DNA from: an uncultured Acidobacteriaceae bacterium
GTDB lineage: Bacteria; Acidobacteriota; Terriglobia; Terriglobales; Acidobacteriaceae
Length of the DNA stretch: 64,000 nt
NCBI GenBank assembly: GCA_963833305.1
Contig: CAWHXN010000008.1
Span: forward strand, 171,572-235,571
Direction of reading: 5' to 3'
Positions 1-64,000 of the stretch are shown here, piece by piece. The translations under genes were made by a program, and so were the position numbers. Below the pieces are notes generated by a model. It was not told where the DNA came from, did not search any database, and saw nothing but the letters and a program-made list of their open reading frames with translations. The number at the start of each line of letters is the position of its first letter. Positions within the stretch are counted from its first letter, which is position 1.

Positions 1-269
1 CGATTCTGACTCTGCTGCTGGTGGCTGCGGAGCTGATTACGCATCCGTGGTTTCATCACGAGTTCTAAGATTTCGCCGCCGGGATGGGCTCGCCCCGCCG
101 TAAAGACTGCCGTCCCTTCGGGACTCGGATCAGTTTACCGGTCTACCCAGCACTCCACCTTTCGGCTCCGTGCTGGGCTAAGCTCTTTCGCCCTCCGGGC
201 TAGTTCCTTGGCTAGTGCATGGCACGCCGGGTACAAAATTTTGATTCTTACGCGGAATGCGGCACTCCC

Positions 270-512
270 CTAGTCGCCGCCCGAGATCTCCTCCTGCAAA
301 CGCTGATGCAAACGGGCGCTATAGCCAACCGGCAATTCGAAGGTGCGGTCGTCGGCAATGAGGATCAGGATATTCCGCGTCGAATCGAGCACGGCGGCGC
401 AATGCCGACAGTGGGCCAGATGTTCTTCGATGGCTTCCCGCAACTCGGGCGAAACATCGCCCTCGATGTAATCGGAAATCTGCGCCCACACATGCTTGCA
501 ATTCAGAACCAT
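270..512 (-). CDS. putative zinc-binding anti-sigma factor (ZAS-type)
   Basis: 80-aa ORF with 'HLAHCRHC' (HxxxCxxC). Its start overlaps the stop of the upstream ECF sigma gene (503-512), the typical sigma/anti-sigma coupling. Confidence 0.7.
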   Translation of the reverse strand: MVLNCKHVWAQISDYIEGDVSPELREAIEEHLAHCRHCAAVLDSTRNILILIADDRTFELPVGYSARLHQRLQEEISGGD

Positions 513-1189
513 GATCCACCTGCCTTGCTTCGGAACAATCCAAACAATCCGCTTTTCTTCGACGCCAGCTGGGGCGCCAGGATTTTCTGCATCATCAGCC
601 GCGCCCGCAGCAGCCGGGTCTTCACTACTCCCTCGCTGACGCCCAGGGTGGCCGCGGTTTCGGCAATACTGAATTCCTCGACGTCGCGCAAGAGCAAAAC
701 TTCGCGATAAATCTCGGGCAGGCTGGCGATGGCTTTCCGCAACAGCTCGCGCAGCTCTTTTCGCTCCAGCGCCTGCAGCGGAACCTCGCGCCAGTCGGTA
801 ATGACAGCCGGCGTAAAACTGCCGTCCTCATCTTCCGGTGACTGATCGACCGACTCAAACTGGAGCACGCGGGCATGCCGCAAGCGCGCCCGGGCCTCAT
901 TGATGGCGATGGAAATGAGCCAGGTGCTGAACTTGGACTCGGCGCGAAAGTTATGGAGATTCTTCAGCGCCTTCAGTACCGTTTCCTGGGCAGCATCTTC
1001 GGCGTCCTGCTCGTTCTGCAGGATGGAGAAGGTCGCGAAGTACACGCTTTTCTCGTAAGGCCGTATCAGTTCATGGAAGAGCTCGCGTTCGCCGCCAGAA
1101 TGCGGGCGATCAAGTCCGCATCGCGAGCGGCGGGCGCGCCATCGGTCACCGGTCTTCCACTTTGAGCTTCTGCGGTCACGTCGATTCAA
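503..1189 (-). CDS. ECF-family RNA polymerase sigma-70 factor
   Basis: Region 2 motifs 'DAEDAAQETVLKALKNLHNFR' and 'FSTWLISIAINEARARLR'. Region 4 HTH 'FSIAETAATLGVSEGVVKTRLLRARLMM'. The N-terminus is ambiguous: a typical 'DADLIARILA' lead-in lies in another frame near 1100-1150, implying a 1-nt indel or a later start. Confidence 0.85.
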   Translation of the reverse strand: MNRRDRRSSKWKTGDRWRARRSRCGLDRPHSGGERELFHELIRPYEKSVYFATFSILQNEQDAEDAAQETVLKALKNLHNFRAESKFSTWLISIAINEARARLRHARVLQFESVDQSPEDEDGSFTPAVITDWREVPLQALERKELRELLRKAIASLPEIYREVLLLRDVEEFSIAETAATLGVSEGVVKTRLLRARLMMQKILAPQLASKKSGLFGLFRSKAGGSWF

Positions 1190-1304
1190 GCCTGGCCAAC
1201 AGGAAGGAAATTCTACACGTATTAAGTTTGCGATCCGCGAACTCGATAAAAGTTACAGCAATTCGGCTGAAACAAATGGCCGGGTCGCGAGTCCAATTTG
1301 TGTT

Positions 1305-2048
1305 ATGAACAAAATCGTTCGCCTGTTTTTCGTCATGGCGGTCGCCGGCTGGGGCAGTCTTCTGGCGGCACAAAGCCACATGCCCGTGGTGGTGGAGCTG
1401 TTCACCTCGGAAGGATGCTCCAGTTGTCCGCCCGCAGACGCGTTGCTGGCCAAGCTCGGCCAGCAAAATCCGGACAACGGAGTTGACCTTATCCTGCTGG
1501 GCGAGCATGTCGATTATTGGAACCAGCTGGGATGGACCGACCGGTTCTCTTCGGCACAGTTTAGCCAGCGACAAGGTGACTATGCCAAGGAATTTCATCT
1601 CGCTTCCGTTTATACGCCGCAGATGGTAATTGACGGTCGCCTGCAATTGTCAGGAGGCGATGCCGCAGCGGTCAATCACGACATCGAAGCTGCGGCCAAA
1701 GATCCGAAGCCGGCACAAGTGACGCTGCAATGGGCCGGGAACAATCGCCTGCAAGTCACGGTGCAGTCGGCGAACCCGACGCGCGCCAAAGTTCTGTTCG
1801 CAGTAACCGAAGACGGACTGAGTACGCAGGTAGGCAAAGGCGAGAATGGCGGACAAACCCTGCATCATGCGGCGGTGGTGCGGCAGTTGCGCGAGCTGGG
1901 TACTGCTGACAAAAACACTTTCGAGAAAAGCGTGAACGTATCTCCCAATAAAGACTGGAATGTCGCGCAACTGAAAGTTGCGGTCTTCGTCCAGGACCGC
2001 GACAGCGGAAAAGTTTTGGGCGGATCGGAAATCGCCTGGCAACACTGA
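1305..2048 (+). CDS. DUF1223-like thioredoxin-fold secreted protein
   Basis: Signal peptide 'MNKIVRLFFVMAVAGWGSLLAAQS', then 'VVELFTSEGCSSCPPAD', which matches my memory of the DUF1223 CxxC signature. Confidence 0.7.
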   Translation: MNKIVRLFFVMAVAGWGSLLAAQSHMPVVVELFTSEGCSSCPPADALLAKLGQQNPDNGVDLILLGEHVDYWNQLGWTDRFSSAQFSQRQGDYAKEFHLASVYTPQMVIDGRLQLSGGDAAAVNHDIEAAAKDPKPAQVTLQWAGNNRLQVTVQSANPTRAKVLFAVTEDGLSTQVGKGENGGQTLHHAAVVRQLRELGTADKNTFEKSVNVSPNKDWNVAQLKVAVFVQDRDSGKVLGGSEIAWQH

Positions 2049-2143
2049 GCGATGCTGGATTTCCTTCTGTAACTTTTGCGGAAGCTCCGCTTCTTATCTT
2101 TGGCAGCAGTGAGAAAGCTGCTAATCCAAGTCAAGAGGAAATC

Positions 2144-2446
2144 ATGAAGAACAAGTTTTTGGCTGTAATGGCCATGTGTATGCTAGCCGGTTCGTTGAGC
2201 GCGTTCGCGCAGGACAACATGCAGCAGGGCAGCAAAGATCAGGCGCAGTCGAGCGACAGCATGAAGCAAGACAACATGTCGAACGACAGCATGAAGAACG
2301 GAAACACCACCAGCACCAGCAAGAAATCGTCAAAGAAAAAGAAGTCGTCTACGCAGCAGAACAATATGTCGAACGACAACATGAAGAATGACAACATGAA
2401 GAACGACAATATGAAGAACGACCAGCAAGACCAGATGAAGCACTAA
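2144..2446 (+). CDS. small secreted low-complexity protein with Met-x-x-Asp-x pentapeptide repeats (MXKDX-repeat-like)
   Basis: Signal peptide 'MKNKFLAVMAMCMLAGSLSAFA'. Repeats MKQDN, MSNDS, MKNGN, MSNDN and MKNDN x3. RBS 'AGAGGAAA' precedes the ATG. A 15-bp periodic DNA repeat lies near 2372-2425. Confidence 0.7.
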   Translation: MKNKFLAVMAMCMLAGSLSAFAQDNMQQGSKDQAQSSDSMKQDNMSNDSMKNGNTTSTSKKSSKKKKSSTQQNNMSNDNMKNDNMKNDNMKNDQQDQMKH

Positions 2447-2534
2447 GCGAGTCGAGCGGCGACCGACATCAGAACTGGGCAGACGGGACGGGAAGACCTG
2501 GCCACTGCCCAGTTCCACCTTCAGGCCCGAGCAG

Positions 2535-2626
2535 CATTACGCATGCATTCTCCGCGGTGAAATACGTCCCTTACTCCAGACATTACGCATGCATTCTCCG
2601 CGGTGAAATACGTCCCTTACTCCAGA
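2535..2626. repeat. perfect 46-bp tandem duplication (2 copies)
   Basis: 'cattacgcatgcattctccgcggtgaaatacgtcccttactccaga' occurs at 2535-2580 and again at 2581-2626. The second copy contains the last codons and stop of the minus-strand gene ending at 2617. Confidence 0.95.
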
Positions 2627-3312
2627 TATTCGGGGTCGCGCTTCCAGCCGGTAATCATGGAATAGAAGTTGTTCCAGCCGTGGAGCAGCACCATGATGAG
2701 GTGCCCGGGGATGAAGGCCACGAATCCGCACATCGAGATGAAGTGCCAGATGCGGGCCAGATGATAGCCGCCCATCGGCCAGGCCAGCCACCAGAATTGC
2801 GCCGGCTTGTAGAGCACCATGCCGGTGAGCGTCGACATCACGCCAAAAAAGATGGTCGAGGTGTAAGCCAGCTTCTGTAGCGGATTGTAGGCGGCATCGC
2901 CAGGAGGCTTCGGTCCGAAGAGAAAATAATGCCGTGCCATCGGCCACACGCCCTTGATATCGCGCGGCATGAATAACACCTGCCGCCAGTGCCCGGTGGC
3001 GATCTGGTAGATCACGTACATCAGCCCGCTGCCCACGAAGATCCACATGAAGGTGAAGTGCCACTGCAGTGCGCCGCCCAGCCAGCCGCCCAGGGTCAGC
3101 AGCCTGGGAGGAACAAGAAAATCCTGCTGCGGAATCTTGGGGCCGAAACTGGGAAAGGCGCGAAAGATCTGCAGCCCGGTCGTGATCAGCACGAAGACGG
3201 CAACGGCATTCAGCCAATGCGCCGCGCGCACCACCCAGGGATGTTCGTAGGCAACCGTGATCGGTTCCGCCGGCTTACTTTCGATTGCAGTTGCATGAGT
3301 CGCCATGATCAC
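2617..3312 (-). CDS. cytochrome b561-type (Ni/Fe-hydrogenase b-type cytochrome-like) membrane subunit
   Basis: 231 aa, multi-TM. 'VVRAAHWLNAVAVFVLITTGLQIF' fits the R..HW..A...TG pattern of prokaryotic cytochrome b561 family proteins. Its start overlaps the stop of the upstream molybdoenzyme gene (3309-3312). Confidence 0.7.
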   Translation of the reverse strand: MIMATHATAIESKPAEPITVAYEHPWVVRAAHWLNAVAVFVLITTGLQIFRAFPSFGPKIPQQDFLVPPRLLTLGGWLGGALQWHFTFMWIFVGSGLMYVIYQIATGHWRQVLFMPRDIKGVWPMARHYFLFGPKPPGDAAYNPLQKLAYTSTIFFGVMSTLTGMVLYKPAQFWWLAWPMGGYHLARIWHFISMCGFVAFIPGHLIMVLLHGWNNFYSMITGWKRDPEYLE

Positions 3313-3998
3313 AGTCCTCCAAACCAGCTATAGCCCTGGTCTTCCCAATAGCCGCGCTTGCCGCCTTGCAAGACATTGGTCACGCGAATGGTGTCGAGAT
3401 ACTTAGCTTGCTTGTAGCCAAGCTTCGTCGGCATCTGCAGGCGAAGCGGCGCGCCGTGTCCGCGATCAAGCGGCTTGCCGTACATTTCGTAGCAAAAAAG
3501 AGTCTGGGGATGCAGCATCGTCTCCATGTCGATGGACTCGTAATACTGGTCGACGCATTCAACCTCCAGAAAGCGCGCGCTGGTGTCGGCGCCGATCCAG
3601 CGCAAGAAATCGGAGGCGCGGACGCCGCCGAAGTTGCCGATCACGTCCCAGCCTTCTACGCACACATGCCGCGTGTTCTGCACCACCTTGGGCAACGCTT
3701 GAATCTGTTCCAGCTTGTAATCACCGGGCCGCTGCACCATCCCTTCCACCGTCAGCGTCCACTTGTCGAGATCGACTTCGGGATCGACAACGTCGTAGTA
3801 GTTGTAGGGAAAATTTTCGAAGGGGACGACGTCGTTATTCGAGAAAGTCTGGGCGAGCCGGTGACGTCCGAAGAGCTTGCCGGAAGCCCAATCGCTGAAG
3901 TGAAGGCCCTGCATCAGCAGCGGCTGCTGCAGCTTGGGAATAGCGAAAGCGCCGATGGCGACCAGCGGGACAAGCTTCAGCAGCTCGCGCCGATTCAT
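3309..3998 (-). CDS. molybdopterin-dependent oxidoreductase (sulfite-oxidase/YedY-like Mo-binding domain), Tat-type signal
   Basis: 'MNRRELLKLVPLVAIGAFA' twin-Arg-like leader. 'CVEGWDVIGNFGGVRASDF' and 'HGAPLRLQMPTKLGYKQAKYL' are typical of the oxidoreductase molybdopterin-binding fold. Alternative starts: 4061 (ORF track), or ATG 4195 behind a strong GAGGTGAAGG RBS if a 1-nt indel near 4115 is assumed. Confidence 0.8.
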   Translation of the reverse strand: MNRRELLKLVPLVAIGAFAIPKLQQPLLMQGLHFSDWASGKLFGRHRLAQTFSNNDVVPFENFPYNYYDVVDPEVDLDKWTLTVEGMVQRPGDYKLEQIQALPKVVQNTRHVCVEGWDVIGNFGGVRASDFLRWIGADTSARFLEVECVDQYYESIDMETMLHPQTLFCYEMYGKPLDRGHGAPLRLQMPTKLGYKQAKYLDTIRVTNVLQGGKRGYWEDQGYSWFGGL

Positions 3999-4426
3999 GC
4001 GCTTGCGCTCGCGGGGCGTTACCTCGCGAACTTCCTCGCCCGCAGGACCAGCCCGGCGCACCGGGGCCGCAACCGGCTCGTTCGGTTTGGCATCGTCCTC
4101 GCGCTCATTCTTCGGTCAACCGGAGCAGGATTCTCCTGCGGCCCGCTCGGTTCGGGCTCCTGTTTCGGCGGTTCTTCCGAGCGCTCTTCCAACATCCTTC
4201 ACCTCAAACCTGTCGTGGTATATGAGATCATTAATTCAGCCAAAAGTTACAGCAGTTGCTGCGAGCAGGCTTGACCGTTCGTTTTGCCAGCTCGAATACG
4301 AAAGCCGCATATTGGTTATTACGTTGCGAACGAAGCTTACGGATTTAAGGCTCCCGGGCGGTCTGTGAAGCTCCGATTAATTGTGACCTACGACACAGAC
4401 TTCACGTCCGTTATTGTGGGAAGGTT

Positions 4427-4888
4427 GTGATGGTAGAAGCGGAGCTTGTTCCTTTGCAGACAAGCGCCGTCGCTGCCGATCGATTGTCAGGAGTTCATGC
4501 TGTGAAAACTGAGCAGCCGTTCAGATCGAATCTTCGCTACGGTCGAGCCCTGGTGAAGTCTGGAGTATCGGGATTGTCCAGCGGACGAGAAGCCCATCTT
4601 CAGGGCCAACCACTTTCCTGCGCTCTGGCCGAGTCGGCCCGCGCCTCGCTGGGCCTGGCGGCGATAGGAGCCTGCGCCGGATTGTTGCGGTATTGCCTTC
4701 CCGGCCGTCGCGGGCGCATTGCTCAGACGGTTGCTTGCGGCGTTGTTGGCAGCGCCATCGGATTCGTCGCCGGATTCGCGTGGAAAACGCGCGACCTGAC
4801 CGAAAGCATGGCTCATTCCGCAATGAAGCAGATGAACGTGGTCCGGGACGAACGTTGGCTCGATCGTCATCCGATCGATTACGCCTAG
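4427..4888 (+). CDS. hypothetical protein (possible small membrane protein)
   Basis: 153-aa ORF, GTG/ATG start preceded by GGGAAGG, coding-like codon usage, one Gly/Ala-rich hydrophobic stretch. No recognisable family. A GC hairpin lies at 5036-5057 downstream. Confidence 0.4.
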   Translation: MMVEAELVPLQTSAVAADRLSGVHAVKTEQPFRSNLRYGRALVKSGVSGLSSGREAHLQGQPLSCALAESARASLGLAAIGACAGLLRYCLPGRRGRIAQTVACGVVGSAIGFVAGFAWKTRDLTESMAHSAMKQMNVVRDERWLDRHPIDYA

Positions 4889-5280
4889 AAAGATCTTCAC
4901 GGTAGCGCCGTCGCTCCAGCGCGGCGGCGACTTCATTTGTGTTCCGCGAATTGAAAACCAATGCTTAAGGAAACTTCGATCAAGTGAAGGCGAGGTCCCG
5001 CTGCGGCTAACGCCGCGCGATCTTTGGGCACGTAAGGGACGGTCTGAGGGCCGTCCCCTCAAAACGAGACTTCATCACGGCTTCCTCAACTCCCATCGGC
5101 GGACTTTTCGGACTCCACTTCCCCGCTATCGACCCGAGCAGCCCGCCAGCCGTCGCTGATCGGCCAATATCGGGATTTGTAATTCCTCGCAATCTGGTTA
5201 GAATTCCCCTACCTCTCTGCCGCTGAAGAACCGCGAGCCTTTCGGGCAAGCCCAAAAGACGCTTCTATCAACGTGCGGCA

Positions 5281-6630
5281 ATGTGGGATTCAATCATGCC
5301 AAGGCGACGACTGCGGTGGCGGAGCGGCACACTGGTTTGGCTGGCATTGCTGGCGCAGCTTAGTGCTGCACAGGCCAGCCCGCCGCCATCGCCCGCCCCG
5401 CTGCGTCTGACGCTGAAGGACGCGGTCCAACTGGCGATGAAGCAAAACCCCCAGCGCATCGTGGCCCATATTCTTACCCTGGAAAGCGACCGGGACCGCC
5501 AGATTGCCCGTGCTCCTTTGCTGCCGCAGGCGGGTCTGGTCGGTAACACCTCGCTGAACAATTACAACCTTCAGAGCTTCGAAAAGTCCCCGCCGAAAAC
5601 TGCCGGCCCTTACCAGTTCATCGAGGCTGGGCCGGGCTTTTCTCAAACCATTTTGGATCTGCCGCAAATTCGCGCTCTGCAGGTCGGCCGGGAAGGCGTA
5701 AAGGAGGCGCGATCGGAGGAAGTCGTCACCCGCGAAGCCGTTTCGCTGGCGGTCGTCAGTCAATACCTGATGGTGCTGCGCGCGCAAGCTACCTATGAGG
5801 CGGCCAAGTCTCGGGTGGCGCTGGCTGAACGGCTGTTTCACCAGGCTGAAGAATTGCAGAAGACCGGCGTCGGCCTGAAGATCGACACGGTGCGCGCCAA
5901 CGTGGAATTGCAGAACGAGAAGCAGGGGCTGATCGATGCCGAGACGGCGACGCGGACCACGAACTACGTTCTGGCTGAACTGCTGGATCTTCCCCGCGAT
6001 CAGGAGCCGGAGGTTGCCGACCATATGGAGTTTTTCGCGCTGCCCGCCTATGATCGGGCGGCCATGTTGAACCAAGCGCTCGCCGATCGTCCTGAGATGA
6101 AATCGATTGCCTCGCAGCAGCGTATCGCTGAGCTGCAGCACAAGGCTGCGGCCGAGCAGCGCCTGCCGCAACTGGACTTTACCGGTTTCTGGTATTACCA
6201 GGGTGAGCATTTCAGCGAGGGCCTGCCGGCGTATACGTATGCTTTGGGTTTGACCTTGCCGCTCTTCACCGGAGGCAGGATTCAGGCGGAATCTGCTCGG
6301 ACAACGCTGGAGCAGCAGCGCATCGACGAGAACCGCCGCCAGTTGGAAGCGCAAATTATCCGCGAAGTGAAGTCAGCGCTCGACGAGTTGGAATCGTCGC
6401 GCAGTTCGGTGGAGGTTGCCAACCTGGGACTGCAATTGGCTAACGATGAAGTGGCGCAGGCGCAGCGCCGGTTCCAGGCGGGCGTAACCACCAACATCGA
6501 AGTCATTACGGCGCAGGATTCACTCGCCCGCGCCAGCGACAACCAGATCGAGGCACTCTATCGCTTCAATCAATCGCGGGCCAATCTGGCGCGCGCCATG
6601 GGTAACATCGAAGACACGTATTCGAAGTAG
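5281..6630 (+). CDS. TolC-family outer-membrane efflux protein
   Basis: 449 aa, signal peptide, duplicated coiled-coil/beta structure. 'LTLKDAVQLAMKQNP' start and '...AQRRFQAGVTTNIEVITAQDSLARA...' repeats are typical of OEP/TolC. Confidence 0.85.
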   Translation: MWDSIMPRRRLRWRSGTLVWLALLAQLSAAQASPPPSPAPLRLTLKDAVQLAMKQNPQRIVAHILTLESDRDRQIARAPLLPQAGLVGNTSLNNYNLQSFEKSPPKTAGPYQFIEAGPGFSQTILDLPQIRALQVGREGVKEARSEEVVTREAVSLAVVSQYLMVLRAQATYEAAKSRVALAERLFHQAEELQKTGVGLKIDTVRANVELQNEKQGLIDAETATRTTNYVLAELLDLPRDQEPEVADHMEFFALPAYDRAAMLNQALADRPEMKSIASQQRIAELQHKAAAEQRLPQLDFTGFWYYQGEHFSEGLPAYTYALGLTLPLFTGGRIQAESARTTLEQQRIDENRRQLEAQIIREVKSALDELESSRSSVEVANLGLQLANDEVAQAQRRFQAGVTTNIEVITAQDSLARASDNQIEALYRFNQSRANLARAMGNIEDTYSK

Positions 6631-6644
6631 GAAGAAACAGGCTT

Positions 6645-7943
6645 ATGGGTTCTACTCCGACACCGCCGACGATCGAAACGCAAGCCACTCCCACGCCGGC
6701 GACCTCGACGCCGAATCCGCCACGGCGGCTGTGGCAAGACTTCGTGAATCTCAGTCCGCTGACCAAGAGCGTCCTCGCGGTTGTGGTGATTGCGCTGCTC
6801 ATCTGGTTCTGGATCTGGCTGGGCCACGTCACCACTGACGATGCGCAAGTGGATTGTCACATCACGGCCGTCGCGCCGCAGGTACCGGGCTACGTGGTGC
6901 AACTGATGCTTAACGACAACATTCCGGTGGTACAGGGCCAGGTATTAGTCCAGATCGATCCTCGTGAGTACAAAGCCGAAGTGGACCAGGCGCGAGCTCT
7001 GCTGGATGTAACTAAGGCCGAGGCCGCTTCGGCTGAGCTTCAGATTGGGCTGGCTCGCGGCACCACGAGCAACGATACCGGGAGCGCTACGGCGCAGAAG
7101 GAATCGGATGCCGCCGATTATGCCAGCTCGCAGGCGCAACTGGAGCAGGCTGCCACCGCCAATCTCTTGCAGGCGAAAGCCAACCTGGCCGCCAAGCAAG
7201 CCACCAATATTCGCGCCCAGCAAGATCTGGAACGTTATCGTCCCCTGGTGTCAACCGACGACGTTTCGAAATTCCAGTATGACGCGGTGGAAGCCGCGGC
7301 CCGGGTCGCGGCCAGCGATCTGGAAGCGGCGCAGCAACAACTCGCCGCGGCCCAGCAGGCAGTGAACATTGCGCGGGCCAACGCCAGTTCGTTCAAGGCG
7401 CGACTGGCGCGATCGCAATCGTCGTTGCTGAGTACCAAAGCGAAAGAGCGCCAGGTGCCGATCACCGAGGCTACGTACAAGTCCGCGCTGGCTAATGTGG
7501 AACGCGCGAAAGCCAGCCTGGGGCAGGCCGAACTCAACCTGGCCTACACCACGATCACCGCTCCCATCAGCGGCCAGCTTACCCAGAAGAGCGTAGATCT
7601 AGGCCAGTACGTTTCACCCGGACAACTCCTGTTCACCATCGTTCCTTTGGACAAAGTTTTCGTGACTGCGAATTTCAAGGAGACGCAATTGGCCAGGGTC
7701 CGTCCCGGTCAGCGCGCGCGCATTCATGTTGACACCTATGGCAAAGACGTCGACGGAGTCGTCGATTCCATCGCCGGAGCGACAGGTTCCGAGCAGGCGC
7801 TGCTGCCGCCGCAGAACGCGACTGGCAACTTCATCAAGGTGGTGCAGCGCATCCCGGTAAAGATCCTGGTCGATCCTCCCAAGGATCCGCACATGGTGCT
7901 GCGTCCGGGCATGAATGTTGAGGCGACGATTTATACGCGGTAG
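6645..7943 (+). CDS. HlyD/EmrA-family membrane-fusion (periplasmic adaptor) protein
   Basis: N-terminal TM, 'TTDDAQVDCHITAVAPQVPGYVV', a long Ala/Gln-rich coiled coil, and C-terminal 'YTTITAPISGQLT...GNFIKVVQRIPVKI'. Confidence 0.85.
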   Translation: MGSTPTPPTIETQATPTPATSTPNPPRRLWQDFVNLSPLTKSVLAVVVIALLIWFWIWLGHVTTDDAQVDCHITAVAPQVPGYVVQLMLNDNIPVVQGQVLVQIDPREYKAEVDQARALLDVTKAEAASAELQIGLARGTTSNDTGSATAQKESDAADYASSQAQLEQAATANLLQAKANLAAKQATNIRAQQDLERYRPLVSTDDVSKFQYDAVEAAARVAASDLEAAQQQLAAAQQAVNIARANASSFKARLARSQSSLLSTKAKERQVPITEATYKSALANVERAKASLGQAELNLAYTTITAPISGQLTQKSVDLGQYVSPGQLLFTIVPLDKVFVTANFKETQLARVRPGQRARIHVDTYGKDVDGVVDSIAGATGSEQALLPPQNATGNFIKVVQRIPVKILVDPPKDPHMVLRPGMNVEATIYTR

Positions 7944-7961
7944 TCGGGAGAAGAGTCACGC

Positions 7962-9614
7962 ATGGCCTATATGGGTGGTGGGGTTCCCGGGAATCAGGAA
8001 GACTGGGAAAAAGAATACGGCCAGTACGTTACCCAGGGTCTGTCGGGGCTTACGCATTATCAACGAATGGCGATTTTGATGAGCGTGGGTCTGGTCACTG
8101 CCATCGAGATCTCCAACCGGCTGTCCATCAATGTCATCTTGCCCGACCTGCAAGGCAACGTGGCCGCCAGTTCCGACACCGTCAGCTGGGTGCTCATTCT
8201 CTACAATCTCGGCTTTCTCTGCTCGATAGCGCTTACCGCCTGGTTGACGCGGGTTTTTGGTGCACGCCGCCATTTCCTGCTGTGCATCGGACTTTACTCG
8301 CTAGGCGCTATCGGCTGCTTCCTCAGTCCACACAGCCTCACAACTCTGTTAGTCGCTCGCGTGGTGATGGGTTTCGGCGGGGGAGCATTTCTGGTGCGTA
8401 CCGTGATCCTGGCGGGATTGATGTTCCCCGGCCGATCGCGGCTGATCGCCGTGACCTGGCTTTATTGCGAGCTGGTTATCTTCCAGGTCGCTTACCCGGT
8501 ACTGATGGGAGCGATCGACGATGCCTTTCACTGGAATGTCGCCTTCCTGCTCGATTTTCCTTTTCTGATCCTGGGCGTCATTCTGATCTGGAAGTTTCTG
8601 CCTGGAGGACGCCTCACCCGTCCGAAAGGAAGTGCCGGTCTGGATCTTTGGGGCGCAGGCTTCCTGATCTCGGGTCTCGTCCTGTTTCAGGTTGCCGCCA
8701 GCCGCGGAGAGCGCGATCTCTGGCTGCAATCGCCACTGATCGTTGGCTGCCTGGCAGGCGCCGTTGTTTTCGCTTTTCTGTTTGTCTGGTGGGACAGCCG
8801 CCCCGGAAATGAAGACGTCGTCCTTCACCTGCGCACCATGTGGCGTCAGGTACCGTTGCGAACCTCCTTCTCGATCATCATGATTCTGGGCGCAATCATG
8901 GGGGCGGGGCTGTACGTCGTCCCGCAGTATCTTCGCCATGTGCAGGACTACAACGCGTCGCAGACGGGCGTGTTTATCTCCCTCTATTGCGGCGGACTGG
9001 GCATCGGCCTGCCCATCGCGCTCCGCATGCTGGTGCCTCGCTGGGGGGGCCGCAACACGGTTGCCGTGGGAATGCTCCTGCTGATCGCAACCTGCTTCAC
9101 GTTTCTCTATATCTGGACGCCCGACACGCCGGGAATCCTTCTAGGTCCGCTACTGTTCTTGCAGGGACTCTCGGTGGCGCCGGTGCTGGTAGGAGCGTCG
9201 AATGTGGCGACCTCGACGGCGGCGTTGGCCGATTTGAGCGAGGTCGATACGACGTACTTCTTCGTGCGGCAGTTGGGAAACACTCTGGGAGTCACGGCAG
9301 CTACCGTCATCTTCGATCATCGCATGACGTTCCACTCTTCCCGGTTGCTGGACAAGGCCAACGCGCTGGATCCGACGGTGCGGTCGACGCTGGCGCAGTA
9401 TGCTCACGTGATTGCCAGTCGCGGAGGAGGCCGCAGCAATCCCACGCTGGGCGCTCTGCAACTTTTTCAGGGGCAGGTAGTCACGCAGAGCGAACTGCTG
9501 TCATACATCGACGTGTATTTTTGCCTGGGTGCGGTGTGCGTCGTCGGACTGATTCTGCTGGCGGTTGCCCGTCTCAGGCGGGCCGAAGCCTCCCTGCGGT
9601 TTCATTTGTGGTGA
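7962..9614 (+). CDS. MFS transporter, DHA2/EmrB-like (about 14 TMS)
   Basis: 550 aa and highly hydrophobic. Third gene of the TolC-HlyD-MFS arrangement with short intergenic gaps (14 and 18 nt). Confidence 0.85.
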   Translation: MAYMGGGVPGNQEDWEKEYGQYVTQGLSGLTHYQRMAILMSVGLVTAIEISNRLSINVILPDLQGNVAASSDTVSWVLILYNLGFLCSIALTAWLTRVFGARRHFLLCIGLYSLGAIGCFLSPHSLTTLLVARVVMGFGGGAFLVRTVILAGLMFPGRSRLIAVTWLYCELVIFQVAYPVLMGAIDDAFHWNVAFLLDFPFLILGVILIWKFLPGGRLTRPKGSAGLDLWGAGFLISGLVLFQVAASRGERDLWLQSPLIVGCLAGAVVFAFLFVWWDSRPGNEDVVLHLRTMWRQVPLRTSFSIIMILGAIMGAGLYVVPQYLRHVQDYNASQTGVFISLYCGGLGIGLPIALRMLVPRWGGRNTVAVGMLLLIATCFTFLYIWTPDTPGILLGPLLFLQGLSVAPVLVGASNVATSTAALADLSEVDTTYFFVRQLGNTLGVTAATVIFDHRMTFHSSRLLDKANALDPTVRSTLAQYAHVIASRGGGRSNPTLGALQLFQGQVVTQSELLSYIDVYFCLGAVCVVGLILLAVARLRRAEASLRFHLW

Positions 9615-9772
9615 CGCCTGCTGCGGGAGGCCTTGCTGTCCGGCAGGCCTATCGAAGTTAACTTTGGATGAATTGCGGCTCGAATGTACACGGCGGCCCT
9701 TGTTTTTAAGTCGCACTCCGCCTAGGATTTTCTTCTCGCCACCCGCCGAGACTTACGAGAGGAAGGTTACTC

Positions 9773-12274
9773 ATGGATCCAAAGCCATTGCCAGAACCGA
9801 AAGTGCAGGTGGAAGACGATCGTACCGGAACCAGTGTCGAAACCCTGAAGCGCGCGATCCTCGACAATCTCTACTACGTCGTGGGCAAGACGCCGGAGGC
9901 GGCGACCGCCATCGACCATTACTCCGCCGTAGCCTATACCGTGCGGGATCGGATTCTGGCGCGATGGATTGCAACGCTGGAGAGCCTGGCCAGTCGCGAC
10001 GTTCGCATTGTCTCTTACTTGTCGGCGGAATACCTGGTAGGTCCTCACCTGGCTAACAGCCTACTCAACCTCGGGGTGGAAGCGCCGTTCCGGCAGGCCA
10101 TCAAGGAACTCAACCAGGATCTTAACCGCATCATCGATCAGGAGCAGGAGCCGGGCTTGGGCAACGGCGGACTGGGACGGCTGGCGGCGTGCTATATGGA
10201 ATCGATGTCGACCTTGGGCGTGCAAGCCATCGGCTACGGCATTCGTTATCAGTACGGCATCTTCCACCAGATCATTCAGGATGGCTGGCAGGTCGAGCTC
10301 ACGGATTACTGGTTGCGCTACGGCAACCCCTGGGAGATTCGCCGGCCGCAGGCTTCGGTCGACGTCGGCTACTTCGGACATACTGAAGCTTCGACCGATT
10401 CCAAGGGCGCTTATAAGGTTCGCTGGATCCCCCGCTCGATCGTCCGAGGAGTTCCGTATGACACTCCGGTTCTGGGATATCGCTCCGGAGTGGTGAACGA
10501 TATGCGGCTGTGGCGATCGGAAGCCACCGAGTCGTTCTACTTTGGACGCTTCAACAGCGGCGACTACCAGGGCGCGGTGGCCGACAAAGTTTTCGCGGAG
10601 AACATCACCAAAGTTCTTTATCCCAACGATGAAGAGATTCAGGGAAAAGAACTGCGCCTGCAGCAGCAATACTTCTTCACCTCCTGCTCGCTGCAAGACA
10701 TGATCCGTTTTCATCTTCTCTTCGGCCGGCCGCTGGAGAACTTCCACGAGAAGTGGGCCATCCAACTCAACGACACGCATCCCTCCATCGGCGTGGCCGA
10801 ACTGATGCGCCTGCTGATGGACGAGCACGGCATGGGCTGGGACCAGGCCTGGAACATCACCACCCACACGTTCAGTTTCACCAATCACACTTTGTTGCCC
10901 GAAGCCCTGGAACGCTGGCCGCTGCCTATGTTCGGCTCCTTGCTGCCGCGGCACCTCGAGATCATTTACGAAATCAACCGTCGATTTTTGGATGAGGTAC
11001 GTGCGAAGTATCCCGGCGACGAGGCCAGAGTCGCGCGCATGTCGCTAATCGACGAGCACGATCAGAAATATGTTCGCATGGCTTACCTGGCATGCGTGGG
11101 CAGCCACAAGGTGAACGGCGTTGCAGAACTGCACACCGAGTTGCTGAAGAAGCAGTTGTTCCACGATTTCTATGAGCTGTGGCCGGATAAGTTCATCAAC
11201 GTCACCAACGGTGTGACTCCGCGGCGGTGGATTGCGGTCAGCAATCCCGAGCAGACGGCGCTGGTGACCAGCAAGATTGGCGATGGCTGGATCGGCGATC
11301 TCGACCAGGTTCGTCAACTGGAAAAATTTGCGGACGATGCCGCGTTTCGCGCCGACTGGCGCAAGGTACAACGCGATGTGAAAGCGCGGCTGGGGCGTTA
11401 TATCAAAGCGAATAACGGCTTGACTGTCGATCCCGATTCCATGTTCGACAGCCAGGTGAAGCGCATTCACGAATACAAGCGGCAACACCTGAACGTGCTT
11501 CACATCATTACGCTCTATCAGCGTCTGAAAAATAATCCTAACCTGGAAATCACGCCGCGCACGTTTATCTTCGGAGGCAAAGCCGCTCCTGGATATTTCA
11601 TGGCCAAGCTCATCATCAAGCTCATTAACTCAGTGGGCGAGGTGGTGAACAACGATCCCGACGTGAAAAACCGGCTAAAAGTTGTTTTTCTCGACGACTA
11701 CGATGTCACCCTGGGTCAGAAGGTCTATCCTGCCGCCGACCTGAGCGAGCAAATTTCCACCGCGGGCAAGGAAGCTTCCGGCACCGGCAATATGAAATTT
11801 GCCATGAACGGCGCGCTCACCATCGGCACGCTGGACGGCGCCAACATCGAAATCAGGGATGCCGTAGGACACGAAAACTTTTTCCTGTTCGGGATGACGG
11901 CCGATCAGGTTCAGTCGGCACAGGCCGCCGGATATCATCCTTACCAGATCTACCAATCCAATCCGGTACTGCGTGCAGTGATCGATGGAATTTCGTCAGG
12001 ACAGTTCTCCCGAGGCGATCGCAATCTGTTCCGCCCGCTCCTCGATTCCCTGCTGTACCACGATTCTTACCTGTTGTTCGCCGACTACCAGTCTTACATC
12101 GATTGTCAGGACCGTGCAGCCAAGGTGCATCACGATCAGGAGCAGTGGTCCAAAATGTCGATCTTGAATGCGGCGCGCGTTGGCAAGTTCTCCTCTGACC
12201 GCTCGATTCGCGAATACTGCAAGAACGTCTGGACGGTATGCCAGACGCCGGCCGCGAAAGCGCAAGGAGCCTAG
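9773..12274 (+). CDS. glgP: glycogen/maltodextrin phosphorylase
   Basis: 833 aa with 'EPGLGNGGLGRLAAC', 'NDTHPSI' and the PLP-lysine motif 'EASGTGNMKFAMNGALTIGTLDGANIE'. Confidence 0.95.
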   Translation: MDPKPLPEPKVQVEDDRTGTSVETLKRAILDNLYYVVGKTPEAATAIDHYSAVAYTVRDRILARWIATLESLASRDVRIVSYLSAEYLVGPHLANSLLNLGVEAPFRQAIKELNQDLNRIIDQEQEPGLGNGGLGRLAACYMESMSTLGVQAIGYGIRYQYGIFHQIIQDGWQVELTDYWLRYGNPWEIRRPQASVDVGYFGHTEASTDSKGAYKVRWIPRSIVRGVPYDTPVLGYRSGVVNDMRLWRSEATESFYFGRFNSGDYQGAVADKVFAENITKVLYPNDEEIQGKELRLQQQYFFTSCSLQDMIRFHLLFGRPLENFHEKWAIQLNDTHPSIGVAELMRLLMDEHGMGWDQAWNITTHTFSFTNHTLLPEALERWPLPMFGSLLPRHLEIIYEINRRFLDEVRAKYPGDEARVARMSLIDEHDQKYVRMAYLACVGSHKVNGVAELHTELLKKQLFHDFYELWPDKFINVTNGVTPRRWIAVSNPEQTALVTSKIGDGWIGDLDQVRQLEKFADDAAFRADWRKVQRDVKARLGRYIKANNGLTVDPDSMFDSQVKRIHEYKRQHLNVLHIITLYQRLKNNPNLEITPRTFIFGGKAAPGYFMAKLIIKLINSVGEVVNNDPDVKNRLKVVFLDDYDVTLGQKVYPAADLSEQISTAGKEASGTGNMKFAMNGALTIGTLDGANIEIRDAVGHENFFLFGMTADQVQSAQAAGYHPYQIYQSNPVLRAVIDGISSGQFSRGDRNLFRPLLDSLLYHDSYLLFADYQSYIDCQDRAAKVHHDQEQWSKMSILNAARVGKFSSDRSIREYCKNVWTVCQTPAAKAQGA

Positions 12275-12355
12275 CCGGCCCCAAGACTTGAATCGCCGTC
12301 TCGATGTGGAGAGTCAGCCTTCGCATATTGGGCTGCGGAATGCCAGGCGCGGCGG

Positions 12356-12378
12356 TGCATTGCCAGACCGGCAATGCA
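12356..12378. terminator. GC hairpin between convergent genes (possible bidirectional terminator)
   Basis: 'tgcattgcc-agacc-ggcaatgca': perfect 9-bp stem with a 5-nt loop, between the glgP stop (12274) and the stop of the 834-aa gene (12394). No clear U-tract. Confidence 0.4.
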
Positions 12379-12393
12379 ACCAGACATTGAAAC

Positions 12394-14898
12394 TCACCGC
12401 GGCGGTTGCGGGAACAGTCGCCACAGCACCAGTCCTACAATGTAGGATGCGATCACAATGCCCAGCATCCACACCAGGCGTTTTTCGCTGCCCGGCTTCT
12501 TCTTGCTGGGCCGTTGCCAGGGCCTCAAGGTCCAAGCCGCCAGAGAAATAGCGGAGAGGCCGCCAAGCAGAACCACGGGTGGTCCCCAAGCCTGGTCAAA
12601 ACCGGGGAAGCGCCTGGTCAACATTTCGATGATCTGGGTTGCGTAAAGACCGACGACAAAGACTTCCAGCCACCGCAGCTTGCTCTGAAACTCCGCGACT
12701 GTCCTGGTCGATTCTGCGATGCTGCCGGCCTGCTCCTCCAGCTTGTCGCGCCGCAGAACTTCCGTGGCAGCCCGGTTTAGTTCGCGCATCGTTCGGAGCA
12801 ATTCGTCGAATCCGATTGCCTCGCAGAAACGCCGCAATAGGTCCCGGTCGGGCAAAGTCAGGTTATGTTTGACCTGCGCGGCACGTCGCTCTAGGTCTTC
12901 GCCTCTGGCAACGATCTTGTCCGCCGAATCCGTCGCGGTTTTCTGCCTCCCCGTGCGATGCTCGCCCGGAGCAGTTGACGATTGCGCGTGCGGAGCGAGT
13001 GTTTCGCCGTCTGCAATCAGCTGATCGATATCGCGTACCAAGGCAACCACACTGCCGAAGTCGTCACGAAGGCTGTCATCTTCGTCTTCCCGTTGCCGGC
13101 CGATCCCTGCTGCATCACTGACCGGCACATGTCTCGCGATGACGATACCTCGCTGTCCCCACACCCCAACGGAATCAGCCGTGATCACCAGGTGCCGTTG
13201 CTGAAAGTCGGGCGGCTTGTCGTAGGGCAAATCGGGATAGAGCACCTGCCAGAGAGTTTCCGCGATCTGTTCCGCCAGGCCGTGACGCGCCATGCCCCCA
13301 GCGGCGATGGGCACATCCGCTCGTAACCAGACGCTGCCAAAACGGAAAGACCTTTCGCGGGGTGAAGGACTGTCATGCAAAGCGTTCAAATCGAAATGTC
13401 GCGGCGCGGCGTCCGCCTCATTCTTCGCGCCCGACAAATCCGTCACCACAACCTGCGGACCCGACACCAGCGACTCCGCAAAGTAAATCGAATCCTCCAA
13501 CTCCGTGCGCACAGCCTCGGCGACCGGATCGTCACGCAGATCGCGACGCACTCCGGGCGGTCCGATCCTGGTCCCGCGATGGGGAGGGGCGACGATGGTC
13601 CCAAAGCAGTTGTGTCCGTCAAACCATGGGTCAGTGAACACCTGGCCCAACTCTCCCGGGCGTTTGTCGATATTGCGAAGTGAGCGGCCGGCCTCGAGCG
13701 ATCCCGATTGACCTGCCTCCTGCGTGCGCAACGCTTCCACTTCTTTGGTCTGCAACCGCGACCAAACCGTGTAAAGATGGCGCCCGTTCGCCCGTTCAGG
13801 ATCAATGGCGAAGGAGTAGTCGCTCTGGTTGACGGTGCCTGCGGACTGGCCGGAGCACGCGATTGCGGTAAATTCGAAACCTGCTCCCAGCGCAGAACTT
13901 TCCAGATCGAGGCGCGCCCATTCCTGGAAGAGCAGGCATTCCGGATCGCGCAAGTAAATACCGTCGGTGGGAATGCGGAAGGTATCGGCCAGCAGCAAGT
14001 GGTCGGTGTTGGTTTCCAGCGATTTGACTGGAACTTTTTCTTTCACTGGGGCAACGTCCTTTACGCTTTTGAAAAAGTTCGGGAATGGCGCTTCCGATTC
14101 CGGCAAGTACACGATCGACTTGCGCGCGCGCACGAGGTCGCGGTTGTAGGCCTCGACTTCGCGATCCAGCAATGCCAGTTCCGGCGCGAATTGGGAGCTG
14201 CCTTCCAGCACCGAATCGAACATCGGATTCAACTCGTTTTCCTGGAGCGAAGTCTTGACCTCGTCGAAGAATTCCCGGGCGCCGCTAGTGTCGTTCAGGT
14301 AGTCGCGGCCGCGCTTCAGAGCGGCGTACAGCAGCGAATGCAACGCGCGCTGCCTGGGACAAGCAATACGCCGGGCGTTGTCGACAACCGAGGCATAACT
14401 GGCGAGCAGCAGTGCCCAGCGATGTGCCGCAGGCGCCGCATCAATGTGGGGATCGAACCAGTCGATCTTGCGATGGCTGGGGCAATCGAGCCATCCGTCG
14501 TGATGCAATCCGTAGGGCTCCCAATCAACCGGCGCATCCGGTTCTTCCACGATCCAGCGCGCCAGATAGAGCGAGCAGAACGCATCGAAGTCCGGTTGCC
14601 TGTGCGTCACCAGCCATATGACTTCGCTCTGCTGCGTGGAAAATTTCTCACGAATCAACTTCGCTTTGTGCAGCACAGCCGCCGATGCCGACGGAAACTG
14701 GTTGTCCCGGGAAAAGTGATGATCGATGATCGACAGTGGCTCGTTGCGGTCCCAGCAGGTGCCACCCACGTCGGTGACCAACTCGTTCGCATACAACGTA
14801 CCTGGAGATTCCGTCGCGTTCTCCGCGCCCCGAATTCCGGGCGCGCCACTAAACACCGTTCCGAAATCAACGTATCGGTACCTGAATATCAAAGCCAT
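12394..14898 (-). CDS. hypothetical 834-aa membrane-anchored protein (N-terminal DHH-like motifs, coiled coil, C-terminal TM helices)
   Basis: Uninterrupted 834-aa ORF. 'VTDVGG', 'SIIDHHF' and 'VTHRQPDFDAFCS' in the first 110 aa. Coiled-coil-like Arg/Glu/Leu-rich segment. C-terminal hydrophobic helices 'WLEVFVVGLYATQIIEML', 'PPVVLLGGLSAISLAAWTL' and 'LVWMLGIVIASYIVGLVLWRLF'. Confidence 0.8.
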   Translation of the reverse strand: MALIFRYRYVDFGTVFSGAPGIRGAENATESPGTLYANELVTDVGGTCWDRNEPLSIIDHHFSRDNQFPSASAAVLHKAKLIREKFSTQQSEVIWLVTHRQPDFDAFCSLYLARWIVEEPDAPVDWEPYGLHHDGWLDCPSHRKIDWFDPHIDAAPAAHRWALLLASYASVVDNARRIACPRQRALHSLLYAALKRGRDYLNDTSGAREFFDEVKTSLQENELNPMFDSVLEGSSQFAPELALLDREVEAYNRDLVRARKSIVYLPESEAPFPNFFKSVKDVAPVKEKVPVKSLETNTDHLLLADTFRIPTDGIYLRDPECLLFQEWARLDLESSALGAGFEFTAIACSGQSAGTVNQSDYSFAIDPERANGRHLYTVWSRLQTKEVEALRTQEAGQSGSLEAGRSLRNIDKRPGELGQVFTDPWFDGHNCFGTIVAPPHRGTRIGPPGVRRDLRDDPVAEAVRTELEDSIYFAESLVSGPQVVVTDLSGAKNEADAAPRHFDLNALHDSPSPRERSFRFGSVWLRADVPIAAGGMARHGLAEQIAETLWQVLYPDLPYDKPPDFQQRHLVITADSVGVWGQRGIVIARHVPVSDAAGIGRQREDEDDSLRDDFGSVVALVRDIDQLIADGETLAPHAQSSTAPGEHRTGRQKTATDSADKIVARGEDLERRAAQVKHNLTLPDRDLLRRFCEAIGFDELLRTMRELNRAATEVLRRDKLEEQAGSIAESTRTVAEFQSKLRWLEVFVVGLYATQIIEMLTRRFPGFDQAWGPPVVLLGGLSAISLAAWTLRPWQRPSKKKPGSEKRLVWMLGIVIASYIVGLVLWRLFPQPPR

Positions 14899-15036
14899 TG
14901 CCCAACCTGGGTGGGTAACTCGTTCCTGCTAGGTCAATGATCTAGTATGCCACCGAGTTGGGAAGAAGCGAAAAACTTGGGTTGGCTGGTCGACGGCAGT
15001 GAGATCGCAGATGCCGGCAATGACGGCTCGGCGTTT

Positions 15037-16296
15037 CTAGTTCTTGCCCTCGGCAATTTGCAGATCGACAGCGGAACGTTCCCCGTTAATGACCACGGTG
15101 CCTGAATCCAGCAACTGCTGCCCGGTGCAGTCATAGCTGGCGAAGCAACGCATCATGCGCAAAGGAAAGAAAAATTCCACTGCCTCGACTTTCGACTCTC
15201 CGGCAAAGTGTATGGTGCTGCTGAAGTCCAACCCCTCGAATCCGGCGTCGGCTGGAAAGTAATCCAGCAAAGGACGAATCAGGTGCGAAACATGCTCATC
15301 GAAAGCCAGCGCCGCAAGCTTATAGCGCGAGCTAGTGTCGGGAACGTCCAGCGAAGTGCGGAAGGAAAGCTGCAAGTACGCGCCCTGTCGAAATCCTATG
15401 AACGTCGGCGATGCGTAGGGTAGGAAGTGTACCTCCGGCTCAAGGGCTTTCATCATTCGATCGATCGCGTCCTGGTTCTGGCGCTGAAGTCCGGTGAGCG
15501 TCTCCGGCGTAACGATTGGCATGGGCGTTGGCGAGGTCTTCAGCAGATGGCTGGAGACAGTAGGCGAAGCCGGCTCGCCGGCGCTTGTCGTCGCGCTTAC
15601 CGGCATCACGGTGGCCTGCACTACAGTTTGAGGAGCGCTTTTCTCCTTCCACTCCTCGGGCGGAGGGCCCTCCTGCAGCCACAGCGAGCAAGGCTGGCCA
15701 TTGAGAAAGACTTTGGCCTCCAGAATCGCAGCCTGCTTCTGGTCGTCCGTCTTGGCGTCTACAAACTTCTGCGCGACGGCCACTGGGATCACGACGGTAA
15801 CGTTCTCAGGCTCTTCAGAAGATATTCCCATGACCTTCTGCCTGACATGATGCGAAACCTCGATGGCAAACGCGGAAAATTCCGAGTCATCGGGAAAGTG
15901 CGCTACCTCGGCTTGTAGAATCGGGATTATGACTCTCTCGAAAGTTTCCTTCAGCCGCGCATACGAATCCATGCGGTCGGCAGCATAGGCAGCATAGTAG
16001 TTGCCCGTGATCTCCAACACGGTCTGGTTCTTGTAAATATCGAAACGAATCGAGCGCTGATCAGCCGCCTGCATCCGGGCAAGATCGACATCGAGCACGC
16101 GGCTGAAATAAAACGGATAGGGAAACTTGTGCTGTCCAATTTCCGTACCGATCGCCATCAACGTCTTCAGGTGCTTCTGCTGCAAGTGTTGTGCCTTGGG
16201 ATCGGGCAGCTCCATCGGCATCATGACCTGTGCGCAGAGCGAGAGCCCCGATGCCATCACCACCAGTAGCCCCGATAATCGCAGAAACAATTTCAT
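15037..16296 (-). CDS. hypothetical secreted protein, apparent two-domain internal duplication
   Basis: Signal peptide 'MKLFLRLSGLLVVMASGLSLCAQ'. Two roughly 170-aa halves with similar pattern, separated by a Pro/Thr/Ser-rich linker. Lies 36 nt downstream of the cupredoxin gene. Confidence 0.7.
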   Translation of the reverse strand: MKLFLRLSGLLVVMASGLSLCAQVMMPMELPDPKAQHLQQKHLKTLMAIGTEIGQHKFPYPFYFSRVLDVDLARMQAADQRSIRFDIYKNQTVLEITGNYYAAYAADRMDSYARLKETFERVIIPILQAEVAHFPDDSEFSAFAIEVSHHVRQKVMGISSEEPENVTVVIPVAVAQKFVDAKTDDQKQAAILEAKVFLNGQPCSLWLQEGPPPEEWKEKSAPQTVVQATVMPVSATTSAGEPASPTVSSHLLKTSPTPMPIVTPETLTGLQRQNQDAIDRMMKALEPEVHFLPYASPTFIGFRQGAYLQLSFRTSLDVPDTSSRYKLAALAFDEHVSHLIRPLLDYFPADAGFEGLDFSSTIHFAGESKVEAVEFFFPLRMMRCFASYDCTGQQLLDSGTVVINGERSAVDLQIAEGKN

Positions 16297-16332
16297 GGTC
16301 TGAAATCCGTTTGTTGCAGAACGGTCCGGCGC

Positions 16333-16908
16333 CTACTTCGCCAGACTGAAATCCACTTTGCCGATTCCGCTAACGTCTACCGGCTTGGTTTGCACTTTCG
16401 ATCCCTCGTGCCACGCGACCACGTTGTACTTGCCATCGGGAACGTTGTCGATCTTGAAGTTGCCGTTGGCGTCCGTCTCGGCGAAGTAGGGCGTGGGGCT
16501 GACGACGATGTAGGCCGACATCTCGGGGTGAACATTGCACAGCAGCGGCACGACGCCCGCCTGTTCAAAGGTAAACGCGCGCTTGTCGCCCTTGGGCCAA
16601 GTGCCCAGGTTGTGTCCTTCCTTCTTGTTGCCTCCGATGGATGGCCAGAAAACATTGTGCTGCACCGAATCGTTGTTCTGAAATTCAACCGTTGTCCCCC
16701 GCTGCACCACCAGCAGATGCGGGTTGAATGTGAGGGATTGTTGACTGAGTAAGGGTTTCTGCGAAGGCGCCGGGAACGTCTTCCCCTGGATGGCGTCAAC
16801 GTAAACGACGGATTTCCCGGGCGACACCTTTCCCTCGATAGTGCCCGCTACCGCCGTTACGGTGATGGCGGTGATCAGCAACAACGTAGTTAGTGGATTG
16901 CGTATCAT
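16333..16908 (-). CDS. secreted cupredoxin-like (type-1 copper) protein with C-terminal carboxypeptidase-regulatory-like beta-sandwich
   Basis: Signal 'MIRNPLTTLLLITAITVTAVA' behind RBS AGAGGAAA. 'VQHNVFW' plus 'CNVHPEM' give an H...C-x2-H-x2-M ligand pattern, as in amicyanin-type blue copper sites. 'ETDANGNFKIDNVPDGKYNVVAWHEG' is CarboxypepD_reg-like. Confidence 0.65.
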   Translation of the reverse strand: MIRNPLTTLLLITAITVTAVAGTIEGKVSPGKSVVYVDAIQGKTFPAPSQKPLLSQQSLTFNPHLLVVQRGTTVEFQNNDSVQHNVFWPSIGGNKKEGHNLGTWPKGDKRAFTFEQAGVVPLLCNVHPEMSAYIVVSPTPYFAETDANGNFKIDNVPDGKYNVVAWHEGSKVQTKPVDVSGIGKVDFSLAK

Positions 16909-16945
16909 GTGCGATTTCCTCTTTTCTGATTTGCTAGTCCGGCCG

Positions 16946-18610
16946 TTAATAGACAAACTCCAAGCCTGCCACTGCTGTGTTGGTGTGGAACGGATTCAAT
17001 GCGACTGGCAGGCCGGTCAACGGATTGGTGGCGATGACGACAGACTGCGACGGACGGAACTCGTATTCGAATGACGCTTTGATGTTGGGATGAATCAGGA
17101 ATTGCACACCCGGCGTGAATCGGTTGCGCGTGGAACTGAATGGCGCGTTGAACGGGCTGCCGGTAAACGACGGATTCGTACTGAGACCATTGATGCGGTC
17201 TGCCGTCGAGTTCACTCCGTCATAGCGCATCAGCACCATCATCCATGGGTAGGCCAGCCATTCGACGTCAGCAAAGCCGCCGCTGAACGTCGCCGGCGTG
17301 CTGTGGATGAAACCTGTCGGCACGGCAGTGCTGAGATTTTGCAGAGCGATAAGATTGCCGCTGCCATCGACGGGCAGCAGATTTTCGTCGTGCCCAAACA
17401 TGTAAAGCGCGTTGAACTGCAGGCAGCAACGATAATTGAAAGTAAAGTTGCCGCCCACGCGGTAGAAAGGTTCGCGCGCCGTGATGACCGACGATGTGCC
17501 GTCGGCCGCTGCTCCCAACAGCCTTTGTACCGAGCGGCCGTAAAACGAGAAGGCACCGAAATTGACGTAGGTGTGATCGCGCGGGCCGGTGGCGCCCGCT
17601 GCCTGGATGGCGGTACGGCTTTCCTTGTCCCGCTCCAGATTGAAGCGGTAGTTGAACGTGGCATAGATGTCTTTGAAGTTCGCGTCAGACGCCACGCCTA
17701 GCCCGCCGTTATTACTGCCTGTAGCCTGCGGAACGTACGGACTTCCGGGATTCTGGTCCTGTCCCACTCCGCTGGTGTTCTGGTCGATGACCGCAATCGA
17801 ATAGTTATAACCTCCGGTGTGCAGTCCGCCGCTTACTTCGATGCCTTTGCCTACATCGGCCATCTGGAACTGGTTATTGACGAACTGTTGCAGCGGAACC
17901 AGCGAATTCATGGCGCCGATATTGGCCTGGGTATAAATGTCGTAGGGACTGATCCAAATGCTGCGGGCCTGGGTGAACGGCAATTCCAGTTCGAACTGAC
18001 CGATCTTCAGATTGAGCGAGTTCTTCGGCAGTTTGATCAGGCGTCCGACGTTAACGAACTTGAGGTAACCGTCGCCCAGCTCCCCGTTCGCGTTCGCGCC
18101 GCTGACGCTGATATCGTCGTCCACCCAGAATGCGATGTCGCTGCCAAAATTGCCCGCGGTGAAGATGCTAAAGAGCCCAGTCTCGAAATCGGTGGTTGGA
18201 ACAAACGGCGGCAAAGTTCCGGCTGGCGTGAGAGCTGCGAATTTTCCGCTACTGGTCCCCGTGTACTGGAAATAGTTATTCATGCGCAATCCGATCGGCG
18301 GGATTCCCGGGATGGTTCCGGGCCAGATCGCTTTCGGCCAGAGTTCGGCGTTGGCCGGCGCGCCCAGCATGACCGGCGGAATCTTCAGCATCGCCTCATC
18401 GTCCTTGGGAAACTTGAAGCCGGCATCTTTGAAGGCCTTGCCGAAATCGTTCAGCTTGGGAAAGTCAAGATGGCAGGTGCTGCAACTGGTGCCATACATG
18501 CGAGCGAAGGCTGGAATCGCCAAAGCCCGGTTCGCCAATCCCGACGAGAGCAGAAAGAACATCACCAGCAGCGACAACTTTTGGACCGCACGGTATTTTT
18601 GCCGTGACAT
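16946..18610 (-). CDS. putative fused monohaem cytochrome c / outer-membrane beta-barrel (Cyc2-like architecture)
   Basis: Signal peptide, then 'IPAFARMYGTSCSTCH' (CxxCH at 18470-18484). About 500 aa of alternating beta-strand-like sequence rich in G/N/Y/F. C-terminus '...VAGLEFVY' is a typical OMP terminal aromatic. Confidence 0.65.
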   Translation of the reverse strand: MSRQKYRAVQKLSLLVMFFLLSSGLANRALAIPAFARMYGTSCSTCHLDFPKLNDFGKAFKDAGFKFPKDDEAMLKIPPVMLGAPANAELWPKAIWPGTIPGIPPIGLRMNNYFQYTGTSSGKFAALTPAGTLPPFVPTTDFETGLFSIFTAGNFGSDIAFWVDDDISVSGANANGELGDGYLKFVNVGRLIKLPKNSLNLKIGQFELELPFTQARSIWISPYDIYTQANIGAMNSLVPLQQFVNNQFQMADVGKGIEVSGGLHTGGYNYSIAVIDQNTSGVGQDQNPGSPYVPQATGSNNGGLGVASDANFKDIYATFNYRFNLERDKESRTAIQAAGATGPRDHTYVNFGAFSFYGRSVQRLLGAAADGTSSVITAREPFYRVGGNFTFNYRCCLQFNALYMFGHDENLLPVDGSGNLIALQNLSTAVPTGFIHSTPATFSGGFADVEWLAYPWMMVLMRYDGVNSTADRINGLSTNPSFTGSPFNAPFSSTRNRFTPGVQFLIHPNIKASFEYEFRPSQSVVIATNPLTGLPVALNPFHTNTAVAGLEFVY

Positions 18611-18656
18611 TAACAGTTCTCCTTTAGCGCAGACAAAATGATTGAGCTTCCCTGAT

Positions 18657-19910
18657 TCACTGGGCCACCAGCCTCTTAGCCTTGGTCTGCACGCGGTGAC
18701 GAACTGGAATCTGGCTTCGGATTTCGCTCTCCGCCGCCAGCCTCTTAAGCTCGTGCATGGTGAAAGCCAGTCCGCCCACCAGGAGCACGATTACGAATCC
18801 ACCCAAGCCAAGCAGCGCCAGCGTCGCGGTTAGGCCCGGGATATCGCCGGCTTGCGATGGCGTGCTGCGCAACGCGCCTTGTGGGGATGAACTACCGAAG
18901 CCGCCCGCGGCGGAAGGTGGCTCGCCCTTGCTTCCCAGATCCTGCTGGACTACTCCTACAGCGTAGGAGCTGGCTAATCTTGCAGGTGGATAGTGCGTCA
19001 GATACAGGTACACATCGGCAGCTTCACTCTGGCTGAGGTAATAGAACACGGGCATGCGGCCGCGGTGCGGCGTTGGTGGAGTGCCCATCGTGATCGGCGC
19101 TCCCGCCGTAACCTTGCGGACGAACTCGGACGCGCTAACGCGAGTAGCCAGCGTTTCCAGGGGCGGAATCGCTCCGTCCTCCAGTTGTTGCGGGGTGGGA
19201 TTTGCCCCGGCCGCATCGTGACATGTGTGGCAAGTCGACTTCACAATCTCCTCGCCCACACGTATCGGCGACTCCGCCACGGCGGCCTGCTCGTTCGGCG
19301 CTCCCTCCACGCCGGCCAACTGCTTCAGGTAAGCAACCAGGGCGCTGATCTCCGCTTCGCTCAACTGCGGAAACGCCGGCATGTTCTCGCCGCCGGCGTG
19401 GAGGCGCTGCAACAATGCGGTCTTCGACTGCCGGGCGAGCTCGCCGGCATCGCGCCTGCTCATCTCAATGCCGCGTTCTTTCATTCGCGCCATCACCAGC
19501 GTCACAGAAGTTGCCCGCACCGGATTGATAACGGAGTTGATTTCCGGCGGCGCTCCCAGGCCAGACTCGCCGTGGCAGCCCTGGCAGTTGATGCGATAGA
19601 GATCGGAACCGTGAAGCATCACGGATTGGGCAGCGCTTGGCGGGGCTGACCATTGCCAATCTGCGGCGTTATGGTCGCCGGTGTCTGACGGAGGCGGCCC
19701 CAAACGACCGGTTTTTCCCATGCTGGTGTCGCCAAACGACCGATGCAGATGATTGAGCCAGCTTTCGCCCGCTACGGCCGTCACTGGAACATCGGTCGTG
19801 CGACCAGCACCGCCTGCATCGGCAGCCTGACTCAGCGTGACCAGTGCACCCAGACTAGCGAGTGTCATGACACAACGTAAATACCTGTAGCTTGCCACCA
19901 TCTCCTCCAT
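18657..19910 (-). CDS. dihaem c-type cytochrome with C-terminal membrane anchor
   Basis: Two CxxCH motifs ('CQGCH', 'CHTCH'), an N-terminal signal-like segment, and C-terminal TM 'LTATLALLGLGGFVIVLLVGGLAF'. Confidence 0.8.
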   Translation of the reverse strand: MEEMVASYRYLRCVMTLASLGALVTLSQAADAGGAGRTTDVPVTAVAGESWLNHLHRSFGDTSMGKTGRLGPPPSDTGDHNAADWQWSAPPSAAQSVMLHGSDLYRINCQGCHGESGLGAPPEINSVINPVRATSVTLVMARMKERGIEMSRRDAGELARQSKTALLQRLHAGGENMPAFPQLSEAEISALVAYLKQLAGVEGAPNEQAAVAESPIRVGEEIVKSTCHTCHDAAGANPTPQQLEDGAIPPLETLATRVSASEFVRKVTAGAPITMGTPPTPHRGRMPVFYYLSQSEAADVYLYLTHYPPARLASSYAVGVVQQDLGSKGEPPSAAGGFGSSSPQGALRSTPSQAGDIPGLTATLALLGLGGFVIVLLVGGLAFTMHELKRLAAESEIRSQIPVRHRVQTKAKRLVAQ

Positions 19911-20107
19911 GCGGCGATGAGTTCAAGCTACGAGGATGTATAAGTCAGGTTGTCAGCGAATCGTGAGGATGGTGTCAAAGTTTCGGAACAGGATTACTTC
20001 ATGCGGCCAAGCGGAATATCAGTGTTTGTGGGCAGAATGTTCATCAAGATTGAACAAGACACAATCTGGCGTGGACTGCAGAAAGTAACATCGACAACCA
20101 ACTCGAA

Positions 20108-20644
20108 CTACTTCGACAAAATCTCGAATACATCCAACCCGAGCTTGCGCGCTTCCGCCCCAAACGATTCCGTAAAGTCTTCTTTACCGCGCGAGGCGCC
20201 TTCCCAAATCAATAATGCGCCAGCCGCTTCCTGAGTTTGGCCTGCCAACGCGACAGCTTCCTTGAGGATCACTTTGTTGGTCGCGCCGTACGGGTCGTCG
20301 TCTTCGGTCTTGCCGAGAACCAGCAGATCGCCTTTGGCTTCGACCTCATCGATGATTTGATCGTAGAGAGTGCCCCAATCCCCCGGGCGATCAACTACTG
20401 AAGTTTCACGGAATCGCTCTTGCTCGAACGGCAGGACCACTTTCCTTCGCAAGCCGAGCGAGCCTGCTACGGACAACGCGATTAAGTCAGCTCCGCAGGC
20501 GGCCGAGCTGATCAGCGCGGTGGCTTGCTTGTCCTGAAGCAGCCGGCGCACCTCATCCTTCACGCGGTCCACATTTTGCAGCGGAAACCGTGGCTGCTTC
20601 GCCTGCAAAGCATCAACCCTCCTACCCGACAGCGCTATGATCAT
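20108..20644 (-). CDS. hypothetical protein (Rossmann/SLOG-like pattern, function unknown)
   Basis: 178-aa ORF. 'MIIALSGRR' and 'ALISSAACGADLIAL' loosely resemble nucleotide-binding Rossmann-like folds. No firm family call. Confidence 0.55.
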   Translation of the reverse strand: MIIALSGRRVDALQAKQPRFPLQNVDRVKDEVRRLLQDKQATALISSAACGADLIALSVAGSLGLRRKVVLPFEQERFRETSVVDRPGDWGTLYDQIIDEVEAKGDLLVLGKTEDDDPYGATNKVILKEAVALAGQTQEAAGALLIWEGASRGKEDFTESFGAEARKLGLDVFEILSK

Positions 20645-20964
20645 GCCTCCGCCTCCAAACTTCGCTTAGTATCGCACCCCAGCTCAGCGAGTGAAGTCCG
20701 TCTCAATTTGGCCAAAGCGCACCGAGCCGAGTTTCTGTCGAATTCCCGCTCTGGGAAAATCTTGTCAAGCCCCACAAACGTGCTGAAATCTTTGTAATCA
20801 ATTCATTCGGTTAGAAATATAAAGTTGGCCAATTACCAGCGAAAACCGCCCTGAATGTGCTATACTTGTGTTTAGAGAGTCAGGAAAGGAAACTAGTTCC
20901 TTCCTGACTCTTCTTGTTTCTACTCGCCGCTGGCCCGGGGGGGACCGCGATGAGCCTGAAACGG

Positions 20965-20989
20965 CCGTCCCGCTGAGGGGCGGTTTTTT
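20965..20989 (+). terminator. intrinsic-terminator-like hairpin plus U-tract
   Basis: 'ccgtccc-gctga-ggggcgg' (7-bp stem with one G:U) followed by 'tttttt'. No plus-strand CDS precedes it. Confidence 0.45.
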
Positions 20990-21080
20990 ATGGTTTCAAA
21001 TACGGGGCGCAAATCTTGGTTTACTGGCTGCTCGAAGAGTCCCCGCCAGCAATGGCTTCGACCAGTTGCTAGTTGGGAAG

Positions 21081-21815
21081 CTACTTGTCGTGCGAAACCG
21101 CTTCTTGCGCCGCGTCGCGAGCCGGCACTTGATTGGCCGGATGTAGCGTGTCGAGGAACGACACCAGCGCGGCGACTTCTGCCGGATTCAGGTTCTTACC
21201 GTAGGCAGGCATATTGCCTCCGCCTTGCAGTACCTGCCGCACCAGTTGATCGTGGGTCATGCGGACGGCAACGCTGTCGAGGTCCGGCCCGCGCATGCCG
21301 CCGGTGCCTCCGATCGAATGACAGTTACGGCACTGCTTTCCCTGGAAGACCGCCGCTCCCTGGCGTTCCAGCGGCGAGCGGCCATTCAGGTATTGGACTG
21401 GCACGGGATCGCCACTCCACGCGTTCATGATCGGACTCCACGGAGTGTATCCAGCAAGATGAGTCAGCGTGCCAAGCGCGACGGCCGTCAGCAAAATCGT
21501 GACCACGGCGATCGGACGCCGCTTCCAACTCTTCTCACCTTCACCGGCGAAGAACGGCAGACATATCAGAAATCCGATAATGACGACCGGCCCGATGAGC
21601 AGCGCCGGCGTTTCCATCTCCGGCGGCAGATACGCCAGCAAGGCATACAGCCACTGGAAGAAGTAATCCGGCTTAGGAACCGTCTGGACAATCGTGGGAT
21701 CGGGCTGACCGTTGGGGCCATAGGGGCCGAAGATCGCGGCACACGCCATCACGCAGACGATGATGAACGCGGAGAAGAACATGTCCTTCCATACTGCGTC
21801 CGGCACGAATGGCAT
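21081..21815 (-). CDS. cytochrome b C-terminal (subunit IV-like) domain fused to a monohaem cytochrome c (QcrC-like)
   Basis: 'PKPDYFFQWLYALLAYLP' is the PEWY-region equivalent. TM helices, then 'CRNCH' and 'GGGNMPAYG'. Confidence 0.8.
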   Translation of the reverse strand: MPFVPDAVWKDMFFSAFIIVCVMACAAIFGPYGPNGQPDPTIVQTVPKPDYFFQWLYALLAYLPPEMETPALLIGPVVIIGFLICLPFFAGEGEKSWKRRPIAVVTILLTAVALGTLTHLAGYTPWSPIMNAWSGDPVPVQYLNGRSPLERQGAAVFQGKQCRNCHSIGGTGGMRGPDLDSVAVRMTHDQLVRQVLQGGGNMPAYGKNLNPAEVAALVSFLDTLHPANQVPARDAAQEAVSHDK

Positions 21816-22544
21816 CGCCGTCTTTCTCCGTCAGCTCGTGGTATTCCTGAATGTACGTGGAGCGACGCACGATCCGACCGGGCATGGGCCACTCGTTGAT
21901 TCCCAGCTTGAGCACCATCAGCAGGTGCAGTGAGACAAATCCGATCAGCAGGCCCGGAATCACGAAAACGTGGATCGCGAAGAACCGCGACAGGGTGTCT
22001 CCGGCAATGATGGGGCCGCCCAGCAGCAAGTGCACCACCCAGGCGCCGATGAACGGCACGCGGCCGCAGATGGCGGCGCCGATGCCTAACCCCCAATAGG
22101 CGTCCTGATCGAAACGCAATACCTGGCCGGTGAAGGCCATGCCTAACGTCATCAGCAACAGGAAGACGCCGATGATCCAGGTCAGCTCGCGCGGGAATTT
22201 GTAGGCGCCGAACATGGCCACCTGCACCATGTGGATGAGCACGATGGCAACCATGAAGTTCGATCCCCACCCGTGTACGCCGCGCAGGAACCAGCCCAGG
22301 GTGACGCCGTGATTCAGATACTGCAGGCTGTTCCAGGCTTCGCCCGCCGAGGGAACGTAAATCAGCGCCAGCATGATGCCGGTGAAGATCTGCAGGATGA
22401 AGACCGTCAGCGCGGCGCTGCCGAAGACATAGAACCAGCTGGCCGACTGAGCGTGGCACTCGGTGCTCCATCGTCTCGCGGACGGTGCTGCCGAGTCTGC
22501 AATCGCTGGTCGAACCAGTCGCCGATCTTCGCTAGCCTTGACAT
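21816..22544 (-). CDS. cytochrome b N-terminal (b6-like) domain, frame-disrupted as given
   Basis: 'MSRLAKIGDWFDQRLQ' (ATG 22544), 'MEHRVP' and 'SASWFYVFGSAALTVFILQIFTGIMLAL...' lie in three different frames within 22440-22505. The remainder ('GWGSNFMVAIVLIHMVQVAMFGAY', 'FFAIHVFVIPG') is in the 21673..22560 ORF. The junction to the next domain ('EKDG|MPFVPD', about 21815) is also out of frame. Confidence 0.75.
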
Positions 22545-23059
22545 CCGTTGCTCCTCGCACGCAGGCTGGCGTTGGTAGAAAGAGTGGGCAGTTGACCCGC
22601 CTCGATCATCAGGCGGCCGCCTTCCACTTTGTACTTGTACTCGAACAGACCGCGCGGCGGTGGGCCTGAGGCGCGCGAGCCGTCCTGGTAATACACTCCG
22701 CCGTGACAGGGACACATGAACAAGCCCGACTGCGGGAACCAGCGTACCGGGCAGCCCAGGTGGGCGCAGTTGATTGCGAAGACCTGGAACGATTCTCCCT
22801 GCAAGCGCCGTACCCAGCAGGGAATGTCGTCGGTCTCGCCGTCCCACGGGTTCGAGATCGGGTTCTTGTATTTCGCCAGCCGGGTCTGGCCTTCGGGAAA
22901 TTCGTCCAGTTCGCCCAGGTTGATCCACTTGCGATAGCGCCCGCCGTCGCCTCGAACAATCGGCGCCAGCAGATAGCCAACTACCGGAGTGGCCAGGACC
23001 ACGACAGCCGCGCCATTCAGAAGCATCCCGATCTTGGCCATCAGATCGCGTCGGGACAT
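22532..23059 (-). CDS. Rieske [2Fe-2S] subunit of the bc-type complex
   Basis: 'MSRRDLMAKIG' Tat-like start at ATG 23059. 'CAHLGCPV' and 'CPCHGG' cluster boxes. Confidence 0.9.
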   Translation of the reverse strand: MSRRDLMAKIGMLLNGAAVVVLATPVVGYLLAPIVRGDGGRYRKWINLGELDEFPEGQTRLAKYKNPISNPWDGETDDIPCWVRRLQGESFQVFAINCAHLGCPVRWFPQSGLFMCPCHGGVYYQDGSRASGPPPRGLFEYKYKVEGGRLMIEAGQLPTLSTNASLRARSNGCQG

Positions 23060-23079
23060 TCCGCCTTTTTCCTGATCGC

Positions 23080-23829
23080 TCAATGCAGTCCTCCGGGCGA
23101 AGAAGTCGTGGAAGTAGAAGTTGAAGCAGAAACCGCTGCCGACGTGTGGCTGGCCGCTGCGCCGCCAGCCATGCCACAACGTCAGAGATCTCCTGATCGT
23201 TCATCGGATGTCCGGGAACGTTGTTGCGCCAGTCAGGTGCGTTGAAGTCCGGGCGTCCGATGATGACGATGGTCCGCAATCCTTGATCGGTGATCAGGCT
23301 CAGATAGTGCGGGTTCACGATGGAGCCGACTTTCGGGCCGCCCTTGCCATCCACTCCATGGCATGAGGCGCAGAATGTTCCGAAGGCTGTCGCTCCTTGC
23401 TGCGCATTGCCGGGAGCTTTTGCCGCGTAAGGCGGAGCCGCGACACCCTGCAGAATTTGCGGCTGCCCCCAGCGCTGCCGGATGCCCTGAATGATGGCAT
23501 CGATTTGCTTGTCGGTGAGCATGCCGCCTTCACTCTGCGCGAAGGCCGACATCGCCGTTCCGTGTCTCCCTTTGGAGATCGCATTGCGAAGCGCGTCGTC
23601 GTTCACCACTGCTAGATACACCGGATCGCCGATAGGCGGCGCCGGCCCCAGTTTGCCGTCGGCGCCGTGGCATCCGGCGCAGTTCTGGCTATAGAGCACG
23701 ACCGGATCCAGAATATCTGTCGGCCGTCTGACAATGTCGGAGGGAGTGGGCTTGCCCGGCAAGTTGCATCCAGCCAGCGCCAGCAGCGCGGCGAGCCAAC
23801 CTATGGCAAAACGCGACGCGAGACCTCAT
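23080..23829 (-). CDS. dihaem cytochrome c lipoprotein, frame-disrupted as given
   Basis: 'CAGCH' and 'CASCH'. The lipobox 'LAALLALAGC' is in-frame with the body, but its ATG (23829-23827, ATGA-coupled to the upstream stop) is 1 nt out of frame across an A4 run at 23808-23811. The C-terminus reaches a stop (23080-23082) only after another shift near 23160. The 451-aa track ORF otherwise runs on through the Rieske gene. Confidence 0.75.
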
Positions 23830-24690
23830 GGCTTCTTGTCCTCGTCGTCCCGTTCGTGCATAAGCCCGGGAGCTTCGATGCCCGCTCGCATGGCCAGCGG
23901 CATGTTCTCCGAGGTCAAGACTTTGTTTTGCCGTGCAACCACAAAACCCGCGACCACTCCAAAGCCGACCTGCGATACCGCGAACCACCACCAGTTAATA
24001 CGCTGGTCCAGCAGAGGATTCACGAATCCCAGATATGTGATACAGCAGTCCCGTCCACAGCAGTGGCCCGATGATGCCGCCCAGCAGGATCGGCCGCGTC
24101 GGCAGCAGCGGCAGCATCGCGCCATACAGCAGTCCCACAAGCAGGCACATCGTGATGTGCATCGCCAGGGCGAACAAGAACCAGTCCAGCCGGAAGTGCA
24201 TCATCGCTTCCATCGTGGGAGTCGACGACGGAGAGTACAGAGTGCCGGCCAGCAGGTTAATCGGATACCACACACTGTGGTACATCGCTACGCCATAGAT
24301 GACGGCCAGAATGGCCATGGCAACGCCGCCTGCCAGACCACCTTTCACGCCGGCCGAGATGGGATAGATCTTCGGATCGGCAGCCAGGCGCGTTGTACCT
24401 GTTGCGCGACTTCCATCCGCCTGACCTCACGCGGAGGAACCACGGCGGCGGGCTCCTCGGGTTTCAGCGCTATCGGCTCGTGGTGCTCGTGCGGCAGCAC
24501 TTCGCGGAACCAGCCCACCGCTCCAAAGATAGTCAGGATCGCTCCCAGTACGCTGACCGTGGCGTTGGTGAGCAGCCCGGCAAACATCAACGCAGGTTCC
24601 CATCGCCATGGCGAACGGCCACGCGGTCGGCGCCGGCATCTCCACGAACTTGCCTTCCGTGCTGCGTTCTGGCTGTGTCTCGTTATTCAT
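23826..24690 (-). CDS. polytopic membrane protein of unknown function in the oxidase operon, frame-disrupted as given
   Basis: Four track ORF pieces read continuously: 'MNNETQPERSTEGKFVEMPAPTAWPFAMAMG' / 'MFAGLLTNATVSVLGAILTIFGAVGWF' / 'GGLAGGVAMAILAVIYG...PLLWTGLLYHI' / 'GFVNPLLDQRINWWWFAVSQVGFG'. Shifts lie near 24595, 24355 and 24040. Confidence 0.6.
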
Positions 24691-24744
24691 GAATCGATTC
24701 TTGATGGGGCGCACCTTTAGGTGCGTCGGATAAACACTCAACTC

Positions 24745-24787
24745 TTGTCATCCCGAGCAGACTTCAGTCCGCGAGGATCTGCTTTTC
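24745..24787. repeat. REP-like intergenic element, copy 1 (TTGTCATCC...GGATCTGCTTTTC family)
   Basis: 'ttgtcatcccgagcagacttcagtccgcgaggatctgcttttc' immediately downstream of coxIII. Confidence 0.8.
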
Positions 24788-25384
24788 ACCGCGCAATGAA
24801 ATAAACCACCGACAGCACCACCACCCAGATGGCATCCACAAAATGCCAGTACATGGCAAACACACCGATGCGTTCCGAGTGTTCCTGCCTCACGTGTCCC
24901 AGCGCGGTAAGGATCATGATGATCGTCAGCCCGGTCGCGCCCACAATCACGTGAAAGGCGTGCAGTCCCACCAGCGAATAAAACGTCGTGCCGAACAGAT
25001 TGGTGCTGATCGTCAACCCTTTGTGATAGATCAGCCCGTGCCACTCGCGCGCCGTGCCCAGCAGGAAGATCACGCCCAGCACGATGGTCAGCAGCCAGAA
25101 CAGCGCCAAATCGTTTGATATTGCCGCGATGGATCGCTTTCTCCGCCAGCACAATCGTCAGGCTGCTGGAGAACAGGCAGATCGACGTCGAAGATCGGAA
25201 CCTCCAGCACCTGTGCCGGCGTTGGCCCGCTCAGGCTCTTGCCCGCGTAGTACAGGTAAGCCACGACGAAGATGCTGAAGATCGCCGACTCTGCCGCGAT
25301 CAGACACCACATGCCGACCTTGCCGCGCATGTGCGCGGAGAGCGGCATCTCGCTTTGCGGCACGGCTATCGTCGTTGCTGCCAA
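24786..25384 (-). CDS. ctaE: cytochrome c oxidase subunit III, frame-disrupted as given
   Basis: 'HMRGKVGMWCLIAAESAIFSIF', 'STSICLFSSSLTIVLAEKAIHRGN' and 'LALFWLLTIVLGVIFLLGTAREWH...HAFHVIVG...YWHFVDAIWVV' sit in three frames. Shifts lie near 25190 and at the A3 run 25108-25110. The start (TTG 25384 behind AAGGAG, or ATG 25348) is uncertain. Confidence 0.8.
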
Positions 25385-25483
25385 CCCTCTTCTCCTTTGC
25401 GCTCGAGCCCGCCGTCGCGTTCTGATTTGACGGTTTTGAAAGAGCACAGCTTTAGCTGCGCCGTCCTTCAGTTCTTTTAATAC

Positions 25484-25527
25484 TTGTCATCCCGAGCCGA
25501 CTTTAGTCGGCGAGGGATCTGCTTTTC
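25484..25527. repeat. REP-like intergenic element, copy 2
   Basis: 'ttgtcatcccgagccgactttagtcggcgagggatctgcttttc' with internal hairpin gccgac/gtcggc, between coxI and coxIII. Confidence 0.8.
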
Positions 25528-25559
25528 CGCTGCTTCGGCATCCTTATCCACTCACCAAA

Positions 25560-27251
25560 CTATTCGTACTTCCAGTCCGGATCTTCCGGATGCTTCAAGT
25601 CCCACAGCGGACGCCGGCTGCGCACCACCGGAATGGTCGCAAAGTTATAGTCCGGCGGCGGCGATGTCGTTGCCCACTCCAGCGTCCATGCGTCCCAGGG
25701 ATCGTTGCCCGCTATCTTTCCCTTGTAATACGGCGAGATCACGTTCCACTACCCAGATCAGAATCCCCAGCGCCTGGAAAATCACGCCGATCGAAACGAT
25801 CAGGTTCCAGGTCTCCCATCCGCGCGCCGGCCTCATAGGTATAAATGCGGCGGGGCATGCCCAGCAGCCCGGGAATGTGCATGAAGTCGAACGTCAGATG
25901 AAAGCCGATGACGAACAGCCAGAAATGCCACTTGCCCAGGGTCTCGTTCAGCATCTTCCCGGTAACTTTGGGATACCAGTAGTAGACCCCGGCAAAGACC
26001 GCCATCACGATGCCGCCCAGGATCACATAATGAAAATGAGCTACCACAAAGTAGGAGTTGCCCAGCTGCCAGTCAAAAGGCGCCGCCGACAGCATGATGC
26101 CGGTCAGTCCCGCAATCAGGAACTGGCAGAGGAATCCCACGCAGAACAGCATCGCCACCGTGTAGCGGATTTTTCCGCCCCACATGGTGCCCAGCCAGTT
26201 AAAGATTTTTATCCCCGTCGGTACCGCAATCGCCGCAGTGGAAGCCACAAAGAACGCGTTGCGCGTACGAGGTCATCCCGATGGTGAACATATGGTGCGC
26301 CCACACGCTCAGGCTGATGAAGCCGATGGCCACCGTCGCCGCCACCATGATGTTGTAGCCAAAGATCGGCTTGCGCGAAAAAACCGGGATCACTTCGGAA
26401 ACGATGGCGAATGCCGGCAGCACCAGGATGTAAACCTCGGGATGTCCGAAGATCCAGAAGAAGTGCATCCAGATGACGGCCGAGCCGCCGGCCTGGGTGT
26501 CGAAGAAATGGCCGCCCAGATAGCGGTCGATCAGCAGCATGATCTGCGCCGCGGTCAACGGGCCGATCGCCACAAGCACCAGCACTGCCATCACGCTGTT
26601 CATCCAGGCGAACAGCGGCATGCGATTCAGCGTCATGCCCGGACAGCGCATGCACAGAATGGTGGTCAGAATATTCAACGCCGTACCGATGCTGCCAAAG
26701 CCGCTCACCAGCATGCCGATGATCCAGTAGTCGGTGCTGTGTCCCACCGAAAATGCCGGAGACGTCAGCGGGGCGTAGGCGAACCAGCCTACGTCAGGCG
26801 CGGTGCCGGCGCCGTACAGGCCGCTGCCGCCGACAAAACTGAAGTACAGGATGATGCCGCCCAAAGCGCTCATCCAGAAGCTCCACGCGTTCAAGCGAGG
26901 AAATGCCATGTCGCGCGCGCCGATCATCAGCGGCATCAGGTAATTGGCGAATCCAAAAACGATCGGCATGGCAGCGAAGAAAATCATGGTCGTGCCATGC
27001 ATGGTGAACAACCGGTTGAAAGTCTCCGGCGAGACCAGATGGTTGTTGGCCACCGCCAGCTGCGCGCGCATGATCGAGGCTTCCACGCCGCCGATCACCA
27101 GGAACAGGATGCCGTAGGAGAAATACATCACCCCGAGCCGCTTGTGATCGACGGTGACGATCCAGTCGTGCAGCACCTGGACCAGCGGACGCGAACCTTC
27201 CCGCTCCGGCGAAACCACCAGCGGCCGCGACATCGGCTCGGCATGCGACAT
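25560..27251 (-). CDS. ctaD: cytochrome c oxidase subunit I (haem-copper oxidase), frame-disrupted as given
   Basis: '[14 protein letters not shown]', '[21 protein letters not shown]', '[10 protein letters not shown]', 'HFHYVILGG' and '[17 protein letters not shown]' are split over four track ORFs. Shifts lie near 26245, 25825 and 25745. Confidence 0.9.
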
Positions 27252-27267
27252 CAGCTTCTCCTGGCTC

Positions 27268-28376
27268 CTATTGCAGGCTCATCAGATACGCTACCAGCGC
27301 ATCCACGTCCCGGTCTTCCAATTGCATCGCCGGCATCAGGGCACCGGGCTTGATCGCGTCCGGTTCTTTTATCCACAGCCGCAGATTGTCTTGCGTATTC
27401 GTCGCCGCGCCGGCGGCTATCGTGCTGCGGCTCATCAGGTGCGTCAGGTCGGGACCGAACTTGCCATTCGCTGCCGTCCCGGAAACCGTGTGGCAGTTGA
27501 CGCAGGCGTTCGACTCAAACACCTGCCGCCCGGCTGCTACCTGCCCGGATACCATTGCCGGACTCTTCTGCTGCTGCGTCCAGCGCTCGAAATCTTCCGG
27601 CGATTGCACGTCGACGGTCAGCAGCATCTTGGCGTGCTGCTACACCGCAGTACTGAGCGCATTGCCCGACGTAGGTTCCGGTCTCATGAGGATCGACCCA
27701 CATCTCGTTCCTGCGGTTCGGAATCAGATCGGTCTTTGCCCGCCAACTGCGGTACCCAGAAACTATGATCGGTATCGGCCGAAAGCAGCGTGATGTGCGT
27801 CGGCCGGGGATGACTGGGATCGCTCACCGGAACATGCAGTTCATTGGCGGTGATGAAACCGTACCCGGGATATTGAAACTCCCACCAGAACTGATGACCG
27901 ACCGCCGTGACTTCGATTGCGTCCGGAGGAAAACGTGCATCCTCCACCGCGTGAATCACGCGCGCCGCTGCCAGAAACAGCACCACGACGATCAGGATGG
28001 GGATCACGGTCCAGGCCAGCTCCACCTGGTTGCTGCCATAAATCTGCGGCGGCTCGCGCCCATCATCGGAAACTCGCGAGCGGAACTTCACCGCGGCGTA
28101 CACGATCAGACTGAACACCACCAGAAAAATTCCCAGACAGATCGCGATCACGAAGAGCGACAGATGATAGATGTCGTGGGCAGGGGTGGAGTCGGGACTG
28201 AAGATCGACGGCGTTGAAGAAGGGCCGCCTGAACTCATCGCGCTGCAGGCGACCGTAAGAACCGACAGCAGCACCAGCAACGTCAGGCAGCGCCAGATGC
28301 ACCCGGCCTGGGCAGGCAAACTCTCTGAGTGCCATCTCGAACTTTGTCTTCCGTGACTGGAGGATCGTAAGTACAT
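27268..28376 (-). CDS. ctaC: cytochrome c oxidase subunit II with C-terminal cytochrome c domain (caa3-type), frame-disrupted as given
   Basis: Two TM helices, 'HSFWVPQLAGK', CuA motif 'GQCAQYCGV', then 'CVNCH'. Pieces are 27684..28376, 27515..27703 and 27268..27627, with shifts near 27730 and 27635. Confidence 0.85.
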
Positions 28377-29100
28377 GGGACCGGAAAACGGATAACGGAC
28401 GGCTAAGACTATGGGCTACATTGAATTCTCAAGTTTGGTTCAACTGGGCCACGCCTCCACCAGGGCGGCCGGTGCGCAGGCGCGTGGAAGTCCAACAGCT
28501 ATCGCATACTAAAGACCGAAATTCTCAGCCGAACTCCGCGAGAAGCCCACCCAGCTCCTAGGTTCGACGCCCACACTACTGCCTCAGAAAGTAGAGAATG
28601 TTTCGCTTTATACCTTCCTGGAGACAGATTTGCAATAGTTCATTTACAGCCGCGAGCGAAACTCGAGTGCCGCTCCTGCTGCGATGCGTGAAATGCCGCA
28701 ACCCTCCCTTTAGGCTGCTCAACGCATCGCTCATCTCCGGATAGATCTCGAGTTTCTTCGTATGTAAACGAACGGTAAATTGTTTGCCCCACAACGTGTC
28801 GTATCCGAAACTTGCGAGGCTTTCGGAAGTTGTTTCCTTCCCGGCGGCTTTGGGTTAGAATGTGCCGCACTTCATATCAGCACCATTGGCTTCACTGCTC
28901 AATCGAGCTGCTTAAGCAGACGAGCGACGTCTCGTTACGGCCTCGTTCAACCACTCATACCAGATCGTAAAGAGTGATTAGGTCTTGGATCATCGGCAGA
29001 CATTCCCGGAAGTAAACAGGCGTTGCTCGTCGGCGGAGCCTTCGCAGCTGACTGTGACGCTGTTAAAGTCCCTGGGCAATTTAGATGAGGAGTTCGGGCT

Positions 29101-31203
29101 ATGATTCCTAAGCAAGCACGTGCGACTTCTGACAACGATACCAACATCGATCAACTGGCAATCAATACCATTCGCACGCTTGCCATTGACGGCGTGCAGA
29201 AGGCCAACTCTGGCCATCCCGGCACACCTCTGGGAGCGGCGCCCACCGCTTACACATTATGGCAGCGCGTTTTACGCTACGACCCGCAGCAACCGGCATG
29301 GCCCAATCGCGACCGCTTTGTTCTCTCCAGCGGCCACGCTTCCATTCTGCTCTATTCGCTGATCCATCTGGCTGGGATCAAGGCCGACAAGCCTAGTTAC
29401 AAAGACCTCGACCGGCTGGCCGTTACGCTCGACGACATCAAAACTTTTCGCCAGGAGGGCAGCCGTTGCCCTGGGCATCCTGAATATGGCTGGACGTCAG
29501 GCGTGGAAAGCACGACCGGCCCGTTGGGACAGGGCGTATCGACCAGCGTCGGCATGGCGATTGCCGGAGCGTGGCTGGCGGCAACTTACAATCGTCCCGA
29601 CTACGAACTCTTCGATTTCAATGTCTACGCTCTATGCGGTGACGGAGACATGATGGAAGGCATCTCCAGCGAAGCCGCATCGCTGGCCGGCCATCTCAAG
29701 CTTCCTAACCTCTGCTGGCTTTACGACAGCAACAAGGTCACCATCGAAGGCCATACCGACCTGGCCTTCACCGAAGATGTCGCCTCGCGTTTTATGGCCT
29801 ACGGCTGGGAGGTCACACGGGTCAGCGATCCCAACGACACCGAGTTGGTGGAGCGGGCGCTGAAGAAGTTTCAGGCCACCAAAGACCGCCCCACCATGAT
29901 CATCGTCCACAGCCATATCGGGTACGGAGCTCCGCATAAGCAAGACACCGCCGCGGCCCACGGAGAGCCCTTAGGCCCCGAGGAAGTGCGTCTCACCAAG
30001 GAGTTTTTTGGATTCTCTCCGGATCAATCCTTCGTTGTCCCTCCCAGTGTGCGCGAACACTTCGCCGCCAAGATGGGCGCGCGCGGTTCCGGCCTGCGCA
30101 AAGACTGGGACGCAATGTTCGCCCGCTACAAGGCGCAATATCCGGACCTAGCCGACAATCTCGAGCGCATGAAAACTCGCGATCTGCCGCCCGACTGGCA
30201 AAAGGCTCTGCCGACTTTCCCAGCGAGCGCCAGCGGCATGTCGACGCGCGATGCTTCCGGCAAGGTCCTGAATGCCGTGGCTCAGAAAGTTCCTTACATC
30301 CTCGGCGGCGCAGCCGACTTGTATCCCAGCACCAAGACGCGTCTGGAGTTCGAGTTTGCCGGTGACTTCCAGCCCAAGAGCGAACTGGGGGATTACAAGG
30401 GCCGCAACTTTCACTTCGGCATTCGCGAGCATGCCATGTGCGCCATCGTTAACGGGATGGTGCTCACCGGACTTCGCGCCTTCGGTTCCGGCTTCCTTAT
30501 CTTCACTGACTATGCACGCGGGGCAATTCGCCTCTCCTCGTTGATGGACATTCCCGCGCTTCATATCTGGACGCACGACACTATCAGCCTGGGCGAAGAC
30601 GGCCCTACACATCAGCCAATCGAGCAGTTAGTTTCGTTGCGGGCCGTGCCCGGCATGATCGTGATTCGTCCCGCCGACGCCAACGAAATGGTCGAAGCCT
30701 ATCGCGTCGCGCTGTCTTCGAAAGAGCGTCCGGTAGAACTCATCTGCAGCCGCCAAGCGCTGCCCATCTATGATCGCGGCAAATTCGCACCTGCCAGCGG
30801 GCTGGCAAAAGGAGCTTACGTGATGGCCGATGCTCCCGACGGCAAGCCGGATGTCATCCTGATTGGCTGTGGCAGCGAGGTGGCACTCTGCGTGCAAGCT
30901 TGGGAACAATTGACCTCGCAGGGCATCAGGGCTCGCGTCGTCAGCATGCCGTCGTGGGCTTTGTTCGACGCGCAAGATCAGGCTTATCGCGACAGTGTGC
31001 TGCTTCCGTCAGTCGGTGCGCGCGTGACCGTGGAAGAAGCTTCACCGATCGGATGGGACCGCTATGCTGGTCGCACCGGTGTGGTGCTGGGCATGCGCAC
31101 TTTCGGTATGTCTGCGCCGATGAAGGTCGTGATGGAACATTTTGGATTCACCGTCGAACACGTGGTCGCGGCCGCAAAAGAGGCGATGGCTAATTCGAAG
31201 TAA
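29101..31203 (+). CDS. tkt: transketolase
   Basis: 700 aa, intact. 'KANSGHPGTPLGAAP', 'LCGDGDMMEG' and 'HDTISLGEDGPTHQPIEQL'. Confidence 0.95.
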   Translation: MIPKQARATSDNDTNIDQLAINTIRTLAIDGVQKANSGHPGTPLGAAPTAYTLWQRVLRYDPQQPAWPNRDRFVLSSGHASILLYSLIHLAGIKADKPSYKDLDRLAVTLDDIKTFRQEGSRCPGHPEYGWTSGVESTTGPLGQGVSTSVGMAIAGAWLAATYNRPDYELFDFNVYALCGDGDMMEGISSEAASLAGHLKLPNLCWLYDSNKVTIEGHTDLAFTEDVASRFMAYGWEVTRVSDPNDTELVERALKKFQATKDRPTMIIVHSHIGYGAPHKQDTAAAHGEPLGPEEVRLTKEFFGFSPDQSFVVPPSVREHFAAKMGARGSGLRKDWDAMFARYKAQYPDLADNLERMKTRDLPPDWQKALPTFPASASGMSTRDASGKVLNAVAQKVPYILGGAADLYPSTKTRLEFEFAGDFQPKSELGDYKGRNFHFGIREHAMCAIVNGMVLTGLRAFGSGFLIFTDYARGAIRLSSLMDIPALHIWTHDTISLGEDGPTHQPIEQLVSLRAVPGMIVIRPADANEMVEAYRVALSSKERPVELICSRQALPIYDRGKFAPASGLAKGAYVMADAPDGKPDVILIGCGSEVALCVQAWEQLTSQGIRARVVSMPSWALFDAQDQAYRDSVLLPSVGARVTVEEASPIGWDRYAGRTGVVLGMRTFGMSAPMKVVMEHFGFTVEHVVAAAKEAMANSK

Positions 31204-31245
31204 TGAAGTGATATAGGATTCTTTCCTCATGCACTTCGCTCTTTG

Positions 31246-31280
31246 TTGTCATCACGAGCGAAGCGAGGGATCTGCTTTTC
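31246..31280. repeat. REP-like intergenic element, copy 3 (short form)
   Basis: 'ttgtcatcacgagcgaagcgagggatctgcttttc' between tkt and gnd. It accounts for the spurious N-terminal extension of the 31243 ORF. Confidence 0.8.
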
Positions 31281-31317
31281 GATGCTTTGGGCAGAGGTTC
31301 TTAAGCAAGGAGAAACA

Positions 31318-32346
31318 ATGCAACTCGGAATGATTGGTTTAGGTCGCATGGGTTCCTACATGGTGCAGCGCCTGATGAAGGCTGGGCACGAGTGCGTTGT
31401 CTACGATTCACATGCTGAGCCGCGGCAGGAACTGGCCGCCAAGGGCGCCAAGCCGGCTGCCACATTGTCAGAGTTCGTGCAGAAGCTGACCAAGCCGCGG
31501 GCGATTTGGCTTATGGTGCCGGCGGCCGTGGTCGATCCCGTCCTCGCGTCGCTTAAGCCGTTGCTGCAGTCCGGCGACATCGTCATCGACGGCGGCAATT
31601 CCTACTACATCGACGACATCCGGCGTGCGGCCGAGCTGAAAGCCCAGGGCATTAACTACGTCGATTGCGGCACCAGCGGCGGCGTCTGGGGCCTGGACCG
31701 CGGATATTGCCTGATGATCGGCGGCGACGAAGCGGTGGTGAAGCATCTCGATCCCATCTTTCTGGCGCTCGCGCCCGGCGTTGCATCGGCGCCCCGTACG
31801 CCTGGCGCTACGGGAACTCCATCAGCTGCCGAGCAGGGTTACCTTCGTTGCGGATCCAACGGAGCCGGCCACTTCGTCAAAATGGTGCACAACGGAATCG
31901 AATACGGCCTGATGGCTGCCTTCGCCGAGGGACTGAACATCATCCACAGTGCGAATGCCGGCAAAGTGAAACAGGAAGTGGATGCTGAAACTACACCGCT
32001 CCGCCATCCCGAGCTCTATCAGTTCGACATCAACATTGCCGAAGTTGCCGAAGTCTGGCGTCGCGGCAGCGTAGTTGGGTCCTGGCTGCTCGATCTAACC
32101 GCCCAGGCCTTGCGCGAGAGTCCTGAGCTGTCGAACTTCGCCGGCCGCGTGTCCGACTCCGGCGAAGGACGCTGGACTCTCCAAGCCGCCATCGACGAGG
32201 GCATCCCTGCACCGGTCATCAGCGCCGCGCTCTTCACCCGCTTCGCCTCTCGCGGCAACGAAGAATTTGCCGACAAACTGATGTCTGCCATGCGTTACGA
32301 ATTCGGCGGTCATCTGGAGAAGCAGGCCAAGGCGGGGGGACAATAA
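31318..32346 (+). CDS. gnd: 6-phosphogluconate dehydrogenase (decarboxylating), short GntZ/YqeC-like form
   Basis: ATG 31318 behind AAGGAG. 'MQLGMIGLGRMGSYM' (GxGxxG), 'DGGNSYY' and 'GAGHFVKMVHNGIEYG'. Confidence 0.85.
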   Translation: MQLGMIGLGRMGSYMVQRLMKAGHECVVYDSHAEPRQELAAKGAKPAATLSEFVQKLTKPRAIWLMVPAAVVDPVLASLKPLLQSGDIVIDGGNSYYIDDIRRAAELKAQGINYVDCGTSGGVWGLDRGYCLMIGGDEAVVKHLDPIFLALAPGVASAPRTPGATGTPSAAEQGYLRCGSNGAGHFVKMVHNGIEYGLMAAFAEGLNIIHSANAGKVKQEVDAETTPLRHPELYQFDINIAEVAEVWRRGSVVGSWLLDLTAQALRESPELSNFAGRVSDSGEGRWTLQAAIDEGIPAPVISAALFTRFASRGNEEFADKLMSAMRYEFGGHLEKQAKAGGQ

Positions 32347-33765
32347 TGCCGAAAGAAATGTCTGATGCCTTTGTATTCTTTGGCGCCACCGGCGACCTAG
32401 CCTACAAACAGATTTTCCCATCGCTGCAAGACTTGATTCGCGACGAGGGATTCAACGTTCCTATCATCGGCGTTGCCAAAGCCGGCTGGACCCTGGACCA
32501 GCTTAAAGAGCGCGCCAAAGAGAGCCTGGAAGAGCACGGCGGTCTGGAGCAGGCTCCTTTTGAGAAGCTCGTCAGTTTGCTGCGCTATGTCGACGGCGAC
32601 TACGACGATGCGGCAACTTTCACCGAACTGCGCAAGCAACTGGGCGAGGCTCAAGCGTCCGCTGCATTATCTGGCCGTGCCTCCCAGCCTGTTCGGCACG
32701 GTGGCCGAAGGCCTTGCAAAATCCGGTTGCGCCACCAACGCACGGGTCGTCGTCGAGAAGCCTTTCGGTCACAATCTGCCCAGCGCCGAAGAGCTCAATC
32801 GCATTCTGCATAAGTTCTTTCCCGAAGAGAACATCTATCGCATCGATCACTATCTCGGCAAAGAGCCGGTGCAGAACATTCTGTACACTCGCTTCGCCAA
32901 TCCCGTCTTCGAGCCCATCTGGAATCGTCGAATACGTGCGCTGCATTCAGATCACGATGGCGGAAAACTTCGGTGTGAGCGACCGCGGCAAGTTTTACGA
33001 CGAGACCGGCGCGCTGCGCGACGTGGTGCAGAACCATATGCTGCAGGTACTGGGCAATCTCACCATGGATCCGCCCACCGGCGAGGATCACGAGGCCGAG
33101 CGCGATCAGAAGGCGGCGCTGCTCAAAGCGGTGCGCCCGCTCAAAGCCGGACGACGTGGTGCGCGGACAGTACAACGGTTACAAGAAGGTCGCGGGCGTC
33201 GCGCCCGGTTCCACCGTCGAAACCTTTATCGCGATCAAGCTGTTCATCGATACCTGGCGCTGGGCTGGCGTTCCGATTTACATTCGTGCCGGAAAGATGA
33301 TGCCGGTCACCTGCATGGAGGCGGTCGTCGAATTCAAGCGTCCGCCGCGGGAAACTTTCCACGAAATCGTGCCCGTCGCGCTCATCGCACATGCGGATGC
33401 GCGTCAGCCCCGACATCAGCATCTGGCTTCGGCGTTCGCGTCAAGGTTCCAGGCGAGCGCATGGTTGGCGAGGATGTCGAGCTGAAGTTGAAGAGCCATG
33501 CCGCCGCCGAGATGCCACCGTACCAGCGACTGTTGGGCGACGCCATGCGCGGCAACGGCGAGCTTTTCGCCCGTCAGGATCTGGTGGAAGCGCAGTGGCG
33601 CATCGTGCAGCCGATTCTCGGCAATGTCACGCCCGTTTACAGCTACGAGCCGGGCACTTGGGGCCCCGACGAAGCGAATCAACTCATCGGCGCGGATGGG
33701 CCGTGGATCAATCCCACCGTGCCGACTCGAAGAAGAGGACAAATCGATCGCAGCGCAGAGACTGA
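32346..33765 (+). CDS. zwf: glucose-6-phosphate 1-dehydrogenase, frame-disrupted as given
   Basis: '[19 protein letters not shown]', '[14 protein letters not shown]', 'ITMAENFGV', 'DVVQNHMLQ', 'VRGQYNGY' and '[14 protein letters not shown]' are spread over at least three frames. Shifts lie near 32640, 32930, 33150 and 33390. The 3' end is uncertain, near the TGATG at 33763-33767. Confidence 0.85.
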
Positions 33766-34426
33766 TGTTGGTGTTTTCTGTTCGACGTCGACAACACGCT
33801 GCTCGACAACGATCGTCTGCAAAACGATTTGTTTCAGCATCTGGAGCGCGAGTTCGGCGCCAAAGCCCGCGAGCCGCTACCTGGCAATCTTCGAGGAGCT
33901 GCGCGGCAGTTGGGTTACGCCGATTATCTGGGCGCGCTGGAGCGCTACCGGATCGAGAACATTGCACGATCCTCGTCTGCTGCGCATGGCGAATTGGCTG
34001 GTCGATTACCCGTTCGCCGCGCGGCTCTATCCGGGCGCGCTCGATGTCGTCAAACGGGTGAAGCGCTGGGGCAAGGTGGCCATCCTGTCCGACGGCGACG
34101 CTGTGTTTCAGCCGCGCAAGGTGGAACGCTCCGGACTGTGGAAGGCTTTTGGCGGACACGTGCTGATCTACATTCACAAAGAGCAGGAGCTGGCCGGCGT
34201 GGAAAAGTTTTATCCTGCTCAGCATTACGTCATGGTCGACGACAAGCTGCGCATCCTGCAGGCGATCAAAGATGTCTGGAAGGATCGCGTCACCACTGTA
34301 TTTCCGCGGCAGGGTCACTACGCCAAAGACAAGAAGGCCATTGCGCAGTATCGCCCGGCTGACATCAGCATCGAGCGCATCGCCGATTTGCTCGAACATA
34401 AACGAAATGAATTCATGGCCGCATAA
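33765..34426 (+). CDS. HAD-superfamily hydrolase, frame-disrupted as given
   Basis: ATG 33765, then 'VFLFDVDNTLLDN' (DxDxT) only if one T is removed from the T4 run 33774-33777. Later segments 'RYLAIFEELR', 'LGYADYLGALERYR' and 'WLVDYPFAARLYPGALDVV...ILSDGD...VMVDDK' alternate between two frames. Confidence 0.65.
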
Positions 34427-34441
34427 GGCGGAGGTATTCCA

Positions 34442-35518
34442 ATGAAAGCCACGCAACAACTACACGATCTCGGTCAGAGCCTGTGGCTCGACAACATCAC
34501 CCGCGACCTGCTCGACAGCGGCACGCTGAAGCGTTACATCGACGAACTCTCGGTCACCGGCTTGACCTCGAACCCGACCATCTTCGATCACGCCATTACC
34601 CACAGCAATTCCTACGACGACGAGATCGGCCGCCTCATGGCAAGCGGCATTTCGGGCGAGGACGCTTTCTTCGAGCTGGCGATCGAGGACTTGCGCCGCG
34701 CGGCCGACTTGTTCGCTCCCATCCACCAGCGGACCTCAACCGTCGACGGCTGGGTGTCGCTGGAGGTTTCGCCGCTGCTCGCCTACGACGCCAAGACGAC
34801 GGTCGAAGTGGCGAAGACGCTGCACCAGAAGGCCGCCCGCCCCAATCTGTTCATCAAGATTCCCGGCACTCCAGAAGGACGAACCGCCATCGAGGAAGCA
34901 ATCTTTGCCGGCGTCTCGGTCAACGTCACCCTGCTGTTCAGCCGCGAGCATTATCTGGGCGCGGCTGAAGCTTACATGCGCGGACTGGAGCGGCGCGTCG
35001 AAGCCGGTCTCAGCCCCGATGTGCGCTCGGTCGCATCGCTGTTCGTCAGCCGCTGGGACAAGGCGACGATGGACAAGGTGCCTGCCGATCTGCGCGACAA
35101 ACTCGGCCCGGCCATCGGTCAGCAGGCCTACAAGGCCTACCGCGACGTGCTGGATTCCGATCGCTGGCAGCGTCTGGAGAACCTGGGCGCTCGAGCGCAG
35201 CGCCTGCTTTTTGCCAGCACCGGCACCAAAGATCCCAAGGCTTCCGACGTGCTTTACATCGGCGCGCTGGCTGCGCCGAACACGGTCAACACCATGCCCG
35301 AGGAAACGCTGCTGGCGTTTGGACGAGCATGGCAGTGTCGCCAAGCCCGTTCCTCGCGACGGCGGAGATTGCGAACAGGTTCTGGCGGCCTTCACCAAGG
35401 CTGGGATTGATTTGCGAAGCTTGCTGCTGATTTGCAATCCGAAGGCGCAAAGTCGTTCGACGACTCCTGGGAGGATCTGTTGAAGTCGATCGAGACCAAG
35501 AGCAAAGCGTTGAAGTAG
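34442..35518 (+). CDS. tal: transaldolase (long form), frame-disrupted near the 3' end
   Basis: '[15 protein letters not shown]', 'VSLEVSP', 'IKIPGTPEG'. The C-terminal '[30 protein letters not shown]' and '...[14 protein letters not shown]' are in other frames, with shifts near 35320 and 35405. Confidence 0.9.
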
Positions 35519-35706
35519 CAGGCTTACTGGGTTGTTGCATGCCGAGCGTTTCTCCTGGCGACGCGCCACCGCAAACTGCGACTAGAGCTTTGCTCGGGGA
35601 TCTCCCCGGTAGAAACGGAAGTCCAGATTCACTGTATTTAGCCGCAAAGCGGCGACATTTGCTATCACCAACATTTTATAGGGACGACATATTAGGAGAT
35701 CGGAAA

Positions 35707-37360
35707 ATGGCGGAAGCCAAATTGACCACCCTGCGACCTATCGATACCCCAGCCTGGAAAGCCCTCCAGGCGCACTACGAAAAAATCAAGGACGCTCATC
35801 TCCGGCAGCTGTTTGCCGATGACCCACAACGTGGGACACGCCTCACTGCCGAAGGCGCCGGCCTCTACCTGGATTATTCCAAGAACCGCGTTACCGACGA
35901 AACCATGCGCCTGCTGGTTCAGCTTGCGCGCGAGCGCGGCGTGGAAGAGCGCCGCGACGCCATGTTCCGCGGCGAGAAGATCAACATTACCGAGAAGCGC
36001 GCCGTGTTGCACGTCGCGTTGCGCGCTCCCCGCGGCACGAAGATTGAAGTCGACGGCAAAGATGTTGTGCCCGACGTGCATGCCGTACTCGACAAGATGG
36101 CCGCGTTTTCCAATCGCGTGCGCAGCGGCGAATGGAAGGGTCACACCGGCAAGCCTATCAAGAACGTGATCAATATCGGCATCGGCGGATCGTATCTCGG
36201 GCCGGAGATGGCCTATATCGCCCTGCGCGACTTTACCGATCCGAAGATGACATTCCGCTTTGTCGCCAACGTCGATGGCGCGGCCTTTACCGATGCGACC
36301 CACGATCTCGATCCTGCCGAAACGCTCTTCATCCTGTCTTCCAAAACCTTCACCACGCTCGAGACCATGACCAACGCGGCCACCGCGCGCAAGTGGATCG
36401 TGGACTCGCTGAAGAACGACTCGGCCGTGGCCAAGCATTTTGTGGCGGTATCGACCAACGCCGAAGGCGTCGCCAAGTTCGGCATCGATACTGCCAACAT
36501 GTTCGGCTTCTGGGATTGGGTCGGCGGACGCTACTCCATGGATTCGGCGATCGGCCTCTCCACCATGATTGCCGTCGGCCCCAAGAACTACGAAGAACTG
36601 CTCGCCGGCTTCCACGACATGGACGAGCATTTCCGCACCACGCCGCTGGAGAAGAACCTGCCCGCGCTGATGGGACTTCTGACAGTGTGGTACAACAACT
36701 TTTTCGGCGCGCAGACCGTCGGCATCATGCCCTACGCCGACAACATGAAACGCTTTCCCGCCTACCTGCAGCAGTTGCAGATGGAGAGCAACGGCAAGCA
36801 CGTCGATCTGGAAGGCAATCATGTCGACTGGCAGACTGGACCTATCATCTGGGGCGAGCCCGGCACCGATGGCCAGCATTCGTTCTATCAACTGATCCAC
36901 CAGGGCACGAAGCTGATCCCGTGCGACTTCATCGGCTTCTGCCAGCCGCTGAGCCCGCTCACCGAGATGCACGATTATCTGATGTCCAACGTTTTCGCGC
37001 AGGCGGAGGCGCTGGCATTCGGCAAGACTGCCGAGGAGCTCAAGGCGGAAGGCTCGCCTGACTTCCAGACGCCGTTCCGGGTTTGCGAAGGTAATCGTCC
37101 CACCAACACCATCCTGGCCGACAAGCTGACACCGCGCACGCTGGGCACGCTGGTCGCGCTGTATGAGCACAATGTGTTCACCCAGGGCGCGGTCTGGAAT
37201 ATCGATTCCTTCGATCAGTGGGGCGTGGAGTTGGGCAAGGTGCTGGCGAAGCGCATCATTCCCGAGCTGGAGAGCGACGTCCGCTCCGCCGTTAAAGCAC
37301 GACAGCTCGACGAACACGCTGATCAGCCGCTATCGCAAATCGCTCGGCAGGAAGAACTGA
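35707..37360 (+). CDS. pgi: glucose-6-phosphate isomerase, one frame disruption near the 3' end
   Basis: ATG 35707 behind AGGAG. '[10 protein letters not shown]', 'SKTFTTLET', 'MESNGK' and '[18 protein letters not shown]'. The terminal '[14 protein letters not shown]' is in the 37163..37360 frame, with a shift near 37285. Confidence 0.9.
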
Positions 37361-37387
37361 GGGTTGAAGGCTGTACGCCCGTTTCTG

Positions 37388-37475
37388 TTGTCATCCTGAG
37401 CGGAGCGCCCACTTTGCTTTTCGACCCGCGGTTTTTGCGGTTCGGTGGGCGCGCAGTCGAAGGATCTGCGGTTTC
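37388..37475. repeat. REP-like intergenic element, copy 4 (long form with inserted hairpin)
   Basis: 'ttgtcatcctgagcggagcgccc...ggtgggcgcgcagtcgaaggatctgcggtttcc'. Same termini as the other copies, with an extra internal palindrome. Confidence 0.7.
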
Positions 37476-37486
37476 CGAAGTAAAGT

Positions 37487-37521
37487 TTTGTCATGCTAGC
37501 CGGCGAGAGATCTGCTTGTTC
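37487..37521. repeat. REP-like intergenic element, copy 5 (degenerate)
   Basis: 'tttgtcatgctagccggcgagagatctgcttgttc', directly after copy 4 and before rpiA. Confidence 0.6.
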
Positions 37522-37532
37522 GACGTGACGCA

Positions 37533-38247
37533 ATGACCTTGTCAACACCATCCCGCGACCCACATGCAGCTCTGAAACAGGCTGCCGCCGAGTATGCCGT
37601 CCGCTATGTCGACTCTGGCATGACCGTCGGCCTTGGCACCGGATCGACCGCGATTTTCGCTATCCGCCACATCGGCGCTCTTCTGCAAACCGGCCAGCTG
37701 AAAAACATCGTCGGCTTCGCCACTTCACGCGCTTCCTGGGATGCAGCCGTCGAACTCAAGATTCCCATGTTGACAGAAGATCTGCCGAAGGCAATCGACG
37801 TCACCATCGACGGCGCAGACGAAGTCGATCCGCAGCTCAACCTGATCAAAGGCGGTGGCGGCGCGCTCTTGCGCGAGAAGCTGGTCGCGCAAGCGACGAC
37901 GCGCGAAATCATCGTGGTCGATGAAAGCAAGCTGTCGCCCCGGCTGGGCACCTTGCATGTCCTGCCCATCGAGGTGCTGCCGTTCGGATGGCGCTCTCAG
38001 GCGCGTTTCCTCCAGTCGTTGGGAGCGCGGTTCATCGTCCGACAGACAGCCGACGGCAAGGAATATCGCACGGATCAGGGCAACATGATTCTCGACTGCG
38101 ACTTCGGTCCCATCGCGAATCCCGCCGAAGCTGGCGATCAAGCTCGAGGCGCGCGCGGGCATCGTCGAGCATGGACTCTTTCTTAATTTGACGTATTCCG
38201 TGGTGGTGAGCAGTGCAAGCGGAGTTCGCGAGCTCACGCTCAAGTAA
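37533..38247 (+). CDS. rpiA: ribose-5-phosphate isomerase A, one frame disruption near the 3' end
   Basis: 'GLGTGSTA', 'DGADEVD' and '[11 protein letters not shown]'. The terminal '[18 protein letters not shown]...' is in another frame, with a shift near 38135. Confidence 0.9.
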
Positions 38248-38277
38248 TCGACGCTGCAAACGTATTCCACAAAAACA

Positions 38278-40977
38278 ATGTCAGCCACAACCGGACCATC
38301 CGACCCCAAGGCTGTAACCAACGCCGAACAAATTCGCCTTGACGAAGTTGGCCGCGAAGCCAAAGCGTGGCGTTGCTGGGGCACCTACCTCAGCGAGCGG
38401 CAATGGGGTACGGTCCGCGAAGACTACAGTCCCGACGGCTCTGCCTGGGACTACTTTCCTCACGAACATGCTCGCAGTCGCGCCTACCGTTGGGGCGAGG
38501 ACGGCCTCGCCGGATTTTGCGATGAGAAGGAAATGCTCTGCCTCGGCATTGCGCTGTGGAATGGTAAGGACGCGATTCTCAAAGAGCGCCTTTTCGGCCT
38601 GACCAATTCGCAGGGCAACCATGGCGAAGACGTCAAAGAGCTTTATTATTATCTCGACGCCACTCCCACCTGCTCTTACGCCCGGATGCTCTACAAATAT
38701 CCGCAAGCGGCTTTTCCATACCAGCAACTGATTGACGAAAATCATCGTCGCGGATTGAACGACCCCGAGTTTGAGTTGATCGATACCGGCATCTTCGCCG
38801 ATGACCGCTACTTCGACGTTTTTGTGGAATACGCCAAGGCCGACCCAACGACGTGCTCATGCGGATCACCGTCCACAATCGAGGACCCGACGCGGCCGCG
38901 CTGGTGTTGTTGCCGCAGATCTGGTTTCGCAATACCTGGAGTTGGGGACGCGATTCCGCAAAGCCATTGCTGTCGCAGGAAAGTCCGACCCGCTTACAGG
39001 CTCAGCATTCAACTCTCGGCACCTTCCATTTCGATTTCGACCCGCCACAGGGATTTCTCTTCTGCGAAAACGAAACCAACGTACACCGCGTCTTCGGAAG
39101 CGGCGACGCCAAGGGTTATTTCAAAGACGCATTTCATGATTATGTAATCGAAGGAGCCAAGGACGCCGTGAATCCCGAGCAGCGGGGCACCAAGGCCGCC
39201 GCGCTTTATCGGTTCAACCTTGCCGGCCATGGGCCAGCGCGACCGTGCGATTACGCCTGCGTCTGGACCAGACCGCAAACCGATGCCTTCGCCGGATTCG
39301 AGCAGGTTTTCGCCGATCGCATCCGCGAAGCCGATGAGTTTTACGCCGCTGTTCACGCTGGGCTCGACAACGAAGATGCCCGCCGGGTGCAGCGTCAGGC
39401 GCTGGCCGGGATGCTGTGGAACCGCCAGTGCTATCACTACAACGTCTTTGACTGGTTGCAGGGCGATCCCGGGACAGCCGCCTCCGCCTGCGCAGCGCAA
39501 GACCGGGCGCAATCATGACTGGGTGCACCTCAACAGCGACGAAGTTCTGTCGATGCCCGACAAGTGGGAGTATCCCTGGTTCGCCGCCTGGGACCTCGGT
39601 TTTCATTGCGTCGCGCTTTCGCTAGTCGATCCCGAATTTGCCAAGCGTCAACTCGTTCTGCTCGGGCCGCGAGTGGTACATGCATCCCAACGGGCAGCTC
39701 CCGGCCTACGAGTGGAACTTCGGCGATGTAAATCCTCCCGTGCAATGCGGTTGCGGCTTGGCGCATCTATCGTCTGGAACAATTGCGCAACGGCGGCAAA
39801 GGCGATCGCGCCTTCCTGGAGCGGGTCTTCCATAAGTTGATGCTCAACTTCACCTGGTGGGTCAACCGGCTTGATGCTCAAGGAAGAAACATCTTTCAGG
39901 GTGGTTTTCTGGGCCTGGACAATATCGGCGTCTTTGACCGCTCGCAGCCACTGCCTACCGGGGGACATGTAAACCAGTCCGACGGCACTGCCTGGATGGC
40001 GATGTACGCTCTCAGCCTTATGCGCATCGCGCTGGAACTGGCGCGTGAAGACCACGTCTACCAGGATGTCGCCAGCAAGTTCTTCGAGCACTTCCTCTAC
40101 ATCGCGCGCGCCATGTCTGACATTGCGGGACAAGGTATCGGCCTGTGGGACGAGCAGGACAACTTCTACTACAGCGTGCTCAGCCTGCCGACCGGCCAGA
40201 ACATCCCCATACGGCTACGCTCCCTGGTGGGACTGATTCCTTTGTTCGCGGTCGAAGTGATCGAGCAGGAACTGCTCGACCAGATGCCGCACTTCAAGAG
40301 CCGCTTGAAGTGGTTTCTGGACAAGCGGCCCGACTTGGCGCAACCTGGTTTCGCGCTGGCATCAGCCCGGCTCGAAGAGCCGGCGTCTGTTATCGCTGGC
40401 GCGCGCCTTTCGCATGAAGAAGATCCTGCAGTACATGCTCGACGAGAACGAGTTTCTGTCGCCCTACGGTATTCGCGCCCTGTCCCGCTATCACCTGGAG
40501 CATCCTTACATAGTTGATGCCCACGGAGTTCATTACGAAGTGCACTACGACCCCGCGGAATCGACTTCCCGCATCTACGGCGGCAACTCGAACTGGCGCG
40601 GTCCGGTTTGGCTGCCGGCAAACTACCTGATCGTCGAAAGCCTCCGCCGCTTCTACGATTACTATGGCGACGAGTTCACCGTCGAATGTCCCACAGGGTC
40701 GGGCAAGTATATGACATTGTGGGAGGTCTCTGAGGAACTGGCCGGCCGTCTGATGCGTCTCTGCCTGCGCGACGCAAGCGGTAAACGGGCCGCCTTTGGC
40801 AACAATCCAAAACTGCAAACCGATCCAAACTTCCGCGACTATTTGCAATTCTATGAATATTTCAATGGAGACAATGGCCAAGGCTTGGGGGCCAATCACC
40901 AGACCGGCTGGACCGGGCTGATTGCCAACCTGATCTCTGAACATGGACAGGCGCGAATCTTGAACCCAACCGTCTAG
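38278..40977 (+). CDS. GH63/MGH1-like (alpha/alpha)6-barrel glucosidase, heavily frame-disrupted as given
   Basis: About 900 aa reconstructed from at least 7 track ORF pieces. '[21 protein letters not shown]', '[16 protein letters not shown]', '[15 protein letters not shown]', '[11 protein letters not shown]', '[15 protein letters not shown]' and '[23 protein letters not shown]'. The family call is from memory of GH63-like glucosidases. Confidence 0.65.
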
Positions 40978-41162
40978 CTCTTCTTTCCAAGCTCCTGTCG
41001 CCGGCACGGGTCTGCCGTACGGCAGGTTTCCGAATCTTCCATGTGCCGATCTGTGGGTCTCTCGAGCAACGCCGGCCGGTTCCGGGAAACTCCTGAACTT
41101 TGCACCGCCGGCACAGAGAAACTCCTCTTGCTGTGGAGGACGAGGTGCTAGAATGCGCGTCT

Positions 41163-41645
41163 ATGAACCGCTTGCGAATGTCGCTCCCTCTTCTCTTTGT
41201 GATTGGCATCCTTGCGCATGGCCAAGAGGCTCCTAAACCAGACTTCTCCGGTAAATGGATATTTAACGCCCAGAAGAGCACCCTGCAGGACCCGGCGCCT
41301 TCCAGTATGACGCTTTATATCAATCAGCACGATCCCAGTGTCCGCCTTTCCCGAACCCAGGTTTACGGGGACAAGACCGACACTTGGAGCCTCGACGCTC
41401 ATACCGATGATCAGCGTGAGATCGTTCAACACGCGCCTCTATACACTTCTCATATCCGGGTGTATTGGGAGGGAGATGCGCTTGTGCTCGATGAGAAGAT
41501 AGTCGCCGGCGACGGCTCGAAAGCAACGAACACGGTAAAGTACACCTTGGAGACAGGAGGAAAAACGTTAGTTGCGGTTGAAAACGAAAAAACGCCAGTC
41601 GGTAAGAGCACGAATAAGTGGGTGTATGACAAGCAATCTCAGTAG
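41163..41645 (+). CDS. hypothetical secreted protein
   Basis: ATG 41163 gives signal peptide 'MNRLRMSLPLLFVIGILAHGQ'. About 140-aa beta-rich mature part. No family recognised. Confidence 0.6.
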   Translation: MNRLRMSLPLLFVIGILAHGQEAPKPDFSGKWIFNAQKSTLQDPAPSSMTLYINQHDPSVRLSRTQVYGDKTDTWSLDAHTDDQREIVQHAPLYTSHIRVYWEGDALVLDEKIVAGDGSKATNTVKYTLETGGKTLVAVENEKTPVGKSTNKWVYDKQSQ

Positions 41646-41731
41646 CAGAATTGCTCTAGGTTCTCCGACGACGATGCTGATACTCGAACCGACCGAGCCG
41701 GCAAGTATTGGGTAGCATCTCACCCATCTAG

Positions 41732-42487
41732 CTAAGTCACACGTTGTGGGATATCTAGTGGGATCGGTTCAGCCGTTGGCGGATCGGCCACCACGGTGTA
41801 AATCAAGCTTTCTTCTCGTCGCCACCATCCCCGAAAAACTTTGCCATTGTCGCAAACCGCCTGGAGCCGCGACCATCGGCTTTGATCGATTTCGAGCGGG
41901 TCCGCCGCGGATTCGCCAGCTTTCGCCCGTTCGCCCGCAGAATCAGAAAGGCTGACTGCCACGCTTCGGGTGTCGGCCCGAAGACCAACCCGCAGCGCCT
42001 TCAAAGCGCTTTCCTTTGCGCTCCACAGCAGGGTTAACAGCCAGGGTCGATCCTTTTGCGGCATTCGCAAAACCATTGCCTGCTCTTCCGCGGTGAAGTA
42101 ATCGTTAAAGAAGCCGCTGCTGCGTGGCTCGATCAATTCCAGGTCGCAACCCACTGCGGCAAGAGACGGCATAACGGCGCAGATTGCCGTCCCCGCGCAG
42201 TGGCTTAGTGAAATCGTAATGGCTGCCGCTTGCCCGGCAAGAAATACTTCCGGCGCTCCGTCCGAGGCTGGACGAATCTCGACATCAGCAAGCGCGGATG
42301 GATCAGCCGAAAGATTCATTTGGGCGGCCACAGCCCGTTTCGCTGTCCAGCGTCCCAAGCGCCAGTCACCACGCCGCTTGGGAAATCGCAAGCCGCCCAA
42401 TTGCAACACCTCAGCCGGGCTAAGCCAGTTGTTCTCCGCCGGCATATCCACAGCGGTCTGTTCCAGCCAAAAAAGGTTCACTGCCAA
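41732..42487 (-). CDS. 4'-phosphopantetheinyl transferase (Sfp-type)
   Basis: 251 aa. 'ISLSHCAGTAICAV' and 'WSAKESALKAL' (W/FxxKE(S/A)xxK) are PPTase superfamily motifs. The start (TTG/GTG) lies 4-10 nt after the carboxylase stop. Confidence 0.8.
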   Translation of the reverse strand: MAVNLFWLEQTAVDMPAENNWLSPAEVLQLGGLRFPKRRGDWRLGRWTAKRAVAAQMNLSADPSALADVEIRPASDGAPEVFLAGQAAAITISLSHCAGTAICAVMPSLAAVGCDLELIEPRSSGFFNDYFTAEEQAMVLRMPQKDRPWLLTLLWSAKESALKALRVGLRADTRSVAVSLSDSAGERAKAGESAADPLEIDQSRWSRLQAVCDNGKVFRGWWRREESLIYTVVADPPTAEPIPLDIPQRVT

Positions 42488-42491
42488 AGCA

Positions 42492-45400
42492 TCAACTCTC
42501 GCTTAGAGTCAGCACCGCGCGGCTGGCGGGCGACTTCTCGCCTTGCGGTCCAGTCTCCTTTTCGATACCACGTTCAATCGCATGAATAAGGTAAGGACGA
42601 AGCGTGGCTGGCGGAATAATGTTATGCAGAGCGCCTACCTTGAGTGCCCGATGAATGCTGTGAACGCGGTCGAACTCGTCGGCCACCTCGCCCAGTTTCT
42701 CGGAGTGCACGATGGGGAACAGTTCGTTCCAGCGAGCTTGCAGCCGCGCTTTTTCCACCCCAGCGGCTTGGGCCATCGCCTGGGTCAGCACCTGCAGCCG
42801 TTCGTCTTTGCGCGCTCTGGCGTCTACTTCGCCGGCAAAAACCACCGCTGCTGCCGGAGCGCCGCCGATCACCGACGCATACGTTCCCTCCAACGCGATG
42901 ATCTCCAGATTCTCATTCAGCACCTGCGAGAACACCACGTACGCTCCGCCGTGGTAGCGAGAGATGCCGCAGAAGACCATTGGGCCCTTGAAGTTCACTA
43001 CTGCGCGGCCGATTTCGGCGCCGTATTCCAATTGCAGTTTGCGCAGCGACTCGGGAGAGCCATCGAAACCCGACAGGTTCGCCAGGATCACCACTGGCCG
43101 GTTATTACTGGCGGCATTCAATGCGCGAGCCGCCTTCTTCGACGAGGCCGGAAACAGCGTTCCCGCTGTCCACTGGTCAGGGCCGTCCGCCGGAACAAAT
43201 CCCAGGCGAGGAACGGGATGAGACTCGATGCCCATCAAACAGACCGGGTAGCCGCCGAGATGCGCGTCCCAAACCACCACCGTCTCAGCTCCTCTCATGC
43301 CCGACCAGCGCTCCAGAGGAGAATGGTCCTGATCCACTACCGCAGACAGCACCCGGCGGATGTCGAATGGCTTCTTCCGTCCTGGGTTCGTCTCGTCCGA
43401 GAAAATATCTCCAACGCGCACGAAGCTGCTGGTGCCGTGGGCGCCGTGCGGATATGTTTGCACGTCCCGGTCAACCGGGTCGGTGGTTGCGGCCCGGCGC
43501 GGGAAACGCTCGCCCGGAATTATGTAGGTGTGGTCGTAGTGACGGAACAGGATGTGGCACGCTTCATCAATGTCGCGCGCAAAATACTGCGCCTGCCCGT
43601 TCGGTCCCATGATGCGATCGTAGCCGCCGATTCCCTGATTATCTTCCGCCGACACGCTGCCTGAGTAATCGAGCGCACGCTTGCCGGTAAGCACCATCGC
43701 GGCCGGTGGGGTCATGATAAGGATGCCGCGCGTGTGCAGCAGCATGGTGGCTTCGGAATTCCAGTAGGGCTGCGCTCCTACGTTGATGCCGTTGACCACC
43801 AGATTCACTTCGCCGCCCGCCTGCGTGAACTCGATCAAGCGGCGCAGGACCCGCGAGATCCAATCCATGTTCTCGACTCCGCTGTCCATCGAGATCTTGG
43901 CTCCGGCTGAAATCGGGAACCACTCCAGCGGCACATGCTTGGCTTCCGCTAAATCGAGGGCAGCGATGATGAGCCGGCATTCGGGTTCGGCGAGCGCACC
44001 CATGCCCTTGCTGGGATCGCCGAGTACCAGAACTCGGCTCATGCCTTCGGGATACTTGGCGGTAAAGTTGCGAATCACGCCTACGATGATGTTGGCTTTG
44101 TTCTTGCCGTAGGGACGAGCGACCGGAACCAGATGGTTTTCTGCGTCCAGATCGTATTCGAAAAAATCGCCGGTGGGGAATTCAGACCGCGTATTTTCCA
44201 GCGAGGGCGTCAGCATCTTGACGATTTCATACGGATAGATGAGCCCGTGCTGGCGCATCTTCACTACTTTTTGATCGTATTCAGCCAGCGGCTTCAGCGG
44301 TTGCTGCTGAGTCGCGGGACGCACGGTCATCAGCAAACCCGTGCTCCCGGGATTGGAAACTCGTACCAGCATGTCGCGCAGCTCGCCCGTCTTGGGGTGA
44401 GGAATGCGAGCCCGCAATACCACCTGCTCCAACCCCAAGCCGTCAGTCTCCGGGGCCAAACGGCACGCGATGGCGTGCAGTTGATCGGCATCGATCGTGA
44501 GTGCAGGCCAGACATTCAGCAGGATACGATTCCAGTAAAGCCGCTTGTGCGCGGGCCGCTTCATTTGGAATTGCCGGATGGCGGCCAGGGTCTCCGCAAA
44601 CATGCGCTCCAGATGCGGCAGTTGCACGACGTGGCCCCCCTGGTCGCGCACCGGCGTCAGGTCGCGAACTTCGGCACACGCAAACAGCCGCTCGTCCTTG
44701 GGGTTTTCCCGAGCTACGCCGTGCAGCAGGTAAACGTCTTCGGCCGACGGCAAACGCTCGATATTGAAATTCTGTAGGCGCCACAGATGCAGACGGTTCG
44801 CCATCATCGGATGGATGCCGCGATAGAACTTGTCCTCTTCGTACTTGCCGTCTTTCAGAACGTAGGTGAAATGCTGAACGCCGCTCGTTCCTTCGGCCCG
44901 GACAGAACTGCCCGCCGCCAGCACAACCCGCCGCACCGAGCCGGGCAAACCCATCTGATTCAGTATGTCCTGCCCTTCGCGCTGCGCGCTTTCCTGATCG
45001 CTTAAAGCGCCCGGATGCCACACATAAAAGTCGACCGCAACCTCACGGTCCGCCGGAACTTCGCGAATCAAAGGAACCAGTTGCTGTGCCGTTTTAGCGA
45101 GCTCGGAATACTCCGCGTACGTGGTGAAAAGATGGATGCGTTTGCCTTCGTGTTCGTATTCCGCCGAGACGTAGCGCTGTCCGTCTAACGCCCGGCAGCA
45201 CAGATCGGTGAGCGTTAGCGGGCGATAGTGGCGTCGAGTGAGGATTTCTAACATCAATTGCCGCAAGCCGAGATTAGCGCTCGCGAACTTGCTCGAGAAC
45301 AGGCCAACCAGCGGTTGCGGACACTCGATCAGCGCCTTGACCCGGTCGTCGCGATCCGCCGCTTTCGGATTCTCTGCCAGATACGCCAGGTGATCTTCCA

Positions 45401-48113
45401 TCTCCGAGTAGACAATTCTTCGCGCCTGTTCAAACAAGGGCTGATCGAAGCAGCGATAACGCACTTCACGAGCCAGGTCGCTCACCGTAGGCGAGCTTCC
45501 GCGCGTAATAGGGATCAGCAGATCGAGCAGGGTGCGGAAAGATTCGTCGGCATCCGGGATCAGTGCTTCGCCGCGAGGTAGTCGGCGTTGCAGCACGCCC
45601 AGAATCGGCGTGATCTGCCGCTCCACTCGTTGATGCGACTTGTAAATCCACAGCAAAGTCTCTTCCAGGACGGGAGAAGGATCCAGCGTCTTGATGCCAT
45701 AGTGGGCAAGCGCACGGCGCAATGCGTCGACAAATGCCGGCGGAAGCCCCTCGCCCTGCGTCTGGATCATGCGCAAATAGGTAAACAAGTAGGCTTCCGA
45801 ACTGGGCGCTTCGCCGCCTGAAGGATCGTTGATTCCAGGTTTGCGGCGGAACAGAGAACATATGTCCACGAAGATGTTGAGGATCTCGTCTTCCTGACGC
45901 CGCAACTCTTCGGTATCTGAGGCGAGTTCACGGAACTGGCCCCACTGCGCAAACACTCGCGCCGTACGGACGGGATCAACGTCAAAGCCCAGCATCAACT
46001 GCCGCAACTCGTCCAGGTTCTGTCTCCAGGCCGATTGACTGGTGCTGTCTTCGCTCGAGGTCAGCGATGTACTGAAGACCACCCTTTCCATCGCTTCCGT
46101 CGTTTGTTCATCCGCCGTCGGTTCGATTTGCAGCAGCGGAGCGCCGATGTCGACCTGAACATTGGGGATGGTCATGATCTGCCGCACTTTGCCGGCGAAG
46201 GGAGCCACCACCTGCGTCTCCATCTTCATGGCTTCCAGCACTAGCAGCCGATCGCCGGCCGCAACCGTGTCGCCCGGCTTGACGGCAATCGAGACCACCA
46301 CCGCCGGAGCCGGCGCGTGAATCACGCCGCCATCGTCGCGTTCGATGCGATGCGAAACGCCGTCAACCTCAATGCGGTAACTCAGCCCCTGCACCACCGA
46401 AACTACGTGCGAGCGCTGACCAAACGTCGTGAGCCAATACTCAAATGGTCCGAGATGATGAAGATGAGCATCGATGCGCGAGCCGTCCACCTCAATGCGA
46501 TAGCGCTCGCGTCCCAGGCAATAGGTCTTCATTGCGTAAGACTGGCCGCGGTAACGCAGCTTCACCGTGCGACCTGCCTCACTTCTTACATGCGGGCGTC
46601 CGCGCACGGCTGAGGTGTAGAACCGAGCCTGCTCCACCGCCAGGTCGGCGCAGTAAACTTCAATCGCCGCCTGCACTAGCGCCACATCGGCGAAACGCCG
46701 CGAGAGATGTTCTCCGTTTGCGGCCAGCCGATCCAGCCATTCGACATCGACTTGACCATGCTGCACCTCGGGGCGGTTTAACAGCTCCAGCAGGAACGCT
46801 TTGTTCGTCGCTCCGCCCTTAATCACTACAACGCTCTCGCGCAGGACGCGTTGCAGCCGCGACAACGCTTCTTTGCGGCTCTGCCCAAACGCAATGATCT
46901 TGGCTACCATGGAGTCGAACTCCGGCGGCACCGAATCTCCCACCGACACTCCCGTATCAATGCGTATGCCGGGGCCGGTGGCAATCATGAAGCGCTCAAT
47001 GGCGCCCGGCCCGGGAGCAAACCCATTCTCCGGATCTTCGGCATTCAGCCGCACTTCGATAGCGTGGCCGATGGTGCGAGGCTGTGCTGCCTCCAGGCGG
47101 CCGCCGCGCGCGATGTGAATTTGCAGTTTGACCAGGTCCAGCCGCGTCGTACATTCCGTCACCGGATGTTCCACCTGCAAGCGGGTATTCATTTCCATGA
47201 ACACAAAACGCTGGCTGGCCGGCTGATACAGAAACTCGACCGTGCCCGCATTGTGATAGCCCGCTGCCTGGCTCAGGCGTACGGCCGCTTCCCGCAATAA
47301 CTGGTCCACTTCCAGCGAGAGCCCGGGCGATGGCGCTTCTTCCATCACTTTCTGATGACGCCGCTGCACCGTGCAATCACGAACTCCCGCGGCCCATGTC
47401 ATGCCGTAGTGATCGGCGATCACCTGCACCTCGACGTGCCGTGCGCCGCCGTCGATTAACTTCTCCATGAATACGGTCGCGTCACCGAACGCTTTCGCTG
47501 CCTCGGCGCGGGCGCCCGCAAACGCGTTCGCCAGTTCATCGTCAGCATTTACCCGGCGGATGCCATGACCTCCGCCTCCCGCCGTCGCTTTGATCAGCAA
47601 CGGGTAGCCTAGCCGCTCGGCATGCTGTTGAGCGTCCTCTAGCGTGTCGACCGGCCCACCGCTCCAGGGAGCAATCGGAATGTGGGTCTGCTCAGCTAAA
47701 CGCTTGGACGAAATCTTGTCGCCCAGCAGCCGCATCACCTCCGGGTCAGGGCCAATGAACACGATGCCCATCTCGCGGCACAGTTCCGCAAAATCCGCGT
47801 GCTCGGCCACAAAGCCCCATCCCACCCATACGGCTTCGGCGCGTACCGCCGTCAGGGCCCCTCTGAGGCCTTCGTAATTCACATAGCTGCTCTTGGGCTG
47901 ATGAGTTTTGGGGTCCAGGAACGTGCTGGCGCCCAGGCACCAGGCCTCGTCGGCTTCGCGCACAAACATGGCATTGCGATCAGGTTCGGTGAAGAGTGCG
48001 ATGGTGCGTAACGAAGTACCGTGTTCGTGATTGAACTCGCGTGCCGCGTGGATGAAGCGCATCGCAGCTTCACCGCGATTGACGATCACCACGCGCTGAA
48101 ATTCGGATTGCAT
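42492..48113 (-). CDS. single-chain multidomain biotin-dependent acyl-CoA carboxylase (BC - BT/BCCP - central region - CT)
   Basis: Intact 1,873-aa ORF. Biotin carboxylase ATP-grasp ('VIVNRGEAAMRFIHAARE', 'MEMNTRLQVEHPVTE'). Biotinyl domain 'LVLEAMKMETQVVAPFAGKV' (Lys codon 46224-46226). C-terminal two-lobed carboxyltransferase ('LVVNGINVGAQPYWNSEATM', 'ILANLSGFDGSPESLR', 'GGAYVVFS'). Confidence 0.9.
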   Translation of the reverse strand: MQSEFQRVVIVNRGEAAMRFIHAAREFNHEHGTSLRTIALFTEPDRNAMFVREADEAWCLGASTFLDPKTHQPKSSYVNYEGLRGALTAVRAEAVWVGWGFVAEHADFAELCREMGIVFIGPDPEVMRLLGDKISSKRLAEQTHIPIAPWSGGPVDTLEDAQQHAERLGYPLLIKATAGGGGHGIRRVNADDELANAFAGARAEAAKAFGDATVFMEKLIDGGARHVEVQVIADHYGMTWAAGVRDCTVQRRHQKVMEEAPSPGLSLEVDQLLREAAVRLSQAAGYHNAGTVEFLYQPASQRFVFMEMNTRLQVEHPVTECTTRLDLVKLQIHIARGGRLEAAQPRTIGHAIEVRLNAEDPENGFAPGPGAIERFMIATGPGIRIDTGVSVGDSVPPEFDSMVAKIIAFGQSRKEALSRLQRVLRESVVVIKGGATNKAFLLELLNRPEVQHGQVDVEWLDRLAANGEHLSRRFADVALVQAAIEVYCADLAVEQARFYTSAVRGRPHVRSEAGRTVKLRYRGQSYAMKTYCLGRERYRIEVDGSRIDAHLHHLGPFEYWLTTFGQRSHVVSVVQGLSYRIEVDGVSHRIERDDGGVIHAPAPAVVVSIAVKPGDTVAAGDRLLVLEAMKMETQVVAPFAGKVRQIMTIPNVQVDIGAPLLQIEPTADEQTTEAMERVVFSTSLTSSEDSTSQSAWRQNLDELRQLMLGFDVDPVRTARVFAQWGQFRELASDTEELRRQEDEILNIFVDICSLFRRKPGINDPSGGEAPSSEAYLFTYLRMIQTQGEGLPPAFVDALRRALAHYGIKTLDPSPVLEETLLWIYKSHQRVERQITPILGVLQRRLPRGEALIPDADESFRTLLDLLIPITRGSSPTVSDLAREVRYRCFDQPLFEQARRIVYSEMEDHLAYLAENPKAADRDDRVKALIECPQPLVGLFSSKFASANLGLRQLMLEILTRRHYRPLTLTDLCCRALDGQRYVSAEYEHEGKRIHLFTTYAEYSELAKTAQQLVPLIREVPADREVAVDFYVWHPGALSDQESAQREGQDILNQMGLPGSVRRVVLAAGSSVRAEGTSGVQHFTYVLKDGKYEEDKFYRGIHPMMANRLHLWRLQNFNIERLPSAEDVYLLHGVARENPKDERLFACAEVRDLTPVRDQGGHVVQLPHLERMFAETLAAIRQFQMKRPAHKRLYWNRILLNVWPALTIDADQLHAIACRLAPETDGLGLEQVVLRARIPHPKTGELRDMLVRVSNPGSTGLLMTVRPATQQQPLKPLAEYDQKVVKMRQHGLIYPYEIVKMLTPSLENTRSEFPTGDFFEYDLDAENHLVPVARPYGKNKANIIVGVIRNFTAKYPEGMSRVLVLGDPSKGMGALAEPECRLIIAALDLAEAKHVPLEWFPISAGAKISMDSGVENMDWISRVLRRLIEFTQAGGEVNLVVNGINVGAQPYWNSEATMLLHTRGILIMTPPAAMVLTGKRALDYSGSVSAEDNQGIGGYDRIMGPNGQAQYFARDIDEACHILFRHYDHTYIIPGERFPRRAATTDPVDRDVQTYPHGAHGTSSFVRVGDIFSDETNPGRKKPFDIRRVLSAVVDQDHSPLERWSGMRGAETVVVWDAHLGGYPVCLMGIESHPVPRLGFVPADGPDQWTAGTLFPASSKKAARALNAASNNRPVVILANLSGFDGSPESLRKLQLEYGAEIGRAVVNFKGPMVFCGISRYHGGAYVVFSQVLNENLEIIALEGTYASVIGGAPAAAVVFAGEVDARARKDERLQVLTQAMAQAAGVEKARLQARWNELFPIVHSEKLGEVADEFDRVHSIHRALKVGALHNIIPPATLRPYLIHAIERGIEKETGPQGEKSPASRAVLTLSES

Positions 48114-48157
48114 AATTCCCCCAAGAACGGAGACCTTTAGGGTTAGCTGCTAGATGG

Positions 48158-51100
48158 TTATGCCAGGACAGCCCGCATCGCTCGCAGCGGCTCGACGTCG
48201 ATACGATTGGGCAAAGCCACGGTGCGATAGCCGCTAACCTGCAGGTAGCGGTTTCCGGCGTTATCCACAACCTCCGCGTCGAAACTTTCCTGCCCTTCGT
48301 CCGGCGTGACGATGGCATAGAGAGGTCCCTCGGCCAATTGCGGTGAGCGCAACCAGCTGACCTGCTCGACATGAAGCGGCAAGCCCATCCGGTTGTGTAC
48401 CCCCATTTCCCAGAGACCGGCTGTTTGGAAGCAAAGCTCGATCAGCCGCGGCGCCATCAGGGTTGGCAGTTCAGAAGGCTGATGATTGCCGGGTAAGTTC
48501 TTTGTCAACTCACCCACCATCCTCTTTCCATCCCACCAGGCGCGCTCTACCACCTGGTACGCCGGGCCGTGAAAGTAAATGCGATAGATCTCGGCTGCGT
48601 CAATGATGGACTCCGCAGACAAACGCAGCGGCGTCAGGGGTGAGACCTCCGTCGCCCGCTTCGTCAGGCGCACGCGTGCCACGAAGTGCGTCGTCTCTTG
48701 CGGCTCAGGATGGTTCGGCAGGGTTCGCCGTCCGATCAAGCGGCAATCTGCGATCAGATCATCCCCTTGCGGATAAAAGGCAGCTTGAATCGTTATCGTC
48801 CGCGGCTCGTCTTTGTAGAACTTGAAGGGAGCCAGGAAGTTCACCTCGGCGATTGCTCCTACACGCCAGCCTGGATGCACGCAGAGTGCCGCCTCAGCAA
48901 ACGCCTCAATTCCCATTACACCCGGTAGCACCGGAGTTCCATCGATGCGATGGTCGTAGAGGAATGGCTGTGCCGTCGGATCCAGCGTCGTCTCCATGGT
49001 CAAGCCGCTGTTAATGCCCATTCCGGTGATCTTACCGACCATCGGACCTTGCGCCGCCACCCGCTCGCGTGACGCGTTCAGGGCGTCGGTGTCCAGCCCG
49101 CCGGTGGGATCCCATTCGTTCAACAGAATGCCGAGGCGATTGCCGATCACGATTTCACCGCAGGTTGCTCCCTCGGTGAGCTCGCGACGGATCAAAGGAA
49201 TACCAGCTTCAGGCGGCAGCATGTCGATCCCTGCCGCTTCCATCATCTTGGGAATCGAGCCGCGCGTGGCCATGCCGATGCCGCCCCACGCCGTCCAGTC
49301 AATGACAATGCCGCGTGTGGCCGGACGGGTGGTACGGAAGCTCGAGGTGATCTTGCACAGCAGGTCGTTGGCGGCGCTGTAATCGGTTTGACCGCCGTTA
49401 CCAAAACGACCAGCAATGGAACTGAACGCCACCGTCGCCCTCAGAGGCATGTTTCCTATGGCGTGCAGAAGGTTGAACCAGCCATCACTCTTGACGTCGA
49501 ACACCAGATCGAATTCCCGCGGATCTTTGTCAGGCAGGAAGTGGCTCCGCTCGATGCCTGCAGCGTGCAGCAACACATCGATGCGGCCGCTGCGCTGGCG
49601 CACCTGATCGATGACCTTAGTTATGGCGTCTCCGTCGGCAAGGTTGACACTGAAGTAGTGGGCCGTCCCGCCCGCCGCTCGCACGGCATCAATTGCACTC
49701 TGCGCCGCCTGCGCCCGCTCCAGTCCGGCCAGTTCCTTTTCCACCAGCGCCGGCGTGGCTCGTTCACCGCGCGCCTGTATGCGGGCAAACAGGTCGCGCT
49801 TCAGCCCGTCTTTGTCGCTGACGAATCGCTTTAGATCGGGGTTGTTCGGATCGGGCTCGGGCACCAGGTCGAGCAGGTAGAACGTGCCTCCCGAAGCCGT
49901 TGCCAAATCTGCCGTGATGGCCGACACGATGCTTCCCGCCGCACCCGTTACCACAAACACGCTATCTTCATTCAGGGTGATTCCCGCGTGACCATCGGCT
50001 GCAGGCTGTTCTTGCAGGCTGATCGTCCAACGCTCGCCAGCTCTGTATCCAATCTCAAGTGCACCGGGATCGCGCAGCGTCTCCTCGACTAAAGCTTCTG
50101 CGACTTCCGACGGCGAACGCCCAGCTTCAAAATCGACGGCTTTGACGAAAGCGTCGGTCCGCTCGCGCTTGTAAGTCTTTGTGAAGCCGACGACTCCTCC
50201 GCCCAGCGGAGCGTTGGCGCCAGTTGCATTGTATCCATGCTGACCGCCAAGCCGGGTGGCCGACACCAGGAATGTACCCGGTGCAGCAATCTGCTCGAAC
50301 AGAACCCGCATAGTGGTATAGAACAACTTCACGCGTGTACGTAACGCTTCGCGCCAGCTTGCCAGATTCATGTTGTCCAGGCTGCCTTCGTCGTCCAATC
50401 CAGGCAGCCAGTAGACACCTTGCACCGAGCCGGCAGCGAGCCAGGTGTTCAGGCGAGCGGTCAGAGTGTCCGCATCCGGCGCGCCCTCGATCAGCAACGC
50501 TTCCACACCCAACTTGCGCAGCTGTTCTGTCAAAGCAACGGCTGCGCCATTCTTGTCCGGCATGATAACCACTCGACTGCCAGCCTGCAGCTTTACGCCC
50601 GTTGGCTTGCAGATGTTGAGCGGGGGCCGCAAGTTTGGCACCGGCACGCGACGGGGAATGCGGTTGGTCGCGTCGAAGTTAAGCACCGGCTTGCGCTCCC
50701 GCTTTGGCGCCGATGGAGGCGAAGGCGGCGGGGTGGTCGGGTCGGTGCCTTGCGGCGGTTCAGGCGGGATTGGCGTGACTGCAGCTTTCGCCCGTTTCTG
50801 TTGGGCAAATTGAATCACGTGGCCCAGGGTCGGAAAATCCCGTAACTTGATACTTTCATCGCGCGGGATGTTATAAGCCGCCCGCACCGAAGCGAACATT
50901 TCTGCCTGCTTGACGGTATCGATGCCAAGATCGGCCTCCAGATCCAGGTCCAGATCCAGCATGTCTTTGGGATAGCCAGTCTTCTCCGCAACGATGTCCA
51001 TCACCTTCTGCTTGACGGTCTCATCGTCGTCGGCAGGAACCGCGCCTGGCGAAGCCACGACGGGAGTCGACGCTGAGGCAGGCACAGGCGAAGTTGTGGA

Positions 51101-54100
51101 AGGCTGACCGGCAGTTGTGGGCGCCACAGTTTCAGGCGCCGCAGATGCGGCCGCAAGGTCCGGCCGATTCTCGTACACGAAACGGATCACGTGCGCCAGC
51201 GTCGGATAGTCGCGCAGTTTGCGGTTTTCATCACGCGGGATACCGTAGATCTCGCGAATCGCCGCGAACAGTTCCGCCTGTTTGACCGTATCGACGCCGA
51301 GGTCGGCCTCGAGATCGAGATCCAGGTCGAGCATGTCTTGCGGATAACCGGTCTTCTCCACCACCAAGGCGAGCAGCCGTTCCTTGACGTCATAGACCAT
51401 AGTGGCAACAGAGTTCGCCACCGCTGACGCGGTTGCCGGCTGCGTCTCCGGTATAGGTGTGGCAGGCGCGGTCGTAGCCGGAGCAATAGCTCCCCCAGCC
51501 AGGTCAGGCCGATTCTCGTACACGAACCGGATCACGTGCGCCAAGGTTGGATAGTCGCGCAGTTTGCGGTTTTCATCACGCGGGATGCCGTAGATCTCGC
51601 GAATCGCCGCGAACAGTTCCGCCTGTTTTACGGTATCGACACCGAGGTCGGCCTCGAGATCGAGATCCAGATCCAGCATGTCTTGCGGATAGCCAGTCTT
51701 CTCCACCACTAAGGCGAGCAGCCGCTCCTTGACGTCATCAACCGACGCCCTGGCGGCGATAGCCACCGGAGCCGGTGCGGGAGGTTTTACTTCGGGCGTT
51801 GATGCGGATGCTGCGCTTGCGGCCGTTGAAGGCGTAGCCGCGGGTGACAGATCCGGCCGATTTTCGTGCACGAATCTGATCACGTGCGCCAAGGTCGGAT
51901 AGTCGCGCAGTTTGCGATTTTCATCGCGCGGGATGCCGTAGATCTCGCGAATCGCGGCGAACAGTTCTGCCTGCTTGACCGTGTCAACCCCAAGATCGGC
52001 TTCCAGATCGAGATCCAGATCCAGCATGTCTTGCGGATACCCGGTCTTCTCCACCACCAAGGCGAGCAGGCGCTCCTTGACGTCATCAACCGCAGCCTTG
52101 GCGGCGGTCGCGACGGGAGCTGGCGTGGACGGTTTTGCTTCGGGCGATGATGCGGATGCTGCGCTTGCGGCCGTTGAAGGCGTAGTCGCAGCTGACAGGT
52201 CGGGCCGATTCTCGTACACGAACCGGATCACGTGCGCCAAGGTTGGATAATCGCGCAGTTTGCGGTTCTCATCGCGCGGGATGCCGTAGATCTCACGAAT
52301 GGCCGCAAACAATTCCGCCTGCTTGACCGTGTCAACACCAAGATCGGCTTCCAGATCGAGATCAAGATCCAGCATGTCTTCCGGATAACCAGTCTTCTCC
52401 ACCACTAAGCCGAGCAGCCGCTCCTTGACGTCATCAACCGCAGCCTTGGCGGCGATAGCCACCGGAGCCGGTGCGGGAGGTTTTACTTCGGGCGTTGATG
52501 CGGGTGCTGCGCTTGCTTCAGTTGAAGACTTAGCTGTGGGCGACAGATCCGGCCGATTCTCGTACACGAATCGGATCACGTGCGCCAAGGTCGGATAGTC
52601 GCGCAGTTTGCGGTTTTCGTCGCGCGGGATGCCGTAGATCTCGCGAATCGCCGCAAACAATTCCGCCTGCTTGACCGTATCGACGCCAAGGTCTGCCTCC
52701 AGATCGAGCTCCAGATCCAGCATGTCCTGCGGATAGCCGGTCTTCTCGACGACGAGGGCGAGTAGCCGTTCCTTTACGGAATCCGACGCTTCGCTTGCTT
52801 GTTTCGTGGTCAACGGTCTTGGCTGGGGCGCGAGCGTGGCTGCTGTGATCTCACCCTTTCCGTTTGACTTGCCTTCTTTGACTGGCGTCACCGGTACCGG
52901 CATCGTCACCGCGACCGGCACGGCCGCTGCCGCTTGGGACTTCGTTGTGGGGGCAGTCGTAACAGCAACCGGCCCGGCCGACGCCACTTGGGGCTTCGGA
53001 GTCGGAGCAGGCAGCGCCACTGCAACTTGCGTTGGCGCTGGCGCCTTCGGAGTTGCCGTTGCCGGTTCGCCGCGACTCCGCCTTGGTCGCAGCAATCTGC
53101 GCTGCCAATCCCTGATCGCGCACCCGCAGCGTGCGATGAACCACTTCGAGCTCGGCAGCCGGACGTCCGGCCATCCGGCTTAGCCAGGCTTCCCAGGCAG
53201 ACTGATCGGCGATGCGGTAGGCGTAGCCCAGATTCTTCGGGCTGGGACGCAGACCAGTCTTCGTCGGCACCCAGCGCAACAGAATCATGCTGATCTGCGA
53301 ACCGAAGCCGGCGCCCAGATGCAAAGCATATTGGATGGGATAAGGAACCGCCCTTCGACAGGTTCAGCACGCCCAACTCCGGATCGACTTCCTTGAAGTT
53401 GGCAACCGGCGGCACCAATCCCGTTTCCAGGGTTTTCACCGCCAGAACATCTTCGATGCCTGTGGCCATGGCGTGACCAGTCATGCCTTTGGTATTGGCT
53501 ATTACGATTTGGTCGGCGCCGTCGCCGAAGACGCGGCGCAGCGCGTGAATCTCGGCCGAAGCGCTGCCGCCTCTTGCGGGTGTGTAAGTTTCGTGGGAAA
53601 CGAAAACCATCTTCGGCGCTATCTCATTACGGGCAACGCCGCTGCGGGTTTCCGCTCCAGCCACCAAGTCTTCCATCACCCCGCCGATATGCTGCACATC
53701 GAGGCGAGTGCCGTGAAACGCACTGTTGGCGGTCACCGCGCTCAATACTTCGCAGATAGGCTGGATGCCCCGTTCGCGCGCGGCTTCGGCGCTCTCGACT
53801 ACCAGCGCCGCTGCGCCCATGCCCATGATCAGGCCATGCCGGCGGCGATCGAAAGGAATAGCAGCTTCTTCAACCCGCTCGTCGGTCGCGGCCGCTCCGC
53901 TGGCCAGGAAGCCGGCGCCAAACCATCCGATCATGTTGTCGGAGGTGACGTCGTCCGCTGTGATGATGATGACGCGGCGGCACCGCCCCGCCCGGATCCA
54001 GTCCTGGGCCAGCCCAACCGCATGTGCGCCGCTGGCGCATGCCGCATTGATCTGCGTGTTGGGACCGCGAGCGCCGATCAACTCGGCGAACTGCGAATGT

Positions 54101-57100
54101 CCCATCGACAGCACCCGCAGCAGGAAGCGCCGGTCAAAGACGTATGGCTCCTTGTCGAGCGTGCTGCGCAACTCGTCGATGCGCCGATCTACTTCCTCCC
54201 CCAGCACGGAATGCCCGTTGGCGGCGCGGCCCCGCCAGCCTTCCAACATTGTCAGCTCTTCGCGTCGGGCATGGTCGACGTGATATGCCGAAATGAGTTC
54301 CGCAAAGGAGTCGTAGCCGGGAAAGGCAGAGCCGAAAATTACGCCCGTGTCGTCACGCATAGCATCCGGCAATCCCCAGCGATCCGGCAACTGCGTGCCT
54401 TTGCTGGTGGTTTTGTACCGCATGACCAGCGGAATGCCGGCGTCACGCAGAGCGTCGATTCCGGCGGCGATAGCCAGACGGGTCACCCGGTCGAGGGCCG
54501 CCAGATGTTCCGAGGGAACTCCGAATTCACTTTCCAGATCGAAGGCGCCGCCGCGGCCGGCCAGCTTAATGACATCGGCGACATCGTTAATCGACTCGAA
54601 CGTGGCCTCTCCCTGTTCGCTCTTGACCAGGCGCCGAATGTGCTTTTCCACCATGGCATTGCGGAACTGCTTAGGGATGGCGCTGATAAATTGATCACCG
54701 CGCAAGATGCGCTCAATGTTGCCATCGTCGAAAATATGCTCGGTTCCCGGTAGGCCTAACGACGCTCCGGTGATGACCACCGGGGCGTAGCCGGCGACCG
54801 GGCTATCGTCGCGATGAAGCTGCCAGCCCTTGCGCTCCAGAGTCTCGGCCAGCAACCGACCAAGCTCGTTGTACGAATTACCATTCGCGGGCTCAGGCGG
54901 CGCCGTTACAGCAGTGGGAGCTGCTGCGGCCAGCGGAGTTGCTTTGGCATAGTTTACAGCTGCCGAAATTGTCGCCTGTGCAATCGCAGGTTTCGCCGGA
55001 ATCTCGCGTGAGACTTCAGCCTGCCCACGGCCCAGACCTGCCGCGTACAGCGCGCATAGGGCTTGATTGAAGGACGGAATATCTCCGACCTTGGGATGGT
55101 TGGTGAACAGCGAAATCACGTCGCCTCGTTCGCCCAGCACTTCCTCGGCAAATCCCTGCAACGCCTTCTTCGGCCCGACTTCGATGAAGACACGAGCTCC
55201 GGCGTTGTACAAGGTGTTCAGGCCTTTCACAAACTGCACCGGCGAGGCTACTTGCAAAGCCAGCAGATCCAGGATCTGCGGAACCACGTCAGGTCCGGTG
55301 GGATAAAACTCGCCATTCACGTTGGCGACGATTGGAATCTTCGGGGATTGAATATCCAGGGTAGCCAGCATCTCGCGCAGTGGTTGGCTGGCGGGAGCCA
55401 CAATCGAGGTGTGGAAAGCGTGGCTCACCGGCAACGGAACGACGTTGAAGCCGGCTTGCAGGAACATCTCCATCGCCTGCTCAACGGCTTTGCTGGCGCC
55501 TCCAATGACCGACTGTTGCCCGCTGTTTACGTTGGCGATCACCGCATACCCGTCAACGGTCTTCAGGATTTGCTCGACTTCCGCCAAGGGCGCAAATACC
55601 GCGGCCATGCGGCCGGTATCCTCCACCGCAACCTTGGTCATGCCGCGGCCACGGGCGCTAACGGCGGCTAACGCATCGTCGAAGGTCAGCGACCCTGATG
55701 CCACCAGGGCGCCGTATTCGCCCAGGCTATGTCCCATGGTCATGTCTGGCTTTACCCCATACGCTGCCAAAAGCTGGGTGAGCGCCAAGTCAATCGTCAA
55801 CACGGTCGGTTGCGTGATCTCGGTCTGGCGCAGATCTTCTTCAGCTTTTGCCACCGCTTCTTCGTCGGTTTGATCCACGAAGATGAACTCCGTCAGTGGC
55901 TTGCCCAGCATCGGAGTCATGATGCGATCCGCTTCCGTAAAAATGTCGGCCACGATCGGTTCGGCGGCGCGCAGCGGCGCGATCATATTCACGTACTGTG
56001 AGCCTTGCCCGGTATACAGAAACGCGACTTTGGGAGCCGGGCCGCGTCCGCGAAAAATTCCCTGCGGACGCAGTGCTTTCCAGATCGGTGCCTGATTGGC
56101 TTTCAGCGCCTTCAATGCCTTGGTTGCTTTGTCAGCCAGCTCGGCCGCATCGGCATAGTCGATTGCCAGGCGTTCAGGCGCTTTCAGGTCGGCCTCGGCT
56201 GGGGCAGCCGGTGCAGGAGCACGACCCGCTAGTGCTTCTTTCTGGATCGCAACCAGACGCTCGATAATGGCAGCGTCGGAGTCGGCGCCGATTACCAGCG
56301 CGCCCCGCAACGGTGCTTTGCACGATTGTGCAGATGCCGGAGCAGATGCCGCCTCAGCACTTGCCACTAAGCTCGGGATTACTGCCGCCGGTACCTCACC
56401 CACGGCTACCGAATGCTTGCCGTTTCCGTTCAGCCTGCCGGGAATGTACTCCTCAAGAACAGCGTGGAAGTTCGTACCTCCGAATCCAAATGCGCTCACC
56501 GCGGCTCGCCGCGGGACATCAGCAGGAACAGTCCATTCCTTCAGTTTGGTGTTGACATACAGCGGGGAGTGAGCAAAGTCGATGTCGGGACTGGGATGCT
56601 CGCAATGCAGGCTCGGAGGCAATACCTTGTCGCGAAGGGCCAACGCAACTTTCAGCATTCCGGCGGCGCCGGCCGCGCCCTTCAGGTGACCAAAATTCGA
56701 TTTGACGGAGCCCAAAGCAATCGAGCCTTGGGGAAGATGAAAACTGCTCAACACGTCAACCAGGCTTTGCGCCTCTACCACGTCGCCGACGCGAGTCGAG
56801 GTGCCGTGGCCTTCAAACATAGTCGCAGTCGCCGGCGATATGCCGGCATTGTCCCAGGCTCGCTGGATGCAAAACCGCTGGCCAGTGGGATTGGGCGCGG
56901 TGATGCCCTTACCCTTGCCGTCACTCGATCCGCCCATGCCGCGCAGCACGGCATAAATTTTGTCGCTGTCGCGCTCCGCATCGGCCAGGCGCTTCAACAG
57001 AAAGATGGCCGCGCCTTCGCCCATCACAAAGCCGTCAGCGCCCTCAGCATAAGGGCGAGTACCGGTGGCCGAGAGGGCGCCAATCTTGCAGAACTTTATG

Positions 57101-57858
57101 AAGCTTGAGGCTCCCATGTTGCGGTCAATGCCGCCTACAACGGCCACGTCAAAATCGTTCTCGATCAGTCCTTCCGAAGCCGCACTGAAAGCCGCCATCG
57201 CCGAAGCACAAGCCGCGTCTACCACGTAGTTGGGACCGTGAAAGTTGTAAATATTCGCGATGCGACCGGCGATGCAGTTGGCCAGTTCGCCCGGCATGGT
57301 GTCTTCCGTAACTGCGGGGACCAGCAGCCCGATGCGTTGATGCAATTCTTCCGTTATTTTGCGACGTGTGTTCTCGGGCAACGCTGCGAAGCTGGCGCCT
57401 TCCGCCAGTTCGTGGGCGTACTCCGGGAAGTACAGGCGCAATGCGGTGAAGTAGTGTTTTTCGCCGGCCATGGCATTGCCCAGAATCACCGCCGTGCGGT
57501 CCGTATTTAGCGGCTTATTCGGATAGCCGTAATCTTCCAGGGCCTCGCGGGTGCAGGCGATCGCCCACTTCTGGGCATCATCCATGGCGTCGACTACGCG
57601 CGGTGGAACAGCGATGTGCCACTTCATCGGCTCCCACGGGAATTCGCGCACCCAACCACCGATCGTCGAGTACGTCTTGTCGGGAGCGCTGTGATCGGGA
57701 TCGTAATAAAACGCAGAGTTCCAGCGGTCGGTTGGAACTTCGCTGACACTGTAACGGCTGTTCTTAATGTTTTCCCAGAAAGCCGGTACGTTCGGAGCGT
57801 CGGGCAGGACAGCGCCCACCCCCACAATCGCAATCGCGCGATGAGCAGAATCTTCCAT
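48158..57858 (-). CDS. pfa-like iterative type I fatty-acid/polyketide megasynthase: KS - AT - KS' - 6 x carrier domain - KR - PS-type DH (two frame breaks as given)
   Basis: Track ORFs 52906..57867 and 48158..53095, plus a 280-nt bridge in the third frame ('[24 protein letters not shown]...') read as one protein of about 3,230 aa. Domain map (nt): KS 56452-57837 (DAACAS, HGTST, SNFGH); AT 55153-56034 (GHSLGE, HAFH); KS' about 53250-54786 (NAACASG, SHETYT, GMTGHAM); carriers 50783-52783; KR 49136-50578 (VVTGAAGSIV, YSAAN); DH 48161-49042 (LYDHRIDGTPVLPG). The likely start is ATG 57858, with AAGGAAG 8 nt upstream. Confidence 0.85.
50783..52783 (-). repeat. six tandem carrier-protein (ACP-like) coding repeats, period about 345 bp
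   Basis: Units at about 52544-52783, 52196-52435, 51848-52087, 51500-51739, 51155-51394 and 50783-51022. Each is '[78 protein letters not shown]' (unit 6 is diverged), separated by Ala/Pro/Ser/Thr linkers. Confidence 0.95.
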
Positions 57859-58383
57859 GGCTGACACTTCCTTTTGCGGATGTTTCGAACCTAGACGAAT
57901 AGGCGGCTATCGGACGCAATGGGCAGCAGCATCGAGGTGGGGTCTTATCCCTTCCTCTCCACACCGGAGGAAGGCGGCACTCACCAGGCCTGTTAATTCG
58001 GGGGTCGCCCGAGAGCATCTCTATCCTGACAGGGGCGCGGCGGACTTGTCTGTGACATGATGTCCTGCAGTTTGTGACGTATGTTGCTCGGGTTGGTGAT
58101 ATCGGGCGCAATCGAAGCCGGGTTTATGTGTGTCAACATATAAATCAAGCTGCTCACTGCAACTCTTTCGGCGGGGCCAATCAGGGAAATCGTGTTGCCA
58201 CACGTTATTATTAAATCAATATTGCATTCCGCAATGAGAGAATGCGGTAACGCGCGTTGTCACACATAAGTTACGGCGATGTTAAATCGAACGTTGCCGG
58301 GGAGTCAGGCCATTGCTTTTGCCAACCGGCGAAAAAGGCATTCGGTCCGTGAGGAAGCGGATCGAATGCCTTCTCTCGATCGA

Positions 58384-60069
58384 CTAAACCAGGACCGGCT
58401 GTTCGGCTTCCTTCTTCACCCGGCTGTAGATCACGTCAGCGACGTAATCCATGTCGGCAAGTTGGCCCGCTTGCGCCTGCAGTACCGCGGCTAATCCCGA
58501 ACTTGCTTCCAGCGCCGCGATATCAGACCCGCTCACGCCATCGGCTCCGATGACCCAGCGCAATCCGTCTTGCGCCACTTTGAGGGCGGCATCGCGAGCG
58601 AAGATGCGTGCCAGTGCAGCCAGTGCGGTCGCATCGAAGCGCGCGTGGGCTTTCTCGTTCAGCTTTCCTTCGGCCGCCAGCGCCGCGCGCCGAGCCAGGC
58701 TGCCGGCGCACTCTGCGTAAGCAATTAACTCGCCCAGGCGAAGCAGGATATGCTGGAAACGGGTCAGGCGTGCAACCCGCGCTTTTTCCATCACCTCGGC
58801 CAGGGCGTGCGCGGCCAGGGCGGCCGTGCCGGCGCCGACGTTCGGATGCTTGGCGTGCAGCGCTTCGAGCTCGCGGGCCTGGTCGTGATAGTACTGACCA
58901 CGCGTCTTCAGGTGCAGCTGCCAGCGGTCACGACTGATCGTCATCTCCATGATCTCGGAGGTGCCTTCGTAGATCCTGGTGATGCGAACGTCGCGGCTGA
59001 TCTTCTCTACCATGTATTCGTGCGTGTAGCCATACCCGCCTAACGCCTGAATACTGTCGTCAGCGGCCTTATCGCCTGCTTCCGTCGCCATGTACTTGGC
59101 GATGGCGCCCTCGGTGTTCAGAGTGCCTTCCCCGCCAGCGTCGATGCCAAGAGCGGTTTCTTCGATGTAGGAGCGGGCTGCTTCCAGGCGAACCACGTTA
59201 GGAACGATCAGCTTATGCGTGTAGCCTTGCTTTTCCGACAAGGGCGCGCCGGCCTGAATACGCTTGGTGGAATAAAGAATGGCGCGATCAAGAGCGCTCC
59301 ATCCGGCTCCCAGACCGAACGCGGCAACCATCACGCGCGTGTAACCGAAGACCAACTGCGCCTGCACCAAGCCCTGGCCTTCTACGCCGCCGACCAGGCG
59401 GTCGGCGTCCACGTACACATCGTTGAGAGCCAGCGCTGCCGTGTTGCTCAGACGAATGCCATGCTTGTCCTCCGGCTTATCGTGAGCAAAGCCTTTAGTC
59501 CCCGCATCTACAATGAACCAGGTCGGACCCGCGGGGGTGTTGGCCAGGATGGTGTAATGCTCAGCAATGCCCCCGTTGCTGATCCACTGCTTGCTGCCAT
59601 TGATCTTGTAGCCGACAATCTTGCCGTTCTCGATGACGCGGTCGGCGGTGGTCTTCAGCGCTCCCAGATCGCTGCCGGCTTCGGGCTCGGTTGCGCCGTA
59701 GGCGAACAGAACGCCCTCTTCGGCGATCTTCCCCAACCACTTCTTCTTCTGCTCCTGGGTGGCGCCGAACGTTATGGGATCGCTCCCCAGGAAAGTGGCA
59801 AACAAAGAGGTGGCGACGCCCAGGTCAATCCGCGCCATTTGTTCGCAGATGAGATAGACGTCAAGTGTGCTTCCGCCCATGCCGCCGTACTCCTCCGGAA
59901 TGAACAGGAGCTGGGTACCGAGTTTATCCGGGTTGCTCATGTACCGAACGATCTCTACTGGGCATTCATCGCGCTCATCTAACGCGATCAGCTCTTCGTC
60001 CGGCAGGCTCTTCTTGGCGAAATCCCGGAGCGATTTCAAACTTAGTTGCAGGGTTTTCTTGGTAAGCAT
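58384..60069 (-). CDS. acyl-CoA dehydrogenase with C-terminal extension
   Basis: 561 aa. '[11 protein letters not shown]' and '[31 protein letters not shown]' (catalytic Glu region), plus an extra helical tail of about 170 aa. Confidence 0.9.
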
Positions 60070-60085
60070 TGACGATGCCTTTCTC

Positions 60086-61069
60086 TTAGACCGAAACGCC
60101 TTTGGCTTCGCGGATCTTGTTGGTCAGCTCCGGCAAAAATTCCAGAATGTCGGCGACAATTCCAATGTCTGCCACCTGAAAAATTGGAGCTTTTGGATTC
60201 TTGTTGATGGCGACGATGAAGGGATTGCCTTTAAGGCCGGCCAGATGTTGGAACGATCCACTCATGCCGCAAGCCATATAGATCTTCGGCTTGACGGTCT
60301 GTCCCGAGGAGCCCACCTGACGGGATTTCGGCAACCACTTGGCGTCGACCACTGGCCGCGAACAGCTCACCGCCGCACCCATGATTTCAGCCAGCTCTTC
60401 GGCGATGGGTATGTTGTCCTTTTCCTGGATGCCTCGTCCCACGGAAACCAGCACTGCCTGTTTGGTGATGTCGACATCGCCGGTCTCGGCAACCACGGTT
60501 TCCAGATAACGGCGTTTCGCGGACAGCGCCCCAACCTCGGCGGACTTGTCGACCACGGCCCCGCTAAGAGGAGGGCCTTCCAGCGGCTTGAAAGAGCCGG
60601 GACGGGTTGTAAGCACCGCGCCCGAGGAGAGATCGCAGCGCACGTGAGCGCTAACCTGTCCGCCGAATTCCTGGCGAACCAGCTTCAGCGAAGTACCATC
60701 CACTCCGTCGATGGCAACGACGTCAGAAACAAAAGCCGAATTGAGCTTGATCGAAAGACCCGGCGCCAAATCGATTCCGAAGTGAGAGTGGGGAACCAGC
60801 ACGATGCTGTCGCGCGGGATGACTTTGACCAGGGCTTGGCGAACCAATTCAGCATTGGGATAGGCGATCGCCTGATTGGCGACTTTCCATACCTCGGCGT
60901 ACGAAGAACGGAGGCTTTCGCAGACCGTGTCGAGTTCGGGACCCCATCCGGCTACGACGGCAATCGGGGAGGCAGCAGCGTCGATCTTTCTTGCGGCAGC
61001 TGCCAGTTCGGCGGCCGAGTCGTCGGCCACGCCGGCCTTGTGCACAATGTAGGCAAAGATGCGAGCCAT
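60086..61069 (-). CDS. etfA: electron transfer flavoprotein alpha subunit
   Basis: 327 aa. C-terminal FAD-binding '[30 protein letters not shown]...[23 protein letters not shown]'. Confidence 0.9.
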
Positions 61070-61866
61070 TAGTTCATCCCTCCTTTGGCCTTCATCAATT
61101 CGATTAGCTTGTCGATGATTTCTTCCTGGCTGCCCTGCAGCATTTCGGCACCCTTGCCCAGCGCAGGTAGGAAGTAATCGGTGCGCTTGACCTTGGCTCC
61201 GGCTGCCCCAACAGAGGCTGTGTCAACTCCCAGGTCGGAGGCCCCAAAGGTAGGAATTTCCACGGATGCTACCTGCCGGATACCGCGCATGCCGACATAA
61301 CGCGGTTCGTTAATACCGGTCTGAATCGACAGCACACAAGGCAGATCGATCTCGTTCATCTCCCGATTGCCGCCTTCGATTTCGCGGCTGATTTTCAGCT
61401 TGCCGCCATCGAGCACGGAGATGGAATTCACCAGCGACGCAAAGGGATAATCGAGCAGCGCCGCCAGCATGCCGCCCACCTGGGCGCCACCATCTTCGGC
61501 CTGGATGCCAGTCAAGATCAGGTCGAAATGATTCTTCTGCACGAAAGCTTTCAGGATTGTCGCGATGCCGCGTCCGTCCGATCCGGTGAAGCCGTCATCG
61601 GATATCAGGACGCCCTGGTTTGCACCCATCGCCATTTCCCGCCGCAAAACTTCTTCATCCTCGTCGGTGCCAACGGTCACGACGGTGACATTTCCCCCGG
61701 CATTGGCGGCGATCTGGATGGCCTCTTCGACGGCATAGTTGTCCGGCTCGTTCACCGAATAAACCAGGTCGTCACGTTCAATATCGTTTCCGGCACTGTT
61801 GAGTTGAATCTCGTTCTCCGAAGTGTCGGGTACTCTTCTGACGCAAACTAGAATTTCCACATTCAT
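61069..61866 (-). CDS. etfB: electron transfer flavoprotein beta subunit
   Basis: 265 aa. 'ILVCVRRVPDTSE' and 'DLILTGIQAEDGGAQVGGMLA'. The stop overlaps the etfA start. Confidence 0.9.
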   Translation of the reverse strand: MNVEILVCVRRVPDTSENEIQLNSAGNDIERDDLVYSVNEPDNYAVEEAIQIAANAGGNVTVVTVGTDEDEEVLRREMAMGANQGVLISDDGFTGSDGRGIATILKAFVQKNHFDLILTGIQAEDGGAQVGGMLAALLDYPFASLVNSISVLDGGKLKISREIEGGNREMNEIDLPCVLSIQTGINEPRYVGMRGIRQVASVEIPTFGASDLGVDTASVGAAGAKVKRTDYFLPALGKGAEMLQGSQEEIIDKLIELMKAKGGMN

Positions 61867-61924
61867 TCTCCCGGTTGCTTTTCGTTTCCACTGTCCACGT
61901 TCGTCGAACCTCCCGTCGCAGGGA

Positions 61925-64000
61925 TCAAGCTGTTACGGATTCCGCTAGCTGCTCGACTCTTTCTTTTCCATTAGCCGGTTCACGTGCTACGTGCTGGTCG
62001 ACCAACTCCGTCAAGTCGATGGCCGTCATCTTTCCTTCCATACCGGCGACCTTGATGGCGTCTTCCATATTCACCATGCAGAACGGGCAGGCAGTCACAA
62101 TCACGTTTGCCCCGGCTTCAGCGGCCATTTGAACCCGCTTGACGCCCATCCGCATGTCTTCTTTCGGTTCGTAGAACAGCATCAACCCGCCACCACCACA
62201 GCAGAAGGACCGGTCGCGGCAGCGGCTCATCTCAACCCGCTTCAGACCAGGAATCGCATCGATCACATCGCGCGGATCGTCGTAGACCAGGTTATGCCGG
62301 CCCAGGTAACAGGGGTCATGATAGGCATAAACGTTGTCCGCGTTCTCTACCCGATTGAGTTTCAGGTTGCCGGTCTTAATTTCCCGGGCCATCACCTGGC
62401 TGATGTGCTCGACCTGCGGCATATCTTTATAGTCATGTTTCAGCGCGTTAAAGGCATGGGGATCGGAGGTGACGATGCGCTTTACACCCGATGCCTTGAT
62501 GGCTTCGACATTGTTGTCGCGCAGAGCCATGAAGAGCGTTTCTTCGCCGAAGCGGCGAACGTCGTGACCGCTGTCTTTTTCGGCCGCGCCCAGAATCCCG
62601 AAGTTCGCACCGACCTGGTCGAGAATTCTTGCGGTCGCGCGTCCGATCGCCTGGATACGGTCGTCATAAGACGTGATGCTGTCGACGAAGTACAGCGTGT
62701 CTGCCGTGTTCTTACCATCCAGAATTTTGACGCTGCAGGTTGGCTGAAACTCTTTGTCCTTGGTCCAGTCGGCCTTCTTCTTCTCCATCTTGCCGTAAGG
62801 ATTGCCGCGGCTCTCCAGGGCCTTCAGCGCTTTCTGGATCGACTTCGGCACATTTCCGTCGTCGACCAAGCCGCGCCGCAGATCGACAATCTTGTCGATG
62901 TACTCGATCAGCAACGGGCACTCTTCCTCGCAAGCGCCGCAGGTGGTGCAGGACCAGACTTCATCTTCGGAATAAATGCCTTCCGGCAGAAACTAACGGC
63001 GTGCCGTTGCCCACTTTGCCGAACATCGGAAAATGCTGGAAGGTATAGTCCCTGGCCTTGATGGTGAGGAACCTTGGTGACAGAGGCCTGCCCACCGCAT
63101 TGGCCGGGCAATTGTCAGAGCATCGCCCGCAATCGGCGCAGGAATAGAAATCGAGCATGTGCTTCCAGGTAAAATCTTCCAGCGTTTTCACGCCGAAGGA
63201 TTTCACTTGGTCCAGATTCTCATCGCTGACGCCCCAGCGGACCGGCTTGACGGTTCCCTTGTCCAACTTTGCGAAGTACACGTTGAACAGCGACGTCTCC
63301 ACATGGAACTGAATTCCGAATGGCCGATAGCACAACAGGAAGTAAAACGTCAGCACATCGAGAATGTAGGCGCCGCGGTGCAGATTCCAGAGGGTAGATG
63401 GAGACGCCGAATTGAGAGCGTTCTTCAACATCCACGGCAGCGACAGAACGGACAAGAATTCGACCTGACCTTGCTGTGCGAGAAGAGCGGCCCGGCTGGC
63501 TTCAAACAGGCTTTCCGACAGCATCAAAACTGCGATCAGCGCCAGCAGGAAAATGGCGTCGACTTTGTGTCCTTTGCCATACTTGGCCGGGACTTCGTAG
63601 CGCGCAGGTTTGAAGACGATCCGACGAGTCGCCGCTGCCACCATGCACACGAAAACAATCGTCGAGCAATAGTCGGTGACGATCCCGTAAATACGACCTA
63701 TTTCTCCAGACGAAGCCGACGCGCCAAAACTCTCGGACATGCCGAGGATCAACAGAGAGAACGCACGCGTCGCCAGCAAGATGAAGCAGGTAAAGATGAG
63801 GATGTGTATCGTCCCCGCAACCCGGTAGCGCGGATGCTTCCACTGCCCAAACCAATATTTCGCAATCCTCTCCAACCGCGCCAGCGGCCGATCAAAGCGA
63901 ACATCTGGGTTGCCGCGCACCAGCGGGGTTAGCCGCTTCGCGACGATGTAGGAGAAACATCCGAGACCGACAAGGTTCAGGAACACGAACAGAGCTTGTC
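61925..64000 (-). CDS. membrane-bound Fe-S oxidoreductase (cytochrome-b-like TM domain + 2x[4Fe-4S] + 2 CCG domains; HdrD/DsrK-like, candidate Etf:quinone oxidoreductase), 5'-open at window edge, one frame break
   Basis: TM-rich N-part (62961..63986 ORF, open to 64000). 'CADCGRCSDNCP' and 'CTTCGACEEECP' ferredoxin motifs. 'DPCYLGR' and 'FCCGGGG' CCG-domain motifs. The two halves join if one nt is removed at about 62984 ('gccGgaaggc'). Confidence 0.8.

Follow-up and report, generated by a model that had tools for sequence, protein, structure and literature searches.

Gene organization of the locus

In the 64-kb stretch of DNA analyzed here (the window), a set of three genes on the minus strand encodes a PfaA-family synthase, a fused biotin carboxylase of 1873 aa, and an Sfp-type phosphopantetheinyl transferase (PPTase). 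Synthase and carboxylase are separated by 44 nt (48114–48157) and carboxylase and PPTase by 4 nt (42488–42491), and the ORF coordinates confirm the layout described in an earlier note on this DNA. Directly upstream of the synthase, on the same strand, lie four to five genes (58384–63992; Pfam) for an acyl-CoA dehydrogenase (ACAD), EtfA, EtfB, and an Fe-S/CCG protein, which the earlier note had overlooked.

41732–42487, minus strand: Sfp-type 4'-phosphopantetheinyl transferase, 251 aa (Pfam ACPS, PF01648)
42492–48113, minus strand: single-chain biotin-dependent carboxylase, 1873 aa (BC, BCCP, ACC_central, CT)
48158–57858, minus strand: PfaA-family iterative synthase, ~3,233 aa with indels at 53346 and 53067/53068 repaired (Pfam, TIGR02813, frame analysis); reading frame split into two ORFs, 48158–53095 and 52906–57867
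48161–49168, minus strand: synthase PS-type DH (PS-DH/PKS_DH_N; HxxxGxxxxP)
about 49166–50611, minus strand: synthase KR (PF08659)
50792–52768, minus strand: six synthase carrier domains (six PP-binding stretches; Thr at the attachment site in all)
about 53187–54735, minus strand: synthase KS' (second KS Pfam match near residues 1270–1310; Cys-His-His intact; alignment to FabF)
55141–56022, minus strand: synthase AT (PF00698, residues 616–909; GHSLG, HAFH)
56440–57840, minus strand: synthase KS (PF00109/PF02801, residues 10–476)
57868–58383, minus strand: intergenic region between ACAD and synthase, about 520 nt, AT-rich and unusually long (read from the sequence)
58384–60069, minus strand: extended ACAD, 561 aa (three Pfam ACAD domains)
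60086–61069, minus strand: ETF alpha subunit (EtfA), 327 aa (Pfam ETF and ETF_alpha; PDB matches)
61069–61866, minus strand: ETF beta subunit (EtfB), 265 aa (Pfam ETF)
61925–63992, minus strand: membrane Fe-S/CCG oxidoreductase, ETF:quinone-oxidoreductase type (Pfam CCG and Fer4)

Searches with tblastn found neither a PfaD-like enoyl reductase (ER) nor a further KS elsewhere in the 64-kb window, which bears out the reported absence of PfaD. PfaC, PfaB, and a thioesterase, also reported as absent, were not seen among the flanking ORFs scanned and annotated in the window, nor was a release enzyme for the synthase product among the annotated ORFs. The broader claim that the cluster lacks its usual partners does not hold wholesale, since the gene directly upstream encodes a conserved ACAD, joined in this window by genes for ETF and an Fe-S oxidoreductase.

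Domains and active sites of the synthase

The synthase shows the domain order KS-AT-KS'-six carriers-KR-DH, with no ER domain in the polypeptide (Pfam), and a 348-nt tandem array at 51159–52778 corresponds to the carrier repeats. In the window sequence, the gene reads through three frames. Compared with contig L085 (99.36% identical), on which the synthase is called as one ORF of 3233 aa and 3158 codons in the locus are free of stops, the window carries an additional T at about 53346 and two 1-nt deletions at 53067/53068. The repaired protein of 3235 aa matches the size of ~3,230 aa given earlier, and its score of 1117 bits against the PfaA model TIGR02813 (cut-off, 1010) supports the proposed kinship to PfaA; against the Pks13 model it scored 405 (cut-off, 2100). 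Furthermore, Pfam recovered the complete predicted domain map, i.e., KS, AT, a second KS match, six PP-binding domains, KR, DH, the carboxylase domains, and ACPS.

Across 28 diverse homologues, the KS Cys/His/His, the AT motifs GHSLG and HAFH, and the DH motif HxxxGxxxxP are invariant, as are the KS' residues C1277, H1425, K1460, and H1465, which were mapped onto the FabF triad by alignment. Because the full Cys-His-His triad is kept, KS' is, judging from these residues, not a CLF. The carriers were aligned to solved ACPs, and the phosphopantetheine attachment Ser is replaced by Thr in 235 of 238 carrier domains. To our knowledge, all known carriers bear Ser at this site, and we know of no precedent for phosphopantetheinylation of Thr. 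Neither the full KS' triad nor the Thr carriers were found in the literature searched.

Carboxylase and PPTase

The carboxylase harbors the Pfam domains Biotin_carb_N, CPSase_L_D2, Biotin_carb_C, Biotin_lipoyl, ACC_central, and Carboxyl_trans. In a PDB search, its N-terminal 664 aa resembled the alpha subunits of MCC/PCC, and yeast and human ACC matched it in three stretches. It is presumed to be a dedicated supply of malonyl-CoA. The PPTase carries the motifs GCDLE and WSAKESALK and an ISLSH form of P1b'. Conservation of the synthase-carboxylase-PPTase triad, which the earlier note had put up for comparison across genomes, was found: among 52 loci, 34 have the fused carboxylase next to the synthase, and 50 have a PPTase beside synthase or carboxylase. 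Separate CT or BC genes take the place of the fused carboxylase in Chloroflexota, Elusimicrobiota, and archaea, and the carboxylase function is kept among the loci in differing forms.

The upstream ACAD/ETF/Fe-S module and its conservation

The ACAD has retained its catalytic Glu in the motif RIYEGTSEI and ends in an extension of about 180 aa that is putatively helical; AF2 modeled the protein poorly (pLDDT, 51). Components of acryloyl-CoA reductase were the best NCBIfam matches of ACAD and EtfA and, after a generic ETF-beta model, the second match of EtfB, all below cut-off. A prolyl-ACP dehydrogenase is among the PDB matches, and the closest solved relative of EtfB is the non-bifurcating ETF beta of M. 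methylotrophus. The Fe-S/CCG protein comprises about six N-terminal TM helices, two CxxCxxCxxxCP (4Fe-4S) motifs, and two CCG domains. Its gene is split into two ORFs by an additional T at 62988, and an intact homologue of 693 aa (L002) covers 63992–62991 and 62977–61955 in two frames (tblastn).

A terminator-like hairpin was read by eye right past the ACAD stop (GGCATTCG...CGAATGCC, followed by TTTTTC); it is absent from the sites listed by the scan. The intergenic region also contains the inverted repeats TTATGTGTGACA / TGTTGACACACATAA, and the corresponding gap in homologous loci is only 2–300 nt. From its sequence, the region 57868–58383 probably represents a separate, regulated promoter of the synthase operon.

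Of 72 species loci, taken at one genome per species, 51 have the ACAD gene directly upstream of the synthase, in the same orientation and no more than 400 nt away; the number rises to about 57 if frameshift-split matches are included. These loci span Acidobacteriota, Gemmatimonadota, Actinomycetota, Myxococcota, Chloroflexota, Rhodothermales, and Binatia. At 61–84%, the identity of the ACAD exceeds that of the synthase in several distant loci (e.g., L017 and L025). Genes for ETF and the Fe-S protein are found with the ACAD in Terriglobia and also, in differing orientations, at seven actinomycete loci. A PfaD-family ER was present only in three loci without ACAD (L032, L046, and L075; TIGR02814, 659 bits), and in another locus without ACAD (L041), a gene for a FabI-like reductase lies 6 nt upstream of the synthase. 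ER types thus stand in for one another among the loci. No type of ER gene was seen near the synthase in about ten loci (Elusimicrobiota, archaea, one Frankiaceae, one Desulfomonilaceae, and one Anaerolineae).

Proposed function of the cluster

We favor, with a probability of about 0.55, the reading that the cluster encodes an iterative type I synthase of the PfaA family (Type R, see below) with ACAD/ETF as its trans enoyl reductase. The fused carboxylase would form malonyl-CoA, and the malonyl-specific AT would load malonyl on the six tandem carriers, primed, presumably at Thr, by the cluster's own PPTase. The two ketosynthases, KS and KS', both catalytically intact, would elongate the chain, and KR and the PS-type DH would yield a trans-2-enoyl thioester. 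The extended ACAD could then reduce this thioester in trans, with electrons running from the (mena)quinol pool via the membrane Fe-S/CCG oxidoreductase and EtfAB to the ACAD. Because no FabA-type isomerizing DH was seen, the expected product would be a long acyl chain that is largely saturated, perhaps with some hydroxylation, and that would then be passed to an acyltransferase.

The ACAD/ETF module is thus probably the missing trans-acting enoyl reductase that would make the cluster a complete reducing synthase. The earlier note predicted that, barring a trans-acting reductase, the chemistry would go no further than enoyl or hydroxy intermediates; such a stop is probably not the case, because the conserved ACAD directly upstream is the best ER candidate. 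Reductive operation of ACAD-family enzymes with ETF is known from clostridial Bcd/EtfAB, caffeyl-CoA reductase, acryloyl-CoA reductase, and the 2-methyl-branched enoyl-CoA reductase of Ascaris, which receives its electrons from rhodoquinol by way of ETF:RQ oxidoreductase. The literature searched contained no biochemical or genetic data on any member of the synthase family.

ACAD/ETF/Fe-S sets are also the standard electron path of beta-oxidation, and the usual direction of a non-bifurcating ETF is oxidative. The kinship of EtfB to such an ETF speaks against a reductive ACAD, and reduction would need a low-potential quinol. It is conceivable, if unlikely, that an ACAD functionally tied to the synthase desaturates an acyl chain bound to carrier or CoA, be it starter, intermediate, or product. 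Electrons would then flow through ETF and the Fe-S protein into the quinone pool, and housekeeping FabI or FabK would reduce the enoyl during elongation. Besides EtfB, the Fe-S/CCG protein would fit, being built like ETF:quinone oxidoreductases, which normally accept electrons, and ACADs that desaturate carrier-bound substrates are known, such as the prolyl-ACP dehydrogenase among the PDB matches. However, a trans-2 dehydrogenase would be redundant, since the synthase DH already yields the trans-2-enoyl, and other lineages have genuine reductases (PfaD, FabI-like) in place of the ACAD, which favors reduction.

Somewhat less probable again is a synthase that, in line with the earlier note, works without enoyl reduction and forms a polyene, hydroxy, or enoyl-type product next to ACAD/ETF/Fe-S genes of beta-oxidation that are there by chance. 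Enediyne-type KS-AT-ACP-KR-DH synthases produce polyenes, the polypeptide studied here has no ER domain, and some Elusimicrobiota and archaeal loci are without a nearby ER gene. In the window, the hairpin and about 520 nt before the synthase also speak against coupling, and the ACAD may not be co-transcribed. Chance is, however, difficult to reconcile with an ACAD adjoining on the same strand in so many species loci from at least seven phyla, often only 2–100 nt away, and the PfaD-family and FabI-like genes of loci without ACAD are hard to explain unless enoyl reduction belongs to the pathway.

The invariant malonyl-type AT motifs, together with tandem carriers and KR-DH that indicate iterative elongation, make it improbable that the carboxylase acts on a long acyl-CoA and one KS performs a Pks13-like head-to-head Claisen condensation to a branched, mycolic-acid-like or beta-keto lipid. 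The score against the Pks13 model is far below its cut-off, no FAAL/acyl-AMP ligase was found in the window, and no thioesterase was among the annotated ORFs, even though both KS domains are catalytically intact, nearly every locus has a dedicated acyl-CoA carboxylase, and the N-terminal half of this carboxylase is nearest to the alpha subunits of MCC/PCC, not to AccC. Finally, genuine decay of the locus, which the earlier note had considered, is very improbable in spite of two frame changes in the synthase and one in the Fe-S gene: the conspecific contig L085 has an intact synthase ORF that differs by single-base indels, housekeeping genes of the window are likewise split (G6PD, cytochrome b, and, with at least four shifts, a GH63-like gene), the 5.6-kb carboxylase is unbroken, and the repaired synthase retains every invariant catalytic residue. 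Given the intact gene and the frameshifted housekeeping genes, the synthase frameshifts look like assembly error, and the indel pattern is typical of indel-prone long-read assembly.

Comparison with known systems

With the canonical PfaABCDE systems of Shewanella, Photobacterium, and Moritella, the cluster shares the PfaA-family backbone (TIGR02813 above cut-off), tandem carriers with the same flanking sequence, a dedicated PPTase, and an ER supplied in trans, for which the window holds a candidate. In contrast, PfaC (KS-CLF and two FabA-type DH) and PfaB were not seen among the ORFs scanned, and PfaD was not found by tblastn; the PfaA-like protein of the cluster contains an extra catalytic KS, its carriers bear Thr instead of Ser, a carboxylase is clustered, and the ER candidate is an ACAD/ETF system, not the FMN enzyme PfaD. 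Methylene-interrupted cis double bonds would not be expected of a system lacking FabA-type DH domains.

The clostridial butyryl-CoA dehydrogenase/EtfAB, CarCDE, acryloyl-CoA reductase, and the Ascaris enoyl-CoA reductase share with the module an ACAD fold with catalytic Glu and EtfAB. In the Ascaris system, a low-potential quinol supplies the electrons by way of a membrane oxidoreductase (ETF:rhodoquinone oxidoreductase), which resembles the proposed route. The module differs in its proposed substrate, a synthase-bound (or very long) enoyl thioester, in the extra C-terminal domain of about 180 aa on the ACAD, in an ETF that looks non-bifurcating, and in a quinone-linked partner that is an Fe-S/CCG protein and not a classical ETF-QO. 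The carboxylase, like eukaryote-type single-chain acetyl-CoA carboxylase, combines BC, BCCP, ACC_central, and CT in one polypeptide; it is shorter (1873 versus about 2200–2400 aa), its BC-BCCP part is closer to bacterial/mitochondrial MCC/PCC alpha subunits, and its gene lies inside a lipid-synthase operon.

The closest counterpart is the Type R secondary-lipid cluster defined by Shulse & Allen 2011 (PLoS One 6:e20146; PMC3098273) as a pfaA homologue, KS-MAT-CLF-ACP(3-6)-KR, with a downstream PPTase, and described from Ca. Koribacter versatilis Ellin345, Ca. Solibacter usitatus, Elusimicrobium minutum, and Roseiflexus. The same authors noted that the gene between the pfaA homologue and the PPTase of Koribacter versatilis encodes an acetyl-CoA carboxylase (PMC3098273). 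The window shares the single pfaA homologue (KS-MAT-second KS-like domain-ACP(3-6)-KR), the downstream PPTase with its P1b' (hShxH) motif, and the intervening carboxylase, with no difference in the core; Koribacter belongs to the same phylum, and the ACAD matches are named Ca. Korobacteraceae. Because domain order, PPTase, and intervening carboxylase match the description, the cluster is a member of Type R, so that a system the earlier note took to be undescribed was already catalogued in 2011 (PMC3098273). Our analysis adds to that account the KS' triad, the C-terminal PS-DH, the upstream ACAD (with or without ETF/Fe-S), and the Thr carriers.

Organization of the cluster

The minus strand of the window carries a 22-kb cluster built around a PfaA-family synthase gene with the domain order KS-AT-KS'-six carriers-KR-DH, in which KS' is a second, internal ketosynthase (KS)-like domain. 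Genes for a fused biotin-dependent carboxylase and an Sfp-type PPTase follow, and genes for an extended acyl-CoA dehydrogenase (ACAD), two ETF subunits, and a putative membrane oxidoreductase lie upstream.

Features of the cluster (window coordinates, strand, product; domains by Pfam)
41732-42487, minus: PPTase, 251 aa; ACPS
42492-48113, minus: carboxylase, 1873 aa; Biotin_carb_N, ATP-grasp, Biotin_carb_C, Biotin_lipoyl, ACC_central, Carboxyl_trans
48158-53095, minus: synthase, downstream long ORF; six PP-binding stretches, KR, polyketide-type DH
52906-57867, minus: synthase, upstream long ORF; KS (residues 10-476), AT (616-909), second ketosynthase match
58384-60069, minus: ACAD, 561 aa
60086-61069, minus: EtfA
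61069-61866, minus: EtfB
61925-63992, minus: Fe-S/CCG protein

The two synthase ORFs overlap, and synthase, carboxylase, and PPTase are co-directional, with gaps of 44 nt (synthase/carboxylase) and 4 nt (carboxylase/PPTase). Both this tight spacing and the domain map of the three genes, as described in an earlier note made from the sequence alone, were borne out by the ORF table and the Pfam assignments. Because the genes beyond the PPTase on the downstream side are convergent and unrelated to the cluster, its boundary was placed at 41732. An Rfam scan of the window returned no matches.

The cluster belongs to the Type R loci

The earlier note had taken the locus for an undescribed system. This did not hold, as the type was catalogued in 2011: Shulse and Allen (PMC3098273) reported Type R secondary-lipid clusters in Koribacter, Solibacter, Elusimicrobium, and Roseiflexus, consisting of a pfaA homologue with the order KS-MAT-CLF-ACP(3-6)-KR and a subsequent PPTase gene, with an acetyl-CoA carboxylase gene between the two in Koribacter. 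The window cluster is a locus of this type. It likewise has a single pfaA homologue with KS, AT, a second KS, six PP-binding stretches, and KR, plus a DH. A PPTase of the P1b' (hShxH) kind lies downstream in both, that of the window bearing ISLSH and the usual catalytic motifs, and, as in Koribacter, the carboxylase is found between synthase and PPTase. We found no later literature assigning a product to Type R, fifteen years after its cataloguing, and literature searches on hglE-KS in Acidobacteria and on links between iso-diabolic acid, PKS, and ETF gave nothing relevant beyond the 2011 study. The system is a new representative of a catalogued, functionally uncharacterised cluster type.

The frame-repaired synthase scored 1117 bits against TIGR02813 (PfaA, NCBIfam), above the curated cutoff of 1010.1; model positions 8-897 aligned to residues 11-926, with the KS' segment inserted between parts that the model covers. 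Its N-terminal 1598 aa matched exclusively proteins of Acidobacteriota (70-98% identity), and its domains recur in full-length relatives of about 2,700 aa. Searched against representatives at 50% identity, the KS' region gave 660 clusters at <1e-30. Homologues at as little as about 35% identity still show the order KS-AT-KS'-carrier-KR-DH, in some cases with N-terminal extensions and additional carriers.

Screening one genome per species yielded at least 600 candidate stretches. The best 80 loci represent Acidobacteriota, Gemmatimonadota, Actinomycetota, Myxococcota and other former deltaproteobacteria, Chloroflexota, Rhodothermales, Binatia, Elusimicrobiota, Thermoplasmata, and one Heimdallarchaeon. 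Archaeal homologues of this bacterial-type synthase occur in Thermoplasmata and "Ca. Heimdallarchaeum aukensis" (L062, L076, L083). At L062 synthase and PPTase appear to form one fused ORF of 3704 aa; at L076 the synthase is split into ORFs of 1506 aa and 2625 aa, preceded by a carboxyltransferase gene and followed by one for an alpha/beta hydrolase.

Like the eukaryote-type single-chain acetyl-CoA carboxylase, the window carboxylase has BC, BCCP, ACC_central, and CT on one chain. Among the best 80 of at least 600 stretches, 52 had enough downstream flank; in 34 of them the fused carboxylase comes immediately after the synthase, and in 50 there is a PPTase, whereas Chloroflexota, Elusimicrobiota, and archaeal loci have separate carboxyltransferase and/or biotin carboxylase genes instead. 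The triad of synthase, carboxylase, and PPTase is thus conserved across loci, as the earlier note had proposed, and the conserved unit is larger still, consisting of a reductase, synthase, carboxylase, and PPTase.

Frameshifts and assembly quality

Three-frame translation showed that the synthase moves from frame 0 to 1 near 53346, within the end of KS', and from frame 1 to 2 near 53070, within an Ala/Pro linker. A near-identical public contig of the same species (L085; ENA ERZ25039470 contig_52417), with an identical ACAD and 99.36% identity across 15.6 kb, has the synthase called as a single 3233-aa ORF, stop-free across the 3158 codons covered by the locus sequence. Compared with L085, the window has one additional T at 53346 and two 1-nt deletions at 53068/53067 in the synthase, and one additional T at 62988 in the Fe-S gene. 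In view of the intact L085 synthase and the single-base nature of the differences, we rejected a pseudogene and attribute the shifts to errors in assembly or to very recent changes rather than to decay.

Other genes of the window are broken in a similar way. The N and C domains of G6PD (32473-34426, plus strand) fall in separate overlapping ORFs, the cytochrome b/cytochrome c gene set (21081-23762, minus strand) is likewise interrupted across frames, and a GH63-like glucosidase of about 900 aa (38278-40977, plus strand) is legible only when read across at least five frames, a sign of an indel-rich assembly. Several homologues on multi-megabase contigs are also frameshifted, at other positions.

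The carrier repeats form a 348-nt tandem array (51159-52778; 4.7 copies, 85% matches), and many database homologues end truncated there. The array is evidently hard to assemble.

Active sites and threonine carriers

In an alignment of 28 diverse full-length homologues, the KS Cys/His/His, the AT GHSLG motif and HAFH histidine, and the DH histidine of HxxxGxxxxP were invariant (28/28); from its motifs we take the AT to be of the malonyl type. Equally invariant were four KS' residues, C1277 (in NAACASG), H1425 (in SHETYTP), and K1460 and H1465 (in KGMTGH), which in an alignment with Thermus FabF fall on the catalytic Cys, the HGTST His, and the Lys/His pair. Since these residues are kept and match those of FabF, KS' is a ketosynthase of the catalytic type.

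All six window carriers (50792-52768) have a Thr in place of the attachment Ser, within LEADLG[VI]DTVKQAE, and solved ACPs have their modified Ser at the aligned position. The carriers matched PF00550 at the level of the fold but not the Ser-requiring PROSITE pattern PS00012, (D/E)xGxDS(L/I). Across the 80 loci with carrier matches (L005-L084; best 80 of at least 600), 235 of 238 carriers have Thr. Two Ser carriers were found at these loci, both in the Heimdallarchaeon (L076), and among representative proteins P0166 was the single all-Ser case. Our literature search found no report of Thr-linked phosphopantetheine. The number of carriers also varies, with six in the window and two to four in relatives.

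An acyl-CoA dehydrogenase module and its probable part in enoyl reduction

The ACAD has the Pfam N, M, and C domains, a catalytic Glu in RIYEGTSEI, and a core that is MCAD/Bcd-like in a PDB search. Its helical C-terminal extension of 180 aa, which may be VLCAD-like, had no match in Pfam or PDB sequences, and AF2 gave a poor model (pLDDT 51) from a shallow input alignment with at least 84% identity. Among the best 80 of at least 600 stretches, 72 had enough flank, and tblastn placed an ACAD at most 400 nt upstream on the synthase strand in 51 of these, or in about 57 if frameshift-split matches are included. The loci come from at least seven phyla, and ACAD identity at species loci was 61-84%; over many Terriglobales assemblies (P0271-P0390) it was 85-100%. 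Conservation of the ACAD is unusually high, and at several distant loci, e.g., L017 and L025, it exceeds that of the accompanying synthase.

The quartet of ACAD, EtfA, EtfB, and Fe-S/CCG genes also lies upstream of the synthase at the loci of two distant homologues, whether or not the carboxylase is present. ETF and Fe-S genes adjoin in Terriglobia and take other orientations in seven actinomycete loci. With about six TM helices, two 4Fe-4S motifs, and CCG domains, the Fe-S protein has the predicted build of a membrane ETF:quinone oxidoreductase.

Four loci without the ACAD have other reductases. Three from Chloroflexota (L032, L046, L075) encode a PfaD-family enoyl reductase (659 bits against TIGR02814) adjoining the PPTase, and PfaD matches were confined to these three among the family loci examined. 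In an Elusimicrobiota locus (L041), a FabI-like reductase gene lies 6 nt upstream of the synthase. Three unrelated reductase types thus occur in the cluster and are largely mutually exclusive, and we therefore read their near-exclusive occupancy as evidence for enoyl reduction in the pathway. In most lineages, that of the window included, this step would be supplied by the ACAD.

These results bear on two claims of the earlier note. That the usual partners are absent is correct insofar as tblastn detected neither a PfaD-like enoyl reductase nor a further KS in the 64-kb window, but the conserved upstream ACAD had been overlooked. The proposed chemistry without enoyl reduction, of the polyene type, gives way to a different reading: in view of ACAD synteny and reductase substitution, the window system is most likely a complete reducing fatty-acid-like synthase with an ACAD/ETF reductase.

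Less certain is which way the electrons flow, and the ACAD/ETF module may work oxidatively instead. By nearest PDB relatives, EtfB leans toward the non-bifurcating ETFs and EtfA is ambiguous between the two kinds; because EtfB is closest to non-bifurcating ETFs, we only infer flow from quinol to the enoyl intermediate. With menaquinol, such reductive flow is thermodynamically plausible, and there are precedents in Ascaris and Clostridia. A literature search for ACAD-type enoyl reductase partners of PUFA-like synthases found nothing relevant.

Intergenic region and flanking genes

An AT-rich intergenic stretch of about 520 nt (57868-58383) precedes the synthase start, compared with <150 nt in most relatives. 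It begins behind the ACAD stop codon with a terminator-like hairpin and also contains the inverted repeats TTATGTGTGACA...TGTTGACACACATAA and CGTGTTGCCACACG; these are possible operator sites for some regulator. Given the long gap, the hairpin, and the repeats, synthase, carboxylase, and PPTase may have their own regulated promoter in this genome.

In a Terriglobia subclade (L002, L009-L011, L047, L052, L055, L061), the upstream flank encodes an AdhE-like aldehyde/alcohol dehydrogenase, a STAS protein, and a WS/DGAT wax-ester synthase, and the downstream flank has a gene for a GMC oxidoreductase, sometimes with an esterase gene. At one actinomycete locus (L069), WS/DGAT and AdhE genes adjoin the ACAD. 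None of the AdhE-like, STAS, WS/DGAT, or GMC genes is present beside the cluster in the conspecific contig L085. These neighbors may hint at a neutral-lipid or wax-ester fate of the product, which we treat as a lead only. A precursor of iso-diabolic acid or brGDGT was rejected as the general product, as the cluster is equally present in phyla that, to our knowledge, are not known producers of these lipids.

Significance and comparison with known synthases

As far as we found in the literature, the ACAD partnership, a catalytic KS', and threonine carriers are unreported, and together they recommend the family for experiments. What looked like a PUFA-like PKS without partners can now be treated, in a testable model, as a complete reducing synthase that has a malonyl-CoA supply of its own and a reductase linked to the respiratory chain. 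Tentatively, with a probability of roughly 35%, we propose that KS-AT-KS'-carrier-KR-DH proteins are a distinct type I class, present in hundreds of species from about ten bacterial phyla and in some archaea, that would combine Thr-attached phosphopantetheine, installed by a co-evolved PPTase, with quinol-fed enoyl reduction by ACAD, ETF, and Fe-S protein, both without described precedent, and whose product would be a lipid that is abundant in soil Acidobacteriota and other carriers but so far unrecognised. In soils, Acidobacteriota rank among the most abundant bacteria; the cluster is highly conserved in them and has relatives from Actinomycetota to Asgard archaea. If the proposal is true, quinol-fed reduction by the ACAD would link lipid synthesis directly with membrane redox state. 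Functional Thr carriers would extend PPTase chemistry and be relevant to carrier-protein engineering, and an ACAD acting as reductase would be a fourth kind of enoyl reductase in fatty-acid and polyketide assembly, after FabI/SDR, MDR, and FabK/PfaD.

A chain-length factor has a KS-like fold without the active-site Cys, whereas the window KS' has this Cys and is not a cysteine-less CLF. Canonical PUFA synthases include PfaC (KS-CLF plus two FabA-type DH/isomerase domains) and the PfaD-family FMN enoyl reductase; by tblastn the 64-kb window has neither a further KS, as PfaC would bring, nor a PfaD, and no PfaC-type gene was seen in the annotated flanks of related loci either. In contrast to enediyne PKSE, with its KS-AT-single ACP-KR-DH order and fused C-terminal PPTase, the window synthase has six tandem carriers, the additional KS', and a PPTase encoded by a separate gene.

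Follow-up and report, generated by a model that had tools for sequence, protein, structure and literature searches.

What does a second ketosynthase-like domain contribute to a PfaA-like megasynthase? The question arose from an earlier note on a 64 000-nt stretch of DNA from an uncultured Acidobacteriaceae bacterium (contig CAWHXN010000008.1; the window), which had placed an extra thiolase-fold domain, here termed KS', after the acyltransferase (AT) and before the carriers. Pfam, phmmer, an AF2 model and Foldseek bore this out, with KS' lying between AT and six tandem ACPs (Table 1). The first ketosynthase, KS1, carries the motifs DAACASAM, HGTSTRVGD and KSNFGH, its C-H-G-K-H-F pattern being kept in 68 of 70 relatives, while the AT translation shows GHSLGE and HAFH and the DH motif reads HRIDGTPVLP. 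A Pfam scan of the megasynthase found no ER domain, no thioesterase and no other release domain. The synthase resembles PfaA in its order of KS1-AT, tandem ACPs, KR and DH (TIGR02813, 595.9 and 665.3 bits for its two halves), although both halves fall below the TIGR02813 cut-off of 1010.1 bits. Canonical PfaA was said to have no second KS, and this was confirmed, as TIGR02813 (positions 8-897) matched residues 11-926, the KS1-AT part, skipped KS' and resumed in the ACP array.

Table 1. Features of the megasynthase locus, in window coordinates.
Feature	Position	Strand	Basis
Megasynthase gene, KS-AT-KS'-6xACP-KR-DH	48158..57867	-	Pfam; ORF translations
KS1, canonical PKS/PfaA-type ketosynthase	56440..57840	-	Pfam PF00109, PF02801, PF16197 at residues 10-476
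Acyltransferase (AT), malonyl type	55141..56022	-	Pfam PF00698 at residues 616-909; TIGR00128 fabD 3.9e-60
KS' thiolase core, domain residues 1 to ~504	54786..~53273 (end approximate)	-	phmmer, family alignments, AF2, Foldseek
KS' insert i, helix + beta-hairpin, domain residues ~38-70	54577..54675	-	AF2 secondary structure, limits by eye
KS' insert ii, beta-hairpin, domain residues ~120-138	54373..54429	-	AF2 model
KS' insert iii, long helical hairpin, domain residues ~158-212	54151..54315	-	AF2: helices 158-187, 194-212
KS' active-site Cys codon (protein residue 1277, domain residue 250)	54037..54039	-	Aligns with FabF Cys
KS' His1425-Glu1426 (SHETYTP), Lys1460, His1465 (NTKGMTGH)	53473..53595	-	Aligned to FabF HGTSTP, TKSMIGH
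Frame break 1, one extra base in GGTTCCTTATCCC, inside KS' core	53342..53346	-	Contig comparison
KS' conserved C-terminal extension, ~55 aa, LGYAYRI..W..WL...LEVV.RTLRV.DQG	53117..53272	-	Ortholog alignments
Frame break 2, one extra base in linker after ...AATKAESR	53068	-	Contig comparison
Six tandem ACP domains	50786..52783	-	Pfam PP-binding in 6 stretches
KR + PKS-type double-hotdog DH	48203..49717	-	Pfam: KR 1127-1271, DH 1361-1631 of P0002
Acetyl-CoA carboxylase (ACC), single chain, 1873 aa, BC-BCCP-ACC_central-CT	42492..48113	-	Pfam
Sfp-type phosphopantetheinyl transferase (PPTase), pfaE analogue	41732..42487	-	Pfam PF01648, PF17837
Acyl-CoA dehydrogenase (ACAD), 561 aa, C-terminal extension ~180 aa	58384..60069	-	Pfam; upstream of megasynthase
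ETF alpha	60086-61069	-	Pfam
ETF beta	61069-61866	-	Pfam
CCG-domain protein	61925-62914	-	Pfam
4Fe-4S protein	62961-63986	-	Pfam

In the window the megasynthase appears as two overlapping ORFs (57867..52906, 1653 aa, and 53095..48158), and a tblastn alignment with the ortholog P0153 crossed three of its frames. With two frame changes in the gene as given, KS' could be envisaged as the artefact of a misjoined frame or as part of a pseudogene left by two frameshifts. However, a single uninterrupted frame ahead of both breaks encodes the insertion and all catalytic motifs of KS', and orthologs conserve them, so that a misjoined frame, mooted earlier as a source of the insertion, does not account for them. 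The core was present where it had been placed but runs beyond the frame then considered, which changes at ~53342 and ~53068. Near-identical public contigs from three independent runs (X1, X2 and X4) were compared. The extra base at 53342 was absent from a 5114-nt contig of X1 and, at 53346, from a contig of X4 that also carried A>C at 53347, and break 1 locally resembles a hybrid of a GG-SYP and a GG-PYP allele; the extra base at 53068 was absent from contigs of X1 and X2. Since both extra bases are missing from near-identical contigs, the gene in reality forms a single ORF, ~3235 aa long once they are discounted. Its orthologs, 2902-3214 aa long, are each encoded by one ORF and show 78-91% identity over KS', and the first 570 codons of KS' were open without a stop in 55 of 58 orthologous loci. 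A G6PD housekeeping gene (32473-34426) is likewise split in the assembly, and contig 6 carries a truncated FabF-like ORF, which indicates assembly indel errors. The two frame breaks are assembly errors rather than pseudogenisation, and a dead or artefactual KS' is very improbable.

All motifs quoted for KS' were found at their positions in the translation: the domain starts with APVVITGASLGLPG at residue 1028 (base 54786), and INAACASG, VSHETYTP and TKGMTGHAMATG begin at residues 1273 (base 54051), 1423 (base 53601) and 1459 (base 53493), respectively. Alignment by phmmer to Thermus FabF (1j3n) matched the last three in turn to the active-site Cys, to the first catalytic His and to the Lys plus second His, so that the Cys-His-His-like triad recognised earlier in its unusual contexts reads Cys, His, Lys, His, at the same positions as in FabF and with the same GFG(G/S) loop. 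The pattern C-H-E-K-H was kept in 70/70 rows and the Phe of GFGS in 69/70, and the catalytic residues were also invariant in alignments of 13 and 41 sequences. The AF2 model of KS' (pLDDT 91, pTM 0.92; pLDDT <50 at 400-405 in the SHETYTPARGGS loop) spanned the whole FabF fold in Foldseek (target-normalised TM 0.81-0.87; ~513 alignment columns on targets of ~410 residues), as represented by the enzymes of P. aeruginosa (4b7v), E. coli (1kas) and T. thermophilus (1j3n). The best match was FabF 4b7v_B (E 8.6e-29, target-normalised TM 0.86), the top 22 were bacterial FabF, and the matches listed were all of KAS II/FabF type, bacterial or mitochondrial, except an actinorhodin KS at rank 23. KS' differs from FabF in sequence (20-24% identity), in HE for HG after the first catalytic His, and in being embedded in a megasynthase. 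We consider it probable that KS' is a genuine, complete and apparently working second ketosynthase of the KAS I/II (FabF-like) class; the intact residues are no proof of condensation, and the activity is a predicted one. The Gly-to-Glu change and the SHETYTPARGGS loop are unlike any characterised KS, and the chemistry could differ.

The earlier note had also described a long insertion of 150-200 aa before the active-site Cys. Extra sequence is indeed present but is shorter, ~89-90 residues relative to FabF (the Cys being domain residue 250 against ~161) and ~40 when compared with KS1 in this protein, and the AF2 model resolved it into three separate inserts. Insert iii, the charged stretch flagged earlier, is variable; some family members, P0098 and P0122 among them, lack it, and family matches break at it in many representatives. 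In the AF2 model the C-terminal extension, likewise additional to FabF, forms a helix (527-538) and two strands; it precedes the Ala/Pro linker in a frame other than that of the core in the window.

The arrangement itself is not new. Shulse and Allen (2011, PLoS One 6:e20146, PMC3098273) described a 'Type R' secondary lipid synthase with KS-MAT-'CLF'-ACP(3-6)-KR in cis and a PPTase downstream, in Koribacter versatilis, Solibacter usitatus, Elusimicrobium minutum and Roseiflexus spp., with an ACC gene between synthase and PPTase in Koribacter. The window synthase has this layout: one pfaA-like gene with a KS-like domain after the MAT, an ACP(3-6)-KR order and a downstream PPTase, and it shares the intervening ACC and an acidobacterial host with the Koribacter case. 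It differs in a C-terminal DH, which the Type R layout as given above does not list, and in an upstream ACAD and an ACP Thr (see below); the words 'acyl-CoA dehydrogenase' and 'threonine' are absent from the text of PMC3098273. Relatives of KS' comprised 655 cluster representatives at E <= 1e-30, the best 150 at <= 4e-122, a sequence similarity far beyond chance, and a relative is encoded in at least 585 stretches of species genomes. The KS-AT-KS' layout, as read from sequence, is common in soil bacteria and occurs in hundreds of genomes. In an 88-row tree that also included KS1, FabF-like genes of the same genome and the middle KS domains, KS' formed one clade on a long stem (SH-like support 100), outside all the others. 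The fusion is common, as the earlier note had allowed; literature searches found no biochemistry for any member of the family.

The 2011 annotation of the middle domain as a CLF corresponds to one of the two readings first offered for KS', that of a built-in chain length factor. KS' would then form a pseudo-heterodimer with KS1, in the manner of the KS-CLF pairs of PfaC or type II PKS, setting chain length and/or priming via malonyl-ACP decarboxylation with little or no condensation. Most members do carry one KS1 and one KS' in cis (plain KS-AT-KS' in 45 of 71 full-length representatives). On the basis of KS-AT didomain structures, the post-AT linker might return KS' next to KS1. The actinorhodin KS/CLF entry (1tqy) was also among the fold matches, but via its KS chain A. 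A CLF is a KS-like domain without the CHH triad (10.1101/2025.10.24.682833), whereas all KS' domains examined retain the Cys-His-Lys-His set. Furthermore, six representatives with the order KS-KS-AT-KS' still keep KS' beside a KS-KS pair, their middle KS domains being C-F-x-K-Y (CLF-like) in three and CHAKHF in three, which argues that KS' does not fill the partner slot of KS1. The AT also separates KS1 from KS', as does, in P0127 and P0135, an ACP that follows the AT and precedes KS'. Because the triad is intact and the KS-KS-bearing relatives retain KS', the CLF label is disfavoured and we regard this reading as unlikely. The other reading first offered, a second condensing activity, is preferred because KS' keeps the full Cys-His-Lys-His set.

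It was also suggested that KS' might perform head-to-head or branching, OleA-like chemistry. More broadly, KS' may carry out a special non-elongating step: it may select a starter or act as a transacylase, pass the chain on to a lipid acceptor, or catalyse a terminal condensation of head-to-head or branching type or one with pyrone- or resorcinol-type release. The odd motif contexts, with HE for HG and an ARGGS loop, would suit such a role, as would the three inserts close to the N-terminal half, where FabF-type enzymes have their acyl pocket, and the lack of a release domain in the megasynthase. In contrast, no result favoured head-to-head or branching chemistry, and elongating FabF/KAS II enzymes came out on top whether KS' was compared by family model, by sequence or by fold. 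To the KAS III/CHS branch, which contains the OleA-type enzymes, KS' gave a marginal match (ACP_syn_III, 25.5 bits, 36 residues around the Cys). The decarboxylation set (His, His, Lys) is fully conserved and hence compatible with ordinary malonyl-ACP condensation, leaving a non-elongating KS' somewhat less likely still than a chain length factor.

Our favoured reading, held with moderate confidence, is that KS' is a second FabF-like ketosynthase, a hallmark of the widespread Type R synthases, within a self-contained iterative KS1-AT-KS'-ACP6-KR-DH enzyme. AT would load malonyl units onto the tandem ACPs, KS1 and KS' would each catalyse decarboxylative Claisen condensation, and KR and DH would process each round towards a long-chain acyl lipid. 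By analogy with PUFA synthases, which have KS-A and KS-C/CLF, or with FAS II, which has FabB and FabF, the two ketosynthases might each serve different chain lengths or types of intermediate, and the three inserts may reshape the acyl pocket or dimer face of KS'. As in PUFA synthases (pfaABCDE), two condensing domains share one ACP array; here, however, the second KS stands in cis after the AT, whereas PfaC is a separate protein with a Cys-less CLF, there is no FabA-type DH/isomerase pair and no PfaB, and the genome has no PfaD. Malonyl-CoA would come from ACC and carrier activation from the PPTase; ACC lies downstream in 52 of 64 loci, and ACC and/or PPTase in 64/64. The ACP array is a DNA repeat with a 348-nt period (4.7 copies, 51159-52778), and each of the six ACPs reads DLG(V/I)DTVKQAE, with Thr at the phosphopantetheine-Ser position. 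Thr occupies this attachment site in 840 of 858 ACP domains family-wide, a new observation here, and loading of the carriers in the usual way is putative.

Enoyl reduction, missing from the megasynthase, may be supplied by the adjacent ACAD, with ETF in this lineage. A genome search for an NMO (PfaD/FabK-type) ER gave a marginal 27.4-bit match alone, while such an ER is fused N-terminally in 16 of 71 full-length representatives. The ACAD, whose best NCBIfam match was the acryloyl-CoA reductase AcrC (4.2e-67, under its cut-off), lies upstream in 67/67 related loci across phyla, a conservation first observed here; a distant branch (L090-L093, ~46% identity) had no ACAD upstream. The NMO fusions imply that an enoyl reductase ordinarily works with synthases of the KS' family, and we infer that the ACAD is a candidate trans-acting one. 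It belongs to the same family as the dehydrogenases of Bcd-EtfAB (5ol2_C, E 3e-54) and CarCDE (CarC, 6fah_C, E 7.4e-44) and, as in those systems, stands beside ETF alpha and beta genes in this lineage. Unlike them it carries its extra C-terminal ~180 aa, and in many phyla the Type R-like cluster lacks the ETF genes. ETF alpha and beta were present in 44 of the 64 loci with enough upstream DNA, in 39 loci on the same strand at >55% identity. An oxidative role of the ACAD is possible, the ETF plus FeS/CCG module being typical of beta-oxidation.

The two open reading frames of the megasynthase gene (KS-AT-KS'-6xACP-KR-DH) overlap in the window as assembled (see table below), and relative to P0153 (3116 aa, 91% identical over KS'), which was the nearest of the full-length proteins found by the protein search and served as the reference for frame comparison, the gene traverses three frames. 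The first frame change comes directly behind LNLSKGG, a place at which the window has GGTTCCTTATCCC and the orthologs have GG-(S/P)-YPIQYAL; the second lies in the linker, after AATKAESR. Public contigs were compared over 52600-53900 to test both breaks, with the caveat on independence that the best-matching sequencing run may itself be the source sample. The contig of run X1 (5114 nt; 22 letters other than the window's over 1276 bases) had one base fewer at 53342, and that of run X4 had one base fewer at 53346 together with an A>C change at 53347, giving the GGPYP allele found in locus L004. One base fewer was also seen at 53068 in the contigs of runs X1 and X2; no contig of run X9 spanned either break. 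Each break is thus one surplus base in the window that near-identical contigs do not have, and the first looks like a consensus built from two alleles. The X1 contig was without one further base at 52773, which the X2, X4 and X9 contigs covering that position keep.

Features of the synthase cluster (window positions unless domain residues are given)
Feature	Position	Strand	Description
Synthase ORF, first	57867..52906	minus	1653 aa; Pfam: KS 10-476, AT 616-909 and further ketoacyl-synthase stretches
Synthase ORF, second	53095..48158	minus	1645 aa; Pfam: six PP-binding domains, KR, PKS-type DH
KS' insert i	domain residues ~38-70		helix plus hairpin (model)
KS' insert ii	domain residues ~120-138		hairpin (model)
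KS' insert iii	domain residues ~158-212		long helical hairpin (model)
Six tandem ACPs	50786-52783	minus	all DLG(V/I)DTVKQAE
ACAD	58384-60069	minus	acyl-CoA dehydrogenase, 561 aa, C-terminal extension
ETF alpha, ETF beta, CCG-domain protein, 4Fe-4S protein	60086-63986	minus	directly upstream of ACAD
ACC	42492-48113	minus	single-chain 1873-aa acetyl-CoA carboxylase, ACC_central (eukaryote-like layout), between synthase and PPTase

Elsewhere, the glucose-6-phosphate dehydrogenase gene (32473-34426, plus strand) is broken into overlapping ORFs of different frames, and a FabF-like ORF on contig 6 of genome G000 (~253661-254494) is truncated, its N-terminus missing. Taken with the extra bases in the synthase, these indicate indel errors in the assembly. 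A pseudogene was set aside in favour of assembly error, the extra bases being absent from the public contigs, and we conclude from the sequence comparison that the true synthase gene is a single reading frame of about 3235 aa. No stop interrupted the first 570 codons of KS' in 55 of 58 orthologous loci; the exceptions were L031, L054 and, with a masked run, L063, and locus L019 drifts out of frame near its end.

KS', the second ketosynthase domain, lies between the AT and the ACP array. The motifs that an earlier note, made from the sequence alone, had read in it were all found where they had been placed, with the domain beginning at base 54786 (residue 1028) and the Cys motif, SHETYTP and TKGMTGH following at 54051, 53601 and 53493, respectively. 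Its best family model was FabF (TIGR03150, 3.7e-43), at 147.8 bits, short of the 493.75 cut-off, and with coverage confined to model positions 139-374; Pfam PF00109 and PF02801 also matched additional stretches of the protein, for which the search gave no positions. A search of solved structures with KS' returned 68 distinct sequences at E <= 1e-10, the best being Thermus thermophilus FabF (1j3n), on which INAACASG aligned with the active-site Cys, SHETYTP with HGTSTP and NTKGMTGH with TKSMIGH. An AlphaFold2 model was built for the intact L004 ortholog (94% identical to the window) from a 41-sequence alignment, and had a pLDDT of 91 and a pTM of 0.92, with low confidence only at 400-405 and in the last residues. 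When this model was submitted to Foldseek, whole FabF chains were covered at a TM of 0.81-0.87 (target-normalised) and 19-24% identity, including a FabF match with an E-value of 8.6e-29 and a TM of 0.86 normalised to the target. Model and Foldseek matches give KS' the alpha-beta-alpha-beta-alpha thiolase fold known from condensing enzymes.

KS' exceeds FabF by ~90 residues ahead of the Cys, distributed over the three inserts listed in the table, and exceeds KS1, the first ketosynthase of the same protein, by about 40 residues. The insertion before the Cys claimed in the earlier note is therefore real, including the charged stretch that it had singled out, which corresponds to insert iii; the size put on it by eye, 150-200 aa, was too high. 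A misjoined frame had been named as a possible source of the insertion, and this does not hold, as the insertion lies in a single frame, is conserved and is well modelled. The helical hairpin is variable and part of the family is without it; a conserved extension of ~55 aa follows the KS' core.

The catalytic residues were read in an alignment of 148 domains, in the columns for Cys, His, the residue next to it, Lys, His and Phe. The Cys-His-His triad and the conserved Lys are kept in KS', which read C-H-E-K-H in 70 of 70 family rows (with Phe in 69); KS1 read C-H-G-K-H-F in 68 of 70, as did both of the genome's own FabF-like genes. Six representatives carry an additional, middle KS in the order KS-KS-AT-KS', and these middle domains read C-H-A-K-H-F in three cases and C-F-x-K-Y in the other three. 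Type II chain length factors (CLFs) are marked by loss of the catalytic Cys. This hallmark is absent from KS', whose Cys is invariant across the aligned relatives, and since the KS-KS-AT-KS' order occurs in six representatives, KS' coexists with a KS-KS pair. Both observations argue against the built-in chain-length-factor analogue suggested in the earlier note, and one study likewise defines the CLF by loss of the catalytic triad (10.1101/2025.10.24.682833). The alternative offered there, a second condensing activity, is the one with which the intact Cys-His-Lys-His set and the predicted KAS II-type fold are consistent. The head-to-head chemistry that the note gave as an example, of the OleA type, is opposed by the top matches at the level of family model, sequence and fold, all of them KAS II; KAS III models gave marginal local matches around the Cys only. 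The AT sits between KS1 and KS', and P0127 and P0135 also have an ACP between AT and KS', which makes KS' appear to open a second module in these two proteins. In an 88-row FastTree tree of family and own-genome domains only, KS' formed a single clade (support 100) on a long stem; KS1 lay at a mean path length of 4.95 from it and the FabF-like genes, closer, at 4.1-4.3. KS' is most likely a second active condensing domain, neither a CLF nor OleA-type.

A HMMER search of 1.84 billion cluster representatives with KS' as query gave 10,286 matches at E <= 1e-3, of which 655 were at or below 1e-30; the best 150, none of them above 4.1e-122, fell mostly at positions ~1000-1500 of 2800-3600-aa proteins. 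Among the matches listed by a word-index search were 120 proteins of 2902-3214 aa with 78-91% identity, whose source names were Candidatus Korobacteraceae, Terriglobales and similar. In species genomes, at least 585 stretches encode a relative, in Acidobacteriota, Myxococcota, Actinomycetota, Calditrichota and others, with KS' identity of 65-94% across phyla. The arrangement is not new. In Shulse and Allen 2011 (PMC3098273), the Type R class of secondary lipid synthases is given as 'KS-MAT-CLF-ACP(3-6)-KR' with a PPTase and with an uncharacterised product, and Koribacter Type R has an ACC gene between synthase and PPTase. The window shares with that description the single pfaA homolog with KS, MAT, a second KS-like domain, ACP(3-6), here six, and KR, as well as the downstream PPTase with the ACC gene between, as in Koribacter. 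It differs from canonical PfaA (TIGR02813): the two halves scored 595.9 and 665.3 bits with that model, whose cut-off is 1010.1. The genome (92.7% complete) held no further PfaA- or PfaC-like locus and no PfaD-type enoyl reductase beyond an NMO match of 27.4 bits, and none of 14 control genomes had a PfaA above the cut-off. The earlier note had allowed that the fusion might prove both common and characterised; it is common, and no later characterisation of Type R was found in a literature search that left subscription journals mostly outside. As KS' is already catalogued, the finding amounts to another member of the class together with a corrected label, that of a probable active KS in place of CLF.

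Fusions vary within the family. Among 71 full-length representatives, 16 carry an NMO (PfaD/FabK-type) enoyl reductase (ER) at the N-terminus and several also have a PPTase fused C-terminally. N-terminal NMO ER, C-terminal PPTase, a duplicated or CLF-like middle KS and an ACP between AT and KS' are the kinds of variant borne by P0038, P0060, P0140, P0059, P0147, P0079, P0127, P0135, P0033 and P0057. This orphan family is highly conserved and very widespread across dominant soil phyla such as Acidobacteriota, Actinomycetota and Myxococcota. With the arrangement itself already known, the parts worth following are the conserved ACAD and the threonine-type carriers.

Alignment to the PigH ACPs and the Aquifex ACP showed that Thr occupies the position of the phosphopantetheine Ser in all six ACPs; ACP1 to ACP5 are devoid of Ser throughout. 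An HMM built from the window's six ACPs was used to find 858 ACP domains in 239 family proteins (P0003-P0272). Thr was present in 840 of these domains, Ser in 11, and another residue or a gap in 7; counted by protein, 227 had Thr only and 3 Ser only. ACPs in other positions and architectures likewise had Thr. The Escherichia coli ACP variant S36T is described (PMC3340395) as one that 'cannot be post-translationally modified by 4'-PP'. A literature search with subscription journals mostly outside its reach turned up no account of carriers that naturally bear Thr, and the word 'threonine' is absent from the text of Shulse and Allen 2011 (PMC3098273). The PPTase that accompanies the synthase may be an enzyme able to load Thr. 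The DNA of the array (51159-52778) is a 348-nt tandem repeat of 4.7 copies with 85% matches, and as ACP1-5 are also near-identical as protein, ACP copy number may be unreliable in assemblies.

The gene neighbourhood was analysed by searching 80 related loci (L004-L083) with the window's own proteins. ACAD lay upstream on the same strand in all 67 loci whose sequence extends 1.9 kb or more ahead of KS1, in several phyla and at 63-89% identity. Its distance to the synthase was 8-622 nt in 65 loci, with a 4-nt overlap in L076 and 3.4 kb in L010. By its structure-database relatives it is of the MCAD/Bcd/CarC kind, and Pfam found KR and DH in the synthase and no ER domain. From the lack of an ER and the conservation of an ACAD of this kind, we infer that ACAD may serve this branch as its enoyl reductase in trans; taken by itself, the sequence would fit an oxidative role just as well. 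A complementary distribution of ACAD and fused ER was looked for in one metagenome scan with the ER-fused P0038; in the 5 loci that it gave, which belong to a distant branch, neither ER nor ACAD was found upstream, and a PMT_2-like protein and cytochrome bd genes were present instead. The helical hairpin of KS' was considered as a docking site for a trans-acting ACAD and rejected, as its loss does not track a fused NMO ER: 11 NMO-fused proteins have the hairpin and 5 are without it, against 39 and 6 of those with no N-terminal extension.

Of 64 loci with sufficient upstream DNA, 44 have ETF alpha and beta, and 39 of these carry them on the same strand at >55% identity, essentially the loci of Terriglobia and Bryobacterales. 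The whole block, with the CCG-domain and 4Fe-4S proteins, likewise stays with the cluster mainly in these two groups; some Solirubrobacterales loci have divergent ETF genes on the opposite strand. All 64 loci that extend far enough on the downstream side have ACC (52) and/or PPTase (33) there.

A broader but doubtful reading is that KS'-bearing synthases are a distinct, self-contained lipid machine and not a PfaA variant, with KS', Thr-ACPs and ACAD co-adapted. One polypeptide would then carry two active ketosynthases; the carriers would hold phosphopantetheine on Thr, loaded only by the cluster PPTase, so that the pathway would be insulated from the housekeeping AcpS; and an ACAD-type flavoprotein, ETF-linked in Terriglobia, would replace the enoyl reductase domain. 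If this were true, one system would supply abundant soil bacteria with a bulk lipid. Testable handles come from the conserved ACAD and from the Thr carriers, namely which enzyme reduces the enoyl intermediate and whether a PPTase can load Thr, and an answer to either could make an orphan cluster a defined pathway.

ACAD and the synthase are separated in the window by a gap of 516 nt (57868-58383), compared with 8-622 nt in relatives. Rfam gave no match within 41000-64000. The gap holds one promoter-like site against 0.6 expected from shuffles, which is shuffle level, and three terminator-like sites against 0.9 expected, each of them weak with 3 G-C pairs.
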